64,000 nucleotides of DNA, taken from an uncultured delta proteobacterium. Its GTDB lineage: Bacteria; Desulfobacterota; Binatia; UBA9968. A program made the translations under genes and the position numbers. This document shows, in pieces, positions 1 through 64,000 of this stretch (within the stretch, counting starts at the first letter, position 1; every line of letters starts with the position of its first letter). The DNA lies in contig CAVXEP010000012.1 in assembly GCA_963760795.1 (NCBI GenBank), positions 64,001 to 128,000 of the forward strand. The letters run 5' to 3'. The notes under the pieces were generated by a model. It was not told the origin of the DNA and did not search any database. It saw only the letters and a program-made list of their open reading frames with translations.

Positions 1-2466
1 CGAATCTTCGAAGTTGTACCCGCCCCAGGGCATCAGCGCAACGACGACGTTGCGTCCCAATGCCAGCTCGCCCATCTCAGTGGACGGACCATCGGCGATG
101 ACATCGCCGGCTTTGACTTGATCGCCGACCACGACGATCGGCCGCTGGTTATTACAAGTATTTTGATTGGAGCGCTGATACTTGACCAGGTTGTAAATAT
201 CGACACCGGTATCCCGCGAACCGCCCGGCTTGTCGGCTTTGACGACGATGCGCGTGGAATCAACATTTTCGACCAAGCCGTCGCGGCGCGCAACGATAGT
301 GACGCCGGAATCTCGCGCAACAGTCCGCTCCATGCCGGTACCGACAAACGGCGCTTCGGTGCGCAATAGCGGTACGGCTTGGCGCTGCATGTTGGAACCC
401 ATCAAGGCGCGGTTGGCATCGTCGTTTTCCAAGAACGGAATGAGCGAAGCCGCTACGCTGACTAACTGATTCGGCGACACGTCCATGAAGTTGACTTCTT
501 CGGGACGGGCCATGACAAACTCACCGCCCTTACGCGATGAGACCAAGTCCGCCGAAAAATTACCACGACCGTCGATCGGCGCATTGGCCTGGGCGATCAC
601 ATGATCTTCTTCTTCGAGAGCCGATAGATAACGGATTCGATCGCTAACCTTGCCATTTTCTACTTCCCGGTAGGGAGTCTCGATGAATCCGAAATCGTTC
701 ACCCGCGCATAGGTGGTCAACGAAGCGATCAGACCGATGTTCGGACCTTCAGGGGTTTCGATCGGACAGACCCGGCCATAATGGGTCGGATGCACGTCGC
801 GCACTTCGAAACCGGCACGCTCGCGAGTTAGACCGCCGGGACCGAGAGCCGAGAGCCGCCGCTTGTGGGTAATTTCCGACAGCGGATTGGTCTGATCCAT
901 GAACTGCGACAGCTGGCTGGAGCCAAAGAACTCTTTGAGCGCCGCTGATACCGGCTTGTAGTTGATCAGTTCCTGGGGCATCAGAGTCTCGATGTCCTGC
1001 AAGCTCATCTTTTCCTTGATCGCTCGCTCCATGCGCACCAGGCCGACACGGAAGTGGTTTTCGACGAGTTCACCGACGGCACGTACACGGCGATTACCCA
1101 GGTGATCGATATCGTCCACCGAACCGTGGCCGTTCTTGAGCTCCATCAGGTACCGCACCACTTCGAGGATATCCTCTTTGCGCAGCGTGCCCTGCTCCAG
1201 CGGGATATTGAGCTTGAGCCGATGGTTGAGCTTCAAGCGGCCGACCTTGGATAGGTCATAGCGATCGGGATTGAAAAACAGGTTGTTAAAAAAGTTGGTC
1301 GACGATTCCACCGTCGGAGGATCGCCGGGCCGCAAGCGCCGGTAGATCTCCAGGATGGCATCTTGAGGGGAGCGTATGCGGTCTTGCAGCAACGTGTTGC
1401 GCAAGTAAGGACCAACGTTCGATTCGTCGATAAACAGTACTTCGATATGAGTGAGACCTTTGTCACGGATCAGGTCGAGCTTCTCCTGCGTGATCTCGTG
1501 ATTGCATTCGACCAGAACCTCTTTGCCATGGGGGTCGACGACGTCATGAGCCGCGACTCGGCCGAGAATCTCTTCCAGCGCGATGGGCACCTGCTTGATC
1601 CGCGCCGCTTCCATTTGGCGCAGCACCTGCCGGGTGAACTTCTTGCCTTCTTTAACGATGATATCATTGGACTTCGGATCGCGCACATCGGCGCTGACCT
1701 TCGCCCCCAACAGATGGCTGGCATTGAACTCCAGCATGGACTTGCGCCCATCGAAGTAAATTGAATCGCTCCGATAATAGTAGTTGAGCAAGTCCTCGCT
1801 AGTCATGCCTAGTGCGCGCAACAACACGGTAGCGTGAAACTTACGCCGCCGGTCGATGCGTACATAAACCACGTCGCGAGGGTCGAATTCGAGATCGACC
1901 CAAGAGCCACGGTAGGGAATCACCCGCGCCGAATAGAGCAACTTGCCGCTGGCGTGGGTCTTTCCCTTGTCGTGCTCAAAGAAAACTCCCGGCGAGCGGT
2001 GCAATTGGCTGACAATGACCCGCTCGGTACCGTTAATCATGAAGGTACCGTTGATCGTCATGAGCGGGACTTCACCGAAGTAAACTTCCTGCTCTTTGAC
2101 GTTCTTGATGCTACGCGCGCCGGTCTGCTGGTCAACATCCCACAGCACCAACTGCACGGTAACTTTTAACGGCGCGGCGAAAGTCATGCCCCGCTGGTGA
2201 CATTCCTCAACGTCATACTTGGGTTCGCCGAGGGTATAACTGACAAATTCCAAAGAAGCGGTTTCGTTAAAATCCTTAATCGGGAAAACCGACTTAAAAA
2301 CTTCCTGCAGTCCCATGTTCTGGCGCTCCGTCGGCGCCACATCTTTCTGCAGGAACAGCTCGTAAGAGTTTTTCTGGATTTCGATCAAATACGGGAGTTC
2401 GATAATTTTTCGAATTCTCCCGAAGCTACGGCGGAATCGTAAGTTATTGGCAACCTGAAATGCCAT
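1..2466 (-). CDS. rpoB: DNA-directed RNA polymerase beta subunit (5' part; runs off window)
   Basis: Manual translation starts [31 protein letters not shown]; contains [26 protein letters not shown] and [11 protein letters not shown]; follows rplL. Confidence 0.98.
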
Positions 2467-2540
2467 GCGTACTCCTCTCTCGGACTAGCGGTTAACGATC
2501 CATTTCAAATCATTCAACGGAACGACCGACTGCGAGAGAA

Positions 2541-2915
2541 TTACTTGATTTCGACCTTGGCGCCCTGTTCTTCGAGCTTCTTCTTGATGTTCTCGGCATC
2601 GGCCTTGGAAACACTCTCTTTGACCGGCTTGGGCGCGCCATCGACTAGATCTTTGGCTTCTTTCAAACCCAACCCAGTGAGCTCGCGGACAACTTTGATG
2701 ACCTGAATTTTTTTCTCACCGGCTGCGGCGAGAATGACGTTAAATTCAGTTTTCTCTTCCACCGCCGCGGCCGCGGGGCCGGCTGCAGCGGCTGCTACCG
2801 GAGCGGCAGCGCTAACACCTAACTCCTCTTCGAGCTCTTTCACTAGAGTCGCCGCATCCATCAAACTCATGTTCTTGATGAAATCCTTAACTTGTTCTTT
2901 CGATACGCCTTCCAT
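2541..2915 (-). CDS. rplL: 50S ribosomal protein L7/L12
   Basis: [34 protein letters not shown] motifs. Confidence 0.98.
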
Positions 2916-2951
2916 AACGTTCCCCCCTTTAAAATTTCTGCTAGGTAATTG

Positions 2952-3494
2952 TTATTCGCCCTTGGTTTTGCGCAATGATTCGAGCAAGCGCACCATCTGC
3001 GCGCCGGGTTCCTGAATTGTGCGTAGCAACTGGGTCGCCGGTGCGTTGATGGTCGCCAACAGCTTCGCTTGTAATTCAGGTTTACTGGGCATCTGCGACA
3101 GGACTTTAACTCCCGCCGGGTCCATGAAACGGCCCTCGAACACGCCGCCCTTAATCGTCAATTTATCGTTGTCGCCGGCGAACTTGAGCAAAGTTTTGGA
3201 GAGTAAAACCGGGTCATCGTAGGCGAACACCCAGCCGTTAGGACCTTCAAGCAACTTTTCCAATTCGCCGTAGACGGTGTCTTTGAGCGCACGCCGCACC
3301 AAGGTATTTTTGATCACCTGATATTCGCCGGAAACCTGGCGCACTTCGCGGCGCAACTTAGTCATCTGCGCAACCGTCAATCCGCGGTATTCCGTGACAA
3401 TCGCCATCTTGGCGGACATGAGCCGCTCGTGTATGGCGTTCACCGCTTCCAATTTCTCGCCGTAACCGGCACGGACAACTTGCGCTTCCGACAT
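2952..3494 (-). CDS. rplJ: 50S ribosomal protein L10
   Basis: EYRGLTVAQMTKLR, VIKNTL motifs; operon position. Confidence 0.97.
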   Translation of the reverse strand: MSEAQVVRAGYGEKLEAVNAIHERLMSAKMAIVTEYRGLTVAQMTKLRREVRQVSGEYQVIKNTLVRRALKDTVYGELEKLLEGPNGWVFAYDDPVLLSKTLLKFAGDNDKLTIKGGVFEGRFMDPAGVKVLSQMPSKPELQAKLLATINAPATQLLRTIQEPGAQMVRLLESLRKTKGE

Positions 3495-3556
3495 TTTCTT
3501 CTCCTGGACTCTACTCTGATCAGTATTGATGAAGCCTGGCTAACGATCCGGAACCA

Positions 3557-4261
3557 TTAGGCTGCCATCGCCCGGATCTGTGCCAAATCGATTTTGATTC
3601 CCGGCCCCATGGTAGTGGCGATAGTGACGCCCTTAACGTAGTTCCCCTTGGCCGACGCCGGCTTGGCGCGCAGGATAGTCAACAGGACCATCCGCGCATT
3701 GTCGATCAATTGTTCGGCGGAAAATGACGCGCGGCCTACCGGTACATGAACGATGCCCGCTTTGTCGACGCGAAATTCCAGCTTACCCGCCTTGATTTCT
3801 CTGACCGCCTTACCGATGTCCAAACTCACCGTACCGGTCTTAGGGTTGGGCATGAGGCCACGGGGACCGAGGATCTTACCAATGCGGCCAACAGCGGCCA
3901 TCATATCCGGAGTAGCCACCGCCTTGTCAAAGTCCAGCCAGCCTTCGCTAATCTTTTTGATCAATTCGTCGCTACCGATAAAATCGGCACCGGCTTCTTG
4001 AGCCTCGCGCTCCTTTTCACCTTTGGCAAAGGCCAACACACGGACAGTTTTACCCATACCGTGGGGCAACGCTACCGTGCCACGAATATTCTGATCGGCT
4101 TGGCGCGGATCGACACCCAGGCGAATCGCTATATCGACGGTTTCATCAAATTTGGCGCGGGCGGTTTCCTTGACCAACTTCAGACTATCTTCCAACTGGT
4201 AGCGCTGGTTGCGATCGACCTTATCCAGAACCTTGCGATAGCTTTTTCCGATTCCACTCAT
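3557..4261 (-). CDS. rplA: 50S ribosomal protein L1
   Basis: [22 protein letters not shown] motifs. Confidence 0.98.
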
Positions 4262-4301
4262 GGCATCCTCTATTTCGCTGGGTCAATTAAGATTGCGCGC
4301 A

Positions 4302-4727
4302 CTAGCCTTCGACTTCTAAGCCAATGCTGCGCGCGGTTCCGGCAACAGATTTTTCCGCGGCCGCCAAGTCACTGGCCGTCAGATCTTTGAGTTTTAACTC
4401 CGCAATCTCTCTGACTTGAGCCCTAGTCACCTTGCCGACCTTGGTCTTACCCGGCTCCTTAGAACCCTTTTCCAGTCCGGCGGCCTTTTTGAGCAATACC
4501 GACGCGGGCGGTGTCTTGGTGACAAAAGTAAATGACCTGTCGGCATAGACCGTGATGACCACCGGTGTAACCATACCGATCTGCGTTTGAGTGGCGGCAT
4601 TGAAAGCCTTGCAGAACTCCATGATATTAACGCCGCGCTGGCCGAGCGCCGGGCCCACCGGCGGGCTAGGATTCGCCTGACCCGCAGGGATCTGTAATTT
4701 GATTTCACCGATGACTTTCTTAGCCAT
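4302..4727 (-). CDS. rplK: 50S ribosomal protein L11
   Basis: [26 protein letters not shown]. Confidence 0.98.
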
Positions 4728-4750
4728 TGCTTTCGATCCTTCTAATCAAA

Positions 4751-5281
4751 CTAATTGCGTTCGACCTGGACAAATTCGAGCTCAACCGGCGTCGCTCGCC
4801 CAAAGATGCTGATCAATACTCGGAGCTTGCCTTTTTCCGGCTTGACATCTTCGACCACGCCGTTAAAGTCGGCGAACGGACCGTCGACCACCTTGACGTT
4901 TTCGCCGATCGAGAACGACACGCGCGGCTTGGGCTTGATTGCGCCCTCTTCCATTTGCAGCGTAATCGCACGGACTTCTTCATCGCTAACCGATGGCGGA
5001 TTGGTACTACCACCGACGAATCCGGTTACCTTGGGGGTCTCCTTGACCACATGCCAGGTCTCGTCATTGAGCTCCATCTGCACGAGAATATAACCGGGGA
5101 AAAACTTGCGTGACGAAGTCTTCTTCTTTCCCTTGACCAGCTCGACGACTCTCTCCATCGGCACCAGCACTTCGCCGAAGAACTCCTGCTTGCCGAGCTG
5201 CTTGACGCGCTCCTCTAGGGCCGCCTTGGTCTTTTGTTCAAAGCCCGAAAAGGTGTGAACGATGTACCACTGTTTCGCCAT
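4751..5281 (-). CDS. nusG: Transcription termination/antitermination factor NusG
   Basis: WYIVHTFSG, FFPGYILV, KOW motif, IFGRATPVEL. Confidence 0.98.
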   Translation of the reverse strand: MAKQWYIVHTFSGFEQKTKAALEERVKQLGKQEFFGEVLVPMERVVELVKGKKKTSSRKFFPGYILVQMELNDETWHVVKETPKVTGFVGGSTNPPSVSDEEVRAITLQMEEGAIKPKPRVSFSIGENVKVVDGPFADFNGVVEDVKPEKGKLRVLISIFGRATPVELEFVQVERN

Positions 5282-5305
5282 AATAATAGAGGAGGACCTA
5301 AGTAA

Positions 5306-5521
5306 TTAACCGATAATGGCCTGGACAGCCTTTGTTAGAAAGAAATCCACAGTCGCCAAATACAAAGACACCAGGACAACGACGACGATAACTACCATCG
5401 TCGCCATGTAAGTTTCCTTGCGGGACGGCCAATGGACTTTTTGCAACTCCTGCCAGGACTCTTTGCAAAAATCGACACCCTGGTGGACGCCGTCCTGAAC
5501 TTTTTGAATCCAATCCCCCAT
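5306..5521 (-). CDS. secE: Preprotein translocase SecE
   Basis: ELQKVHWPSRKE plus one TM helix; ATG at 5521 has a GGAG RBS. Confidence 0.93.
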   Translation of the reverse strand: MGDWIQKVQDGVHQGVDFCKESWQELQKVHWPSRKETYMATMVVIVVVVLVSLYLATVDFFLTKAVQAIIG

Positions 5522-5546
5522 GTGAGGTTTCTCCAACGCGATAACG

Positions 5547-5623
5547 TGGCGGGTCAGGCAGGGCTCGAACCTGCAACAACCGGATTTGGAGTCCGGCGCT
5601 CTACCAATTGGAGCTACTGACCC
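5547..5623 (-). tRNA. tRNA-Trp(CCA)
   Basis: Cloverleaf; anticodon arm CCGGA-CTCCAAA-TCCGG; 3' CCA; usual position before secE. Confidence 0.96.
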
Positions 5624-5634
5624 CGGTATCCTCG

Positions 5635-5787
5635 TTAAACTTTAACCTCACGATGCAGAGTGTGGGACCGACAAGAAGCACAAAACTTCTTGAGCGCCAA
5701 CTTTTCGGTGGTTGTTTTCCGGTTCTTCGACGATGTGTAGTTTTTCCGTTTGCACTTATCGCATGCAAAACCTACCAACTCCCGCAT
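5635..5787 (-). CDS. rpmG: 50S ribosomal protein L33 (CxxC..CxxC zinc-binding type), 50 aa, not in ORF track
   Basis: Manual translation MRELVGFACDKCKRKNYTSSKNRKTTTEKLALKKFCASCRSHTLHREVKV. Confidence 0.96.
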   Translation of the reverse strand: MRELVGFACDKCKRKNYTSSKNRKTTTEKLALKKFCASCRSHTLHREVKV

Positions 5788-5817
5788 GATCTTGTCCTCC
5801 TCGCGATCGGCGTTGAA

Positions 5818-7008
<1,191 letters not shown>

Positions 7009-7090
7009 CGCGTCCTCCTAAATGATTTCCGAATCCTCACCCTAAATTCCCGCTACTAACCTTCTCCGAACTCCCCAAACCGGAAGGCAA

Positions 7091-7163
7091 AGCCCAGGAG
7101 CGGGATTGAACCGCTGACCTCGTCCTTACCAAGGACGTGCTCTACCGACTGAGCTACCTGGGC
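7091..7163 (-). tRNA. tRNA-Thr(GGT), CCA not encoded
   Basis: Cloverleaf with anticodon GGT; part of the Thr-Tyr-Gly-Thr cluster before tuf. Confidence 0.95.
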
Positions 7164-7253
7164 ATGACGGTCGATAGCAATTGGCCATGATTTGCCCACG
7201 TACGGGGCGACAAACGGGCCATATTAAAACGCCATCAGCTTCTACTTTCAATG

Positions 7254-7329
7254 TGGAGCGGGAAACGGGACTCGAACCCGCGACCCCAAGCTTGGAAGGC
7301 TTGCGCTCTACCAACTGAGCTATTCCCGC
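7254..7329 (-). tRNA. tRNA-Gly(TCC)
   Basis: Anticodon arm CAAGC-CTTCCAA-GCTTG; 3' CCA. Confidence 0.96.
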
Positions 7330-7334
7330 AAAAT

Positions 7335-7419
<85 letters not shown>

Positions 7420-7465
7420 TCGCCCCCAGAAATAAATTTTTCGCCACTCCAACTGACCAATTAGC

Positions 7466-7540
7466 TGGAGCTGGCGATAGGACTTGAACCTACAACCTGC
7501 TGATTACAAATCAGCTGCTCTACCGTTGAGCTACGCCAGC
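7466..7540 (-). tRNA. tRNA-Thr(TGT)
   Basis: Anticodon arm GCTGA-TTTGTAA-TCAGC; 3' CCA. Confidence 0.96.
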
Positions 7541-7802
7541 CCATCGCCCTTGGGTTTTTCGTGCCAGCGAAATTATTGCCAATTACCTTTTTTGGCGGCT
7601 GTAAAAAGATACTTATCTGAACAAATTTTAACAGTTTGTAAGTAAAGATCTTTTGCCTAACAGGCAAACCACAACACCCGGGAGTTATCCCCGTTTGTAA
7701 ACAGGTATTTAAAGCATCTTCGGTGGATCATGTCAACAGAGCACAGGGTTTCACACTATTGCATCGGTGCTGCCTTGAAAGGGTGTAAAGTTACCAACAA
7801 AG

Positions 7803-8552
7803 TTACGACCGAGGCAACCGCTGCTGCCGCACCAGTTCAAATAGAAAAATCGCCCCAGCGACCCCGACGTTAAGCGAGGCTACCTTACCAAACATTGGAA
7901 TTGATACAAGAAAATCACACTCGCGTAGGTTAATTGGACGAACTCCGGTGGCTTCGCTACCGAGCACAATAGCGAGTTTATCCGGATAATCCCGGTCGTA
8001 AAAGTTTTCCTTGGCGCCCACCGCTAAGCCAACTGTCCAATATCCCGCCTGTTTAAGCGCTTGCAGCGAGCGCCGCAAGTTAGTGACTTTATAAATGCTC
8101 AGATGATGCGCCGCGCCAGCCGAAGCTTTGACCACCAGGGGGGTCACCTCAACGCTACGGTCTTTCGGGATCACGATATGTCGGACACCGGCTGCTTCAG
8201 CCGTCCGTAGTAGGGCACCGAAGTTACGCGGATCGACGATTCCATCTAGGATCAAGATCCATCCTGATAACTCTGCATCAGCGATCCGTTGCAGTAATTT
8301 TTCAAACGCCGGGTAGGCGTAAGCTTCAACGATTGCGACAACGCCCTGGTGGCGTTGTCCTTGAGACAACCGGTCCAATTCTCGCGCAGCGCGATAGCCA
8401 ACCGGCAATCCTTGGCGCCGTGCTTCATCCACTAACGCTTGCAACCGACCATGATTGGAATTTTCGCTGACGAAAATCTCCCGCACGCTCCGCGGTGCGG
8501 CGATCAGTGTTTCATGAATCGCGTTGATGCCGAAAAGATAGTCGGTTGTCAT
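7803..8552 (-). CDS. rlmB: 23S rRNA (Gm2251) methyltransferase, SpoU/TrmH family
   Basis: HQGVVA, DPRNFGALLRTA, GSEATG, SLNV motifs. Confidence 0.92.
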   Translation of the reverse strand: MTTDYLFGINAIHETLIAAPRSVREIFVSENSNHGRLQALVDEARRQGLPVGYRAARELDRLSQGQRHQGVVAIVEAYAYPAFEKLLQRIADAELSGWILILDGIVDPRNFGALLRTAEAAGVRHIVIPKDRSVEVTPLVVKASAGAAHHLSIYKVTNLRRSLQALKQAGYWTVGLAVGAKENFYDRDYPDKLAIVLGSEATGVRPINLRECDFLVSIPMFGKVASLNVGVAGAIFLFELVRQQRLPRS

Positions 8553-8615
8553 GGGCTAGTTCAAATCACCAATGGATTTTACAACCAGGAGTACAACAGT
8601 TAACATGCCGCCACG

Positions 8616-9815
8616 GTGAAACGAAAGACGTTAATCAGCTATCTTATTTCCGAAGTCCTGCCGCCATTTTTTCTCGGCCTGCTGGCCTTCACGTTCATCT
8701 TGCTCATTGGCCGACTTTTGAAGCTGGTTGAGCTGGTCATCAGCCGCGGTGTTCCACCGCTCCAAGTCGGTAAACTCCTAGCGTTGATAATGCCGACGTT
8801 CTTGGAAATGACGGTACCCATGGCGTTTCTGCTAGCCATCCTGCTCGGCCTCGGGCGCATGGCCAACGACCAAGAACTACTCGCCATGAAAGCTTCCGGC
8901 GTGAGCCCGTTGCAGATTTTGTGGCCCATCGCCGGCCTGTCGTTGGTTATTTCCATCCTGACCTTGGCCACGACGCTTTACGCCCGACCGACCGCCAATG
9001 CCGCACTCAAAAAAGAGCTCTATAACATCGCGAAGTCTCGGGTCAGTACGGCACTCAAAGAAAAAGTTTTCAATGACGATTTTCCCAAGATTCTCATTTA
9101 CGTCGAGGAAATCATTCCACCTGGAAATACCGCTCAAGGGATCTTCATCATCGACAAGCGCGATCGCGTGCGCGAAGACATCATACTCGGCAAGGTAGCT
9201 CGTATCACCACCGACGACGAAGCAAACACGCTAGGATTGAGGCTTTTCGACGGTTCGATCTACGAACGGGAAAAAAAGCGCACAGGATTTAGCCAAACCC
9301 GCTTCAACATCTACGATTTCAAACTCGACTTGGACGAACTCGTCGGTCCCGTGCGGCAAAAAGAAGCTGGACCGAAAGAGTTAGCTTCCGCGGATTTACT
9401 CAAATCCATCGAAGAGAAACAGCGGCGCGGCGGCAAATCGATTCCTGAGCGAATGGAGTTGCACCAACGGATCGCATTCGGTTTTGTCCCTTTGGTGTTT
9501 GGCGTCCTTGGCGTGGCCTTGGCGCTGCTACCGCGCGCCTCGCGAGCGAGTCGCTCGTGGGGATTCATGTTGTGCTTGTTTTGGCTGTTGGCCTACTATG
9601 TTTTACTCTCCTTCGGCAAAGCTTTGGGCGACAAGGGAAGCCTACCCCCCATCCCAGCGCTATGGCTACCCAACCTGACCATCGGTTGCATCGCCCTGGT
9701 CTTCTTTCGCAAGGCGATGCGCGAATCGCCTCTGGCTTTTCCCGCGTTCGCATCCCGGGTCGGCAACGCAACGCTGCGACAGGTGACAAGACTGATGAGG
9801 AGGCCAAGAAACTAA
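8616..9815 (+). CDS. lptF: LPS export permease LptF
   Basis: YjgP/Q architecture, ELLAMKASGVS motif; tandem with lptG. Confidence 0.88.
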   Translation: MKRKTLISYLISEVLPPFFLGLLAFTFILLIGRLLKLVELVISRGVPPLQVGKLLALIMPTFLEMTVPMAFLLAILLGLGRMANDQELLAMKASGVSPLQILWPIAGLSLVISILTLATTLYARPTANAALKKELYNIAKSRVSTALKEKVFNDDFPKILIYVEEIIPPGNTAQGIFIIDKRDRVREDIILGKVARITTDDEANTLGLRLFDGSIYEREKKRTGFSQTRFNIYDFKLDLDELVGPVRQKEAGPKELASADLLKSIEEKQRRGGKSIPERMELHQRIAFGFVPLVFGVLGVALALLPRASRASRSWGFMLCLFWLLAYYVLLSFGKALGDKGSLPPIPALWLPNLTIGCIALVFFRKAMRESPLAFPAFASRVGNATLRQVTRLMRRPRN

Positions 9816-10931
9816 ATGGCCAGGACATCAAGAGCTCAACATCGCATGATGCCTCTCGGTGGCATCCTTGATCGCTATATTTCAGCGGGATTCCTGCGCG
9901 TTTTCGGCATCAGCTTGGCGGTGATCACCGGACTTTACGTAACCGCCGACTTTTTCGAACGGATCGGCAATTTACTCGAATCCGGCGCGCCGGTTTCGAC
10001 CATTTTACGCTATTTCATGTTCAAAGCCCCCTTGTTGATTTCCCGGGTGGTCGGATTCGCGACATTGTTCTCGACGTTATTTTGTTTGGGCCTACTGGCA
10101 CGCACGCAGGAGATCACCGCAATTCGCTCAAGCGGCGTTAGCGTCCAACGCATCGCCTGGCCCTTGCTAGTGCTGGCTTTGTGCCTTTCTGGGATTACTT
10201 TTTTTTGGAACGAGACGCTGGTGCCGATTTTCAGCCGTAACGCCCAACAAATCTATCGCACCGAGATCAGGCAGAAGAGACAACTCAGCCTATTCGGCAC
10301 GCGGGACATTTGGATTCGCGGCGATGGCAGCTTCATCAACATTGACAACTTCGATCCACGCACGAACACCCTGAATGGGGTTACGGTATTCACTCTCAAC
10401 CGAGATTTCAGTTTGCGCTCGTTGATCGAAATTCCCAGTGCTCGGTGGAGCATTCGAAACTGGCAAACCGACGGTGCGGTCGAATGGGAATTGCAGCAGG
10501 ACGGCAAACTGACTCGCCGTGACAGCATCGCCAACATTCCGATTACGGAAACTCCCAACGATCTAAAGCTGCTGGCACGCGATGCCGAAGAGTATAGCTA
10601 TTTCGAATTGCAGAAACAGATTGGCGAAATGAAGACTAAAGGGATCGACACCACCGCCATCGAAGTCGATCTCCAAAGCAAACTAGCGATTCCAGTGGTC
10701 TCTTTTCTAATGGTTCTATTGGCGACACCATTCGCGATCAAACGGCAATTGAGCAACAACGTCTCGCTCAGCTTCGGCATCGCCATGGTCATCGCTTTCG
10801 GTTACTGGGTACTTACCGCTTTTTGCATATCCTTGGGCCACAGCGGCGCCATTCCAGCGCTACCGGCCGCATGGATTCCAAACCTAATTTTCTCGATGAT
10901 TGGTCTATACTTCTTCACCGCTGAAGAGTGA
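9816..10931 (+). CDS. lptG: LPS export permease LptG
   Basis: ILDRYI, EITAIRSSGVS, AAWIPN motifs. Confidence 0.88.
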   Translation: MARTSRAQHRMMPLGGILDRYISAGFLRVFGISLAVITGLYVTADFFERIGNLLESGAPVSTILRYFMFKAPLLISRVVGFATLFSTLFCLGLLARTQEITAIRSSGVSVQRIAWPLLVLALCLSGITFFWNETLVPIFSRNAQQIYRTEIRQKRQLSLFGTRDIWIRGDGSFINIDNFDPRTNTLNGVTVFTLNRDFSLRSLIEIPSARWSIRNWQTDGAVEWELQQDGKLTRRDSIANIPITETPNDLKLLARDAEEYSYFELQKQIGEMKTKGIDTTAIEVDLQSKLAIPVVSFLMVLLATPFAIKRQLSNNVSLSFGIAMVIAFGYWVLTAFCISLGHSGAIPALPAAWIPNLIFSMIGLYFFTAEE

Positions 10932-11186
10932 AACTGTAATTCGCGCGAGGCGTTGAACCACGATGCCGGCATTCAAGGTTCACGCCCGTTACGCAGGGTT
11001 GGATCATCGCGTCATGAGAATACCCAGAGGTTAAGTTGCCAAGACTTTGTGGATGAAACGCCTTAACCTCTTGTTCGCCAAGAAATTTACAAGCAGCGCT
11101 GATTGTTACTGGCCCAAGAGTAGTCGCCCAGTGGCCCAACCAACGCTAGCTCATAATATAGAATCCGCATCAAAATCATTTAACCC

Positions 11187-11230
11187 AAAGAAAAGAGCTT
11201 GGCATCGCTCTACAGGCAACGCCAAGCTCT
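11187..11230 (-). terminator. Rho-independent terminator after rpsI
   Basis: AGAGCTTGGC/GCCAAGCTCT stem followed by a U-rich tract on the minus strand. Confidence 0.75.
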
Positions 11231-11260
11231 CTGATAAATTCAAATAATCGATTTGTAAGA

Positions 11261-11653
11261 TTAACGTTTTGAATACTGAGGCCGTTTGCGGGCTTTATGA
11301 CGGCCATACTTCTTCCGCTCAACTGCGCGGGGGTCTCGGGTGACGAAGCCGGCCTTTTTAAGGGAGGGACGAAGGTCGGGATTGAACTCCATCAGGGCGC
11401 GGGTAATGCCGTGGCGAATCGCTCCAGCTTGACCCGAGTTGCCGCCGCCGTCAACATTGACTTCAATATCGAAATTGCCGGCGGTTTGCGTAACCTGAAA
11501 AGGTTGCAACACAATCATCCGTGCGGTTTCACGCCCGAAATAATCTTGCAACGTGCGATTGTTGATTTTTAGGCTACCTTTTCCAGGTTTAAGAAAGACC
11601 CGGGCAACCGAAGTCTTGCGTCGCCCTGTTGTCACGATCGTTTTATCTGCCAT
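11261..11653 (-). CDS. rpsI: 30S ribosomal protein S9
   Basis: [11 protein letters not shown]; C-terminal [16 protein letters not shown]. Confidence 0.98.
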
Positions 11654-11666
11654 CGAACTGATTCTC

Positions 11667-12092
11667 CTATGCTCCGACTGCCAAGGGTTGCGGCATTTGC
11701 GCGGCGTGCGGATGTTCCGGTCCAGCGTAAATCTTGAGTTTTGTGGCCAAATGGCGGCTTAAACGGTTTTTCGGGAGCATTCCCTTTACGGCTAACCGGA
11801 CCAATTCTTCTGGCTTCTCTTCAAGCATTTCGGCGGCGGTCCGTTGGCGGATGCCACCGGGATAATCCGTATGCCGGTAGTAAATCTTTTGGTCCAACTT
11901 CGCGCCGGTCAGCTTGATCCCCTTTGCGTTTACGACAATTACAAAGTCGCCAGCATCCTGGTTCGGCGTAAAAACCGGCTTGTGTTTACCGCGCAAAACC
12001 TTGGCGATTTCCGTGGCCATCCGCCCAAGGATCTTTCCTTGAGCGTCGATTACGTACCACCGACGTTGCGTCAACGCTTCTTCCCTAGTCAT
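11667..12092 (-). CDS. rplM: 50S ribosomal protein L13
   Basis: [26 protein letters not shown]; ATG at 12092 has a GGAG RBS. Confidence 0.97.
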
Positions 12093-12137
12093 GGCGCACA
12101 CTCCAGTCAACTCCAAGTTCATTCGAACTTGTAAAAA

Positions 12138-12214
12138 TGGCGGGGCCGACGAGACTCGAACTCGCGACCTCCGGCGTGACAGGCCGGCGTTCTAACCGAC
12201 TGAACTACGACCCC
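12138..12214 (-). tRNA. tRNA-Asp(GTC)
   Basis: Anticodon arm CCGGC-CTGTCAC-GCCGG; 3' CCA. Confidence 0.96.
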
Positions 12215-12242
12215 GATGTATCCAAAACAGAACTCACGTACT

Positions 12243-12317
12243 TGGTGGGCGGTACAGGGCTTGAACCTGTGACCCCCGGCTTGTAAGGCCGATGCTCTCC
12301 CACTGAGCTAACCGCCC
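12243..12317 (-). tRNA. tRNA-Val(TAC)
   Basis: Anticodon TAC, T-loop, 3' CCA. Confidence 0.96.
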
Positions 12318-12552
12318 CGACCGCAACCTTCTTCTAGAGCTTCGCCAGGGACATGAGTCCCACTACTACAAGAACCAATCTGAATTGCCTAGTCAAACTT
12401 GTCAGGTAAAAAAATCGATCACGCACCCACCGTGCGTCCCAAGTGAAAAGGCCGGTAATGATCAAAATACGCGACAACTCTCGTAGCGTTGATGTGTCGA
12501 CTATCCTAATGGCAACAGTCCAACTGACACTTAGCAATGCGGTGTTATAACA

Positions 12553-12590
12553 GCGGAAATGCCGGGTGTCAAATAACCCGGCACTTCCGC
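12553..12590 (-). terminator. Stem-loop after lon (probable terminator)
   Basis: GCGGAAATGCCGGGT / ACCCGGCACTTCCGC inverted repeat. Confidence 0.6.
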
Positions 12591-12606
12591 GCCAAATAGC
12601 CGTTAA

Positions 12607-15069
12607 TTATTGTGGAAGAATTTCGCTGACGGGAACTTCTTCTACCTTATCAGAGAATGGCGGATTATCGTCTTTCGGTTGGATTTCGACCGGAGTGTGG
12701 CTGAACAAGGTCTCCGGATCGTTCAACACCAATGCCTTCTTGAGAACTTCGTCAACATGCGCAACCAGCTCCAATTCCAGGCCCTTAAGAACACTCGCGG
12801 GAATCTCCTCTATATCCTTTTCGTTCTCTGCCGGTATCAGGATTTTCTTGATCCCGGCCCGGTGCGCTGCTAATACCTTTTCTTTAAGCCCACCAATTGG
12901 CAACACCGTACCGCGCAAAGTGATTTCGCCGGTCATGGCCAGATCATTGCGCACAGGAGTTTTTATTAATGCGGATACCAAGGAGGTAGCCATAGTGATA
13001 CCAGCGGAGGGACCATCTTTGGGAATCGCCCCTTCGGGTACGTGAAGATGAATGTCCAGCTTCTGGTAGAAATCCTTATCTAATCCCAAGGCGGTCGCGC
13101 GCGAGCGGACGTAACTCATTGCGGCCTGTGCCGACTCCTGCATAACATCGCCCAGCTTACCGGTAATAATGAGCTGCCCTTTCCCCGGCATAACCGTCAC
13201 TTCAGTCGAAAGCAACTCGCCACCCATTTCTGTCCAAGCCAAGCCGGTAGTAACACCGACCTTGGTTTCCGCATCCGCTTTACCATAGCGGAATTTGATC
13301 GGGCCGAGAAATTTGTGCAGGCTCTTGGTGCCGACTTGGACATGGGAGTTGCGGTCTTTCTTGACCACTTCCACCGCAACCTTACGGCAAACCGCGGCGA
13401 TTTCTCGCTCAAGGCTACGCACGCCGGCTTCTTTGGTGTAGTGACGCACTACCCCCATCAAAGCATTGTCGGTAAAAACAATATTCTCTGGGGTCAAGCC
13501 ATTGGCTTCCCGTTGCTTCTCGATCAAGTATTTCTTAGCAATGCTGACCTTTTCCAACTCGGTATAACCGGCAATTCGAATGATCTCCATCCGATCTTGC
13601 AACGGACGCGGAATGCGATCCAGCGAATTGGCGGTGGTAATGAACATGACCTTGGAAAGATCGAAATCGAGATCGAGATAGTGATCGTTGAATGACGTAT
13701 TCTGTTCCGGGTCGAGCACTTCCAATAACGCCGACGAAGGATCACCGCGGAAATCGGTGGACATTTTGTCGATCTCGTCCATTAGAAATACCGGGTTACT
13801 CGACCCAGCTTTCTTCATGGATTGAACGATCTTACCCGGTAGGGCACCGATGTAGGTGCGGCGATGACCACGGATTTCCGCCTCGTCACGGACGCCGCCG
13901 AGGGACACTCGGATAAATTTACGGCCGGTTGCCCGCGCAATCGATCGACCTAGCGAGGTTTTGCCGACACCCGGTGGTCCAACCAAACAAAGGATCGGCC
14001 CCTTAATTTTGCCCACCAAGCTTTGTACAGCGAGATATTCGAGGATTCGCTCTTTCACCTTCTCCAGTCCGAAATGATCCTCGTCCAAAACCTTTTCGGC
14101 CTCATTGATATCGAGCTTGTCGTCAGTGAATTCGTTCCACGGCAAACTGATAATCCAATCGATATAGTTCCTGACCACGGTCGCTTCCGCCGACATGGGC
14201 GACATCATTTTGAGCTTCTTCAGTTCCTTCTCGACCTTGTCTTTGGCTTCGGCGGAAAGCTTTTTCTGCTTTAACTTTTCCTCAATCTCCTGGATCTCGT
14301 TCTTAAACTCATCCTTCTCACCCAGCTCTTTTTGAATCGCCCGCATCTGTTCGTTGAGATAGTACTCCTTCTGAGAGCGCTCCATTTGCTTCTTGACGCG
14401 CGAACGAATACGCCGCTCGACTTCAAGAATTTCGATTTCGGCGCGCATATGGCCAAGAACCTTCTCCAGCCGTTCCGTGGCATTAAAAGTCTCCAGCAAG
14501 TTCTGCCTGTCTTCCAGCTTTATGCCAAGGTGGGCAACGATGGTATCGGAGAGCCGCCCCGGCTCATCGATGGAGGACACCGACATGACCATTTCGGGGG
14601 GGATTTTCTTTTTCAACTTAACGTAATTTTCAAAGGTGGTGTGAACTTCTCGGATCAGCGCCTCCGCCTCCGTAGTCCGTTCGTTCACCTCTTGAGCATC
14701 CTCCACGTCAACCAGAAAAAAATCCGGGTTGGCGGCAAAGCCCGCGATCTTGGCGCGCTTTTTCCCCTCGATCAGCACCTTGACGGTGCCGTCGGGGAGC
14801 TTGAGCATTTGTACCACCGACCCGAGAGTACCAATCCGGTAGATATCGTCCTCGGCGGGCTCGTTGGTTTTGGCGTCCTTCTGGGAGGACAAGAAAATCA
14901 GACTCTGCTTCTGAGTTGCCTCTTCGAGCGCCTTGATCGAGCGTTGACGCCCGACAAATAGCGGCACGACCATGTGCGGGAAAACGATAATATCCCGCAA
15001 CGGCAGCAACGGCACCCTTGTGCCCCCAGCAGTGGCTTCCGGATCCTTCTTATCGTTCCGAAACAACAT
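12607..15069 (-). CDS. lon: ATP-dependent protease Lon
   Basis: LON N-domain, [16 protein letters not shown] catalytic Ser. Confidence 0.98.
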
Positions 15070-15081
15070 ACGGTTCCCCTC

Positions 15082-16341
15082 CTAAGCACTCTCTGCGGCC
15101 TTGGTGTATACGACGATCGGAGGTTCATGCTTTTCAACAACATCCTCTGAAATCACAACCTCTTTAATATTGGGCTGCGATGGCATGTCGTACATGATAT
15201 CCAACATTATATTTTCCATGATCGCGCGTAGCCCCCGCGCTCCCGATTTACGTTTCATGGCTTCGCGCGCGATCGCTCGCAACGCATCCTCAGTGAACTT
15301 AAGATGCACCGACTCCATTTCAAAAAGCTTGGAATACTGCTTGGTCAGCGCATTCTTGGGCTCCTTCAAAATGCGCATCAGCGCGCTATCGTCCAACTCG
15401 TCGAGAGTGGCGATAACCGGCAATCGGCCGATGAACTCAGGAATTAAGCCAAACTTGAGCAAATCTTCTGTCTGTACGCTGTGCAGCAAATCCGAAGCCC
15501 GTTGGCCAATTTTCTCACTCTCTTCTAACTGTCCGCCAAAGCCCATACGCTTGCGGCCGGTGCGCTTGCGAATGATATCTTCAAGACCGACGAAAGCGCC
15601 GCCGCAAATAAACAAAATATTGGTGGTATCCACCTGCAAAAATTCCTGCTGGGGATGCTTGCGTCCACCCTTCGGCGGCACGCTCGCCATAGTCCCTTCG
15701 ATGATCTTTAGCAATGCTTGTTGCACCCCTTCGCCGGACACGTCCCGGGTAATCGATGGATTGTCCGACTTACGCGAAATTTTGTCGATCTCGTCTATAT
15801 AGACGATGCCGCGCTGGGCTTTTTCAACATCGTACTCGGCCGCCTGCAATAAATTGAGAATAATGTTCTCGACGTCCTCGCCGACATAACCCGCCTCAGT
15901 CAGGCTGGTGGCGTCGGCAATGGTAAAGGGAACTTGCAGAAAGCGGGCAAGAGTTTGGGCGAGTAGAGTTTTGCCTGATCCAGTAGGACCAAGCAGCAGA
16001 ATGTTGCTCTTTTGTAGCTCGACATCCCCAGTCACCATCTGGCTGTCGATGCGCTTGTAGTGATTGTGCACGGCGACCGCCAATATCTTCTTGGCGCGCT
16101 CCTGGCCGATCACATACTGGTCGAGCACCCGCTTGATTTCCGCGGGCTTGGGAACGTTCGACGACGAACTTAAGTTCTCGTCGTGGTCGATTTCTTCAGC
16201 GATAATATCGTTGCAAAGGTCGATGCATTCGTCGCAAATGTAAACCGTCGGACCGGCGATCAGTTTGCGAACCTCGTCTTGGCTTTTGCCGCAAAAAGAA
16301 CAGACGAGATTTCCCGATCCGTGCTCACCATGTTTAGGCAT
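15082..16341 (-). CDS. clpX: ClpX ATPase
   Basis: CSFCGK..ICDEC zinc finger, [18 protein letters not shown]. Confidence 0.98.
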
Positions 16342-16365
16342 AGATCCCCCAAGCCAAACTACGAG

Positions 16366-16968
16366 CTATTTCTTGAGCGCACTGTCAGGACGCGCCGCGA
16401 TCACATCGTCGACTATGCCATACTCTTGAGCTTGCTTCCCCGTCAAGAACATGTCGCGATCTGTATCTTTTTCAATTTTCTTCATGCCCTGGCCCGTATG
16501 TTTCATAAGAATATTGTTCAATTCCTCGCGCATACGGAGAATTTCACGGGCGTGAATCTCGATGTCGGTAGCCTGGCCTTCGAAACCACCAAGCGGTTGG
16601 TGAATCATGATCCGCGAATGTGGCAGCGCGAAGCGTTTACCTTTCGCGCCGGCAGCTAGCAACACAGCGCCCATGCTTGCCGCTTGACCCACGCAAAGCG
16701 TCGAAATTTGCGGTCGCACATACTGCATGGTGTCATAGATCGCCAAGCCCGCAGTAACCGATCCGCCCGGACTGTTGATGTAGAAGAAAATCTCTCTCTC
16801 GGGATCTTCGGATTCGAGGAACAGCAGCTGCGCGGTGATGACGTTGGCCACTTCGTCATTGACCACCGAGCCAAGAAAGACGATTCGTTCTTTTAGCAGA
16901 CGCGAATAAATATCATATGCCCGTTCGCCACGCCCAGTTTGCTCGACGACCATGGGGATGAAGTTCAT
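16366..16968 (-). CDS. clpP: ClpP protease
   Basis: DIYSRLL, YINSPGG, AASMG, IMIHQP. Confidence 0.98.
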
Positions 16969-17001
16969 ATGTGGGTAAACCCCTCAATCATTAAGAGCAT
17001 T

Positions 17002-18327
17002 CTAGCTTTTTTCGGGCGCAGCATCAACTGCAGATATCGGTGCATCGACCTCTTTTATTTTAGCTCGCTCAAGCAAGAAGCTAAGAGTGCGATCAAACGC
17101 TATTTGCGCCCGCAGATCGTCGCGTGCGTCGGGGCGCGCATAGTATTCCCGCACGCCCTTGGCGCGATCACCGGCGCCACGCGCCAGATTATCGACCCGC
17201 TCTTGCAGCTCTTTGTCCGACACTTCGATGGTTTCCGCCTGAGCGATTTTTTCGACCAGTAACGTCGCCTGTACTTGACGGGCGGCGCGGCCTTCGAAGG
17301 TCTTGCGCGCCTCTTCCAAGGGCGGCGCCGGCTCTTCTGTCCCACCCGGATGTCCAGCCAATTGGCTTTGGTAACGCTCCATGAGATAGCGAGTCTGCCG
17401 TTCGATCATCGACGGCGGCGCGCTGATCGAGTGAGCCTCGATCAAACGGCTGATCATCTTATCTTTGAGATCTTCGTCCTGATAATGCTTGAGTTCATCC
17501 TCAAGCCGCTGACGAATCGCCGCTCGTAGGTCTGCCAACGAGCCATGCTCGCCGTGATCTTTGGCGAAATCATCGTCAAGCACCGGCAGGACTTTCTGTT
17601 TGATCTCACGAACGGTAAGCGCAAAGTCGACGGCTTTCGCGGCGATCTCAGCATTTGGGTAGTTGTCCGGATAGATCACCGGAACCGATTGCAGCTGGCC
17701 CACTTGTAAATCAATCACAGCCTCTTCGAACTGCGGCAACGTGTGGCCGGCGCCGACTTCGAGCACGTAGTTCTCGCCTTTGCCGCCGGCGAATGGCTTG
17801 CCGGCGATGGTGCCTTCAAAATCGACGGTAACGAAATCGCCCTTCTGAACGACATCGCGGCCTTCCACCAGCTCAAGGCGCGCATGGCCTTCTTGCAAAC
17901 GTTTGAGTGCCTCATCGACCTGCTCTTCGCTGATAGCGACCTTGACCTTTTCTACTTCGACTCCCAGATAATCTTTCAATTCGATGGCCGGCTTGATCTC
18001 GAAGACCGCCGAGAAGGAAAACTCCCCGTCTTCCTTGATCTCACCAGTCTCCACTTCTGGCCGTGAGACGATTTGCAAGTCTCGTTCTTTGACCACCTCC
18101 GCCAGGCATTCTTCCACCAGATGGGAGCGTACCTCGCCTTTGATATCTTCGCCGTAGATTCCCTGAAGCACGCCGCGCGGAATCTTGCCGGTGCGAAAGC
18201 CCTTAACTGTCACGCGCTGGCCAAGGTTTTTATATGCGTGGGAAAACTCTTTGGCGACCCGATCCGCCGGCAATTCGATGCTCACCTTGCGTTGGATCGG
18301 ACTCAATTCATCGATATCGACTTTCAT
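17002..18327 (-). CDS. tig: Trigger factor
   Basis: KGFRTGKIP signature, FKBP domain; tig-clpP-clpX-lon order. Confidence 0.95.
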   Translation of the reverse strand: MKVDIDELSPIQRKVSIELPADRVAKEFSHAYKNLGQRVTVKGFRTGKIPRGVLQGIYGEDIKGEVRSHLVEECLAEVVKERDLQIVSRPEVETGEIKEDGEFSFSAVFEIKPAIELKDYLGVEVEKVKVAISEEQVDEALKRLQEGHARLELVEGRDVVQKGDFVTVDFEGTIAGKPFAGGKGENYVLEVGAGHTLPQFEEAVIDLQVGQLQSVPVIYPDNYPNAEIAAKAVDFALTVREIKQKVLPVLDDDFAKDHGEHGSLADLRAAIRQRLEDELKHYQDEDLKDKMISRLIEAHSISAPPSMIERQTRYLMERYQSQLAGHPGGTEEPAPPLEEARKTFEGRAARQVQATLLVEKIAQAETIEVSDKELQERVDNLARGAGDRAKGVREYYARPDARDDLRAQIAFDRTLSFLLERAKIKEVDAPISAVDAAPEKS

Positions 18328-18466
18328 CTAATTTTCTTACGACAGAGGCGTTTGCGCTTTGACACAGGGCGAGCCCGGACTATACGGAATCTCGCAATGA
18401 GCGTTGGGCGGCAGCTTACCGTCAACCTTTCTATCTCGGTGTATATCGAACGAAGCAAACCTTTCT

Positions 18467-18549
18467 TGGTGCGAGAGGGGGGACTCGAACCCCCACGGTT
18501 GCCCGCTAGATCCTAAGTCTAGTGCGTCTGCCAATTCCGCCACTCTCGC
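18467..18549 (-). tRNA. tRNA-Leu(TAG)
   Basis: Anticodon arm CTAGA-CTTAGGA-TCTAG; 3' CCA. Confidence 0.96.
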
Positions 18550-18601
18550 ACGTCTTCCTGTCGCTGCAATTTGTCGATCCAGTTTCACCGACTAGGAGAG
18601 G

Positions 18602-18630
18602 AGAGTAAGAATTACCCGGTGGTAAGTCAA
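18602..18630 (-). promoter_or_regulatory. Candidate sigma70 promoter for tRNA-Leu/tig
   Basis: TTGACT-17 nt-TACTCT on the minus strand. Confidence 0.5.
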
Positions 18631-18948
18631 GCGCAGCAGGCGCAACTGGCGGCCATCGGGAGTGGAACTAATCCACGCCCAAGACCACTTGACAGTTCAG
18701 CATACTTAAGCAACGTATAGGCTAGTCTTCAGCGGTGTCGATATTGATATAACTCAATCCTTCCGGGTCAATACTTTGGCGCTGCTCCGCGCCAACGACC
18801 CAGGTCGCAACCTTGCTAGAGTCCAAAATAGGTGGGTCACAGAAGGTTATAAAACATCGAGCGCCCCGCCGTGATCGAATAGCGGACGGAAATCATCCAG
18901 CAAATGAAAGCAAGGACAGCAACTCACGCCCGGCGCCGACAAGAACTA

Positions 18949-19266
18949 CTAGCCGTCACCGCGCGCCCCAGCGCAGGCCGCGCAGGGACAAAGCGTCCGC
19001 AGATATTCGAAAGTATAGATTCCGGTGCTGTGACCATCATGCCATCGGAACTCGATGGCATAGTTGCCGACACCGTGAATCTCTTGAAGCTTCGCCTCGG
19101 GCACTGAAATAAATTGGCGCTGGGAGCCATGGCCCTGGCACATCGCACAGGGGCAGTACCCGCGCAGATAAGGCTCGTTATATTCGCCAATATGGCCGTC
19201 ATCCCAGGTGATGCGCACCACGCCGCGCGCTTTCACGTGATTTATCTCAGATGGATAAACAGCCAT
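18949..19266 (-). CDS. DUF971/GBBH-N-like metal-binding protein
   Basis: WDDGH..YLRGYCPCAMC, VGNYAI..WHDGHSTGIY motifs. Confidence 0.85.
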   Translation of the reverse strand: MAVYPSEINHVKARGVVRITWDDGHIGEYNEPYLRGYCPCAMCQGHGSQRQFISVPEAKLQEIHGVGNYAIEFRWHDGHSTGIYTFEYLRTLCPCAACAGARGDG

Positions 19267-19269
19267 GGG

Positions 19270-19797
19270 TTAGAACTCCACCAAACCGTCACCGACGGCT
19301 GTCATAAAGCCGATCTTATGACGGTTGATCAAATAAGTCCGTGGCGGTGCGAGTTGCCGACCGAGAATCGTAGCATTGGTCAACGGTATGAATTGATTCT
19401 TTTCGAGCAGCAGATCGTACAACGCGCTGCCGGGAAGCAGATAGACGTCGCCCTGGATCAAGTACGGCCCCACGCTGATCAATGCCTTGCGGGTATTTTT
19501 TTTCCGATAAAGACCCTCGAGACCGGAGCGCTGCGACTGGCCGGCCGGACTTAAGTCGGCGATCAAAAAAACCTCACGCATATAGACGACATAATCGTTG
19601 GTGCGACTGGCGATCGGCTTGCCTGTGAGATCTTCCACGGTCGCATCCCGCAGCGAGAACACCTGGTCATCCTGGCGAACTAGGAGATGACTGCTGAGCC
19701 GGTCTTGGTTGGTCTCAAGCACGCCGCGCACCAGCGCCGCTGGAAGGTGAACCTCCATCGGCATCGTGTAACTCAGGCTTTGTTCCATGGCTGCCAT
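19270..19797 (-). CDS. Hypothetical protein with two similar halves (DUF6812-like, tentative)
   Basis: 175-aa ORF; halves share patterns (VRGVL..FSLRDATV vs IQGDV..FIPLTNATI). Confidence 0.65.
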   Translation of the reverse strand: MAAMEQSLSYTMPMEVHLPAALVRGVLETNQDRLSSHLLVRQDDQVFSLRDATVEDLTGKPIASRTNDYVVYMREVFLIADLSPAGQSQRSGLEGLYRKKNTRKALISVGPYLIQGDVYLLPGSALYDLLLEKNQFIPLTNATILGRQLAPPRTYLINRHKIGFMTAVGDGLVEF

Positions 19798-19962
19798 GTA
19801 GTTTCTCGGATCGTTGCCAGATCCTTAACCAGCGTCGAACTGTTACTAATGATAGCATACTGCTGCGGATAAATAACATCCAGCGATTTCGTGAAACCTA
19901 TGGTCGGACCGGACGATAGGCATCCAAGCCGGGTAGCGGTAAAAAAGATAGAGAAGAAAATT

Positions 19963-20038
<76 letters not shown>

Positions 20039-20123
20039 GCACGGATCAAACTAAATCTGGAAGATAGATCATTAAGGCCTGCGGCTATCAATCCTCGACC
20101 TTTGATCTTCGCCGAATTGAAAC

Positions 20124-20201
20124 TGGGGTGAGTGAAGGGACTTGAACCCTCAACCCCTGGAACCACAATCCAGTGCTCTAACCACTTGAGCTACACTCAC
20201 C
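20124..20201 (-). tRNA. tRNA-His(GTG)
   Basis: Anticodon arm CTGGA-TTGTGGT-TCCAG; G-1 and C discriminator. Confidence 0.95.
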
Positions 20202-20212
20202 GCAAAACAGTC

Positions 20213-20289
20213 TGGTGCGCCAGAAGGGATTCGAACCCATGACCTACGGCTTAGAAGGCCGTTGCTCTATCCAGCTGAGCTACTGGCGC
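20213..20289 (-). tRNA. tRNA-Arg(TCT)
   Basis: Anticodon arm ACGGC-CTTCTAA-GCCGT; 3' CCA. Confidence 0.96.
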
Positions 20290-20302
20290 CCAATCGAGTA
20301 GC

Positions 20303-20354
20303 GAGTACTGAGTACTGAAGGGAATGCCCTTCTGCCCTACAGTACTCAGTACTC
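20303..20354. repeat. Inverted heptamer tandem repeat (GAGTACT)x2 ... (AGTACTC)x2
   Basis: gagtactgagtactg ... cagtactcagtactc, 15-bp perfect arms. Confidence 0.85.
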
Positions 20355-20380
20355 ATAGCTCAGCACATACCATTGTTCGT

Positions 20381-20457
20381 TGGTCGGGGCGAGAAGATTC
20401 GAACTTCCGACCCCCTGCGCCCAAGGCAGGTGCGCTACCAGGCTGCGCTACGCCCCG
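20381..20457 (-). tRNA. tRNA-Pro(TGG)
   Basis: Anticodon arm CCTGC-CTTGGGC-GCAGG; 3' CCA. Confidence 0.96.
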
Positions 20458-20498
20458 TCAATCAACCAGCGGCCATTCTACACTGGGTTTCAATCAAA

Positions 20499-21119
20499 TC
20501 AAGGTTCATTCGCCAAATCAACCAGCTGCGGCAATGCTTGAGCAAGTTTTTTCAGCGCTTTACCGCGATGACTGACCGTCGCTTTAGTTTCGCGGTCAAT
20601 CTCGCCGAAGGTTTTGCCAAAGGGCACATAGAAAAACAACGGATCGTAGCCAAAACCATTGATGCCTGTTAGTTCGCAGGTGATTAGCCCGTTGCAAGAC
20701 TCGCGCACGGTCCAGTCAGCCATGGCAAATCCTTCAGGCGCACAAAGCGCCAACGCGCAGACGAAACGGCTGGTGCGCTTCGCTTCGGCCACGCCAGTCA
20801 ATTCGCGCAGGAGCTTGCGATTGTTTTCGGCATCGTCACCTTCCCTGCCGCAGTAACGCGCCGAATAGATTCCCGGCGCGCCGCCCAGTGCCTCGACTTC
20901 CAGACCGGAGTCATCGGCTAATGTGAGCAACCCGGAAAAATCCGCCAAGGTGCGCGCCTTTTTAAGCGCGTTTGCTTCGAAGGTATCGCCATTCTCCACC
21001 ACCGCGGGTGGATCTTTTAAATCCCGCAAGGAACGAATCAGAATCGGACGTGAACTTAAAAACGCCTGAACTTCTGCCAACTTGCCTGGATTGGTCGTGG
21101 CAACGAGGAGTTCGATCAC
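20499..21119 (-). CDS. rdgB: Non-canonical purine NTP pyrophosphatase (HAM1 family)
   Basis: ATTNPGK, DDSGL, GFGYDP, SHRG motifs. Confidence 0.95.
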   Translation of the reverse strand: MIELLVATTNPGKLAEVQAFLSSRPILIRSLRDLKDPPAVVENGDTFEANALKKARTLADFSGLLTLADDSGLEVEALGGAPGIYSARYCGREGDDAENNRKLLRELTGVAEAKRTSRFVCALALCAPEGFAMADWTVRESCNGLITCELTGINGFGYDPLFFYVPFGKTFGEIDRETKATVSHRGKALKKLAQALPQLVDLANEP

Positions 21120-21171
21120 GGATAGAATTTCCTTGCGAATTTTGCGTTCTTTGCGGCTACTTGATCTTCGC

Positions 21172-21906
21172 TTAAGCCAGGCCAGAGATCGCTTGCTTCT
21201 GGGCCTTGAGCAGCTCTTTGATACCGTCCTCGGCGATTTCCGCCATGCGCTCCATTTGTTTCTTGGTAAATGGCGCGCTCTCGGCAGTGCCTTGGACTTC
21301 GATAAACTTACCCGAGCCGGTCATGACGATGTTCATGTCGACATCGGCAGTGCTGTCTTCGAGGTAGCACAGGTCTAATAAAATCCGCCCTTCGACGATG
21401 CCGATACTCACCGCCGCTACGGCATCCTTTATAGGCGTTTGCAGCAGCTTGCCTTTGTCGAGCCAACTCTTGACCGCTTCCGCCACCGCCACATAGGCGC
21501 CGGTGATCGACGCCGTGCGCGTGCCGCCATCGGCTTGAATGACGTCGCAGTCGATCCAGATGGTCCGCTCGCCCAAAAGTTTCAAGTCGGCGATCGCGCG
21601 CAAACTGCGGCCGATCAGCCGTTGAATTTCATGGGTGCGGCCGCCAACCTTGCCGCGCGACGATTCGCGGCCGATGCGTTGCTGCGACGACCCCGGCAAC
21701 ATGCCGTACTCGGCGGTAATCCAGCCTTTGCCGCTGTTGCGGAGAAACGGCGGCACGCGCTCTTCGAGCTTGGCCGTGCAAATAACCTTGGTATCGCCCA
21801 TCTCGATCAATACCGAGCCGTCGGCGGTCTTGATGTAGCTCGGCGTGATCTTCAGCGTTCGCAATTGATTCTGTTTCCGTCCGTCGGCTCGCGGCTTTGC
21901 AATCAT
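21172..21906 (-). CDS. rph: Ribonuclease PH
   Basis: [31 protein letters not shown]. Confidence 0.97.
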
Positions 21907-21947
21907 TTTATTGTGACTTCTTTCTTACCTAATGCCCATTGCCTAGT

Positions 21948-23366
21948 TCAACTATTCAAATGAAACACTACCATCTTCAGTTCCGTCATCTCGTTGACCG
22001 CATACTTAGGCCCTTCCTTGCCGAAGCCGGAATCTTTCAGTCCGCCGTAGGGCATCAGATCGACGCGCCACTGCGAGCCCCAGTTGACGTGCAGATTGCC
22101 CGCCTCCGCTTCGCGCGCGAACTTCATCGCCCATTCGACGTTGTCGGTAAAAATCCCGGCGGCTAATCCATAAATACTGTCGTTCGCCAAGGCGATCGCT
22201 TCTTCAATCGTCTCGAACGGCGTCACCGCCACCGCCGGGCCGAACAACTCGTCGCGCGAGATGCGCATGTCAGGATGAACGTCTGCCACTACCGCCGGGA
22301 GATAAATCGCGCCGCGCCGCCCGCCGCCGGCGAACAACTTCGCGCCGCCGCTGACCGCCTCATTGATCCATTCATCGACACGCATGGCTTCACTTTCTTT
22401 CACCATCGGGCCGACCTTACTTTTCTCGTCGAGTTGGTTGCCGGTCGTCAACGCTTCCACTTTCGGCTTCAACGCGCTCAAGAGATCACCGTATACTCTT
22501 TTCGCCACCAATACCCGCTGTGTCGAGATGCAGGTCTGGCCGGCGTTGCCGTAACCGGTCATCGCTAAAACCGTCGCGACTTTTTCCATGTCGGCATCCG
22601 GCATGACGATCACCGGGCTATTGGAACCCAGCTCCATCGTGACCTTCTTGATGCCTGCCGTGCGGCAAATCCGCTCGCCGATCTCGCGGCTGCCGGTAAA
22701 CGTCACCTTGCGGACTCTACGATCGGCAACTAACGCGTCACCAATCTCGCCGCCTGAACCGGTGAGGCATTGAATCCCTTCCGGCGGCAAGCCTGCTTCA
22801 AGCAAAATCTCAGTCAATTTGATCGCCGACAACGGTGTATCGGAAGCCGGTTTGATAATGACCGTGTTACCCGCCGCCAGCGCGGGGCCAACTTTATGGC
22901 AGACGAGGTTTAATGGGAAATTGAACGGCGCGATCGCCGCGACGACGCCGCAAGGCACGCGCAACGTGAAGCCGAGTTTCTTGCCACCGGTGGGATCGGC
23001 ATCCAGCGGCACGGTCTCGCCGTGCAGCCGCTTGGCCTCCTCCGCTGAGCCCATCATGGTTTCGACGGCGCGCATCGCCTCGCCGCGCCCTTCGGCGATG
23101 ATCTTGCCCTCTTCTTGGGAAATGATTTGGCCCAGCTCTTCGTTACGCGCCGCCATCATGTCCGCCGCTTTGCGGAGAATCTTCCAGCGCTCGTAGCTCG
23201 ACAGCTTCGCCATCACCTTGGCGCCACGCTCGGCGAAGGCCAAAGCTTTTTCCAAATCGCCGGCATCCGCCTTCGGCACGGCGTCGATCACCGAGTCATC
23301 GAACGGATTGGTTACTTCGATCTTCTTCGCCTTATCGATCCACGCGCCCGCAACAAAATTTTTCAC
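21948..23366 (-). CDS. Aldehyde dehydrogenase family protein
   Basis: PFNFP, FTGS, MELG, GQTCIS, ELFGP motifs. Confidence 0.95.
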   Translation of the reverse strand: MKNFVAGAWIDKAKKIEVTNPFDDSVIDAVPKADAGDLEKALAFAERGAKVMAKLSSYERWKILRKAADMMAARNEELGQIISQEEGKIIAEGRGEAMRAVETMMGSAEEAKRLHGETVPLDADPTGGKKLGFTLRVPCGVVAAIAPFNFPLNLVCHKVGPALAAGNTVIIKPASDTPLSAIKLTEILLEAGLPPEGIQCLTGSGGEIGDALVADRRVRKVTFTGSREIGERICRTAGIKKVTMELGSNSPVIVMPDADMEKVATVLAMTGYGNAGQTCISTQRVLVAKRVYGDLLSALKPKVEALTTGNQLDEKSKVGPMVKESEAMRVDEWINEAVSGGAKLFAGGGRRGAIYLPAVVADVHPDMRISRDELFGPAVAVTPFETIEEAIALANDSIYGLAAGIFTDNVEWAMKFAREAEAGNLHVNWGSQWRVDLMPYGGLKDSGFGKEGPKYAVNEMTELKMVVFHLNS

Positions 23367-23387
23367 GATGGCAAACCTCCGGATTTA

Positions 23388-23456
23388 ATCTCAGATCTCA
23401 TATTGCAGATTTCACAACGTTCAATTAGAATTGTGCATTTCGCATTCTGCAATCTT
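23388..23456. repeat. Degenerate heptamer repeats forming an imperfect palindrome
   Basis: atctcag/atctcat/attgcag/atttcac then ttgtgca/tttcgca/ttctgca; attgcaga pairs with tctgcaat. Confidence 0.55.
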
Positions 23457-24409
23457 CATTGCTCTTCAGTCTTAATTCGATAAAAACTCCGCCCGTACGC
23501 GCGGTGAAACGCGGTCCACTTCGATCCCGGCTCTTTCTCCGGCATGTTTTGGATCGCTTGAATCTTGCCGTCGAGGTCATCGAGGGAATGAAGGATCACA
23601 GCTTCGACGGTCTGCGGCAGCTTGGGCGAGCCGAATTCATAAGCGCCATGATGGCTCACCAGTAAATGCTTGAGCAGCAAAGCTAGCTCAGTGGGAAATG
23701 CCGCAATCGCATCGATCTTCTTGGTCACCATCTCCACTTCCATGACCAGATGGCCCAACAACTGCCCGGCGTCGGTGTAATCCACCGCCCGGTCGAAAGT
23801 AAACTCGTAAACCTTGCCGATGTCATGGAGAAAGCCGCCCATCAGCAACAGGTCGACATCGACGCCTTGGTAATTCTCGACGACTTTTTGAATCAGCTTC
23901 ATCAAGGAAAGCGTATGCTCCAACAAACCGCTTAAATAAGGATGATGAATCGTCTTGGCCCCCGGCGCCTGGCGCAACAAGCGCATCAGCTCCTCGTCGG
24001 CGAAGCAGGCCTCCGCCAGGGCGAGCAGATGGGGATTTTTCATGCCACGGAGAATCGTTTGCAGTTCCTCAAGCATCGACTGCGGATCGAAAGCGCTCTT
24101 GGGCAAGAAATCCTCCGGCGCGATCTTTGACTCATCGACGCGCATGACATCTTGCACGCGTAACTGCATCTTGCCCTGATAAAGCGTCGCTTGGCCGCGC
24201 ACACGAACAAAATCATTTTTGTCGAAGCCGCGGCCGAGATCGTCGGCGCGCTCCCACACCCGCGCCTCGATGTCGCCAGTGCGGTCGATCAGCTTCAACG
24301 TCAGATAACTGTTGCCGGTCTTAGTCACGCCATGAGTTTTCGCCGCAACCAAAAACATGGCATCGACCGCTTGATTGTCGCGAATATCGGCAGCAAAGAG
24401 AGACTTCAT
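23456..24409 (-). CDS. yhaM: OB-fold + HD-domain 3'-5' exoribonuclease (YhaM/Cbf1 family)
   Basis: N-terminal OB fold, HHPYLSGLLEHT, LHDIGK, SHHG. Confidence 0.88.
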   Translation of the reverse strand: MKSLFAADIRDNQAVDAMFLVAAKTHGVTKTGNSYLTLKLIDRTGDIEARVWERADDLGRGFDKNDFVRVRGQATLYQGKMQLRVQDVMRVDESKIAPEDFLPKSAFDPQSMLEELQTILRGMKNPHLLALAEACFADEELMRLLRQAPGAKTIHHPYLSGLLEHTLSLMKLIQKVVENYQGVDVDLLLMGGFLHDIGKVYEFTFDRAVDYTDAGQLLGHLVMEVEMVTKKIDAIAAFPTELALLLKHLLVSHHGAYEFGSPKLPQTVEAVILHSLDDLDGKIQAIQNMPEKEPGSKWTAFHRAYGRSFYRIKTEEQ

Positions 24410-24427
24410 CTGAACATCCTCCCAGTT

Positions 24428-24727
24428 TTAATTGATCGCTTGCGCCAAGTCGTACAAGGAGCGAACCAAGAAACGCTGCAAAAACATCACCGCCAGCCAA
24501 ACCGCAATCGCCGAAAAATCGAAGCCGCCGGAGGACAGCGGCAATTTCTCCCGCACCCGCGCCAACACCGGCTCCGTGGCGCTGTGAAGGAAGCGGATCA
24601 ATGGATTATTCGGATCAGCATTAATGTAAGAAATCACCACACGAGCCAATAATATCCAAGCATACGCCCACAGGACGTAGTCGAGAATCTGCGCCACCGC
24701 AACCAGCAAATTAGCGATCAGAAACAT
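24428..24727 (-). CDS. yggT: YggT family membrane protein
   Basis: DPNNPL..TEPVL..GFDFS; adjacent to yggS. Confidence 0.9.
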   Translation of the reverse strand: MFLIANLLVAVAQILDYVLWAYAWILLARVVISYINADPNNPLIRFLHSATEPVLARVREKLPLSSGGFDFSAIAVWLAVMFLQRFLVRSLYDLAQAIN

Positions 24728-24733
24728 GGGTCA

Positions 24734-25426
24734 TCATCCCCGCGGCCCAAAGAGCGCCGTGCCGATGCGCACGATAGTCGCGCCCTCTTCGATCGCCACG
24801 GTAAAGTCGTGGGTCATGCCCATGGACAACTCTTTAAGACGCACGTGGGGTAAATTCAGTGAATTGAGCGAGTCGCGCAACTCGCGCAGCTCGCGAAAGT
24901 ACGGCCGCACCTCTTCCAGATTCTCGCGAAACGGCGGCACGGTCATCAGCCCTTGGACTCTCACGTGGGCCAAACCGGAAAGCTTTTCTAACAAGCCAGC
25001 GACTTCAGCTTTGGCAATCCCAGACTTACTCTCCTCACCCGCCAGATTTACTTCGATAAGCGCACGCACAATCTTGCTTCGTTTCGCCGCCTCTTTGTCC
25101 AATTCCCGCGCCAGCGCCAAATTATCCAACGACTCGACGACGTCGAACAACTGCACCGCCAGCTTGGCCTTATTGCGTTGCAAATGGCCGATCAGATGCC
25201 ACTCGACCTTGGCTTGCGCCAATAGGTTCTTCTTCTCCTGCGCCTCTTGGACGTAATTCTCACCGACCAGCGCCACTCCCGCCGCCAGCGCAGCGCGGAG
25301 CGAATCCACCGGCTGCGACTTCGAAGCCGCCAGCAGCCGAACCTCGCGCGCATTCCGCCCCACCTTCGCCGTCGCAACAGCAATGCGCTCAACAATCGCC
25401 CGATAGTTCGCCCCGACATCGATCAT
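24734..25426 (-). CDS. yggS: PLP homeostasis protein
   Basis: LAASK, GENYVQE, WHLIGHLQRNK, LSMGMT, VRIGTALFG. Confidence 0.96.
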   Translation of the reverse strand: MIDVGANYRAIVERIAVATAKVGRNAREVRLLAASKSQPVDSLRAALAAGVALVGENYVQEAQEKKNLLAQAKVEWHLIGHLQRNKAKLAVQLFDVVESLDNLALARELDKEAAKRSKIVRALIEVNLAGEESKSGIAKAEVAGLLEKLSGLAHVRVQGLMTVPPFRENLEEVRPYFRELRELRDSLNSLNLPHVRLKELSMGMTHDFTVAIEEGATIVRIGTALFGPRG

Positions 25427-26143
25427 GAGGGCAATTGCTTACCACAACGCCGGAGGGATTTCACACACCAGCGAATTTCAACGATTGCCGCTGATGGAGC
25501 AAAACAAAGCGACGTAACATCTCCGGGCGAAAGGACAGCAAGCCGCGTGTCGGCCGCTAACATTCCGTGCGGCCAAAGTGAGACCGCCAATCATAGTGGC
25601 ACCGAAACAAAGCGGCGGGCAGGATGGGAGCAAAACCGAAATATTTCTATCGACGAGCTTTATTTCGATCCCCCTAACGAACAGGCGGGCGAGGTTGGCC
25701 TAGCAATCCGTTTCGTCATGATCGGCGCGTCGCATTATTTCGATAGAGACGGAAGCGATAATCCAAGAACTCATAACTGATGCCTTCCGGTTAATGAGGG
25801 ACTTTTAGCCTGGGTTCTTGTGTTCTGTTAAAAGACCCCCGTTATTCGGCTTATCGCCTTCGTAACAGCCAACGATCAACACGTCGAACGGATACGGACG
25901 TGTTATTCGCCAGAGGCAAAACTCCAAGACCGACATCCCTTGCCCGTGTCGGGCCGTATCGCCCATCTACCTCTTCATGCCCGAAATCAGAATCATCCTT
26001 AATTGCACAAGCTAGTAGTTTGAGGAGTAAGGCAGCAAAACTGACCGCGGACTTCTACGGCACGGCATTAGCTCATGGTCCTTCGTACTCTGCCCGAATT
26101 ATTGAGTGAAGGGCTAACTCGGTGGCAATCCGTTTGAGGCAGT

Positions 26144-29100
26144 ATGAGAAGTAGAGTCATGTTGAAGACCAACAGTAATCGGCATAGCGTCCTCCTAGCT
26201 TCAACGAAAATAACCCCCATCCTCGCGACTCTCCTGATATCGATTGTGTTGGGACCCATCGCTTTTTTGCCAAATGCTCATGCGCAAATTACCTTCAACG
26301 ATCCTGGCTTTATGTCCGAAACCGTCGCAACGCTGCCGCCTTACACTCCGATAGGGCTTACCTTTGCTTCGGACGGTCGCATCTTCATCTGGCAGAAAAG
26401 CGGCGTGGTGCAAATCGTAAAAAACGGTGCCTTGCTGCCTACGCCGTTTCTCGACATCCAATCGCATGTCAATCAATGTGGTGATCGGGGTCTCTTGGGA
26501 CTCGCCCTCGACCCGGCCTTTGTAAACAATGGATACGTTTATCTTCTGTATACTTTAGAAACAGGCGGCGATCCTAACGACTGCGGTCCGAAAACTTCCC
26601 AGCTCACTAGGGTCAGCACCGATCCTGCGAACCTTGACGCGGCTCTTCCAGTCAGTGAGGTGGTTATACTGGGCGATCTGCCTTCCGAAGCGGAATATCA
26701 CTCTATTGGAACAATTCGTTTCGCGCCTGATGGCAAGTTATTCGTGGGTGTTGGCGATGCGGCATCTGCCGCTTTCGTGGATCCACAAGCCCTGCGGGCA
26801 CAGGATCTGAACAGCTTGGCTGGCAAGATTCTGCGCATCAATTCAGACGGCACCTCTCCGGCTAATAATCCCTTTTACAATGGCACAAACTCGAACCGCT
26901 CGAAGGTCTGGGCCTACGGGTTACGCAACCCGTATCGCTTTAGCTTACATCCCGTCAGCGGCGAACCTTATATCGCTGACGTTGGCTGGAATTCAAAAGA
27001 GGAGATTAATCGCGGACGCGGCAAAAACTTCGGCTGGCCTTGCTATGAGGGTGCCCTCCCTCAGCCACAGTACCAGGCGGCGTTCCAGCAATGCCGGGCG
27101 CTTCGGCAGAGCGCCGTTACCGGGCCACTTTACGAGTACGACTCTAGCATGGGTAAGACCGTGATCGCCGGGCCGGTTTACACATCGATTCTCTACCCGC
27201 CCCAATATCATGGAAACTTCTTCTTTGCCGACTACGTCTCGAAGTGGATCGACCGGATGGTTCTCGACGCTAACCAAAACGTCATCACTATCACTAGATT
27301 TGCGACTAGTGTTGACGGTCCCGTGAGCGTTGAGATGGGACCTGACGGAATGATCTATTATGTCGCTATTGAGAGCGGGATTGTTGGGCGTATTCGTTAC
27401 GTCGGCCCTCAGCAACCGCCTCTTGTCAATGCGAATGCTGCGACAACATCGGGCTACTCTCCACTGGTAGTAAACTTCTCCAGCGCCGGCTCCGCTGATC
27501 CGGAGAATGGCCCGCTGGTCTTCTTTTGGGACTTTGGTGATGGCACGACCTCTACAGCGCCTAATCCGCAGCATGCTTACGTGGGTGGAGGCGTAGTTAG
27601 TTTTACCGCTACACTTACGGTCACTGATATCTCTGGACTTAGCTCCACTGACAGCGTCAAGATTACGGTCGGAAGCCGTCCGCCGGCGGCAACGATATTG
27701 ACTCCTACCGCGGGGACGTTCGTGGTTCCGGGTCAGACGATAAATTTTGAGGGGGCCGCCACCGATCCCGACGACGGTATTTTGCTACCGGCGGCGCTCA
27801 GCTGGACGGTTTTGCTGCAACACAACGAGCATGTTCATCCGCAGATGAACGAAATAGGTGCCGGCGGCAGCTTTGTTGCGACGAACCACGGTGTTGGAAA
27901 CTTCGGGTTCAAGATCATTCTCACGGCAACAGATAGTAGCGGTCTAACGAGTTCTCAAGCCATCTTTTTGCCGATGCCACCCGTGGGCAAACCGGACGTG
28001 GTGGCCGCCTACAGTTTCAATGAGGGCGTTGGAAACACCATCAACGACGCGTCAGGCAATGGCAATCACGGCACCATCGTAAGCGCCGCTTGGGTCTCAG
28101 GGCGCTATAGCGATGCGCTGGATTCTGACGGTTCTGGGGATTTTATTGTCGTGCCTGACAACCCGACGTTGGATCTCGGTAATACGGGAACCATCGAGGC
28201 ATGGGTGCTGCCAGCGCGCCTCGACCAATGGCAGGGAATAATTGCAAAGGGTAATGCGTCCCTTAATTATGCTCTGGGAATCACTGAAACGAATCTAGCG
28301 GTGTGCAGATTGGGTAACATCCCAACGCAATTAGCGGTCCTCTCGACTACTCCCATTTTCAGCGGCGTGTTCCAGCATTTGGCTTGCTCCTGGGACGGCA
28401 CGACGTTGGCTCTTTATATCAACGCTATCCTAAACAACTCATTAGCCCAGACCATAGTGCCAGCAGCCAACGCAGCGCCGCTTTACATAGGACAATTTGC
28501 GGCGAACACGGATCGCTTCGATGGAGTTATCGACGAGGTGAGGATTTATAATCGCGCCTTGAGTCAAGCGGAAATCAATTTCGACATGAATACACCGATC
28601 ATCGACGTTGACAATCAGTCACCGACATCACCCACAAGATTGACGGCCAGGGCGGCAAGCAGCAGCCGGATTAATTTAAACTGGGCGGTGGCTTGGGACA
28701 ATGTGGCCGTGAGCCATTACCGAGTGGAACGCTGCCTGGGCCTGGGCTGTAGCAACTTCGGCCACATCGCCACTGCTACGGTAACCAGTTTCAACGATAC
28801 AGGCTTGGCAGCATCGACGCCTTTTAGATACCGGGTGCGAGCCAGCGACGCTTCGGGAAACCTGAGCGGGTATTCAAATGTAATCACGGGCAGAACGAGT
28901 GCACCGGATCGGCAACCGCCGAGCGCACCCCGTAGATTAACCGCCGCGGCGGTTAATACAGGCCAAATTGATTTGAGCTGGCTCCCATCCATCGACAACG
29001 TGGGGGTTACTGAATATCAGATAGAACGATGTCAGGGCCTAAGATGCAGCACGTTCGCCCAAATCGCGACCGTAGCCGTCGTCAATCTCAGTGACGTCGG

Positions 29101-29200
29101 CCTGCCGAGCTCAACCAGCTTCGCTTATCGCATACGCGCCGTAGATGCGTTGGGCAACCGCAGTCTTTACTCTAATCGAGTGACCGTATCGACTCCGTAG
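26144..29200 (+). CDS. Secreted multidomain protein: glucose/sorbosone dehydrogenase-like propeller + PKD + LamG + 2 FN3
   Basis: Signal peptide; GLLGLALDP, GKILRI, YGLRNPYR, NFGWPCYEG; WDFGDG (PKD); GVIDEVRIYNRAL (LamG); two C-terminal FN3 repeats. Confidence 0.85.
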   Translation: MRSRVMLKTNSNRHSVLLASTKITPILATLLISIVLGPIAFLPNAHAQITFNDPGFMSETVATLPPYTPIGLTFASDGRIFIWQKSGVVQIVKNGALLPTPFLDIQSHVNQCGDRGLLGLALDPAFVNNGYVYLLYTLETGGDPNDCGPKTSQLTRVSTDPANLDAALPVSEVVILGDLPSEAEYHSIGTIRFAPDGKLFVGVGDAASAAFVDPQALRAQDLNSLAGKILRINSDGTSPANNPFYNGTNSNRSKVWAYGLRNPYRFSLHPVSGEPYIADVGWNSKEEINRGRGKNFGWPCYEGALPQPQYQAAFQQCRALRQSAVTGPLYEYDSSMGKTVIAGPVYTSILYPPQYHGNFFFADYVSKWIDRMVLDANQNVITITRFATSVDGPVSVEMGPDGMIYYVAIESGIVGRIRYVGPQQPPLVNANAATTSGYSPLVVNFSSAGSADPENGPLVFFWDFGDGTTSTAPNPQHAYVGGGVVSFTATLTVTDISGLSSTDSVKITVGSRPPAATILTPTAGTFVVPGQTINFEGAATDPDDGILLPAALSWTVLLQHNEHVHPQMNEIGAGGSFVATNHGVGNFGFKIILTATDSSGLTSSQAIFLPMPPVGKPDVVAAYSFNEGVGNTINDASGNGNHGTIVSAAWVSGRYSDALDSDGSGDFIVVPDNPTLDLGNTGTIEAWVLPARLDQWQGIIAKGNASLNYALGITETNLAVCRLGNIPTQLAVLSTTPIFSGVFQHLACSWDGTTLALYINAILNNSLAQTIVPAANAAPLYIGQFAANTDRFDGVIDEVRIYNRALSQAEINFDMNTPIIDVDNQSPTSPTRLTARAASSSRINLNWAVAWDNVAVSHYRVERCLGLGCSNFGHIATATVTSFNDTGLAASTPFRYRVRASDASGNLSGYSNVITGRTSAPDRQPPSAPRRLTAAAVNTGQIDLSWLPSIDNVGVTEYQIERCQGLRCSTFAQIATVAVVNLSDVGLPSSTSFAYRIRAVDALGNRSLYSNRVTVSTP

Positions 29201-29515
29201 TTCCTATTGCTGATGGTATTAAAGAGATCTACCATCAAAACTTGCAGGTAGCCGGGTCGGTCCGTTCATTCAGGCTTGCACTCCGGACTTTGTCCAGTCA
29301 GTGGACCAGCGTCCTCGATCTCGCGCACAATCTTTGACCCCAACCTTCTATCTGAGACACTCATGGGCAAGCACCTGGAGCATGCCCGATTCCACGACGC
29401 TCGACGACTTGGCAATCCTACGATTAGAAGAAGAAAATTAAATTGATTTACGCGACGCTTGCGTTGAACCCTGTTAGTTCCTGAAGTAAAACCGCTGCAC
29501 GGAGGATCATGATTT

Positions 29516-30307
29516 ATGCCATTCCAATATCTCCCCGTCATGGCGCAAAACTCCGCGCCGAAACTGCCGCGCGTGCTGGTGTCACCGACAAAACCAGCCT
29601 GGTGTCCGATTGCGAAACCGTTGAGTGAATCGCGCGTCGCGCTACTGAGCAGCGCGGCGTTGCGCCTGGCCGATCAGGAGCCGTTCATTCCACGTGAAGA
29701 TTTCAATTATCGGCGCGTGCCGTCCGACCCGAGCGCGGGAGAGATCGTCATCGATCATCATTCCGGCATCGGCCGGGTGCCCAAGCAGGACCCGGAGATT
29801 GTTTTTCCGCGCACGGCGTTGGCGAATCTGCACAAGCGCGGGGTCGTCGGTAGCTTGGCACCGTTTCACTATTCCTTCATGGGCGGTTTGCGCGGTCATG
29901 GCAAGATTGAAAACGAGCTGGCGCCAGCCATCGCCAACGACTTGAAGCAAGCGCAGGTCGATCTCGCTCTGCTCGTGCCCTATTGACCCTTCTGTCATGA
30001 GACCGTCGGTCTCATCGCCCATGTCATCGAAGGCCACGGGATTCCGACCCTGATGATCGGCACGGCCCACGACATCATGAGCAAAGTCACGCCGCCGCGC
30101 GCGCTGTTTGTCGATCATCCGGTGGGCCGCACCTTCGGCCCACCCCATGACAGCGCCCGCAACCAAGCGGTGCTCGCCCGCGCGCTCGAAGAGCTGCCCA
30201 AGTTCACGCGCGCTGGCGAAATCCGCGACCCCGGCTTCCAATGGTTGTCGGATGGCAGCCGCATTTGGGAAGATGAGCTACGCGCTGAGATGCGCCACGA
30301 CCACTGA
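29516..30307 (+). CDS. GrdB/PrdB (reductase selenoprotein B)-like protein with in-frame UGA read as Sec, 263 aa
   Basis: ORFs 29516-29986 and 30053-30307 are in the same frame; readthrough gives LVPY-U-PFCHETVGLIAHVIEGHGIPT; PLSESRVALLSSA and PPRALFV family motifs. Confidence 0.82.
29997..30015 (+). promoter_or_regulatory. Candidate bacterial SECIS hairpin
   Basis: ATGAGACC-GTC-GGTCTCAT perfect stem starting 11 nt after the UGA at 29984-29986. Confidence 0.65.
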
Positions 30308-30459
30308 ATGCAAACCACTCGGAAGTCTTCCCCTTCAAGCGCGGCTTAGCAAAGACTCCAAGTCTGGGTGCTTACCCGCCTGTTGACTGCTCAACCGAAT
30401 CGGCTTAACTGGAGCGACAATGAGCTTCGCCGGAGACCCTAACAAGAAACATAATCACT

Positions 30460-31140
30460 TTGGTAGATCAGTCACTTAATGTCGTGACCTGGGACAATTT
30501 GCGCGCATATTTAACAAACTCTTCCCCGACCCACTCTGGTCATTCTGCACGGCGGCGCAGTGCGAGTTTATTGCTGTCCTTTGGCATCTCCCTGCCGCTG
30601 GGGTTCGATTCTCAATTGAGCCCTGAAAATGGTTGGGATAGGAAAGGCGCCGCGATCCCAAGATTAACCGCCTCAGGCAAACCCGCTAAGGTTGATCCCC
30701 GACAAGAAATAGCAAATAATATCCTCTTGGCGCATGTACCTCAAGATCGCGTTGGCATTGGAATCCCATTTGCCGGCAGAGACTTCGAGCCGCAAGACCC
30801 AAAACCTGCCGCTGACGAGCCAGCCCTCATTGCTCCGGAAATTTATCAGAAGGCGAAGGCCCTGGGCTCGGTCCGCGTGATTGTCGAATTACGCTTAGCG
30901 CCGCATAGAGAAGATTCCGAATCGTCTCGGGAAGATGCTATTCGCACGGCACAAAAAGCGCTCCTTGATGAGCTAGCCCAGGTAAACCTTCGAGTTATCC
31001 GAAACTATTCTTCGATTCCAGCCATTGTGCTGGCAGCATCCGTCGATGCACTCAAGATAATTGCCGCGTCCCGTCACGTGACAGGCGTAACTGAGGACGG
31101 TCTATCGATCCCGTTAAAACCATTAGGAGCCTGCAAATAA
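30460..31140 (+). CDS. Protein whose C-terminal half resembles a subtilase propeptide (I9-like); start uncertain
   Basis: QKAKALGSVRVIVEL..RVIRNYSSIPAIVL..VTGVTED parallels the prodomain of the next gene. Confidence 0.6.
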   Translation: MVDQSLNVVTWDNLRAYLTNSSPTHSGHSARRRSASLLLSFGISLPLGFDSQLSPENGWDRKGAAIPRLTASGKPAKVDPRQEIANNILLAHVPQDRVGIGIPFAGRDFEPQDPKPAADEPALIAPEIYQKAKALGSVRVIVELRLAPHREDSESSREDAIRTAQKALLDELAQVNLRVIRNYSSIPAIVLAASVDALKIIAASRHVTGVTEDGLSIPLKPLGACK

Positions 31141-31144
31141 ACGC

Positions 31145-33244
31145 ATGCCTGTCTGCTTGAGGGAGCACACCATGATTATCCGATCACTTTTGCCTAGGCT
31201 TCTTGCGGCCGTTTTATTCATCCAGTTTTTGCTCCTCCCCGCTGGAATGGTCAGCGGGGCGGCCTCCTTTACGGCCCCACAGGGCTTAATTCAAAAGGCA
31301 CAGCACCAGGGAACCGTCCGAGTCATCGTCCGGCTTTACACGCCGCCAACTACCGAATCCGACATTGAGAGCGACCTAGAGCGCGCTAGCCGCCGCAGAA
31401 ATATTGACTTCGCTCGCGCCTCTACGCGAGCTAGCTTGTCGCACTTGCCGCACCGGGTCATTCATGAGTTTCAAGATTTTCCATTTATGGCGCTCAGTCT
31501 CACCCCAGAGGGACTTCAAGCCTTAGAATCCCTCCGCGGCGTCGTCACCGAAGTCTTAGAGGATCAACTCAACACACCATTACTCGGCGAAAGCGTCCCG
31601 CTGGTGCAAGCGGACCAGGCGTGGGCGGGCGGATTCGCTGGACTCAACTTGGACGGCACCGGCACCGTCATCGCGATACTCGATACGGGTGTGGACAAGA
31701 GTCACGCATTCCTCAGTGGCAAAGTCATCGCCGAAGCGTGTTTTTCATCTAATGATTCGAATCAATCGGCCACGAGTGTGTGCCCCGGCGGCGCTGAGAT
31801 GTCCACAGCGACCGGATCGGGTGTACCTTGTAACGCCAACGGCTGTGACCATGGCACTCACGTGGCCGGCATCGCAGCAGGCGGATCCACCACACCAGGA
31901 TCGGGAGTCGCGCCGGGCGCAGGGATCATGGCGATCCAGGTTTTTAGCCAATTTTCGGACGCGTTTCTCTGCCTGTTGAGCGGCGATCCTCCGCCGTGCG
32001 CTCTGGCTTTCACTTCTGATGTCCTGGCAGGATTACAGCATGTTTATAGCAAGCGGTCGCTGCTCAACATTGCCGCGGTCAACATGAGTCTCGGCGGACA
32101 AACCTCAGCAACTCCCTGCAACACCGACCCACGAGCAAGTATCATAAGGTCACTTAAAACCGCCAATATCGCCACCGCCGTAGCATCGGGAAATGACGGT
32201 TTAGGAAACGGTATTTCAGCTCCTGCTTGTGTGCCCGATGCAGTCAGTGTGGGCTCTACTGGAGACGGTTCCGGCGGATCAACCACGGATGAGGTTTCAT
32301 CATTCACGAATAGTGCAACTTTTCTAACGCTGTTGGCTCCGGGGGCAGTGATTAACTCGTCGATTCCCGGCGGCGGCTTCGCGCAATTCCAAGGAACCTC
32401 CATGGCCACGCCGCATGTCTCTGGAGCCTTTGCGATTCTCAAGCAAGCAGCGCCAAATGCCACATTCAGCCAGATGCTGGCGGCGTTACAGACTTCCGGT
32501 CAACCAGTTTTCGACCCGCTAAACGGCCTTACCAAGCCGCGCATAAAAATCCTCGATGCCTTGGCCCAGCTACCTGCGGTGCAATTTAGCGCGCCAACTT
32601 ATACGGTCGACGAAAGCAGCGCCAGAGCAACTATAACGGTAAATCGAACCGGCGTTACGGTTGGCACTTTGTCTGCGAATTATGCGGTCAGCGCTGGCAC
32701 CGCGACTTCAGGATCGGACTTCACGGCAAGGACCGGGAAGCTAAGCTTCACAGCCGGCCAGAGCAGCAAAACTTTCACCGTTTCAATTAAGAGAGACACC
32801 CTCAATGAAGCCAATGAAACGATCAATCTGACCTTGAGCGATCCCGTCGGCGGACTGTTGGGGAGCCAGAACACAGCCACCTTGACCGTGAACGACAACG
32901 ATGCCGCGGGCGTGATTCAGTTTAGCGCAGCCAGTTACACGGTCGGCGAAGCCGCCAGAAGAGCGACCATTACGGTTACCCGCACCGGCGGTACCGCCAG
33001 CGGTGTCGGCGTAACCTATGCGACTAGCGACGGCACAGCGACGGCGGGAGCGGATTATACCGCAACTTCAGGAATCCTCACCTTTGCCGCAAATCAAACC
33101 AGCAAGACCTTTACGATACCGGTTACTAACGACACCACCGTCGAGGGTAATGAAACAATAAATCTGACGCTATCCAATCCTACCGGCGGCGCAGCGCTCG
33201 GTGCGCAAAATACCGCGGAAGTCACGATCAGCGATAACGATTAG
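31145..33244 (+). CDS. S8 subtilase with propeptide and two Calx-beta domains
   Basis: Catalytic triad ILDTG / HGTHVAG / GTSMATPH; two VQFSA..GTAT..DF/DY..ETINLTL repeats. Confidence 0.93.
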   Translation: MPVCLREHTMIIRSLLPRLLAAVLFIQFLLLPAGMVSGAASFTAPQGLIQKAQHQGTVRVIVRLYTPPTTESDIESDLERASRRRNIDFARASTRASLSHLPHRVIHEFQDFPFMALSLTPEGLQALESLRGVVTEVLEDQLNTPLLGESVPLVQADQAWAGGFAGLNLDGTGTVIAILDTGVDKSHAFLSGKVIAEACFSSNDSNQSATSVCPGGAEMSTATGSGVPCNANGCDHGTHVAGIAAGGSTTPGSGVAPGAGIMAIQVFSQFSDAFLCLLSGDPPPCALAFTSDVLAGLQHVYSKRSLLNIAAVNMSLGGQTSATPCNTDPRASIIRSLKTANIATAVASGNDGLGNGISAPACVPDAVSVGSTGDGSGGSTTDEVSSFTNSATFLTLLAPGAVINSSIPGGGFAQFQGTSMATPHVSGAFAILKQAAPNATFSQMLAALQTSGQPVFDPLNGLTKPRIKILDALAQLPAVQFSAPTYTVDESSARATITVNRTGVTVGTLSANYAVSAGTATSGSDFTARTGKLSFTAGQSSKTFTVSIKRDTLNEANETINLTLSDPVGGLLGSQNTATLTVNDNDAAGVIQFSAASYTVGEAARRATITVTRTGGTASGVGVTYATSDGTATAGADYTATSGILTFAANQTSKTFTIPVTNDTTVEGNETINLTLSNPTGGAALGAQNTAEVTISDND

Positions 33245-33434
33245 TCGAATACTATTGAAACGTATTGTCGTCACCGCGTGGGTCCCTCGCTGAAACGTCA
33301 CGGTTAACCTAAATCGACTGCTCCCGGAGTGCTTAAGATCACCCGGAGCAGTACGCTCCCATTGACTCAGGTCGATTTTTCATTCTTAATTGCCTGCGTT
33401 AAAGTTTTGAGTCTCCTTTAAAGGAATTAATCAA

Positions 33435-34458
33435 GTGTTCAAACTCGTCGGCAACTCACTCGGTCAACTGCTCCTGGTTATGACAGCGCTGGCGTCGGTC
33501 CAGGCCGCCGCGCCATTCTACGAAGGCAAGACTATAAGATTAATCGTCGGCTTCTCCGCCGGCGGCGGCTTCGACACATACTCGCGCTTGATCGCGCGCC
33601 ACTTGGGCCGTCATATTCCGGGGAACCCGGCCATCGTCGTCGAGAACATGACCGGCGCCGCCAGTCTGCTCGCCGCCAATCATGTATATAAGGTGGCCAA
33701 GCCCGACGGCCTGACGATCTTCAATTTCCACGGCAACCAGGTGATCAATCAAGTCATCGGCAAGCCGGGCATCGAATTCGACGCGCGCAGGTTCGAGTAC
33801 ATCGGCATCCCGACCCAGGACAACGTCGCCTGCGGTTTTACCAAGGCAAGTGGCATCACCACTTTTGACTGCGTTGCGCAATTCGAAAGCGCCGGTGAAA
33901 ATCGGCGGTGTCGCGCCGGGCGATACGACGTATAACACCGCCAAACTCCTCCTCGCCGCGCTAAAACTGCCGCTACAACTGGTGGCCGGTTACAAAGGCA
34001 CGGCGGAGGTTCGCCTCGCCGCCGAAGCCGGCGAAATCGCCGGCGGTTGCTGGCAATGGGAATCGATTAAATCAATTTGGCGCCAAGGCCTCGACTCCGG
34101 CAACGTCTTTATCGTCCTGCAGGTCAATGCCAAGCCGCACCCGGAGTTGGCCAAAGTTCCTAACGCCGTCGACTTCGCGGCCGATGATAACGCCAAGCAA
34201 ATCCTGAAATTCGGCGGCCACGATCCGTCGGCGATCACTCGCCCCTACGCGGTGGCGCCGGGGACACCCAAGGACCGCGTGCAACTACTGCGCAAGGCGT
34301 TCAGCGAGACGCTCAAGGATCCCGAGTTCATCGCCGACGCCAAACGTTCACGCCTTGACACCGACCCGCTGACCGGCGAGGAGATTGAAAAAATCGTGCT
34401 GCAGCTCTTTAAGATAGAGCCAGGGATGGTAAGCCAGTTAAAAGAGATACTGAAATAA
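33435..34458 (+). pseudogene. TctC/Bug substrate-binding protein with one +1 frameshift near 33870 (probably an error)
   Basis: FYEGKTIRLIVGFSAGGGFD; removing one T at 33870 joins GITTFD to ALRNSKAPVKIGG..GYKGT. Confidence 0.85.
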
Positions 34459-34499
34459 CCGATCGCCGCCATCGACTAACCACGTTACAAGGAGCCTCC

Positions 34500-35516
34500 A
34501 TGAAACCACGGTCTGCCATTTGGTTGCTGCTCATTTTGTTGGCTTTGAGTTTCGACGCTTTTGCCCAGGATAATTTTTATCGCGGCAAGACCGTGCGGAT
34601 CATCGTCGGCGCCACCGCCGGCGGCGGCTACGACACCTACGCCCGCACCATCGCCCGTCATATGGGCAAGCATGTCGCCGGCAACCCGACCTTCATCGTC
34701 GACAACATGCCCGGCGCGGGATTCCTTATCTCGGCCAACTACATGTACAAGATCGCCAAGCCCGACGGCCTGACCATCGGCCACTTCATCGGTGGTCTTT
34801 TCTTGCAGCAGCTGCTCGGTAAACCAGGCGTCGAATTCGACGCGCGCAAGTTTGAATACATCGGCGTGCCGGCGCAGGACAACTACATGCTCGGCGTGCA
34901 CAAGAGCACTGGCATCACCAGCATCGAACAATGGTTGTCTTCGAAAGCCATGGTTAAATTCGGCGGTGTCGGCGCCGGCTCAGCCACCGACGATATCCCA
35001 AAAGTGCTCGGTCCGGCCATCGGTTTGCCCTTTCAGTTGGTCTCCGGTTACAAAGGCACCGCAGACGTGCGGCTCGCCTTTAATAGCGGCGAGATTAACG
35101 GCATCTGCAATTCTTGGGAGTCGTTCAAAGCCACCTGGAGCAAAGAGCTGGCGGCGGGCGAAGTGGTTATCGTCTTGCAAAACATCGCCAAGCCCCATGC
35201 CGATCAGCCTAAACTGCCGCTGGCGATCAACTTTGCCAAGACTGAGGAAGGTCAGAAGCTGATCAAAGCTTTGGTCCATAGCGTCGGCCCGACGGCGCGC
35301 CCCTTCATGCTGCCGCCGGCAACGCCCAAGGACCGCGTCCAGCTCCTGCGCAAAGCGTATATGGACACGATGAAAGATCCGGAGTTCCTCGCCGACGCCA
35401 CCAAAGCCCGCTTGGACGTGAACCCCCTCGACGGCGCCGAGTTGGAAAAAAACGTCCGAGAAGTTTTCAACCTAGACAAGACGCTGATTCCGCGCGCGAA
35501 AGAAATCCTCAAATAG
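34500..35516 (+). CDS. TctC/Bug tripartite tricarboxylate transporter binding protein
   Basis: FYRGKTVRIIVG..GGGYD, NMPGAG, KPDGLT, GYKG; tandem paralog of the previous gene. Confidence 0.92.
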   Translation: MKPRSAIWLLLILLALSFDAFAQDNFYRGKTVRIIVGATAGGGYDTYARTIARHMGKHVAGNPTFIVDNMPGAGFLISANYMYKIAKPDGLTIGHFIGGLFLQQLLGKPGVEFDARKFEYIGVPAQDNYMLGVHKSTGITSIEQWLSSKAMVKFGGVGAGSATDDIPKVLGPAIGLPFQLVSGYKGTADVRLAFNSGEINGICNSWESFKATWSKELAAGEVVIVLQNIAKPHADQPKLPLAINFAKTEEGQKLIKALVHSVGPTARPFMLPPATPKDRVQLLRKAYMDTMKDPEFLADATKARLDVNPLDGAELEKNVREVFNLDKTLIPRAKEILK

Positions 35517-35532
35517 CGCGAAACGCGCTGAA

Positions 35533-35612
35533 GTGATGGAGTATTGGAATGGTGGAGTGATGGGCTCTGGACCGGACCACCCCTCCGATACTCCACTACT
35601 CCATCACTCCAA
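35533..35612. repeat. Inverted octamer tandem repeats (TGGAGTAT-like / ACTCCA-like) between convergent genes
   Basis: gatggagtattggaatggtggagtgatgg ... ccgatactccactactccatcactccaat. Confidence 0.8.
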
Positions 35613-35623
35613 TTCGCCCACCT

Positions 35624-36052
35624 TCAGAAGCCGCAATCCTTCGGCGTCACATCGATGGTCGCGAAATGCTGCTTGTCCTTGTCGAAATACGAGTAACGTA
35701 GAGTTACGCCTTTCTTGAGAAAATCGTCGCGCGTCTCGGGCCGGCTGCACGCGCTTTGCACTAGCCGGTCTCGCGCACCGGCGGCGAATCGTTGATGGTC
35801 AAGGTTTTTTACCGCATAGTTCACTAAACGATAGTTATAAATCAGCATCCCTTCATGGCCTGAGGATGGCATTAGCTCGGTCTCCTTATCGATCATCAGC
35901 GGTATGCCGCGATTGATCTCCGCGGCGATGCGGCTCAAATACTCCTGCGAGCGCGGGTCGTCCGGCTTACGTGGGAAATATGCCGGCACCAGCCACCAGA
36001 GCAAGTACGCCGCTATCACACCAACTGCGATCCAAGAAATGTTTCTGATCAT
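35624..36052 (-). CDS. Hypothetical membrane-anchored protein
   Basis: N-terminal TM helix, PLMIDKET, two Cys; overlaps the upstream stop (ATGA). Confidence 0.75.
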   Translation of the reverse strand: MIRNISWIAVGVIAAYLLWWLVPAYFPRKPDDPRSQEYLSRIAAEINRGIPLMIDKETELMPSSGHEGMLIYNYRLVNYAVKNLDHQRFAAGARDRLVQSACSRPETRDDFLKKGVTLRYSYFDKDKQHFATIDVTPKDCGF

Positions 36053-37635
36053 CGTTTGAACTCAACTAAATGCCACGGCATACGCCCGTTACCTTCGCTG
36101 GCGATTATCCAAGTCCGCGACAACATCGGTAGTCTGACGAAATCGCGCTCCCTGACCAAGAGAAAGCCAGATTGGCCCGTCTTTAGCAATTTTTCCAATA
36201 CTGCCGGTGAACTTACAACCGGTATGACTTCGCGCTCGGCATAATAATTAAAATCATGCATGGTGTCGGCATAGATATACAACGGCACGGTCACTGGCAC
36301 GAATCTTTTGATCTCCAAGGCGAACGGTCGCGGCGATTTAAAATTTTCCAAATAGGGGAATATCCAAAGCGCCGCCGCGAAAATCGACAGAGTCATCAAA
36401 GCGACGATCGCCGCCATCGCCCTACGCAACTCGCGTAGCAGCAAGTATGCGGCAACGAGCGCGCCGCCGATCGTCAACACCAGAGTCGCCGGCAACAGCG
36501 GCAGCAGAGCATCGGGTCGCAGCCACCATGCCGCCGCTGGAACAAGGAGAGCGCCGAGCGCAAGCAGTGTGAAGCAACCCGCCATGAACCAGCGAAGATA
36601 CCCGCCTAGCGCGTCGCGCTCATGTCCGAGAGAGTCCCAATAGCAAGCGACCATTAACGCCGCCGTCGGCAGCAACGGCAGCAAATAAAGCTCGCGCTTG
36701 GTGGCGGCGATGGTAAAAAATAACAAGATTGTCAGAAACCAGCAGAGGCAAAGTTGACTGGAGACATCCTGCAAGGCTGGGCGATAAGGCCAGCGCGCGA
36801 TCAGTGCGGGGATGGCGAAGACCGTCCACGGCAAAAAATCGGCGGGTAGCGTCGTCAGATAATAATAGACCGGCTGCCGATGGCCGGCACCGGCGGTGTA
36901 ACGCTGCACATGATGGATGTAAATAAACTCGCTGAGCCAACGCCCGTCGGTTGCTTGCTGAACTAGATAAAACCACGGCACGGTGACCAGCAGGAAAATG
37001 GGAATACCCAAATGAAGCTTAGCTGCCGCGATCATGCGCCAATCGCGTCGCACCAGCATGAAGGCGCCGAATACCAAGCCAGGCAACACTACGCCGATCA
37101 ACCCCTTGGTCAGTACCGCCAGTCCCATGAAAGCGTAGGCAAAAAGAATCCCATAACCGCGATCTTTGCCGAGAAAAGTTCGTGCGGCGAAATAAATCGA
37201 CAACAGTAACCAGCAACAAAAAACCATGTCGACATGGGCCCAGCGCGCTTCCCAAATGACGCGCATCGATGTCGCCAAGACCGTCGCCGCGACAACGCCG
37301 ATGCGCGGGCTGAAAAAATCGCGGCCGAAGAAGTAAGTCGATAAAATTAATCCGACGCCGCCGAGCGCGGCGGGAAACCGCACCGTCCACTCGGACACGC
37401 TGCCGCAAAGGTTCGACGCGATCAGCGCCAGCCAGAAAAACAAAATCGGCTTATCGGTGTAAATGCCTCCGTTGACGGTGGGAACAATCCACTCGCCCTT
37501 GGCAAACATCACCCGAACGATCTCGGCGTAGCGCGGCTCCACCGGCGCCCAGAAATCACGCGAGCCGAGAGCGAAGAAAAATAACAGAGAACTTAAAATA
37601 ACGAGAATCAGCGGAAAGTGGTTTTGGCGAATCAA
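36049..37635 (-). CDS. ArnT-like GT-C glycosyltransferase
   Basis: EPRYAE..M, YTDKPIL, LTKGLIG, many TM helices. Confidence 0.9.
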   Translation of the reverse strand: MIRQNHFPLILVILSSLLFFFALGSRDFWAPVEPRYAEIVRVMFAKGEWIVPTVNGGIYTDKPILFFWLALIASNLCGSVSEWTVRFPAALGGVGLILSTYFFGRDFFSPRIGVVAATVLATSMRVIWEARWAHVDMVFCCWLLLSIYFAARTFLGKDRGYGILFAYAFMGLAVLTKGLIGVVLPGLVFGAFMLVRRDWRMIAAAKLHLGIPIFLLVTVPWFYLVQQATDGRWLSEFIYIHHVQRYTAGAGHRQPVYYYLTTLPADFLPWTVFAIPALIARWPYRPALQDVSSQLCLCWFLTILLFFTIAATKRELYLLPLLPTAALMVACYWDSLGHERDALGGYLRWFMAGCFTLLALGALLVPAAAWWLRPDALLPLLPATLVLTIGGALVAAYLLLRELRRAMAAIVALMTLSIFAAALWIFPYLENFKSPRPFALEIKRFVPVTVPLYIYADTMHDFNYYAEREVIPVVSSPAVLEKLLKTGQSGFLLVRERDFVRLPMLSRTWIIASEGNGRMPWHLVEFKR

Positions 37636-37750
37636 TTGAACGGGTCAGCCGACGACGAGATAATTCAGCACTAACAGTCGCCAGGTTTTTTTTCCAGTGG
37701 CGCGGGCAGGGCAAACTAACGAAGCCTGCCGAGGGAGCTGTGATTGAGCC

Positions 37751-37783
37751 AAAAAAAGGGGAGCAGCCCATCGGCTGCTCCCC
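37751..37783 (-). terminator. Rho-independent terminator after porin
   Basis: GGGGAGCAGCC/GGCTGCTCCCC stem followed by U7 on the minus strand. Confidence 0.9.
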
Positions 37784-37809
37784 GTCCGCCCTAAGTGGAG
37801 GCATTCAAC

Positions 37810-39048
37810 TTAGAACGTGTAAAGCAATTGCACACCGATCGTCGTCTGATTGCTTTCGGCGCTGTTTTTGCCTTTCTGGTAAACTGGGTGGTTGGCCCAA
37901 TCCTGACGCACCTCGGCGCGACCGATCAGCATCTTGGTAAACTTATAGCTGCCGGTCAAAGTCAGTTCGCCGAGTGTGACATTATGTTGGGGAGTAGTGG
38001 CCGATAAGCCGGCAGTTCGCGCAGCTTCATTATCGAAGAAAACCTCGCCACGCAGAGCCGTGGTGAAACGGTCGGTCCAGCTCCACGATGCGATAGCAGC
38101 AAGAGCGTGCCAGTAAACATTTTCCGAATTGCTCGTCGGCGTGGCCACTTCAGATTCCCTGCCGAACGTATATTCGAACAAAATTGTCAACGGATCCGTC
38201 GGTTTGATCGTCGCCACACTGCTCCAGGTCATCCTTAGGCGTCCGGTGTTATGCCTTTGTTCGGGACCAATTAGGAGATTGCTCGCCAAGCCAAAGGCAT
38301 CGCTCGGGGTCAAGTTCACGCCAACAATACCGGATGGCGCGCTGTTGTTGTCGTGCGGATTATCCCAACCGGTCACCACGCCTAAAGTGGCCGTGACCGT
38401 TTTGTGAAACGGATAGCTGAACAACGTCCCGAGATGGCGCAGCGGGACACCAAAGTTAAACGCGAAAGAACGAGAAATATTGTCGTTATACGCGCCGGGG
38501 TTGTTAAGAATTTCCGTGCCTAAGAGAGTTGTGAACAAGCCGCCTTTGATACCGATGCCCTCGCCCAAAGGAATGGTGGTTGTAAGATATGCTTCACGCA
38601 GCTCGGCCGACGGTCCGCAGCAAAACCTGGCACCGGTACTGTTCCACTGTGTGGCTTCGTGCAGCAGCTCGCCATATCGACCAAAATCACCGGAAACCCT
38701 GAAACCAACGCCCCAGTCCTTTTCCGGCTTTTCTACTGCGAGATGAAAATTACTAACATTAAACTGATTATTGTCTTTATCGAAATAGCGCCCGGAGATA
38801 TTAGACCCATTACCGGGATGATTCGAGCTCCATATGTAGCCCATATCGATAAATCCGCTGATGCCGATGCCCAAAGCATTTTCCAACCCACTTTTACCGT
38901 TGCCGATGGCGCCATCGAGCTTGCCGACACTGCTATCCAGACTCAACCAGCCTGGGCCGAGCGGCTTATCTTCGGCCGCCATAACGTTTTGCCCCCCAAG
39001 CACGATGACTCCAGCTAAGAGCGCGATTCGAACCATTCCACGTTTCAT
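37810..39048 (-). CDS. Outer-membrane beta-barrel porin (BBP2-like)
   Basis: Signal peptide, ELREAY, NDNISRS, RAEVRQD, C-terminal LYTF. Confidence 0.8.
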   Translation of the reverse strand: MKRGMVRIALLAGVIVLGGQNVMAAEDKPLGPGWLSLDSSVGKLDGAIGNGKSGLENALGIGISGFIDMGYIWSSNHPGNGSNISGRYFDKDNNQFNVSNFHLAVEKPEKDWGVGFRVSGDFGRYGELLHEATQWNSTGARFCCGPSAELREAYLTTTIPLGEGIGIKGGLFTTLLGTEILNNPGAYNDNISRSFAFNFGVPLRHLGTLFSYPFHKTVTATLGVVTGWDNPHDNNSAPSGIVGVNLTPSDAFGLASNLLIGPEQRHNTGRLRMTWSSVATIKPTDPLTILFEYTFGRESEVATPTSNSENVYWHALAAIASWSWTDRFTTALRGEVFFDNEAARTAGLSATTPQHNVTLGELTLTGSYKFTKMLIGRAEVRQDWANHPVYQKGKNSAESNQTTIGVQLLYTF

Positions 39049-39168
39049 TACCCAATCCTCCTCGAAAATCGATTTCGCTAATTTATAGCAAATTCTTCAC
39101 TAAACCCAAACGAACTAGTTCACAAAGTACAAACAAATTTCACCAGTATTTAATTGCGTAAATTCGCA

Positions 39169-39183
39169 GCAAAACGAATGCCA
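39169..39183 (-). promoter_or_regulatory. sigma54 -24/-12 promoter (porin)
   Basis: TGGCATTCGTTTTGC, GG-N10-GC spacing. Confidence 0.75.
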
Positions 39184-39265
39184 TGGGATATTCCATCCAC
39201 TTGTAGTTGGATCTTTCATTTCACGCAGATTTCTCAACTGATGGAGAGCGCCACGTACGAATAAT

Positions 39266-39302
39266 TGCCTAGTTATTGACACTGCTGCTGAAAATTTATG
39301 CA
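39266..39302. promoter_or_regulatory. Paired NtrC-like enhancer boxes
   Basis: TGCCTAGTTATTGACAC and TGCTGAAAATTTATGCA, about 85-120 bp upstream of -24. Confidence 0.5.
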
Positions 39303-39462
39303 ATCACGGCTGCAAAAACTACAACCACGCTCTAGACAGGCCACGAAGCAACATGCAGCGGCCCACTGGCCAAGTTAGGATCGCCGATAGAGGGTCAACA
39401 GTTCAGGATCACCCGGTCCGGCGCCGACCAGATAAACCTGCCAATCCCGGTCGCGGTCATCG

Positions 39463-41624
39463 CTAATTGTCCTCCAGGGGGAAATCGCTAACCTTGCGCA
39501 CGCGCACGGCGCACGCTTTGAGCTCAGGCTGGCGCGACACCGGATCGCGCGCCGAGATCGTTAGATTGTTGGCCGCTTTGTAAAAGCCATAATCGCGACC
39601 CCAGTGAAACGGCAAGAAACAGCTGCCGCTGGCAATCTCTTCGGTGACCCGGCATTGGGCGATCACCTTGCCGCGGCGCGAGGTGACTTCGACAAAATCG
39701 GCGTCATGAATATTGTATTGGCGTGCGTCGGCGCGATTGATCTCGAGAATCGGATCAGGCGCGCTTTTGCGCAGCGCGGCATTCTTGCCGGTGCGCGTCA
39801 TAGTATGCCAATGGTACTTTGAACGTCCGGTGTTCAGCACCAACGGATAGTCGGCGTCAACCGGCTCAATCGGCCCGGCGTGCAAGACGGGAATGAAGTT
39901 GGCCCTGCCATCGCTCGACGGGAATTTCCCGTCGGCATACAACCGCGTAGAATCTCCGCGGTTATTTTTTGGACAGGGCCACTGCAACGGGCCGAGCTTT
40001 CAGCTTGCGATAATTCATGCCCGAGCAATCGCAAGCCGTATGTTTTGTCAGCGCGGCATATTCCGCGAAGATTTCCTGCGACGAGGCGTAAGTGAAATCG
40101 GCGCCGAAGCCCAACGCCGCGGCGAAACGCGCGATGATCTGCCAGTCTGGCAGGGCTTCACCGGGCGGGTCGACAAGCTTCGGCATGTAGGTGACACGGC
40201 GCTCGGAATTGGTCATGACGCCTTCTTTTTCGCTCCACTGGGCCGCCGGCAGAAGTACGTGAGCCAAGCGACTCGTGGCGGTCGGATTATACGCGTCCTG
40301 GACGATCACCAACTCGGCTTGGCGCAGCGCTTTTTCGATCACATCGAGATCTGGCGCCGACGCCGCCGGATTGGTGCACAGAATCCAGATCGCTTTCAGC
40401 TTGCCTTGGGCCAGCGCTTCGAACTGCTCCAGGGCAGGCAATCCAGCCTTAGCCGCGATAGAACCGAATGGCCGACGCCAAAATTTTTCCACTTCACTGC
40501 GCTGCGCGTCGTTCTCGACATCGCGATAGCCGGGCAACATATGCGCCAAGCCGCCGACTTCTCTGCCGCCCATGGCGTTGGGCTGTCCAGTGAGCGAGAA
40601 CGGACCGCAGCCGGGCTTACCGATCTTGCCGGTGGCCAGATGCAAATTGTGAATCGCGTTGTTCTTGTGCACACCGACACTGCTTTGGTTGACACCCATG
40701 CTCCAGAGCGAAAGCGCCTTGGCCGACTTGCCAAAGATCAGCGCCGCCTCGACGATCAGACACTCCGGGACGCCGCAGATGGCTTCGACGGCTTTCGGTG
40801 AATAGTCCCTGATGAAGTCCAAAAGCTTGGCGAAACCGTTGGTGTGCCCGGTAATAAACTCACGGTCAAGCAAATTTTCGTCAAGCAAAACATAGAGCAT
40901 GGCGTTGAGCAGCGCGATATCGGTACCTGGACGGATCGGCAAGTGCAGATCGGCGAAGTCAGCGGTCTCGGTGCGCCGCGGATCGACGCAGATGATCGTC
41001 ACTTGGTCCGGCGCGCTCAGCTTGCGCTGTTTGATACGTTTAAAAATCACCGGATGGCAATCCGCGGTGTTGGTGCCGATCAGGAAAATACAATTGGCCT
41101 CGTCGATATCGGCGTAGGAGTTGGGCGGGCCATCGGCGCCAAAAGAGCTTTTGTAACCGGCCACCGCCGAAGCCATACAAAGACGGGAATTGGTATCGAA
41201 GTTGTTGGTGCCGATGAAGCCTTTGACGAGCTTGTTAGCGATGTAATACTCTTCCGTAGTCAATTGCCCCGAGCCGTAAAAAGCCACAGCATCCGGACCA
41301 TGCTCGTCGATGATATCGCGAAATCGTTTGGCCAAATAGGTCATTGTCTGATCCCAGGACGCCCGCTTGAACGGACCGTCTTGGCAGGAACGAATCTGCG
41401 GATAGAGCAAGCGGTCCGCTGTGCGCAAGGTCTCCGGCAGGTAGACCGCTTTGAGACAGAGATCGCCGCGGCTCGACGGATGATCGCGGATCGCCTTTGA
41501 TCTTCGCCACCGTGCCGTCGCGAATTCCGGCCAAGAGCCCGCAGCCGACGCCGCAATAGGGGCAGTAACTTTTAACCCAGCGTTCGATGCCGCTACCCGG
41601 CGATTTTTTGTGGTTGCTTTCCAC
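39463..41624 (-). pseudogene. nasA: Assimilatory nitrate reductase catalytic subunit (NasA/NarB-like) with two +1 frameshifts (about 41486 and 39994)
   Basis: CPYCGVGC, NNFDTNSRLCMASA, SLTGQPNAMGGRE, TNSERR, DPVSRQPELK; removing one base at each site restores KGDPDHP and KAGPLQWPC. Confidence 0.9.
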
Positions 41625-41653
41625 GACACCCCGCTCCGCTCATTCTGTTCGGA

Positions 41654-42622
41654 TTACGACAGCGCCTTCGCGGCGGCGCGGCTTAGGCTCGTGACCGCAT
41701 CAACGATCGGCGCTTGCTTGCGGAATTTACCGCGGAAGCGATTGAAACCGGTGTATTTCTCGATTACCAACAGTTCTTCCGCCGTTACTTTTGGGTTATC
41801 GGTTTTTGCCGGTTGGTGGTCCACTCGAGATGCGAACGTACCGTTGGCATGCGCACGCTCCTCGAGAAACCCGAGCAATTGGCTGCGTATTTGATGATAG
41901 CGAGGATCTTCGCCGATACCCAGTCGATCGCGCGGCCGTTCGAATGGCACGCTGACGATCTCGCCGACCGTGGCCGCCGGCCCATTGGTCATCATGACGA
42001 TGCGATCGGCGAGCAAGATCGCTTCGTCGACGTCGTGGGTGACCATGAGAACGGTCTTATTTTCTTGCGCGCACAGCTGCATCAATTGGTCTTGCAGCTC
42101 CATGCGCGTGACCACGTCGAGCAAGCTAAACGGCTCGTCGAGCAACAGCACTTTCGGTTCCAATGCCAAGGCGCGCGCTATGCCGACGCGCTGGCGCATG
42201 CCGGCGGACAGCTCGTCGGGATAGCTGTCGGCGGCGCCATTTAGACCGACGGCGTTAAGAAACTTATCGGCGAGCTCTTTACGCGCTTTATGCGTCTGCC
42301 GATCGCTCACCTGGTCGATCGCCAGCAATATGTTTTCCCGCGCGCTCAGCCATGGCAACAGCGCCGAAGATTGAAACACCACGCCGCGGTCCAAACCGGG
42401 GCCGACCACTTCGCGCCCGGCGATGATGATGCCGCCTCGGGTGGCCTCGTTGAGCCCCATGGCGATCGATAAAACCGTCGATTTGCCGCAGCCCGAATGG
42501 CCGATGATGCAGACAAACTCGCCGTCGCTGACGCGCAAGTTAAAGTCTTTGACGATCACCGCCGGCCCCTGTGCAGTATCGTAGCTCTTGCCAAGTTGGG
42601 TGATTTCAAGTGCTGGAATCAT
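41654..42622 (-). CDS. nrtD: Nitrate ABC transporter ATP-binding subunit with C-terminal extension
   Basis: GHSGCGKS, LSAGMRQR, LLLDEPF, MMTNGPAA. Confidence 0.8.
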   Translation of the reverse strand: MIPALEITQLGKSYDTAQGPAVIVKDFNLRVSDGEFVCIIGHSGCGKSTVLSIAMGLNEATRGGIIIAGREVVGPGLDRGVVFQSSALLPWLSARENILLAIDQVSDRQTHKARKELADKFLNAVGLNGAADSYPDELSAGMRQRVGIARALALEPKVLLLDEPFSLLDVVTRMELQDQLMQLCAQENKTVLMVTHDVDEAILLADRIVMMTNGPAATVGEIVSVPFERPRDRLGIGEDPRYHQIRSQLLGFLEERAHANGTFASRVDHQPAKTDNPKVTAEELLVIEKYTGFNRFRGKFRKQAPIVDAVTSLSRAAAKALS

Positions 42623-42654
42623 GTAGTTATTTCCCCCTGTCTATCGCTGCCGGC

Positions 42655-43494
42655 CTAATGGGTAATCGCCGCCGCTGGGTCATGAGCGCTCGCCCGGCCA
42701 TGATCGGCCTTGCTCGGAGTGAGGGCTTTGAGGGTTTCGCGCCGGGCTTTTTGACAGCTGGCAAGCCCACTCAACTGCATCCGACCGCGCGGATGGGCCG
42801 CGTCTACTATGATTGCCGGTCCGAGCGTCGCTCCCGGCGCGGCGGTTAGCGTATAGATGGTGTCGGCGAGCAAAATCGCTTCGTCGATATCGTTGGTGAT
42901 CATCACCACGGTCTTGCGGGTTTCGGTCCAGATGCGCGCCAGCTCTTCTTGCAACGTGCCGCGCGTCAGCGCATCGAGCGCGCTGAACGGCTCGTCTAAG
43001 AGCAAGACTCTCGGCTCCATCGCCAAACCGCGCGCCACCGCAACGCGCTGGCGCATGCCGCCGGAAAGCTCCCGCGGCACCTTGTTCATGGCTGCGCCGA
43101 GGTTGACTAAGTTAATATAACTCTCGGTGCGCTGCCGTTTCTCCGCGGACGATAAGTGCGGCGCCACTGCGTCCACCGCCAGGTAAACGTTTTCAAACAC
43201 GCTGAGCCAAGGCAGCAAAGAATAGTTCTGAAATATCACGCCGCGATCCGGTCCCGGTCCGTCGATCGGCCTGCCTTCGAGCAGGATCGATCCTGAGTCG
43301 GCTTCGATGAGGCCGGCGATCAGCGAGATCAACGTGGTCTTGCCCGCACCTGATCGGCCGACGATGCAGACGAACTCATTTTCACGAATCGACAGGTTGA
43401 TGTCGCGCAGCACTTCAACCTTGCCGCTCTGCGACTTCCCCCGGCCATGGCGCGGAAAACTCTTGCTCACGCCTTTGAGTTCGAGGATTGCCAC
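42655..43494 (-). CDS. nrtC: Nitrate ABC transporter ATP-binding subunit
   Basis: [25 protein letters not shown]. Confidence 0.8.
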
Positions 43495-43503
43495 GTTGTC
43501 GCC

Positions 43504-44277
43504 TTAAGCCGATTTAAACCGGCGCTCGACCACGCCCATCAGCCGGTCGAGAACGAAGCCGATCAGTCCGATGGCCAGTACGGATAGAAGAATGTGCGAG
43601 TAGACCAAACTGTTATACTCCTGCCAGAGAAAGCCGCCGAGCCCTGGCGAACCGGTGAGCATCTCGGCGGCAACAATCACCAGCCAGGCCATGCCGAGAC
43701 TAAGACGATAGCCGGTGAACATGTAGGGCAGTGTCGCCGGAATCATAATCTTCGTGAGCGTCTTTATCGGCGACAGTTTAAGCACGCGGCCGACGTTTAG
43801 ATACTCCGTGGCGATGCTGCGCACGCCCATCGCCGTGTTGATCACCGTCGGCCACATGGCGCAAATTGCAATGGTAAATAAAGCCGCCGGCTCGGACTGC
43901 TTGAAGATGACCAAGCCCAGCGGCAACCAGGCCAGAGGCGAGATCGGCCGCAGCACTTGAATCACCGGGTCAAAGGCTTGATTGAACTTCGGCGACAGGC
44001 CCAAGAGAAATCCCAGCGGCGTGCCGAGGGCGATCGCCAAGAAAAATCCCTTGGCGACGCGCACCAGGCTCAAAAACGCGAAGCGCAATATCCCCTGATT
44101 CATCTCGCCGTCTTTAAAGAACGGATCGAGAATATACTGTTGGCTTTCCTGCCAAGTTTTGAGAGGCGACGGCAGGTCGGTGGCTATTTTAAGACTGATC
44201 ACCGTCCATATAAACAGCATGAGAGAGATTCCCATTAGCGGCAAAATAAACGCCGCCGCGTCGAAACGTTTTTCCAT
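43504..44277 (-). CDS. nrtB: Nitrate ABC transporter permease
   Basis: RPISPLAWLP, WPTVINTAMG, AWLVIVAAEML. Confidence 0.92.
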   Translation of the reverse strand: MEKRFDAAAFILPLMGISLMLFIWTVISLKIATDLPSPLKTWQESQQYILDPFFKDGEMNQGILRFAFLSLVRVAKGFFLAIALGTPLGFLLGLSPKFNQAFDPVIQVLRPISPLAWLPLGLVIFKQSEPAALFTIAICAMWPTVINTAMGVRSIATEYLNVGRVLKLSPIKTLTKIMIPATLPYMFTGYRLSLGMAWLVIVAAEMLTGSPGLGGFLWQEYNSLVYSHILLSVLAIGLIGFVLDRLMGVVERRFKSA

Positions 44278-44292
44278 GGCGTCTACTACCCT

Positions 44293-45562
44293 CTAAGCCA
44301 GATTGCTGACGGTAAATTTTTTCACATACTCTTCGGGCTTCGCCGGATCGAACTCGACCTTGTCGAAGAGGGTTTCTTTCTTCATGTCTTCCTTGGGTAC
44401 GGCTGACGCTCATCTCTTTGGCAACTTCGCGATAGATGTCCGGGCGCATCACCTTATTGACGATGCCGGTGTAATCCGGCGCGCCCTTGACCATGCCCCA
44501 GCGGCGGAATTGCGAGACCCACCACACGCCGTGGGACTTCCATGGGAAGTTGGTATTGCGGTCGAAGAAGGTCATGTAGTTGGGATCTTTCTCCTTGCGT
44601 CCGTCGCCGTAATCGTAGTCGCCGAGCATGCGGCCGAGAATGACTTCTTTCTGCGTGTTGATGTACTGCGGCTTCGACACCACTTCGGCCATGTGCGGGC
44701 GGTTCTCCAACTTGTCGATATACTGGCTCGACTCGGTGACCGCCCGCAGAATCGCTTTGACAGTCTTGGGATTTTTCTCGGCGAACTCTTCGGTGAAGGC
44801 CAGAACTTTTTCCGGATGATCTTTCCAAATTTGTTGCGTCGTCACCGCGGTGTAACCAATACCGTCGGCGATGGCTCGGGCGTTCCACGGCTCGCCGACG
44901 CAAAAGCCGTCCATCTTGTCGACTTTCATATTCGCCACCATCTGCGGCGGCGGTATCGTGATCAGCGTCACGTCTTTGTCGGGATTGATGCCGCCGGCGG
45001 CGAGCCAGTAGCGCGTCCACATGGCGTGGGTGCCGGGAGGAAAAGTCATCGCAAAGGTCATCGGCTTGCCGGCCTTTTTGGCTTCGTCGACAATCGGCTT
45101 CAACTGTTGCGGCGTGCGCACGCCCTTGGCCTTCAAATCGTTCTCCAAGGTGATCGCTTGGCCGTTGCGGTTGAGCACCAACGGAATGATCATCGGCTTC
45201 ACCGGCGAGCCGAGCAGCCCCATGGTCGATGAAAACGGCATGCCGAACAGCATATGCGTCGCTTGATTTTCGCCGAGCATCATCTTGTCACGGATCGCCG
45301 CCCATGAAGCTTCCTTGGAGATCGTCGACTCGATGCCGTATTTTTTGAACAGACCAAGCTCATGGGCCATCACGATCGACGAGCAATCGGTCAATGCGAT
45401 AATGCCCAAACGAATCTTGGTCGTCTCCGGCGCATCGGCGGCATAGACACCGCCAACCCAGCCGGTCGGCAGCTGGCTCAACAACATTCCCAATGAACTC
45501 GCGCCGGCCACTTTGAGAAAATCGCGCCGGCTCGGTTTTTGAACTCTCTTCATCTCGATCAC
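44293..45562 (-). CDS. nrtA: Nitrate ABC transporter binding protein (NrtA/CmpA family, Tat signal); +1 frameshift at about 44404 near the C-terminus
   Basis: SRRDFLK, IALTDC, FAMTFPPGTH, PPPQMVAN, CVGEPW, HPEK; removing one base gives ..VAVPKEDMKKETLFDKVEFDPAKPEEY..NLA* just before nrtB. Confidence 0.9.
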
Positions 45563-47412
45563 TCCTCCACTGTGTAGCTCTCGCCCTGTCGCGCGAGTTT
45601 GAAAATTTTGGCTTTGAGCTTGGCGTCGGTTGTGCAGGCGCCGGTAGTTAAGTCGAATTTGTAGCCATGCAGCGGACAGACGACGCAGCCGTCCTCGACC
45701 CAGCCGGCCGACAACTGGCCGCCTTCATGGGGGCAAGTATTTTGCATTGCGAAGAGCTTGCCTTCATGTTTGAACACGGCGATCTCTTGATTGTTGAGTC
45801 GCAGTAGTTTCGCCGCGCCCTCTTTGATCTCGTCGGCGCGAATGACCGGCTTGGCCGGTTCGGCCTTAGCTTCAGGCTTTATGCCAAGCGCCGGCGCTTG
45901 GGGGATTTTTCTCAGTTGCTGGCGCATCGCTTTGAAAGCGCCATGCTTGACCAAGCCGGCGACCGCCTCCGCCAGGTCTTCGCAGGGAACGTCTTCTAAA
46001 AGCTTAATCGGAAAATTCGCTTCGCAACCGGCCGCGCCGCCGGCGAAGACATCGACCGCTTCGACCACTTCGCCGTTGAGTTTGATATTCTTGCCGAGCA
46101 GTCCGATGTCGGCGATGGTGTGATTGCCACAGCTCGCCGGACAACCAGACCAATGCATGCGCAGCGGCTGCGTCTTACCCAATTTTGTTTCCAGCAAGCG
46201 CGCGGTCTTGAGCGCCCAGCCTTTGGTGTCGATCAAAGCGAAGTGACAGAAATCCATGCCCGTGCAGCTCACCAGACCGCGCATGACTTCGGAGGGATCG
46301 TAGCGTAGCTCCCGGAGCACAGGCTCGTCGGTAAGCGCGCCGATCTTCGCGTCGGGAACATCGGAGATAATCACGTTCTGCCCGACCGTCAGACGCAACT
46401 GGCCGCTGCCATAGTTTTCGGCCAAGTCAGCCACCTGCTGCATCTGTTCCGAAGTCATGCGCCCAACAGGCACGGCTAAACCGACATAGTTCAGCCCCGC
46501 CTGTTGCTGGCGAAACACGCCGACATGATCGGTGTGTTTCGGCGTGCGTTGATCTTTTCCCGCCGAGGCAAGCGGGCGATCGACGCGACGTTCCAATTCC
46601 ATGCGAAATTTTGCCACGCCCCATTCTTCGATCAGAAATGCCAAGCGCGCCTTGGTGCGCAGCTCGCGCGCGCCATGGTCGCGGAAGATCATGACGATAT
46701 GCGAGCAGACCGCCGCCGCTTCATCGGGTGTAACGAATAAATCCAACGGCGACGCCATGCGAAAACCGCCGGAACCGAGCTTGCCGCCGGCGGCGACGTT
46801 GAAGCCCGTCACCGGCGCGCCGTCAATTTCTTTCAACGCCGGCGTCAAAGCCAAATCCTGCGCTTCGGCGTGGGTGCAGGCTTCTTTGCAAGCAGTAATG
46901 GTTACGTTGAATTTGCGCGGCAAATCCGTGAATGCCCGGTTGCCGATAAACAAGTCGGTGAACTGGCGCGCCACTGGCGAAGCATCGAACAGCTCGTTGG
47001 GAGTCAGACCGGCAACCGGGCAGCCGATGACGCCGCGGATGTTGTCCATGCCGGTTTGCAGCGAAATCAAATCCACCGCGCGGAGCCTCTGCCAGATCTC
47101 CGGCACGTCGTTGATTCTGAATTCGCGCAACTGCATCTGCTGGCGCGTGGTGATATCGGCGAAGCCTTTGCCGAAGTCGCGGCTGATTTCACCGATGGTG
47201 CGCAGCTGCGGCGCGCTCATGAAGCCGTTGGCGAATCGCAGCCGCATCATGAAGCGGCCCGGCGTTTGACGCCGAAAGAAAATCCCGGCCCATTTTAAAC
47301 GCTCCTTGTCACCGTCGGTGATGCTTTCCCAACCTTCAGCAGCGTAGCGCGGAATGTCATCGAGAATATCTAGGCCGGCTTTCTCCTTCTTATACTCTTC
47401 AATCTTGTTCAT
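45559..47412 (-). CDS. nirA: Ferredoxin-nitrite reductase fused to a C-terminal Rieske domain
   Basis: NKIEEYK, DITTRQ, LPRKFN, CTGMDFC, SGCPASCG; C-terminal CPHEGG..CPLHG. Confidence 0.92.
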   Translation of the reverse strand: MNKIEEYKKEKAGLDILDDIPRYAAEGWESITDGDKERLKWAGIFFRRQTPGRFMMRLRFANGFMSAPQLRTIGEISRDFGKGFADITTRQQMQLREFRINDVPEIWQRLRAVDLISLQTGMDNIRGVIGCPVAGLTPNELFDASPVARQFTDLFIGNRAFTDLPRKFNVTITACKEACTHAEAQDLALTPALKEIDGAPVTGFNVAAGGKLGSGGFRMASPLDLFVTPDEAAAVCSHIVMIFRDHGARELRTKARLAFLIEEWGVAKFRMELERRVDRPLASAGKDQRTPKHTDHVGVFRQQQAGLNYVGLAVPVGRMTSEQMQQVADLAENYGSGQLRLTVGQNVIISDVPDAKIGALTDEPVLRELRYDPSEVMRGLVSCTGMDFCHFALIDTKGWALKTARLLETKLGKTQPLRMHWSGCPASCGNHTIADIGLLGKNIKLNGEVVEAVDVFAGGAAGCEANFPIKLLEDVPCEDLAEAVAGLVKHGAFKAMRQQLRKIPQAPALGIKPEAKAEPAKPVIRADEIKEGAAKLLRLNNQEIAVFKHEGKLFAMQNTCPHEGGQLSAGWVEDGCVVCPLHGYKFDLTTGACTTDAKLKAKIFKLARQGESYTVEE

Positions 47413-47431
47413 CGCTCGCGATGCTCTATAC

Positions 47432-47446
47432 GCAACGCTTATGCCG
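47432..47446 (-). promoter_or_regulatory. sigma54 promoter (nirA-nrt-nas operon)
   Basis: CGGCATAAGCGTTGC. Confidence 0.7.
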
Positions 47447-47508
47447 CCATGTGGATCGGCAAGAATAGAATGAATTCAGCAATTTCGACGCTCGGCTCGA
47501 AAGCGGCT

Positions 47509-47547
47509 TGCCCACGGTTTATTCGCGTCCCGCCCACAATTTAGGCA
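47509..47547. promoter_or_regulatory. Paired NtrC-like enhancer boxes
   Basis: TGCCCACGGTTTATTCG and CGCCCACAATTTAGGCA, 22 bp apart. Confidence 0.55.
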
Positions 47548-47676
47548 AACGCTCCCGGAGCGCCCCGTGTAATCAGCGCTTGCCAACCAAGCGCTTGATG
47601 CCAACATTCCGAGCCAGCTAGTCCATCCGTCTGGTTGACGCCGGCCTGAACGACAGATGGCCTGGCGATTGTCCGG

Positions 47677-48219
47677 TTATCTCGCCGCCGGCAACAGATC
47701 GAAAGTCAACAAACCATTTTTTGGCTCCGGACGGTCGCCGGCCGCCGGTGGATCCAACAAAACAGGACATGACAGCCGTCCGGCGATGGTGACAAGTTTT
47801 AGCGTGATTAGATCGGGAAACAGCCGCCTCCGGCGGAGTTTGAGAACTAGCAGATCGACTTCCTCATCGCGCATGAAGTTGGCTATTTCTCTGGTTAACT
47901 TGCCGAGTCTGACCACCTTCTTAACCCTGTCCTGACTCAGCGGCTCGGCCTCACGCTCGACAAAGTTCCACAGATCGAGCGCCCGCTCGCGCATCACAAG
48001 GTCCAGCGGGATGGTTGCCAAGCCGTCTAAGGGAAACCGCCAACCGTCCACCGGCACGATCGAAGACAGCAGCCTATCGCTCTCGACTTTTTCATCGATG
48101 ACATGCAACGCGATCAGCTGCGCTCCGGTTTCTCGCGCTATTGAGGCAGCATCGCGCAAGGCTTGGCCGGACTCGGGAGAAAAATCGATCGGGACTAAAA
48201 TCTTTGTTACTTTGTGCAT
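47677..48219 (-). CDS. Universal stress protein
   Basis: KILVPIDFS, LHVI, CPVL; AGGAG RBS before ATG at 48219. Confidence 0.85.
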   Translation of the reverse strand: MHKVTKILVPIDFSPESGQALRDAASIARETGAQLIALHVIDEKVESDRLLSSIVPVDGWRFPLDGLATIPLDLVMRERALDLWNFVEREAEPLSQDRVKKVVRLGKLTREIANFMRDEEVDLLVLKLRRRRLFPDLITLKLVTIAGRLSCPVLLDPPAAGDRPEPKNGLLTFDLLPAAR

Positions 48220-48275
48220 GTTCATCTCCTTGACCCAAATAGGGTTAATAACGGGGTGGATAGTTAGAACCATGG

Positions 48276-49277
48276 CTATTTTTTGTATAGGCCGTCGATA
48301 TAACCGCTGCTGTCGATCTCCTTCAGCAAACCGAGATTGACGAATGTATCGGCCCTGGAGCCTTTGGCTTTGGCGTTTCGGAGCGCCAAATCGGCGATCT
48401 GAAATTCCAGGCCCTTGAGAGTCGGATAAGGTTTCTTCTCAGTCAGTTTCTTGTAGGCCGAATAAGTTTCGTCGAGAATTTCGTTATCCTTGATCCTTAA
48501 CCGTTTGGCCAATATCTCTTTGGTTTTTTTCTCATCGGTCATCCAGACATGAATGCCGGCGATGAACGCCTTGAGAAACCGGCGTGCCGTATCCGGTCTG
48601 GTCGCAAGCATGCGCTCCGTGGTAGCCAAGGCTTCATGCTGATAATGCAAGCCGAGATCCGCCATGTCCGCGAGAATTCGATATCCCAATTTCTTGGCGG
48701 TGAGATCGAAGGGGGGCGAGATCACCGTCGCTTGCACCGTACCGCCGGTGAGCGCCGCGAAACGAGCGCCCTGATCGCCCAACTGGACTAAGGTAATGTC
48801 TTTGCCTGGAAACAAGCCATTCTGTTCAAAGGCATAACGTAACGCGAGATCTGAAGTGGTGCCGAACCGGCTGACTGCCGCCTTGGCGCCCTTCAAGTCC
48901 TCGAACCGGCGGACGGCTTTGTCGGCGACGATGCTGTAAGGCACCGTATTCATGTAGCCTGCGATGATGGTGATGTCCGAACCGGCAACCCGCGCGGCAA
49001 TGACCTCCGATCCCGAAGACACGATGAATTGCACGCCGCCGGCAAGCAGAGATTGCACTCCCTGCGTGCCGCCCTGAAAGAAAACTAAATCCACATCCAG
49101 GCCAAATTTCTCGTACAGGCCGGTGTCTTTCGGAATGAACGCATGCGCCAGCGCGCCGCTTAACCCGGCAACACCGACGTGCAGTTTTTCCAATTTTTGC
49201 TGTGCGGCACCGTCCTTAGCGAAAGCCAAGATCGCGCACACTAGCGTTGTATAAAGTATTGTTAGTTTCATCGCCAT
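48276..49277 (-). CDS. NMT1/SsuA-type ABC substrate-binding protein
   Basis: Signal peptide, GLYEKFGLDV, DLKG..VSRFGT. Confidence 0.88.
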   Translation of the reverse strand: MAMKLTILYTTLVCAILAFAKDGAAQQKLEKLHVGVAGLSGALAHAFIPKDTGLYEKFGLDVDLVFFQGGTQGVQSLLAGGVQFIVSSGSEVIAARVAGSDITIIAGYMNTVPYSIVADKAVRRFEDLKGAKAAVSRFGTTSDLALRYAFEQNGLFPGKDITLVQLGDQGARFAALTGGTVQATVISPPFDLTAKKLGYRILADMADLGLHYQHEALATTERMLATRPDTARRFLKAFIAGIHVWMTDEKKTKEILAKRLRIKDNEILDETYSAYKKLTEKKPYPTLKGLEFQIADLALRNAKAKGSRADTFVNLGLLKEIDSSGYIDGLYKK

Positions 49278-49326
49278 CCTTTCTACTGCTCATTGGTTTC
49301 GCGGCGCTCGCCCGTTATCGGCTAAT

Positions 49327-50346
49327 TCAGTTGGGCTTTATGCCTTGCGCCGCGTAGACACTGTCGATGAAACCGCTGTCTTCAAGCTTGCGCATGATGC
49401 GGCCATCGATAATGGTAGCGACCTTAAGCTCGCCGATTTTCGGCGTGCGCAGTTTCATCAGGCGCTGCGCATTGCGCAGTCCATCGACCGAGGGAAAGGG
49501 TTTCTTCTCGACGCCGCGCAACAAGTCGTCATAACCTTCCTCGGCGGAGATCTGATCGGTCTTGAGTCGGCGCATGATGGTCTTGACTGCGGCGGGGCGG
49601 TTCTTGGGCGCGAACGTAAAGGCCATGCTTTCGATCATGGCACGGAGAAAGTTCTCGGCGATCTCCGGTTTTTGTTGTAACAGCGCGCTCGACACCATTA
49701 CCGACTGATTGATCATCGGCTGCTTGAGGTCGCTGTACTCGCCGAGGATCGTCAACCCCTTCTGGCGCAGCCGGCGGCTGAAGACGCCGTCGAGCACCGT
49801 GGCATCCACGGTGCCGTTCTCCACCGCTTGGCTTTGCACGGTTTGATCGCCCACCGCCAGCAGGGTGATGTGATCACGCTGCGGGTCTAAACCAAGGTGT
49901 TCCAACCACAGCAGCGCGCCCATCCACGAGCCGCCGCCGATGCTGGTGACGCCGACTCTTTTGCCGCGCAGATCTTCAGCGCGTTTGATATTCGGCCGGG
50001 TCACGAAATCATAGGAGTTGCGGCCGGAGAAGCTGCCGATGACTTTGACATCATAGCCGCTGCTCACCGCCGCTAACGCGGCGCTGCCGCCGCCACTGCC
50101 AACGTGAATATCTCCCGAACCCAATCCGGTCACCAGCATCGTCGCACTGCGCAGAAACACCGCCTGCGGCTCCATGCCATACTTGACAAAATAGCCCTGC
50201 TCCTCGGCCAGCCAGAGCGGCGCCATACGCGAGTTCATGGCGGCATAACCGACAACGAATTTTGCCGCTGCCTGGGCGAGAGTGGCCAGCCAGCTCAGCG
50301 CCAACAGCAGCGCAACAACCGATGCGATAATCTTTGCCATTTTCAT
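49327..50346 (-). CDS. NMT1/SsuA-type ABC substrate-binding protein
   Basis: Signal peptide, GYFVKYG, DLRGKRVGVTSIG. Confidence 0.88.
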   Translation of the reverse strand: MKMAKIIASVVALLLALSWLATLAQAAAKFVVGYAAMNSRMAPLWLAEEQGYFVKYGMEPQAVFLRSATMLVTGLGSGDIHVGSGGGSAALAAVSSGYDVKVIGSFSGRNSYDFVTRPNIKRAEDLRGKRVGVTSIGGGSWMGALLWLEHLGLDPQRDHITLLAVGDQTVQSQAVENGTVDATVLDGVFSRRLRQKGLTILGEYSDLKQPMINQSVMVSSALLQQKPEIAENFLRAMIESMAFTFAPKNRPAAVKTIMRRLKTDQISAEEGYDDLLRGVEKKPFPSVDGLRNAQRLMKLRTPKIGELKVATIIDGRIMRKLEDSGFIDSVYAAQGIKPN

Positions 50347-50366
50347 ATCGAGTCCTCCGCCAAATA

Positions 50367-51407
50367 TCAGTTGCCGATCAAGAGCTTTACTTTTTCCACA
50401 ATCGCGGGCGGCGTCGCCATCACTTCTTTGGCGAGCGCCTCCAACTCTTCGCCACTGGCCGGATCCATGTCGAGACGGCGTTTCTCCGCTTCAGCCAGCA
50501 GCGCCGGATCGTTGACCGCTTTGTTAAAGGCCTCGCGCAGGATCTTGATCTTGTCCGGCGCCACACCGGGCGGCGCCACCAGTGGACGGCCAAACTCATC
50601 GGAAGCAACCACGACCTTGACCAATTGCTGTACCCCCACCGGGGTCTTGTGCTTGTCCATTAGTTCATTGAAAGTCGGCACCTCTTTCAGCCGCCCGTCG
50701 CGCTTGCTGCCGGTTTGATAGAGCACGCGCACGAAATTTTTCTTGCGCCAGGTGATAAACGGCTCGCGGGCAAAGTAAGTGGAGATTGTAAACGCCCGGC
50801 ACTGCACCTCGCCTCGTTCGACTGCCAAATCGATGTCCGAACCGGCGACGTAGCCTGAGACGATGGTGAATTTAGCGCCGATGGCGTCCTCGATGAGCTT
50901 GGGCATGTAGAATGCCGCGGAGGTGACGCCGGTGGCGCCGCACTTCGGTGGCGCAGCCGCGCCGCGCACATCTTCGATGGTCTTGATGCCGGCGTCGTTG
51001 CGGATGTACATCAACGTATTCGACGAAGCCATGCTGCCGATCCAGAGAAACCGGCTCCAGTCGAATTTGACCTCTGGCCGCTTGGCGAGCTGTTCGAAGT
51101 AAAGCGCCGGGTAGATCGCGCCGAGCGTGAGCCCGTCCGGCTTGGCGAGATTGTAGACCTGATTGGTCGCAATCAGCCCTGCGGCACCGGCGACGTTCTG
51201 AATAATAATGTTTGGATTGCCAGGTATATATTTCGGCAAGTATTCCGCCAGCAGTCGGGGATAGAGATCGTAAACATCGCCGGCTTTGGTAGCGACCACG
51301 AGCGTCACTGTCTTGCCCTGGTAAAACGGCGTCTGGGCATAGATCGCCGTACTGCTCACCAGACAACCGATAACGACGATGAGCTGTGCGCGCCTTAAGT
51401 GTGCCAT
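50367..51407 (-). CDS. TctC/Bug substrate-binding protein
   Basis: FYQGKTV, IPGNP, KPDGLT, VERGEV. Confidence 0.9.
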   Translation of the reverse strand: MAHLRRAQLIVVIGCLVSSTAIYAQTPFYQGKTVTLVVATKAGDVYDLYPRLLAEYLPKYIPGNPNIIIQNVAGAAGLIATNQVYNLAKPDGLTLGAIYPALYFEQLAKRPEVKFDWSRFLWIGSMASSNTLMYIRNDAGIKTIEDVRGAAAPPKCGATGVTSAAFYMPKLIEDAIGAKFTIVSGYVAGSDIDLAVERGEVQCRAFTISTYFAREPFITWRKKNFVRVLYQTGSKRDGRLKEVPTFNELMDKHKTPVGVQQLVKVVVASDEFGRPLVAPPGVAPDKIKILREAFNKAVNDPALLAEAEKRRLDMDPASGEELEALAKEVMATPPAIVEKVKLLIGN

Positions 51408-51529
51408 GAAGTTTCTTTCTCCTTTGCTGGTTCGATCGAAATCACCGAGTTTTATTTAAGGAATCCGCTTCAGCTTCGCTGCCATAGAATGAGCCTTTCC
51501 CTTGCCGATTTGGCGCGCCGCCCTTGCGG

Positions 51530-52375
51530 TCATCGTCGCGGCACCGAGCGAGTCAGCGAGCGATCGAAAACACCCGGGTTAAAGTCTTCCGTTTCCAAGC
51601 TCACATCGAAGACGATCGCCCGCTGTCCCTGAAGAATCATCAGTTCGCCGCGTGGACTGGCGAGAAAATTGAAGCCGCCGTAGGAAACCAATCCATCCGG
51701 CATGCTCACGCCGAAACCTTCGGGATGGGGCGGCAGGACTTGCAGCGGCCGGCCGTTGAAAAAGCCAAGTACGTTGCGCTGCTTTTTCCAGCGCATAACC
51801 CCATCATCGTCCGTCGCGCGGTCGCCCGCGCCAGGCTCGAGATGTTCCGCGGTATGGTAGAGGGCGACGAGCTTAGGCTCACGCAGGAGCGCGACCGGCA
51901 ATTGCGCGGAAGAGAGTGTGCTGTACTTAGCAGCCCAGACATCGGCTGGCACCGCCAGATGGGCATGATCGGCATCGAGCGGGAATAGGTAGCGCGCGGC
52001 GCCGATGTCGAGCATGTCCTTCAGATGGCGCATGACTTCGTTGACAAACTGGCAAGGCACCCGCACTGGTACCCCGCGATAGGTCGCGGCAAAATCAGCT
52101 TTGCCGGTCATACAGCTAAAAGCTGGCAATGGGTTGCGCATCCGGCCGCCATAGTTCTCTTGATATTGATAGGCGGCGCCGATCTCGGCCGCGGAAAAAT
52201 ACCAGGGATCGCGGGAAGACTGGGCGGCCGCACTCGTCACGCCAAGGACCACGGCCGTGCCGGCGCAGCTGAGCAACCTGCCCCAAGACTTAGCCGCGTT
52301 TGTCATCCCAGTTTTGTGCTGCTGGGTCTTGCTGGGCGGGTTTGGGAATTGACTGGAAACTTTATCTTTGTTCAT
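51530..52375 (-). CDS. Hypothetical secreted protein
   Basis: 281-aa ORF with a hydrophobic signal ending AAA-Q; DADHAH and LYHTAEH His motifs; no family recognised. Confidence 0.7.
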   Translation of the reverse strand: MNKDKVSSQFPNPPSKTQQHKTGMTNAAKSWGRLLSCAGTAVVLGVTSAAAQSSRDPWYFSAAEIGAAYQYQENYGGRMRNPLPAFSCMTGKADFAATYRGVPVRVPCQFVNEVMRHLKDMLDIGAARYLFPLDADHAHLAVPADVWAAKYSTLSSAQLPVALLREPKLVALYHTAEHLEPGAGDRATDDDGVMRWKKQRNVLGFFNGRPLQVLPPHPEGFGVSMPDGLVSYGGFNFLASPRGELMILQGQRAIVFDVSLETEDFNPGVFDRSLTRSVPRR

Positions 52376-52402
52376 GGCTTCACGTCGCTAACCGTTGGTT
52401 GC

Positions 52403-52471
52403 AAACAAAAATGGCGCTTAACCCCGTATGAGGAATCAGGCGCCATTGCCATAGTCGCGGGCGTCAGCGTC
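52403..52471 (-). promoter_or_regulatory. Second candidate ANTAR leader (P1/P2 + terminator)
   Basis: P2 GGC-AAUGGC-GCC overlaps terminator AUGGCGC..GCGCCAU-UUUUGUUU; P1 GAC-GCUGAC-GCC is imperfect. Confidence 0.6.
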
Positions 52472-52493
52472 GAAACCCGGACCGTTCTTCTCG

Positions 52494-52521
52494 CGCCTGC
52501 GGCGCCTCGGCGCCGCAGGCG
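52494..52521. repeat. Perfect 13-bp GC palindrome
   Basis: CGCCTGCGGCGCC-TC-GGCGCCGCAGGCG. Confidence 0.85.
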
Positions 52522-52552
52522 AAAATATGTTTACCAACCTTTTCTTAGTTGC

Positions 52553-53323
52553 TTACAACACCGTCCCTGCCATTGCGTCGGAATACTCATGCGCATTCTG
52601 ATAAAAGATATCGACCTTCTCGTTGTTCTTTGTTTCCAGCAACAGTTGCGCGTTGGCGACCGCGCGATCAATGTCTTCGATCGGCGTCGCCGAAACTCGC
52701 CCATGACCGGGGTAGAGCGCCTTCAGAGTGAAACTGCGCAGCCGCGCCAGCGAGTCGAGGTAGTCGCCGATACTACCGCTCTCAGCGATGTAGGAGAGCG
52801 TGCCGCCGGCGAAAACGCTGTCCGCCGAAAACAGTAAACCGCAGCTGGATTCGATGATCGAAATGCAGCCGGAAGTGTGGCCCGGCGTGTGAAAGACGCG
52901 CAGCGTATAGTTGCCCAAATCGATGCGCGTCATATTTTCCAGCCACAGATGCACCCGCATCGGCGGTTCGTTGAGGTCGTTGCCCTTGTACATGGTCACG
53001 TAGTAGTCGCCGGTGGTCATCTTCGACGCGGCTAAACGATAGGCTGCGATCATCGCGGTTTCCTGAAAATAACGATTGGCGCCAATATGATCGCAATGCT
53101 CGTGCGAGTTGATGACCAGGTTGACGTCGCGCACCTTCATGCCGATATGGCGCAAGCCGCGCTCCAGCACCGGAAAGTTTTGATCCGAACCGGTGTCAAT
53201 CATAACGTTCATGTAATCGCCCTTGATCACGTAACTATGACTGCTGCCCTTGCGGCCGCGAATCTGAAAAATCCCCGGGTTCAGTTCGTTCACCGCGTCA
53301 TAGATCTGCGCCATTGCTTTCAA
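52553..53323 (-). CDS. MBL-fold metallo-hydrolase
   Basis: IDTG, SHEHCDH, HTPGHT, PGHG. Confidence 0.92.
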   Translation of the reverse strand: MKAMAQIYDAVNELNPGIFQIRGRKGSSHSYVIKGDYMNVMIDTGSDQNFPVLERGLRHIGMKVRDVNLVINSHEHCDHIGANRYFQETAMIAAYRLAASKMTTGDYYVTMYKGNDLNEPPMRVHLWLENMTRIDLGNYTLRVFHTPGHTSGCISIIESSCGLLFSADSVFAGGTLSYIAESGSIGDYLDSLARLRSFTLKALYPGHGRVSATPIEDIDRAVANAQLLLETKNNEKVDIFYQNAHEYSDAMAGTVL

Positions 53324-53673
53324 TGCCTTCCTGCCATCATGGCTGCTTCGAGATCATCGAAGATTTCAAACCGTTCGGCGAAACGATCGTCGTGAAAATA
53401 TCCCTTCAGTTCCGGATTGAGATGGCACAGCCTTAGCACCCCGACACGTTGATCGACTTCGCGTTTGAACGATATCAGCACGCCCACTTCCCACACGCCG
53501 AACTGCTCGAGTTGCTTTAGGTTGACGATGACTCGAATTCCCTGGCGCGTGAGCCAGCGTCGAAACAAATATCGCACCCGCAGCGGTTCATTGTTTTCAG
53601 CTTTTCCCGACGGCGTCACGATCACCCAACCAGAAACTTCGGTAAGGCGATATTGCACCGGTGTTAATTCCAT
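53320..53673 (-). CDS. STAS/anti-sigma-antagonist-like protein, 117 aa
   Basis: VIVTPSG, RVIVNLKQL, GVLRLCHLNP, FEIFDDLEAA; ATG at 53673 preferred over the ORF-track start. Confidence 0.75.
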   Translation of the reverse strand: MELTPVQYRLTEVSGWVIVTPSGKAENNEPLRVRYLFRRWLTRQGIRVIVNLKQLEQFGVWEVGVLISFKREVDQRVGVLRLCHLNPELKGYFHDDRFAERFEIFDDLEAAMMAGRH

Positions 53674-53858
53674 AGCGGCCAGTCTTTCCGCCGGCGCCGG
53701 CTGGCGCGAACGATGTAGGCCGGCGCAAGCTCGAAACAGCGCGCCATCTCCAGCACCGGCAATGGCGGGATATCTTTGTCCGCCAGGTCGCCAAAGACAT
53801 CGGCGAGAAAAATAATGTTGTCGAAGATCTTCTCGGTTGCCGACTTCTTCGTGTTCAT
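53664..53858 (-). CDS. Small hypothetical protein, 64 aa
   Basis: GGAGG RBS right after the leader terminator; overlaps the STAS start by 10 nt. Confidence 0.65.
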   Translation of the reverse strand: MNTKKSATEKIFDNIIFLADVFGDLADKDIPPLPVLEMARCFELAPAYIVRASRRRRKDWPLWN

Positions 53859-53871
53859 TTTCTTGCCCTCC

Positions 53872-53936
53872 AAAAAAAAGGCGCTCCACCGGATCACCGG
53901 TGAGCGCCATTGCTCAACCCAGGGCAACATCGCCCT
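53872..53936 (-). promoter_or_regulatory. ANTAR-target dual-hairpin leader with intrinsic terminator
   Basis: P1 AGGGC-GAUGUU-GCCCU, P2 UGAGC-AAUGGC-GCUCA, terminator GGCGCUCACCGG-UGAU-CCGGUGGAGCGCC-U8 overlapping P2. Confidence 0.88.
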
Positions 53937-53951
53937 CGCTTACTTAACAAC

Positions 53952-53966
53952 GCAACGGCTGTGCCA
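53952..53966 (-). promoter_or_regulatory. sigma54 promoter (cassette)
   Basis: TGGCACAGCCGTTGC, exact consensus. Confidence 0.85.
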
Positions 53967-54027
53967 CTTGCCAGCAAGCGGAAAGGATAGCGATATCATG
54001 ACGTTTTAATATTCTGTTAATATTGAC

Positions 54028-54066
54028 CGCCTGTTCAATAGACACGAGCTGCCTAAACTACCAGCA
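54028..54066. promoter_or_regulatory. Paired NtrC-like enhancer boxes
   Basis: CGCCTGTTCAATAGACA and TGCCTAAACTACCAGCA, 22 bp apart. Confidence 0.5.
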
Positions 54067-54190
54067 ACCGGTAGCCATGAAGCTGCAAAAGATATTTCAC
54101 CACGGAGGAACAACCACCGGAGATCGGTCAAGATTAGACAGCGGGCTAAAACATTACGTTTTCGCGATGAATTCCGATAGGTTCTAGATC

Positions 54191-54778
54191 TTAAGGATTG
54201 CTCTCGGTGAGCAGTCCGCCGGCAAGTAAGATCGCCTGGGCGATGTCCGACATCGGCTTGCGCATGTTCATGCTGGCCTTTTTCATCAGTGAATAGGCAC
54301 GTTCTTCAGACAGATGGCGCTGCTCCATCAACAAGCCTTTGGCACGCTCAATTAACTTCCGTTCTTCGAGATTTAACTTGAGCGTGGAAACTTCTTCACG
54401 CAGGGAGGTAAATTCATGAAAGCGGCTGACGGCGAGCTCGATCGCCGGCGCGAGCTCCTCGACGCGCAGGGGTTTGACCAGATAACTCATCACGCCGGCA
54501 TTAGTCGCGCGCGCCACGGTCGAAGGATCGGCATGACTTGTAATCAGCACGATCGGCAGCGGACTGGTCTTCATGATCTCGTGCGCTGCTTCAATACCAT
54601 CGAGATCCGCCAACCCGACGGCCATAACGAGAACTTCAGCGCCGGAAGCCTGCGATAGCGCCAACGCGACCTTCCCACTCGCCCCCTCGGCAGCGATTAG
54701 ATAACCGCTGCAACGCAAACTTTCGACCAGTTGGCGGCGCGATGGGTCGTGATCGTCGATAACCAGGACCTTCTTCAT
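54191..54778 (-). CDS. ANTAR-domain regulator with pseudo-receiver (Asp53->Ala)
   Basis: Receiver fold N-terminus with VLVMAVG; [28 protein letters not shown]. Confidence 0.93.
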
Positions 54779-55521
54779 AGTGAAATCATCCCGCCGTCCG
54801 CTTTGCGGCTTTTCGAGCGAGCGATGCGCCGGAGAAACTCGGAGAGGAATCGCTCGCCGTAGTACTTGAGCGCCGGCGCATGGTTTTGCGTATCGGCCAT
54901 GATCTTGTCCGGCTGGACGTAGGGGGACAGCGCCAGGTCTTTGGAGCGCTCATCGAGCCAGCGTTCGATCATGCGCGGAGTCACCTCGAGATGAAATTGC
55001 AAGCCGTAAATAGTCTTGCCAAGGCGAAATGCCTGGGTGCGATAGTGCTGCGACGACGCCAGCAAAATCGCCCCAGCTGGCAGCTCGAAGCCGTCGCCAT
55101 GCCACTGGAACACCGTCGCATTCTCCGGCAGATAGCCGAGTAAGGAATCGACTTGGCCATGGGGTGTGATCGAAATCGGACTCCAGCCGATCTCTTTAAC
55201 CGCACCGTGAAACACCGCAGCGCCGAGCGTCGTGGCAATCAACTGCGCGCCCAAACAAATTCCAAGAACCGGCACCGCTTCATCGATGGCGGCGCGAATG
55301 ATGCGCTTTTCCCAGCGTAGAATCGGAAAGCCGGTTTCGTCGTCGACGTTCATCGGCCCGCCGAGAATGATCAGCGCTTTGACCTGTTCCCAGTTCTCCT
55401 CAGGCATTTCACCGTGGAATAAGCGGACCACACGATAGGCGGCGTGCTGTTTTTCAAGAACTTCGGCGAAGAATCCCAAATCTTCGAATGGGTCATGCTG
55501 AAAGACAACGACCTCACTCAT
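54775..55521 (-). CDS. Class I glutamine amidotransferase (GuaA-N-like), 248 aa
   Basis: LGGPMNV, GICLGAQ, FQWHGD, LQFHLE; own ATG at 55521. Confidence 0.9.
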
Positions 55522-55550
55522 GGGTCCCCCAAAAGTTAGTCCATCAAAAG

Positions 55551-55590
55551 CACAGTGGACTGAGCGGATTTCGTCCCTCAGTCCACTGTG
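55551..55590 (-). terminator. Stem-loop after glnA
   Basis: CACAGTGGACTGAG/CTCAGTCCACTGTG 14-bp stem followed by CUUUU. Confidence 0.75.
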
Positions 55591-55601
55591 CCCAACTATT
55601 T

Positions 55602-57018
55602 TTAGATATCGAAATAGAGAGCGAACTCCCAAGGATGGGGTCTTAAGCCGGATGGCGTCGACCTCATGCTTTCTCTTGTACTCCAACCAGGTCTCGATAA
55701 CATCCTTGGTGAAGACATCGCCCTTGAGGAGGAAATCATGATCCTTCTCCAAGGCATCGAGCGCCTGGTCAAGCGACCCTGGCATCGACTTCACCTTGGC
55801 GGCCTCTTCGGGTTCTAATTCGTACAAGTTCTTGTCGATCGGTTTGGGCGGCTCGGTCTTGTTTCTAATCCCGTCCAACCCCGCCATCAGCATCGCCGGA
55901 AAGGCGAGATACGGATTGGCGCTCGGGTCAGGGGTGCGAAACTCCAGCCGCTTGGCCTTCTCACTGGTCGAGTACATGGGAATCCGCACACAGGCGCTGC
56001 GGTTTCGCGCCGAGTAGACTAAATTGATCGGCGCTTCGTAGCCGGGAACCAGTCTGCGGTAGGAGTTGGTCGTCGGCGCGATGAAGGCGCACAGCGCGTG
56101 GGCGTGCTTGAGCAGGCCGCCGATGTAATGTCGGGCGGTCTCGCTGATCAGCCCGTAGCCCTTCTTGTCGTAGAAAATATTCTTCCCAGACTTCCACAAG
56201 CTCTGGTGGCAGTGCATGCCGGAACCGTTGTCCTGAAACAGCGGCTTGGGCATACAGGTGACCACTTTGCCGCGCTGGCGGGCGGTATTCTTAACCACAT
56301 ACTTGTACAGCAGCACCTTGTCGGCCATCTTGGTCATGGTGTCAAAGCGCATATCGATCTCGGTCTGGCCGCCGGTGGCGACTTCGTGGTGATGGACTTC
56401 GATCTTGATGCCGCATTTCTCTAAGTTGAGCACCATCTGGGAGCGCAGGTCTTGATACTGATCCATCGGCGGCACCGGGAAGTAACCTTCTTTGTAACGA
56501 ATCTTGTTGCCCAGATTGGGGCCGTCGCCGTTGCCCGAGTTCCAGAACCCTTCGCTGGAGTCGATGTGATAGTAGCCTTCGTGGTGGTTCTGGTCGAAGC
56601 GGATGCTGTCGAAGATAAAAAACTCGATCTCGGGACCCCAGTAGCTGATGTCGGCCAAGCCGGTGGACTTTAAATACTTCTCGGCTTTCTGAGTGATATA
56701 GCGGGGATCGCGGGAATAGGGCTGGCGGGTGATCGCATCCAACACGTTACAGACAAAGCTCACGGTGGGGTGTTCGGAGAACGGATCCATCATGGCGGTG
56801 TCGGGATCGGGCAACAGGATCATGTCCGATTCGTTGATGCTCTGAAAACCGCGGATGCTTGAGCCGTCAAAGCCCAACCCTTGTTCGAACTTGTCGGCGT
56901 CGAAATCTGTTGCGGGGATCGAAAAATGCTGCCACAGCCCGGGCACGTCGATAAACTTGAAATCGACGATCTCTACTTTGTTCTTCTTCGCCATCTCTAG
57001 GACGTCTTTTACGGACAT
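55602..57018 (-). CDS. glnA: Glutamine synthetase type I (+1 insertion at about 55643 near the C-terminus)
   Basis: [25 protein letters not shown] adenylylation site; removing one base restores [15 protein letters not shown]. Confidence 0.96.
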
Positions 57019-57071
57019 CTATGTGCTGCTCCTTTTTTTGGCTAACAATAATCGAGATTCTTGGTTTCACC

Positions 57072-57128
57072 GAGATCTGACCGGGAAGGCACTCCTATGC
57101 TTGCCAGCCCCCTCCCGGTCAGGTCTCT
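57072..57128. repeat. Long stem-loop between amtB and glnA
   Basis: GAGATCTGACCGGGAAGG ... CCCTCCCGGTCAGGTCTC. Confidence 0.75.
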
Positions 57129-57149
57129 CTAAGCGCACGAAATTCAGCT

Positions 57150-58760
57150 CTAAGACTTGCCGCGTTCAGTGGCAAAGACCGGTGCGGACTGAGTAGCATG
57201 CTCGACCACTGAGCCACTGCCACCCGCCACTGAGGAGCGATACATGCTCGAAGTCGTCGCGACGAAATCCGGGTAAGCGACACTGCCGTGCTCGCCAATG
57301 TCCAAGCCTTCGATCTCTTCTTCGGCCGACACGCGGATACCCATAAATCCGTCGATGACCTTCCAGAAGATCCATGACAAAATGAACACGACGATACCAA
57401 CGCTCACTATGCCGATAGCTTGCTTGGTCAAAAGCCCTGTTCCGCCACCGAAAAAGAGCCCATTGCCCGTCGTGTTGGGTGAGAAATGATCTTGAGCAAA
57501 CAACCCGACGCAAAGTGTGCCGAACACACCGCATACCAAATGTACCGACGTCGCACCCACTGGATCGTCGATCTTGATCTTGTCGAAGAACAAAACCGCT
57601 AGGACTACCAACACTCCTGCGACCACCCCGATAATTAGTGAGCTTGGAATGCTGACGAACGCGCAAGCCGCAGTGATCGCTACCAATCCCGCTAAAGCGC
57701 CATTCAACATCATCGAGAGATCCGGTTTACCGAGCAACAGCCATGCCGTAATGGACGAGGAGATCGCCGCTGCCGCTGCCGCCGTGTTCGTCGACACCGC
57801 GATTCGGCCGATGGCTCCAGCATCCGCCGCCATCGTACTGCCGGGATTGAATCCAAACCAGCCAAACCACAGCACAAAGACGCCCAGCGTCGCCGAGGTC
57901 ATACTGTGGCCGGGAATCGGCAGAGCTTTTCCGTCTTTGCTGTATTTCCCGATACGCGGGCCGAGAACGATGATACCGGCCAAGGCGGCCCAACCACCGA
58001 CAGAATGAACAACCGTGGAGCCGGCGAAATCCCACACACCCAACTTCGCCAACCAGCCACCGCCCCAGATCCAGTGACCCGTAATCGGATAAATGATCGC
58101 AACCATCAGAAACGTAAAAATATAGAAGGCACCGAATTTAATCCGCTCGGCGACCGCGCCGGAAACGATCGTCGCCGCCGTTCCAGCGAACACTAATTGA
58201 AAAAACACTTTGGTCCACAACGGAACACCGGTCCAATTAATAGCAGAATAGACTCCCTTGTAAGCATCCCCCGTCGCCGGACTGTTATCGGCGCCGCTGG
58301 CAAACCACAATCCCTGCGTGCCAATAAACGGGTTGCCGTCACCGAACATCAAACCCCAGCCTAGGGCCAAGAATGCAATCGACGACGCCGCGAACACAAT
58401 GAAGTTTTTGGCGAGAATCGTCGACGTGTTCTTAGCGCGGCATAGACCTGACTCGACCGTGGCAAAGCCAAGGTTCATGAAGAACACCAGCATGCCCGCA
58501 ATCAGGGTCCACATAGTGTCCATGGCGACTTTGGCGCCGCCGATCTGCTCCAGCATGCCCTGCGTGAATTGTGCCGGCGCCGCAGCCGGGTCTTCTTTCT
58601 TCGGGGCCGCGTCAGCAGCAGCCGGCGTCGCGGCCGGTGCTTCGATTTTGGCTGGCTCAGGCGCAGGAGCATCCTGCGCGAACGACAGGCCGGTCACCAA
58701 TAACGTCCCTAGCGCTAGCGCGCCAGTCAATTTTCGTATGTTTATTTCGCCGATTTTCAT
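57150..58760 (-). CDS. amtB: Ammonium transporter
   Basis: FQLVFA, SGAVAER, DFAGSTVVH, WFGWFGFNPGS, IDDPVG..VH, GLDIGEHG. Confidence 0.97.
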   Translation of the reverse strand: MKIGEINIRKLTGALALGTLLVTGLSFAQDAPAPEPAKIEAPAATPAAADAAPKKEDPAAAPAQFTQGMLEQIGGAKVAMDTMWTLIAGMLVFFMNLGFATVESGLCRAKNTSTILAKNFIVFAASSIAFLALGWGLMFGDGNPFIGTQGLWFASGADNSPATGDAYKGVYSAINWTGVPLWTKVFFQLVFAGTAATIVSGAVAERIKFGAFYIFTFLMVAIIYPITGHWIWGGGWLAKLGVWDFAGSTVVHSVGGWAALAGIIVLGPRIGKYSKDGKALPIPGHSMTSATLGVFVLWFGWFGFNPGSTMAADAGAIGRIAVSTNTAAAAAAISSSITAWLLLGKPDLSMMLNGALAGLVAITAACAFVSIPSSLIIGVVAGVLVVLAVLFFDKIKIDDPVGATSVHLVCGVFGTLCVGLFAQDHFSPNTTGNGLFFGGGTGLLTKQAIGIVSVGIVVFILSWIFWKVIDGFMGIRVSAEEEIEGLDIGEHGSVAYPDFVATTSSMYRSSVAGGSGSVVEHATQSAPVFATERGKS

Positions 58761-58804
58761 TTTCTCCTCCTGCTTAAATTCCTTGCTTAAGAATTCACCC
58801 CTAG

Positions 58805-59363
<559 letters not shown>

Positions 59364-59848
59364 GGTTGAAACTGCGTAAGACGTCCGTTCAAGCAGCGCA
59401 GCAATTTTTCAGCGCGGACATCGCCGCGCCCACTCACAGTAAAGTTTACCAGAAGCGCTTTGCCTCTTCGCAAGTGAAATGGCGCACGCGGACCGCGGCG
59501 ATGCTCGATCACATCACCGCACCACGAACGACGAATCGCCAGTCACTGGCGGGTCAGTCCAAATCGTTCGCTATAACTGCTCGAAAGTTACAGAGGAAGT
59601 TGGCGAGGCGGAGAACGGATCGTGCAGCGCAGCCAGTCGACTCTCGCGTGCCGGTCGATAATCCCCCGTCTATCCAAGACCTGGGGAACCGAAGCGAGGA
59701 CAACAATGCCGAGAAGAAAGCTATGCAGCGTTAGCGCGAAGAGTTGAACGATCGCCCGGTACTGCGAAGAAAACAACATCGAGTGAGTCTTAAGCCTTGC
59801 CATTCCTGTGGCAACGCAACCGTAAGCCGAGACTTGTCTGGAGAATAA

Positions 59849-60275
59849 ATGGCGAAGGCGAAGAACCGACGAGCAACGCGAAGAAAAAGCCGATTGATCA
59901 GTACGCCCACAAGGGCCGGCAGCGAGTTGATAATCCACCGGTGGGTTTGGTTACGTCGGCGACGGATAATGAGAGCGGCAAGTAGATTTGCACCTACAAT
60001 CCGCATCTCGATCCGCAGTTAGTCTAGGCCGGTACGGCTGACCGGCCGTCATTAGTCCGCGTACCGAGAAAAAGGCTGCATCTGAGAAGCTATTGCCTGC
60101 GCACCCAAATGATAAACAGCACTGCGGCAGCCAAGGCCGAGATCGACGAAGAGCTGATCGAAGCCTATCGCGGCACAGTGTCGCTGCCCTTTCGAGCCGG
60201 GCAAGCACCAGCGTGTCGCGGTGAAGATCGTCGATGACCGCGGCATCGAGAGTCTGAAGAATCATCGAGCGTTGA
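59849..60275 (+). pseudogene. Type III R-M methyltransferase (mod) remnant: N- and C-terminal ends only
   Basis: YAHKGRQRVDNPPVGLV..YNPHLDPQLV*AG with stops, joined to KAEIDEELIEAYRGTVSLPFEPGKHQRVAVKIVDDRGIESLK; catalytic core missing. Confidence 0.75.
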
Positions 60276-62432
60276 ATGACGGGGCAAGACCACCATCGAC
60301 CACCTGATCATCAACTCGCCGTACGAAGAGCCGTCAGCAGCTACTGGAGCTACGATCGCGAGAGCGCGGACCTTTCGACTTGAACGAAGGCACGGCGGCC
60401 GGCAGGGTATGTCATCGCGTCGCAAAGCTCCAAGGCTTTCGACGACCCGGGCATCTTCGTTGAGATCCCGCTGGTCAACCAGATTCGCCCGCGGGTGAAG
60501 GCCTGGCGCGAGGCGGGCTATCCGGGGGTGACCGGCATCACCAAGCGCCTGCTCGAGCACTGGAACAATCCCGAAGAGTCGCGAACATCGCCGATTCTTC
60601 TTCTGCCAGCTGGAAGCCATCGAGACGCTGATCTGGCTGACTGAGGCGCCGGCGGCCGAGAAAGTCGGCATCGACATTCCGTCCGACGGCGGCGCGTTCA
60701 CGCGGCTCTGCGCCAAGATGGCGACCGGTTCCGGCAAGACCATCGTCATGGCGATGCTGATCGCCTGGCAGGTGCTCAACAAGGTCACCTATCCGCAGGA
60801 CGCGCGATTCTCGAAGCATGTTTTCGTCGTCGCGCCGGGCTGACGGTGAAGAGCCGGCTTGCAGGTGCTGAGCCGGCAGGCACAGGCAACTACTACGACG
60901 AATTCAACATCGTTCCGGCGGCGCTGCTGGACAAGCTCCGGCAGGGCAAGGTGCTGGTCCGCAACTGGCACACGCTCAACTGGGAGACGGACGATCAGAT
61001 CGCCAAGAAGAAGAGCGTCGACAAGCGCGGCGCGAAGAGCGACGAAGCCTATGTGCGTGAGGTGCTGGGCGAGCTGGCGAGCGCGCGCAACATCGTCGTC
61101 ATCAACGACGAAGCGCACCACGCCTGGCGGATACCGGCGGAGTCGAAGGTCAAAGGCGTCAAGAAGGAAGACATCGAGGAAGCGACCAAATGGGTCGGCG
61201 GCCTGGACCGCATCCACCAGGCGCGCGGCATCCTCACCTGCTACGACTTCTCGGCGACGCCCTTCGCGCCGTCGGGCAAGAAAAGCTCCGAGGAAGCGCT
61301 GTTCGACTGGATCGTCAGCGACTTCGGTCTGAACGACGCGATCGAATCCGGGTCTGGTCAAGACGCCGCGCGTCGTGGTGCGCGACGACGGCGTGCCGGA
61401 CGCGAAGACCTACAAGTCGAAGCTCTACCACATCTACGACGACGACGTCAAAGACGACCTCAATCGCAAGGCGGAAGCAGCACGAGCCGCTGCCGGACCT
61501 CGTGACCAACGGCTACTACCTGCTCGGCAAGGACTGGCTGGAAACGGCGAAAGCATGGAAGGCAGCAGGGCTTCGAACGCCGCCGGTGATGATCACGGTT
61601 GCCAACCGCACCGAGACGGCGGCGCGGGTCAAGTACGCCTTCGACCACAAGAAGATTCGCATCGACGAACTGTGCGACCCGGAGCGAACGCTGCACATCG
61701 ACTCCAAACCGCTATTGGGGAGAGGAAATGGCCAAGGCAAAGAAGCCGACGAGCAAAGCGAAGAAAAAGCTCATCGAGCAGTACGCGCACAAGGGCAAGC
61801 GGCGGGCGAATCATCCGAACGTGCACCTACACGACCTTGAATTCCGGGTGATCTTCCCGCATCAATAATAATGACACGCACATAACGTTAACACCAAAGC
61901 GAAATCTTCCGGAACATCCGGCAAGAACTCAAACTGGATTTCGACGAAGGTCAAACCGCTGGAGTTGGATGCGCTCAAGACGCCGACGCTTGGCCGAAGT
62001 CGCGCCGATCGTCGAGGCAAGCCGGACGTCACGAAACTTTCCGAGATCGATCTCGAAGAGCTTGGCAAGAAATTTCGCTGGCAAAAGATCGCCTTCGAGA
62101 CAGCGCAGCGGCATCTTCGATCAGATGAAGCCGAGCTGGAAGGGCAACAAAGAATATCTGCTGGCGCAGCTCATTCGGCGTGATGGAAGAGTTTGTCGCG
62201 ATCCGGCAAGATTCAAATCGACTCGCCGCTCTTCAATCAGGACGACGTTCGGCGCCGGCTAGTGGTAACGCTCAATATGAGCAAAGTTGTTCAGCATATG
62301 TGGGAGAGCATCATCACGGAGAACACGAGTCTCTGGTTCCAGTCTTCGACACGGAAAGACCGATCGTTTCGACCGGCGACATGCGGACCTGGTACACAGG
62401 CAAGCCGTGCGAGTTCACCAAGCGATCGCATA
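60276..62432 (+). pseudogene. Type III restriction endonuclease/helicase (res) remnant, frameshifted and internally deleted
   Basis: IINSPYEEP, FFFCQLEAIET, KMATGSGKT, INDEAHH, FSATP, SDFGLNDAIESG, HIDSK; later fragment STGDMRTWYT. Confidence 0.85.
61728..61818 (+). repeat. Second diverged copy of the mod 5' end (direct repeat of about 59849-59940)
   Basis: atggccaaggcaaagaagccgacgagcaaagcgaagaaaaagc..cagtacgcgcacaagggc vs atggcgaaggcgaagaaccgacgagcaacgcgaagaaaaagc..cagtacgcccacaagggc. Confidence 0.85.
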
Positions 62433-62739
62433 TAACTAGAGAGCCGCTCCTTATTTACGAAAAAATCGCAGACCCGCCCTACAACACCGGTAACGAGAAT
62501 TGGATTGGCGGAGGACTATGGCCGCTCGAGATCGGAAATCGAAGAGGCGATCCGCTGCGAGCTCTGGCTCGATGCCGCTTAACCCTCCAGTAGTTTTTTT
62601 CATCGACCGTTCCCTCGGCAAGAAAATCATCGCGGAGCGACTTCGCCAAGCCGGCGTCGTCGTTGATTGAAACGGACTCTTAAATTATAGCTGATCATGC
62701 TTACCTTAATTATGAGGTTCGGCTAAGCCGTGCTAATGT

Positions 62740-63639
62740 TTGACCGTGATAACAACGAAAGAAGATCGCAGTCGCTGGGGTTGGCGCCAGCGCCTAAAGA
62801 ATGACGCGCTATACGGCTTGATGCGGCTGGGATTTGCCGCCGCCCGAGTATTGCCGCTGCGCGGTTTTCTGCGCCTGGTCGGTTATCTGGCACCGCATAT
62901 TTTTGTCAGCGCGGCGCGGCGCGCGCGCACACAGATAACCGCGGTTTTACCCGAGCTCGACGCGGTGATAATCACCCGGCGCATGTTCCTTCATTTCGCC
63001 GAATCGCTCTGGGAGTTATCCCGCCTACACCGCTCAATGCCCAAACTAGATGACGAGGCGCGGCGAGTGCTCGATGATACGCTGGCGGAAGGAAAAGGCG
63101 CGGTGATGATTTCCGGACATATCGGCAATTGGGAACTCTTTGGCCAAGCCATCGCCGCGGCCGGCTATCCGATCGCAACCATCGCCAAGCCGTCTTACGA
63201 TCCCCGCGTAACCCGCTGGCTGCAAAAGTGGCGAACCGAGCATGGGTTGCGCATCGTCTGGCGCGACGAGACAAACGCGGGTAAAAGCATCTTGAGCGTT
63301 TTACGGCGCAACGGCTTGATGGCCTTCTTGATCGACCAGAACACCAGAACCGCAGGAGATTATTTGCCGTTCTTCGGACGTCCGGCTTTCACGCCGACGA
63401 CCCCGGCAGCGATCGCGCTGCGCACGGGAGCCCCAGTGATTTTCTGCTGGCATCATCGCCGCCAGAAACTGCACAAACTGAGTTTCAACCGCGTCTACTA
63501 TACGCCGACCGGCGATTCTAAAATCGATATCCCGGCATTGACGGCGCTGTTCAACGATCGCCTGGAATCCGCCATTCGCACGGTGCCTGAGCAGTGGGTC
63601 TGGCTTCATTCGAGGTGGGGAAAGGTTCCTCTCAGATAA
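62740..63639 (+). CDS. Lipid A late acyltransferase (LpxL/HtrB family)
   Basis: GHIGNWE, LIDQ, FFGRPA, PEQWVWLHSRW. Confidence 0.92.
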   Translation: MTVITTKEDRSRWGWRQRLKNDALYGLMRLGFAAARVLPLRGFLRLVGYLAPHIFVSAARRARTQITAVLPELDAVIITRRMFLHFAESLWELSRLHRSMPKLDDEARRVLDDTLAEGKGAVMISGHIGNWELFGQAIAAAGYPIATIAKPSYDPRVTRWLQKWRTEHGLRIVWRDETNAGKSILSVLRRNGLMAFLIDQNTRTAGDYLPFFGRPAFTPTTPAAIALRTGAPVIFCWHHRRQKLHKLSFNRVYYTPTGDSKIDIPALTALFNDRLESAIRTVPEQWVWLHSRWGKVPLR

Positions 63640-63757
63640 CCGCCATGAGGGCGTGATGATTCGCGCCCTACAAGCGCCGGCCGCCGGCGATCACGTCGGC
63701 GGCCTGTCGATTCTCATTGCCATTGATTGTATATTGCCGCCTTGCGGAGGTACGGCG

Positions 63758-64000
63758 ATGCGGACAATTTTGAGTTATTGCCAAGGGCTTCCTGAACGGA
63801 CCTTCGGCCCCGGTGAAGTGCTCCTGGTCGAAAAGGAGAAGCGCGGCATTCTCTATATACTCATCGAGGGGGAGATCGAAGTGCTGAAGGGCGATTTTCA
63901 AATAACGACTGCATCCGAGCCTGGCGCGGTCTTTGGTGAGATGTCTATTCTCCTCGATATTCCTCATACCGCTACCGTCAGAACGCTTACGCCATCGCGG
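63758..64000 (+). CDS. Cyclic-nucleotide-binding domain protein (partial; runs off window)
   Basis: GGAGG RBS; MRTILSYC..LYILIEGEIEV..PGAVFGEMSILLDIPHTATV. Confidence 0.85.
   Translation, partial: MRTILSYCQGLPERTFGPGEVLLVEKEKRGILYILIEGEIEVLKGDFQITTASEPGAVFGEMSILLDIPHTATVRTLTPSR

Follow-up and report, generated by a model that had tools for sequence, protein, structure and literature searches.

A predicted ANTAR-type RNA switch behind a sigma54 promoter in the nitrate-assimilation cluster of an uncultured Binatia-type soil bacterium

A short leader on the minus strand of the 64,000-nt stretch of contig analysed here (hereafter, the window) very probably places a nitrate/nitrite-assimilation operon under two-step control, in which transcription would be initiated by sigma54 and then gated by an ANTAR antiterminator of the NasT type. 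The leader represents a well-known kind of RNA switch, clearly recognisable but ordinary, in an uncultured soil lineage. An initial annotation, made from the letters of the window, had read it as a sigma54 promoter leading straight into an ANTAR switch, with the ANTAR gene that serves it just upstream. Comparative sequence data support that reading: P1 and the terminator covary, the genome's single ANTAR gene keeps the Tyr and Met that contact RNA in its relatives, rpoN is present and an enhancer-like dyad lies upstream of the promoter.

Results

All elements of the leader lie on the minus strand, in the order sigma54 element, P1, linker, P2, terminator and U8 tract. The -24/-12 element (TGGCACAGCCGTTGC, 53966..53952) matches TGGCAC-N5-TTGC exactly, and 15 nt past it begins the P1 hairpin (53936..53921), AGGGC/GAUGUU/GCCCU, with a 5-bp stem and a hexaloop. 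A 4-nt linker, GGGU (53920..53917), leads to P2 (53916..53901), the putative anti-terminator hairpin UGAGC/AAUGGC/GCUCA, also with a 5-bp stem and a hexaloop; folding and conservation delineate both hairpins, which together occupy 53936..53901 and have the stem lengths, loop sequences and linker length given in the initial annotation. The same two lines of evidence place an intrinsic terminator, GGCGCUCACCGG-UGAU-CCGGU(G)GAGCGCC, at 53908..53880, with UGAU as its loop and a U8 tract behind it (53879..53872). The 12 pairs and the U8 proposed for it stand, but the stem is not a plain one: its 3' arm carries a single bulged G, and because of this bulge a simple terminator scan overlooked it. The 5' arm of the terminator consists of the last three loop bases and the entire 3' arm of P2 (eight shared bases, 53901..53908), so P2 and the terminator cannot coexist. 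The mutual exclusivity claimed for them is borne out by this overlap, with predicted energies of -6.3 kcal/mol for P2 versus -23.7 kcal/mol for the terminator.

ANTAR-target RNAs are defined by Ramesh et al. (2012, PMC3369931) as two neighbouring hairpins of at least 3 bp each, with six-base loops and a short variable linker, and the dual hexaloop with G at loop position 4 (G4) is given there as the ANTAR signature. The leader matches this definition, with 5-bp stems, hexaloops, a 4-nt linker, G4 in both loops (GAUGUU and AAUGGC) and a P2 that overlaps an intrinsic terminator, except for G instead of A at position 1 of the P1 loop. Both loops do have the purine at position 1 and the G at position 4 that had been reported for them (G1/G4 in P1, A1/G4 in P2). 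The label 'canonical' goes slightly too far, since position 1 of the P1 loop departs from the consensus A. In the EutV-RNA structure, A1 is described as making no specific contact and is thought to block cross-loop pairing (PMC8934654), and NasT binding is described as needing loop A1/G4 (PMC10783516). The minimum free energy (MFE) fold of our leader closes the GAUGUU loop of P1 by a cross-loop pair, leaving a tetraloop; position 6 is U or C in 10 of the 11 leaders with G1 in P1, where a cross-loop pair could likewise shrink the hexaloop to a tetraloop.

The 88-nt leader has an MFE of -40.9 kcal/mol (z = -4.23), and 0 of 200 shuffles folded as well. Before the 3' arm of the terminator emerges, the nascent RNA is predicted to consist of P1 and a P2-containing hairpin. 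The behaviour modelled in this way, default termination with a transient P2, is a requirement of an ANTAR switch.

A script scan of the 6.58-Mb genome for dual hairpins with stems of at least 5 bp, [AG]NNGNN hexaloops and a linker of at most 8 nt returned 283, of which 18 had a T5 run within 80 nt. Among those 18, this leader was the only one in which, by eye, a terminator stem directly overlaps P2. A relaxed scan of the genome (stems of at least 3 bp plus a terminator) gave 92 mostly implausible matches, with no second convincing ANTAR target found among them. The sole match of model R1 in its own genome was the leader itself, a result to be read with the model's tuning to the sequence of the leader family, which would make it miss divergent targets. 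Across a sample of 151 genomes of the class, with 31 candidates scored per genome, at least six genomes had R1 matches at E <= 1e-3. Reading by eye the gap before nirA (47412..47677) and the leader of the porin gene (39049..39183), we saw no hairpin with an A/G-x-x-G hexaloop in either.

In a search for known RNA families with Rfam, the P11 model (RF00625) aligns to 53978..53880, from promoter to terminator, but with 27.3 bits (E 7.3e-4) against a gathering threshold of 70; run against the whole genome, with 150 of 228 candidates scored, RF00625 did not return the leader. The leader resembles NalA, the NasT-bound leader to which P11 corresponds (PMC11387622), in architecture, but is outside Rfam family RF00625, and its score, far below the family threshold, gives no evidence of common descent with P11/NalA.

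Orthologous leaders were collected by two routes. A BLASTN search with the 151-nt region against 60 relatives recovered 16 clear ones; matches L020-L022, which had neither promoter nor hairpins and look like chance matches in GC-rich, probably coding, sequence, were dropped before alignment. A protein-based scan with the 64-aa ORF that follows the leader yielded 25 loci, mostly from soil MAGs named Candidatus Binatia or 'uncultured delta proteobacterium', and in 23 of the 25 the promoter, P1, P2, terminator and ORF occur in the same order. This count includes one degenerate leader (L055; no P1, 5-nt P2 loop) that was excluded from the alignment, and two loci (L065 and L066) have the ORF without an ANTAR leader.

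The resulting alignment, A3, holds 23 distinct leaders, drawn from relatives that are close kin (one family for most), and counts over it are not independent. In A3, 93.1% of P1 and terminator cells are paired, a share that drops to 37-50% once the partners are slid; in six pairs both bases change, and the covariation score was reached by 0 of 500 shuffles. Across the 23 leaders, 4/6 P1 pairs change on both sides, and 97.4% of terminator cells are paired, with one pair switching between U-A (13 leaders) and C-G (8). Four P2 pairs are invariant in 23/23 and the fifth is U-A in 15/23; because those four never vary, covariation neither supports nor contradicts P2. The loops are constrained as well: G4 is present in 23/23 leaders in P1 and in 23/23 in P2, position 1 is always A in P2, and position 1 of P1 is a purine throughout, A in 12 and G, as in the window, in 11. 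A T-rich run follows the terminator stem in all 23.

The promoter is kept as well, with TGGCA and TTGC in 23/23 leaders and a 6-nt spacer in one of them (G029). The window contains two exact copies of TGGCAC-N5-TTGC versus 0.18 expected, a number reached by 1 of 100 shuffles; both are on the minus strand, one before glnK and the other being the leader promoter. The exact match, its conservation and rpoN, of which the genome has one copy, support the consensus sigma54 promoter named in the initial annotation. From the usual -12 spacing, we infer a start at about 53940, which would put P1 at about +5 and make the terminated RNA 68 nt long. Upstream lies an enhancer-like dyad, TGC-N11-GCA (TGCTGGTAGTTTAGGCA, 54066..54050, minus strand), centred at about -118 from the predicted start. 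In 21 of the 23 orthologous regions upstream of the promoter its centre falls between -117 and -120; in shuffled controls the mean was 0.25 of 23 and the highest value 3. We take the TGC-N11-GCA spacing to be of the NtrC type, and the dyad is probably the site for a sigma54 activator; about 26 matches in the genome cover the central activator region of the ntrC model. A weaker candidate activator site, TGT-N11-GCG (54044..54028, minus strand), lies 22 bp downstream of the first in partly conserved alignment columns and reads TGA-N11-GCA in many relatives.

The other exact sigma54 element (59227..59213, minus strand) lies 70 nt upstream of glnK (59143..58805), and glnK-amtB-glnA-nasT is therefore a probable sigma54 operon, an arrangement that would place nasT itself under sigma54 control. 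Two looser matches were noted elsewhere on the minus strand. A near-sigma54 element, CGGCATAAGCGTTGC, at 47449..47435, which lies in the 264-bp gap between the Usp gene and nirA, about 20 nt ahead of the nirA start codon, may be a separate nirA promoter in the window genome. A sigma54-like TGGCATTCGTTTTGC lies at 39183..39169, about 120 nt upstream of an OmpL-like porin gene (39048..37810), whose leader is AT-rich and has no ANTAR-type hexaloop.

The presumed antiterminator is encoded by a REC-ANTAR gene (54778..54191, minus strand; PF03861, 3.2e-20; PF00072, 1.2e-19), the only PF03861 match in the genome (88.9% complete). Its stop codon, at 54193..54191, is 225 bp before the promoter, at the distance that had been estimated. 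The best relatives of solved structure are Rv1626 (1s8n, E 1.2e-38) and EutV (6wsh, 2.5e-31); NasR (structure 4akk) matches over residues 114-187 of the regulator only. In EutV, a Tyr stacks on G4 and a Met forms a plug, both in contact with the RNA (PMC8934654). Tyr162 and Met170 of the window protein align with these two residues; of 22 homologues, 17 have Tyr and 5 have Phe at position 162, and all 22 keep Met170.

Where receiver domains carry the phospho-acceptor Asp, this one has Ala53 (of the 22 homologues, 21 have Ala and one has Ser), and a histidine kinase therefore cannot drive the protein at the usual site. By analogy with AmiR-AmiC and NasS-NasT, as those systems are described (PMC8934654, PMC3795266), the Asp-less receiver points to control by a partner protein or ligand. 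The REC-ANTAR (NasT) half of a NasS-NasT pair is present, but a NasS gene was not found beside nasT, whose neighbours are glnA and the leader in 9/9 relatives' loci. Nor was a second strong NrtA-type protein found in the 88.9%-complete genome, where the TAT-signal NrtA of the transporter scores 324 bits and the next match 84.5. A complex prediction for the STAS protein, the 64-aa protein and NasT, aimed at binding of NasT by the first gene products, gave scores of 0.17 and 0.06 against a mark of 0.32, which speak neither for nor against such binding.

Gene order on the minus strand is glnK-amtB-glnA-nasT, leader, 64-aa ORF, STAS, MBL, nirA-Rieske, nrtA, nrtB, two ATPases, nasA and porin. The 64-aa ORF (ATG at 53858, stop at 53664) starts 14 nt past U8, behind a Shine-Dalgarno sequence, GGAGGG (53871..53866), and both ORF and Shine-Dalgarno sequence recur in 17/17 relatives' leaders, the protein having 18 invariant columns. 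One of its Cys residues is invariant, and near the C-terminus it has a basic motif, ...W-x-L-W. Neither Pfam nor NCBIfam gave a match to the protein, and the ESM Atlas gave matches at noise level only (0.76); its predicted structure is three helices at low confidence (pLDDT 63.9). The protein is widespread, with 658 database clusters (90% identity, E <= 1e-3), of which the 120 listed are all unnamed or 'hypothetical protein'. The STAS-domain gene (53673..53320; PF01740, E 5.5e-6), whose ATG overlaps the end of the 64-aa ORF, and the metallo-beta-lactamase-fold (MBL) gene (53323..52553; PF00753, 1.6e-27, with a weaker ODP-family match, PF19583, 1.3e-7) are each found in 6/9 relatives' 20-kb loci.

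The nitrate-assimilation genes themselves (47412..39962, minus strand, assigned by Pfam) run from nirA-Rieske (47412..45559) through nrtA, nrtB and two ABC ATPase genes to the molybdopterin nitrate-reductase gene nasA (41629..39962). Synteny from glnK-amtB-glnA-nasT through the leader and 64-aa ORF to nirA-nrt-nasA is kept in 8/8 long relatives' loci, and the ninth ends at a contig end after nirA. In three genomes (G011, G017 and G018) nirA directly follows the 64-aa ORF, without STAS and MBL, and in G025 the operon genes are tightly packed. In the window genome, nirA lies about 6.4 kb away from the leader, behind an unknown gene, TctC, two NMT1 genes and Usp, with intergenic gaps of 177, 122 and 264 bp before nirA, the last of them after Usp. 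With these other genes and gaps in between, the switch may control nirA in this genome, as the relatives suggest.

Some features of the cluster stand apart from the switch. The two PF13379 genes and the TctC gene inserted in it (48276..51407) occur in a genome with at least 142 NMT1_2 (PF13379) matches at E <= 1e-10, a very large expansion. At the 3' end of the cluster, the reading frame for nitrate reductase ends at 39962, and a 174-aa ORF (39987..39463) carries on in a different frame, followed by a short ORF from 39460 that, judged by its motif, resembles the start of a uroporphyrinogen methyltransferase. The region 39400..41629 (minus strand) thus suggests a frameshift, or decay at the cluster's 3' end.

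RNA-library contigs at a depth of 2-4 cover 53908..54394 (X16 record 12), 53681..53828 (X16 record 11) and 53537..53880 (X18 record 26), and none of the pieces listed spans the terminator stem at 53881..53907; since such contigs cannot show transcript ends and may include DNA, they were not used as evidence of termination or expression.

Discussion

The anatomy of the leader suggests a two-step circuit. When nitrogen is limiting, binding of an NtrC-like activator to the dyad near -118 would allow sigma54-RNA polymerase to start at about 53940. The second step, whose anatomy is laid out in the leader and whose function we infer from it, would begin with the folding of P1 and P2 in the nascent 68-nt leader. 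If no protein is bound, the far stronger terminator would displace P2 and transcription would stop at U8. The REC-ANTAR dimer, encoded just upstream, is expected to sit on both hexaloops, with G4 read by the Tyr162/Met170 surface, and by holding P2 it would let the polymerase read on into the 64-aa ORF and the genes for STAS and MBL; in relatives, readthrough would lead directly to nirA, nrtABCD and nasA. Since nasT lies in the glnK-amtB-glnA-nasT cluster behind the second sigma54 element, the circuit is probably a feed-forward gate that would require both promoter firing and accumulated, active NasT.

Sigma54/NtrC initiation combined with ANTAR antitermination is described as standard control of nas operons (PMC10783516, PMC11387622, PMC12591593). 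A close parallel is NalA/P11 of the nirBD genes with NasS-NasT in P. aeruginosa and P. putida, where, as described, an RpoN/NtrC-dependent promoter is likewise followed at once by a short leader, with two hexaloop hairpins for the REC-ANTAR protein NasT and an overlapping rho-independent terminator, ahead of nitrite/nitrate-assimilation genes (PMC10783516, PMC11387622, PMC4253122). Unlike that system, the one in the window has no NasS beside nasT, nasT follows glnA, P1 has G1, and the first genes are the 64-aa ORF, STAS and MBL rather than nirB. The nasF-NasR system of Klebsiella oxytoca is reported to share the logic of an NtrC enhancer and sigma54 promoter for nitrogen limitation, followed by ANTAR antitermination in the leader (PMC12591593, PMC3369931). 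NasR, however, is a NIT-ANTAR protein that senses nitrate itself, whereas the regulator here is a REC-ANTAR protein without a nitrate sensor domain.

The defining ANTAR mechanism is that described for the eut leaders of Enterococcus faecalis, where an EutV dimer binds two hexaloops and P2 excludes the terminator (PMC8934654, PMC3369931); the G4-stacking Tyr and the Met plug are kept in the window protein. EutV, in contrast, belongs to a different pathway and is activated by phosphorylation of Asp54, where the protein here has Ala. In AmiR-AmiC of P. aeruginosa and NasS-NasT of Paracoccus, the receiver-like domain is described as governed by a protein partner and not by phosphorylation (PMC8934654, PMC3795266), and the Asp-less receiver here suggests a regulator of the same kind, although a partner gene such as those systems have was not found. 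The departures from known systems are G1 in P1, no NasS found, an Asp-less receiver, nasT in a probably sigma54-driven glnK-amtB-glnA operon and an uncharacterised first gene, all but the first being modestly unusual.

These departures invite a more speculative reading, which we regard as unlikely: NasT here might work without NasS, its Asp-less receiver run by a partner or ligand, with the first operon products (the 64-aa protein by itself or together with the STAS and MBL/ODP-like proteins) forming a sensing or feedback module that sets NasT activity. Possible inputs to such a module are nitrite, NO and redox state. With nasT and the leader both under sigma54, the whole would be a circuit with feed-forward as well as feedback, a combination not described for nas operons.

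Three other explanations of the leader deserve weighing against an ANTAR switch. The predicted default product in the absence of protein is a short terminated RNA, and the counterpart in Pseudomonas was at first listed as an sRNA, P11 (RF00625; PMC11387622), as would suit a stand-alone sRNA, a sigma54-dependent transcript of about 68 nt that ends at U8 and has a trans function of its own, readthrough being incidental. Yet the conserved 64-aa ORF and its Shine-Dalgarno sequence follow only 14 nt past U8, the distance is short in 17/17 leaders and no other promoter is evident between them, while the overlap of P2 with the terminator and the invariant ANTAR-type loops suit a switch and not a trans-acting RNA; we give the sRNA explanation very little weight. 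The two roles do not, moreover, exclude each other. It is just as improbable that the hairpin and U8 merely terminate the glnK-amtB-glnA-nasT transcript, with the ANTAR likeness due to chance and the downstream genes reached by leaky readthrough or through another factor. Here the conserved sigma54 promoter and dyad, which separate nasT from the terminator in 21-23 of 23 leaders, are telling, since transcripts from that promoter must be able to pass the terminator, and the invariance of G4 in both loops and the covariation of P1 also speak against a chance likeness. What such a terminator would explain is its own position, 283 nt after the nasT stop, and the extent of the X16 record 12 contig, which runs from inside nasT to 53908 (as a contig it cannot show a transcript, and DNA may be present). 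One terminator could serve both roles.

There is, finally, a slim chance that the switch is real but is run by an agent other than the neighbouring REC-ANTAR protein, either a small-molecule-binding RNA fold or another RNA-binding protein, as the deviation of P1 from the A1 consensus and the lack of an identified sensor in the regulator might suggest. For a known riboswitch, however, the leader lacks the size and complexity, and the Rfam search gave no riboswitch match at E <= 10. The dual hexaloop with G4 is, as described, the signature of ANTAR targets (PMC3369931), and the ANTAR gene is adjacent to the leader in 9/9 relatives' loci and the only one in the genome. The evidence at hand thus continues to favor an ANTAR switch served by the nasT gene upstream.

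If so, a logic of nitrate assimilation that combines sigma54 with ANTAR, and whose documented cases have so far come from Proteobacteria, would extend to Candidatus Binatia-type soil bacteria; a limited literature search, whose results never mention Binatia, found no regulatory work on this group. The compact 68-nt RNA, with 23 natural variants that include an A1/G1 polymorphism in P1, offers material for studies of ANTAR recognition. Practical leads are the control of NasT without NasS or a phospho-acceptor, and the role of the widespread 64-aa product.

Two further observations concern the neighbourhood of nasT and the wider occurrence of such leaders. The ORF upstream of nasT (54775..57018, minus strand) reads as a fusion, with residues 1-460 corresponding to type I glutamine synthetase and residues 500-735 to class-I glutamine amidotransferase. 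In relatives, the best alignment of the glnA ORF spans the synthetase part only in 7/9 loci and the whole length in G011, and in G029 no alignment row lay above the length filter; the two parts may be truly fused, or a frameshift or an assembly join may lie where glnA ends. In G096, which belongs to another genus, locus L073 carries two leader-like elements about 330 nt apart (1159..1238 and 1501..1571, both on the minus strand), each with a hexaloop hairpin and a terminator, and the second scores 32.3 bits with model R1.
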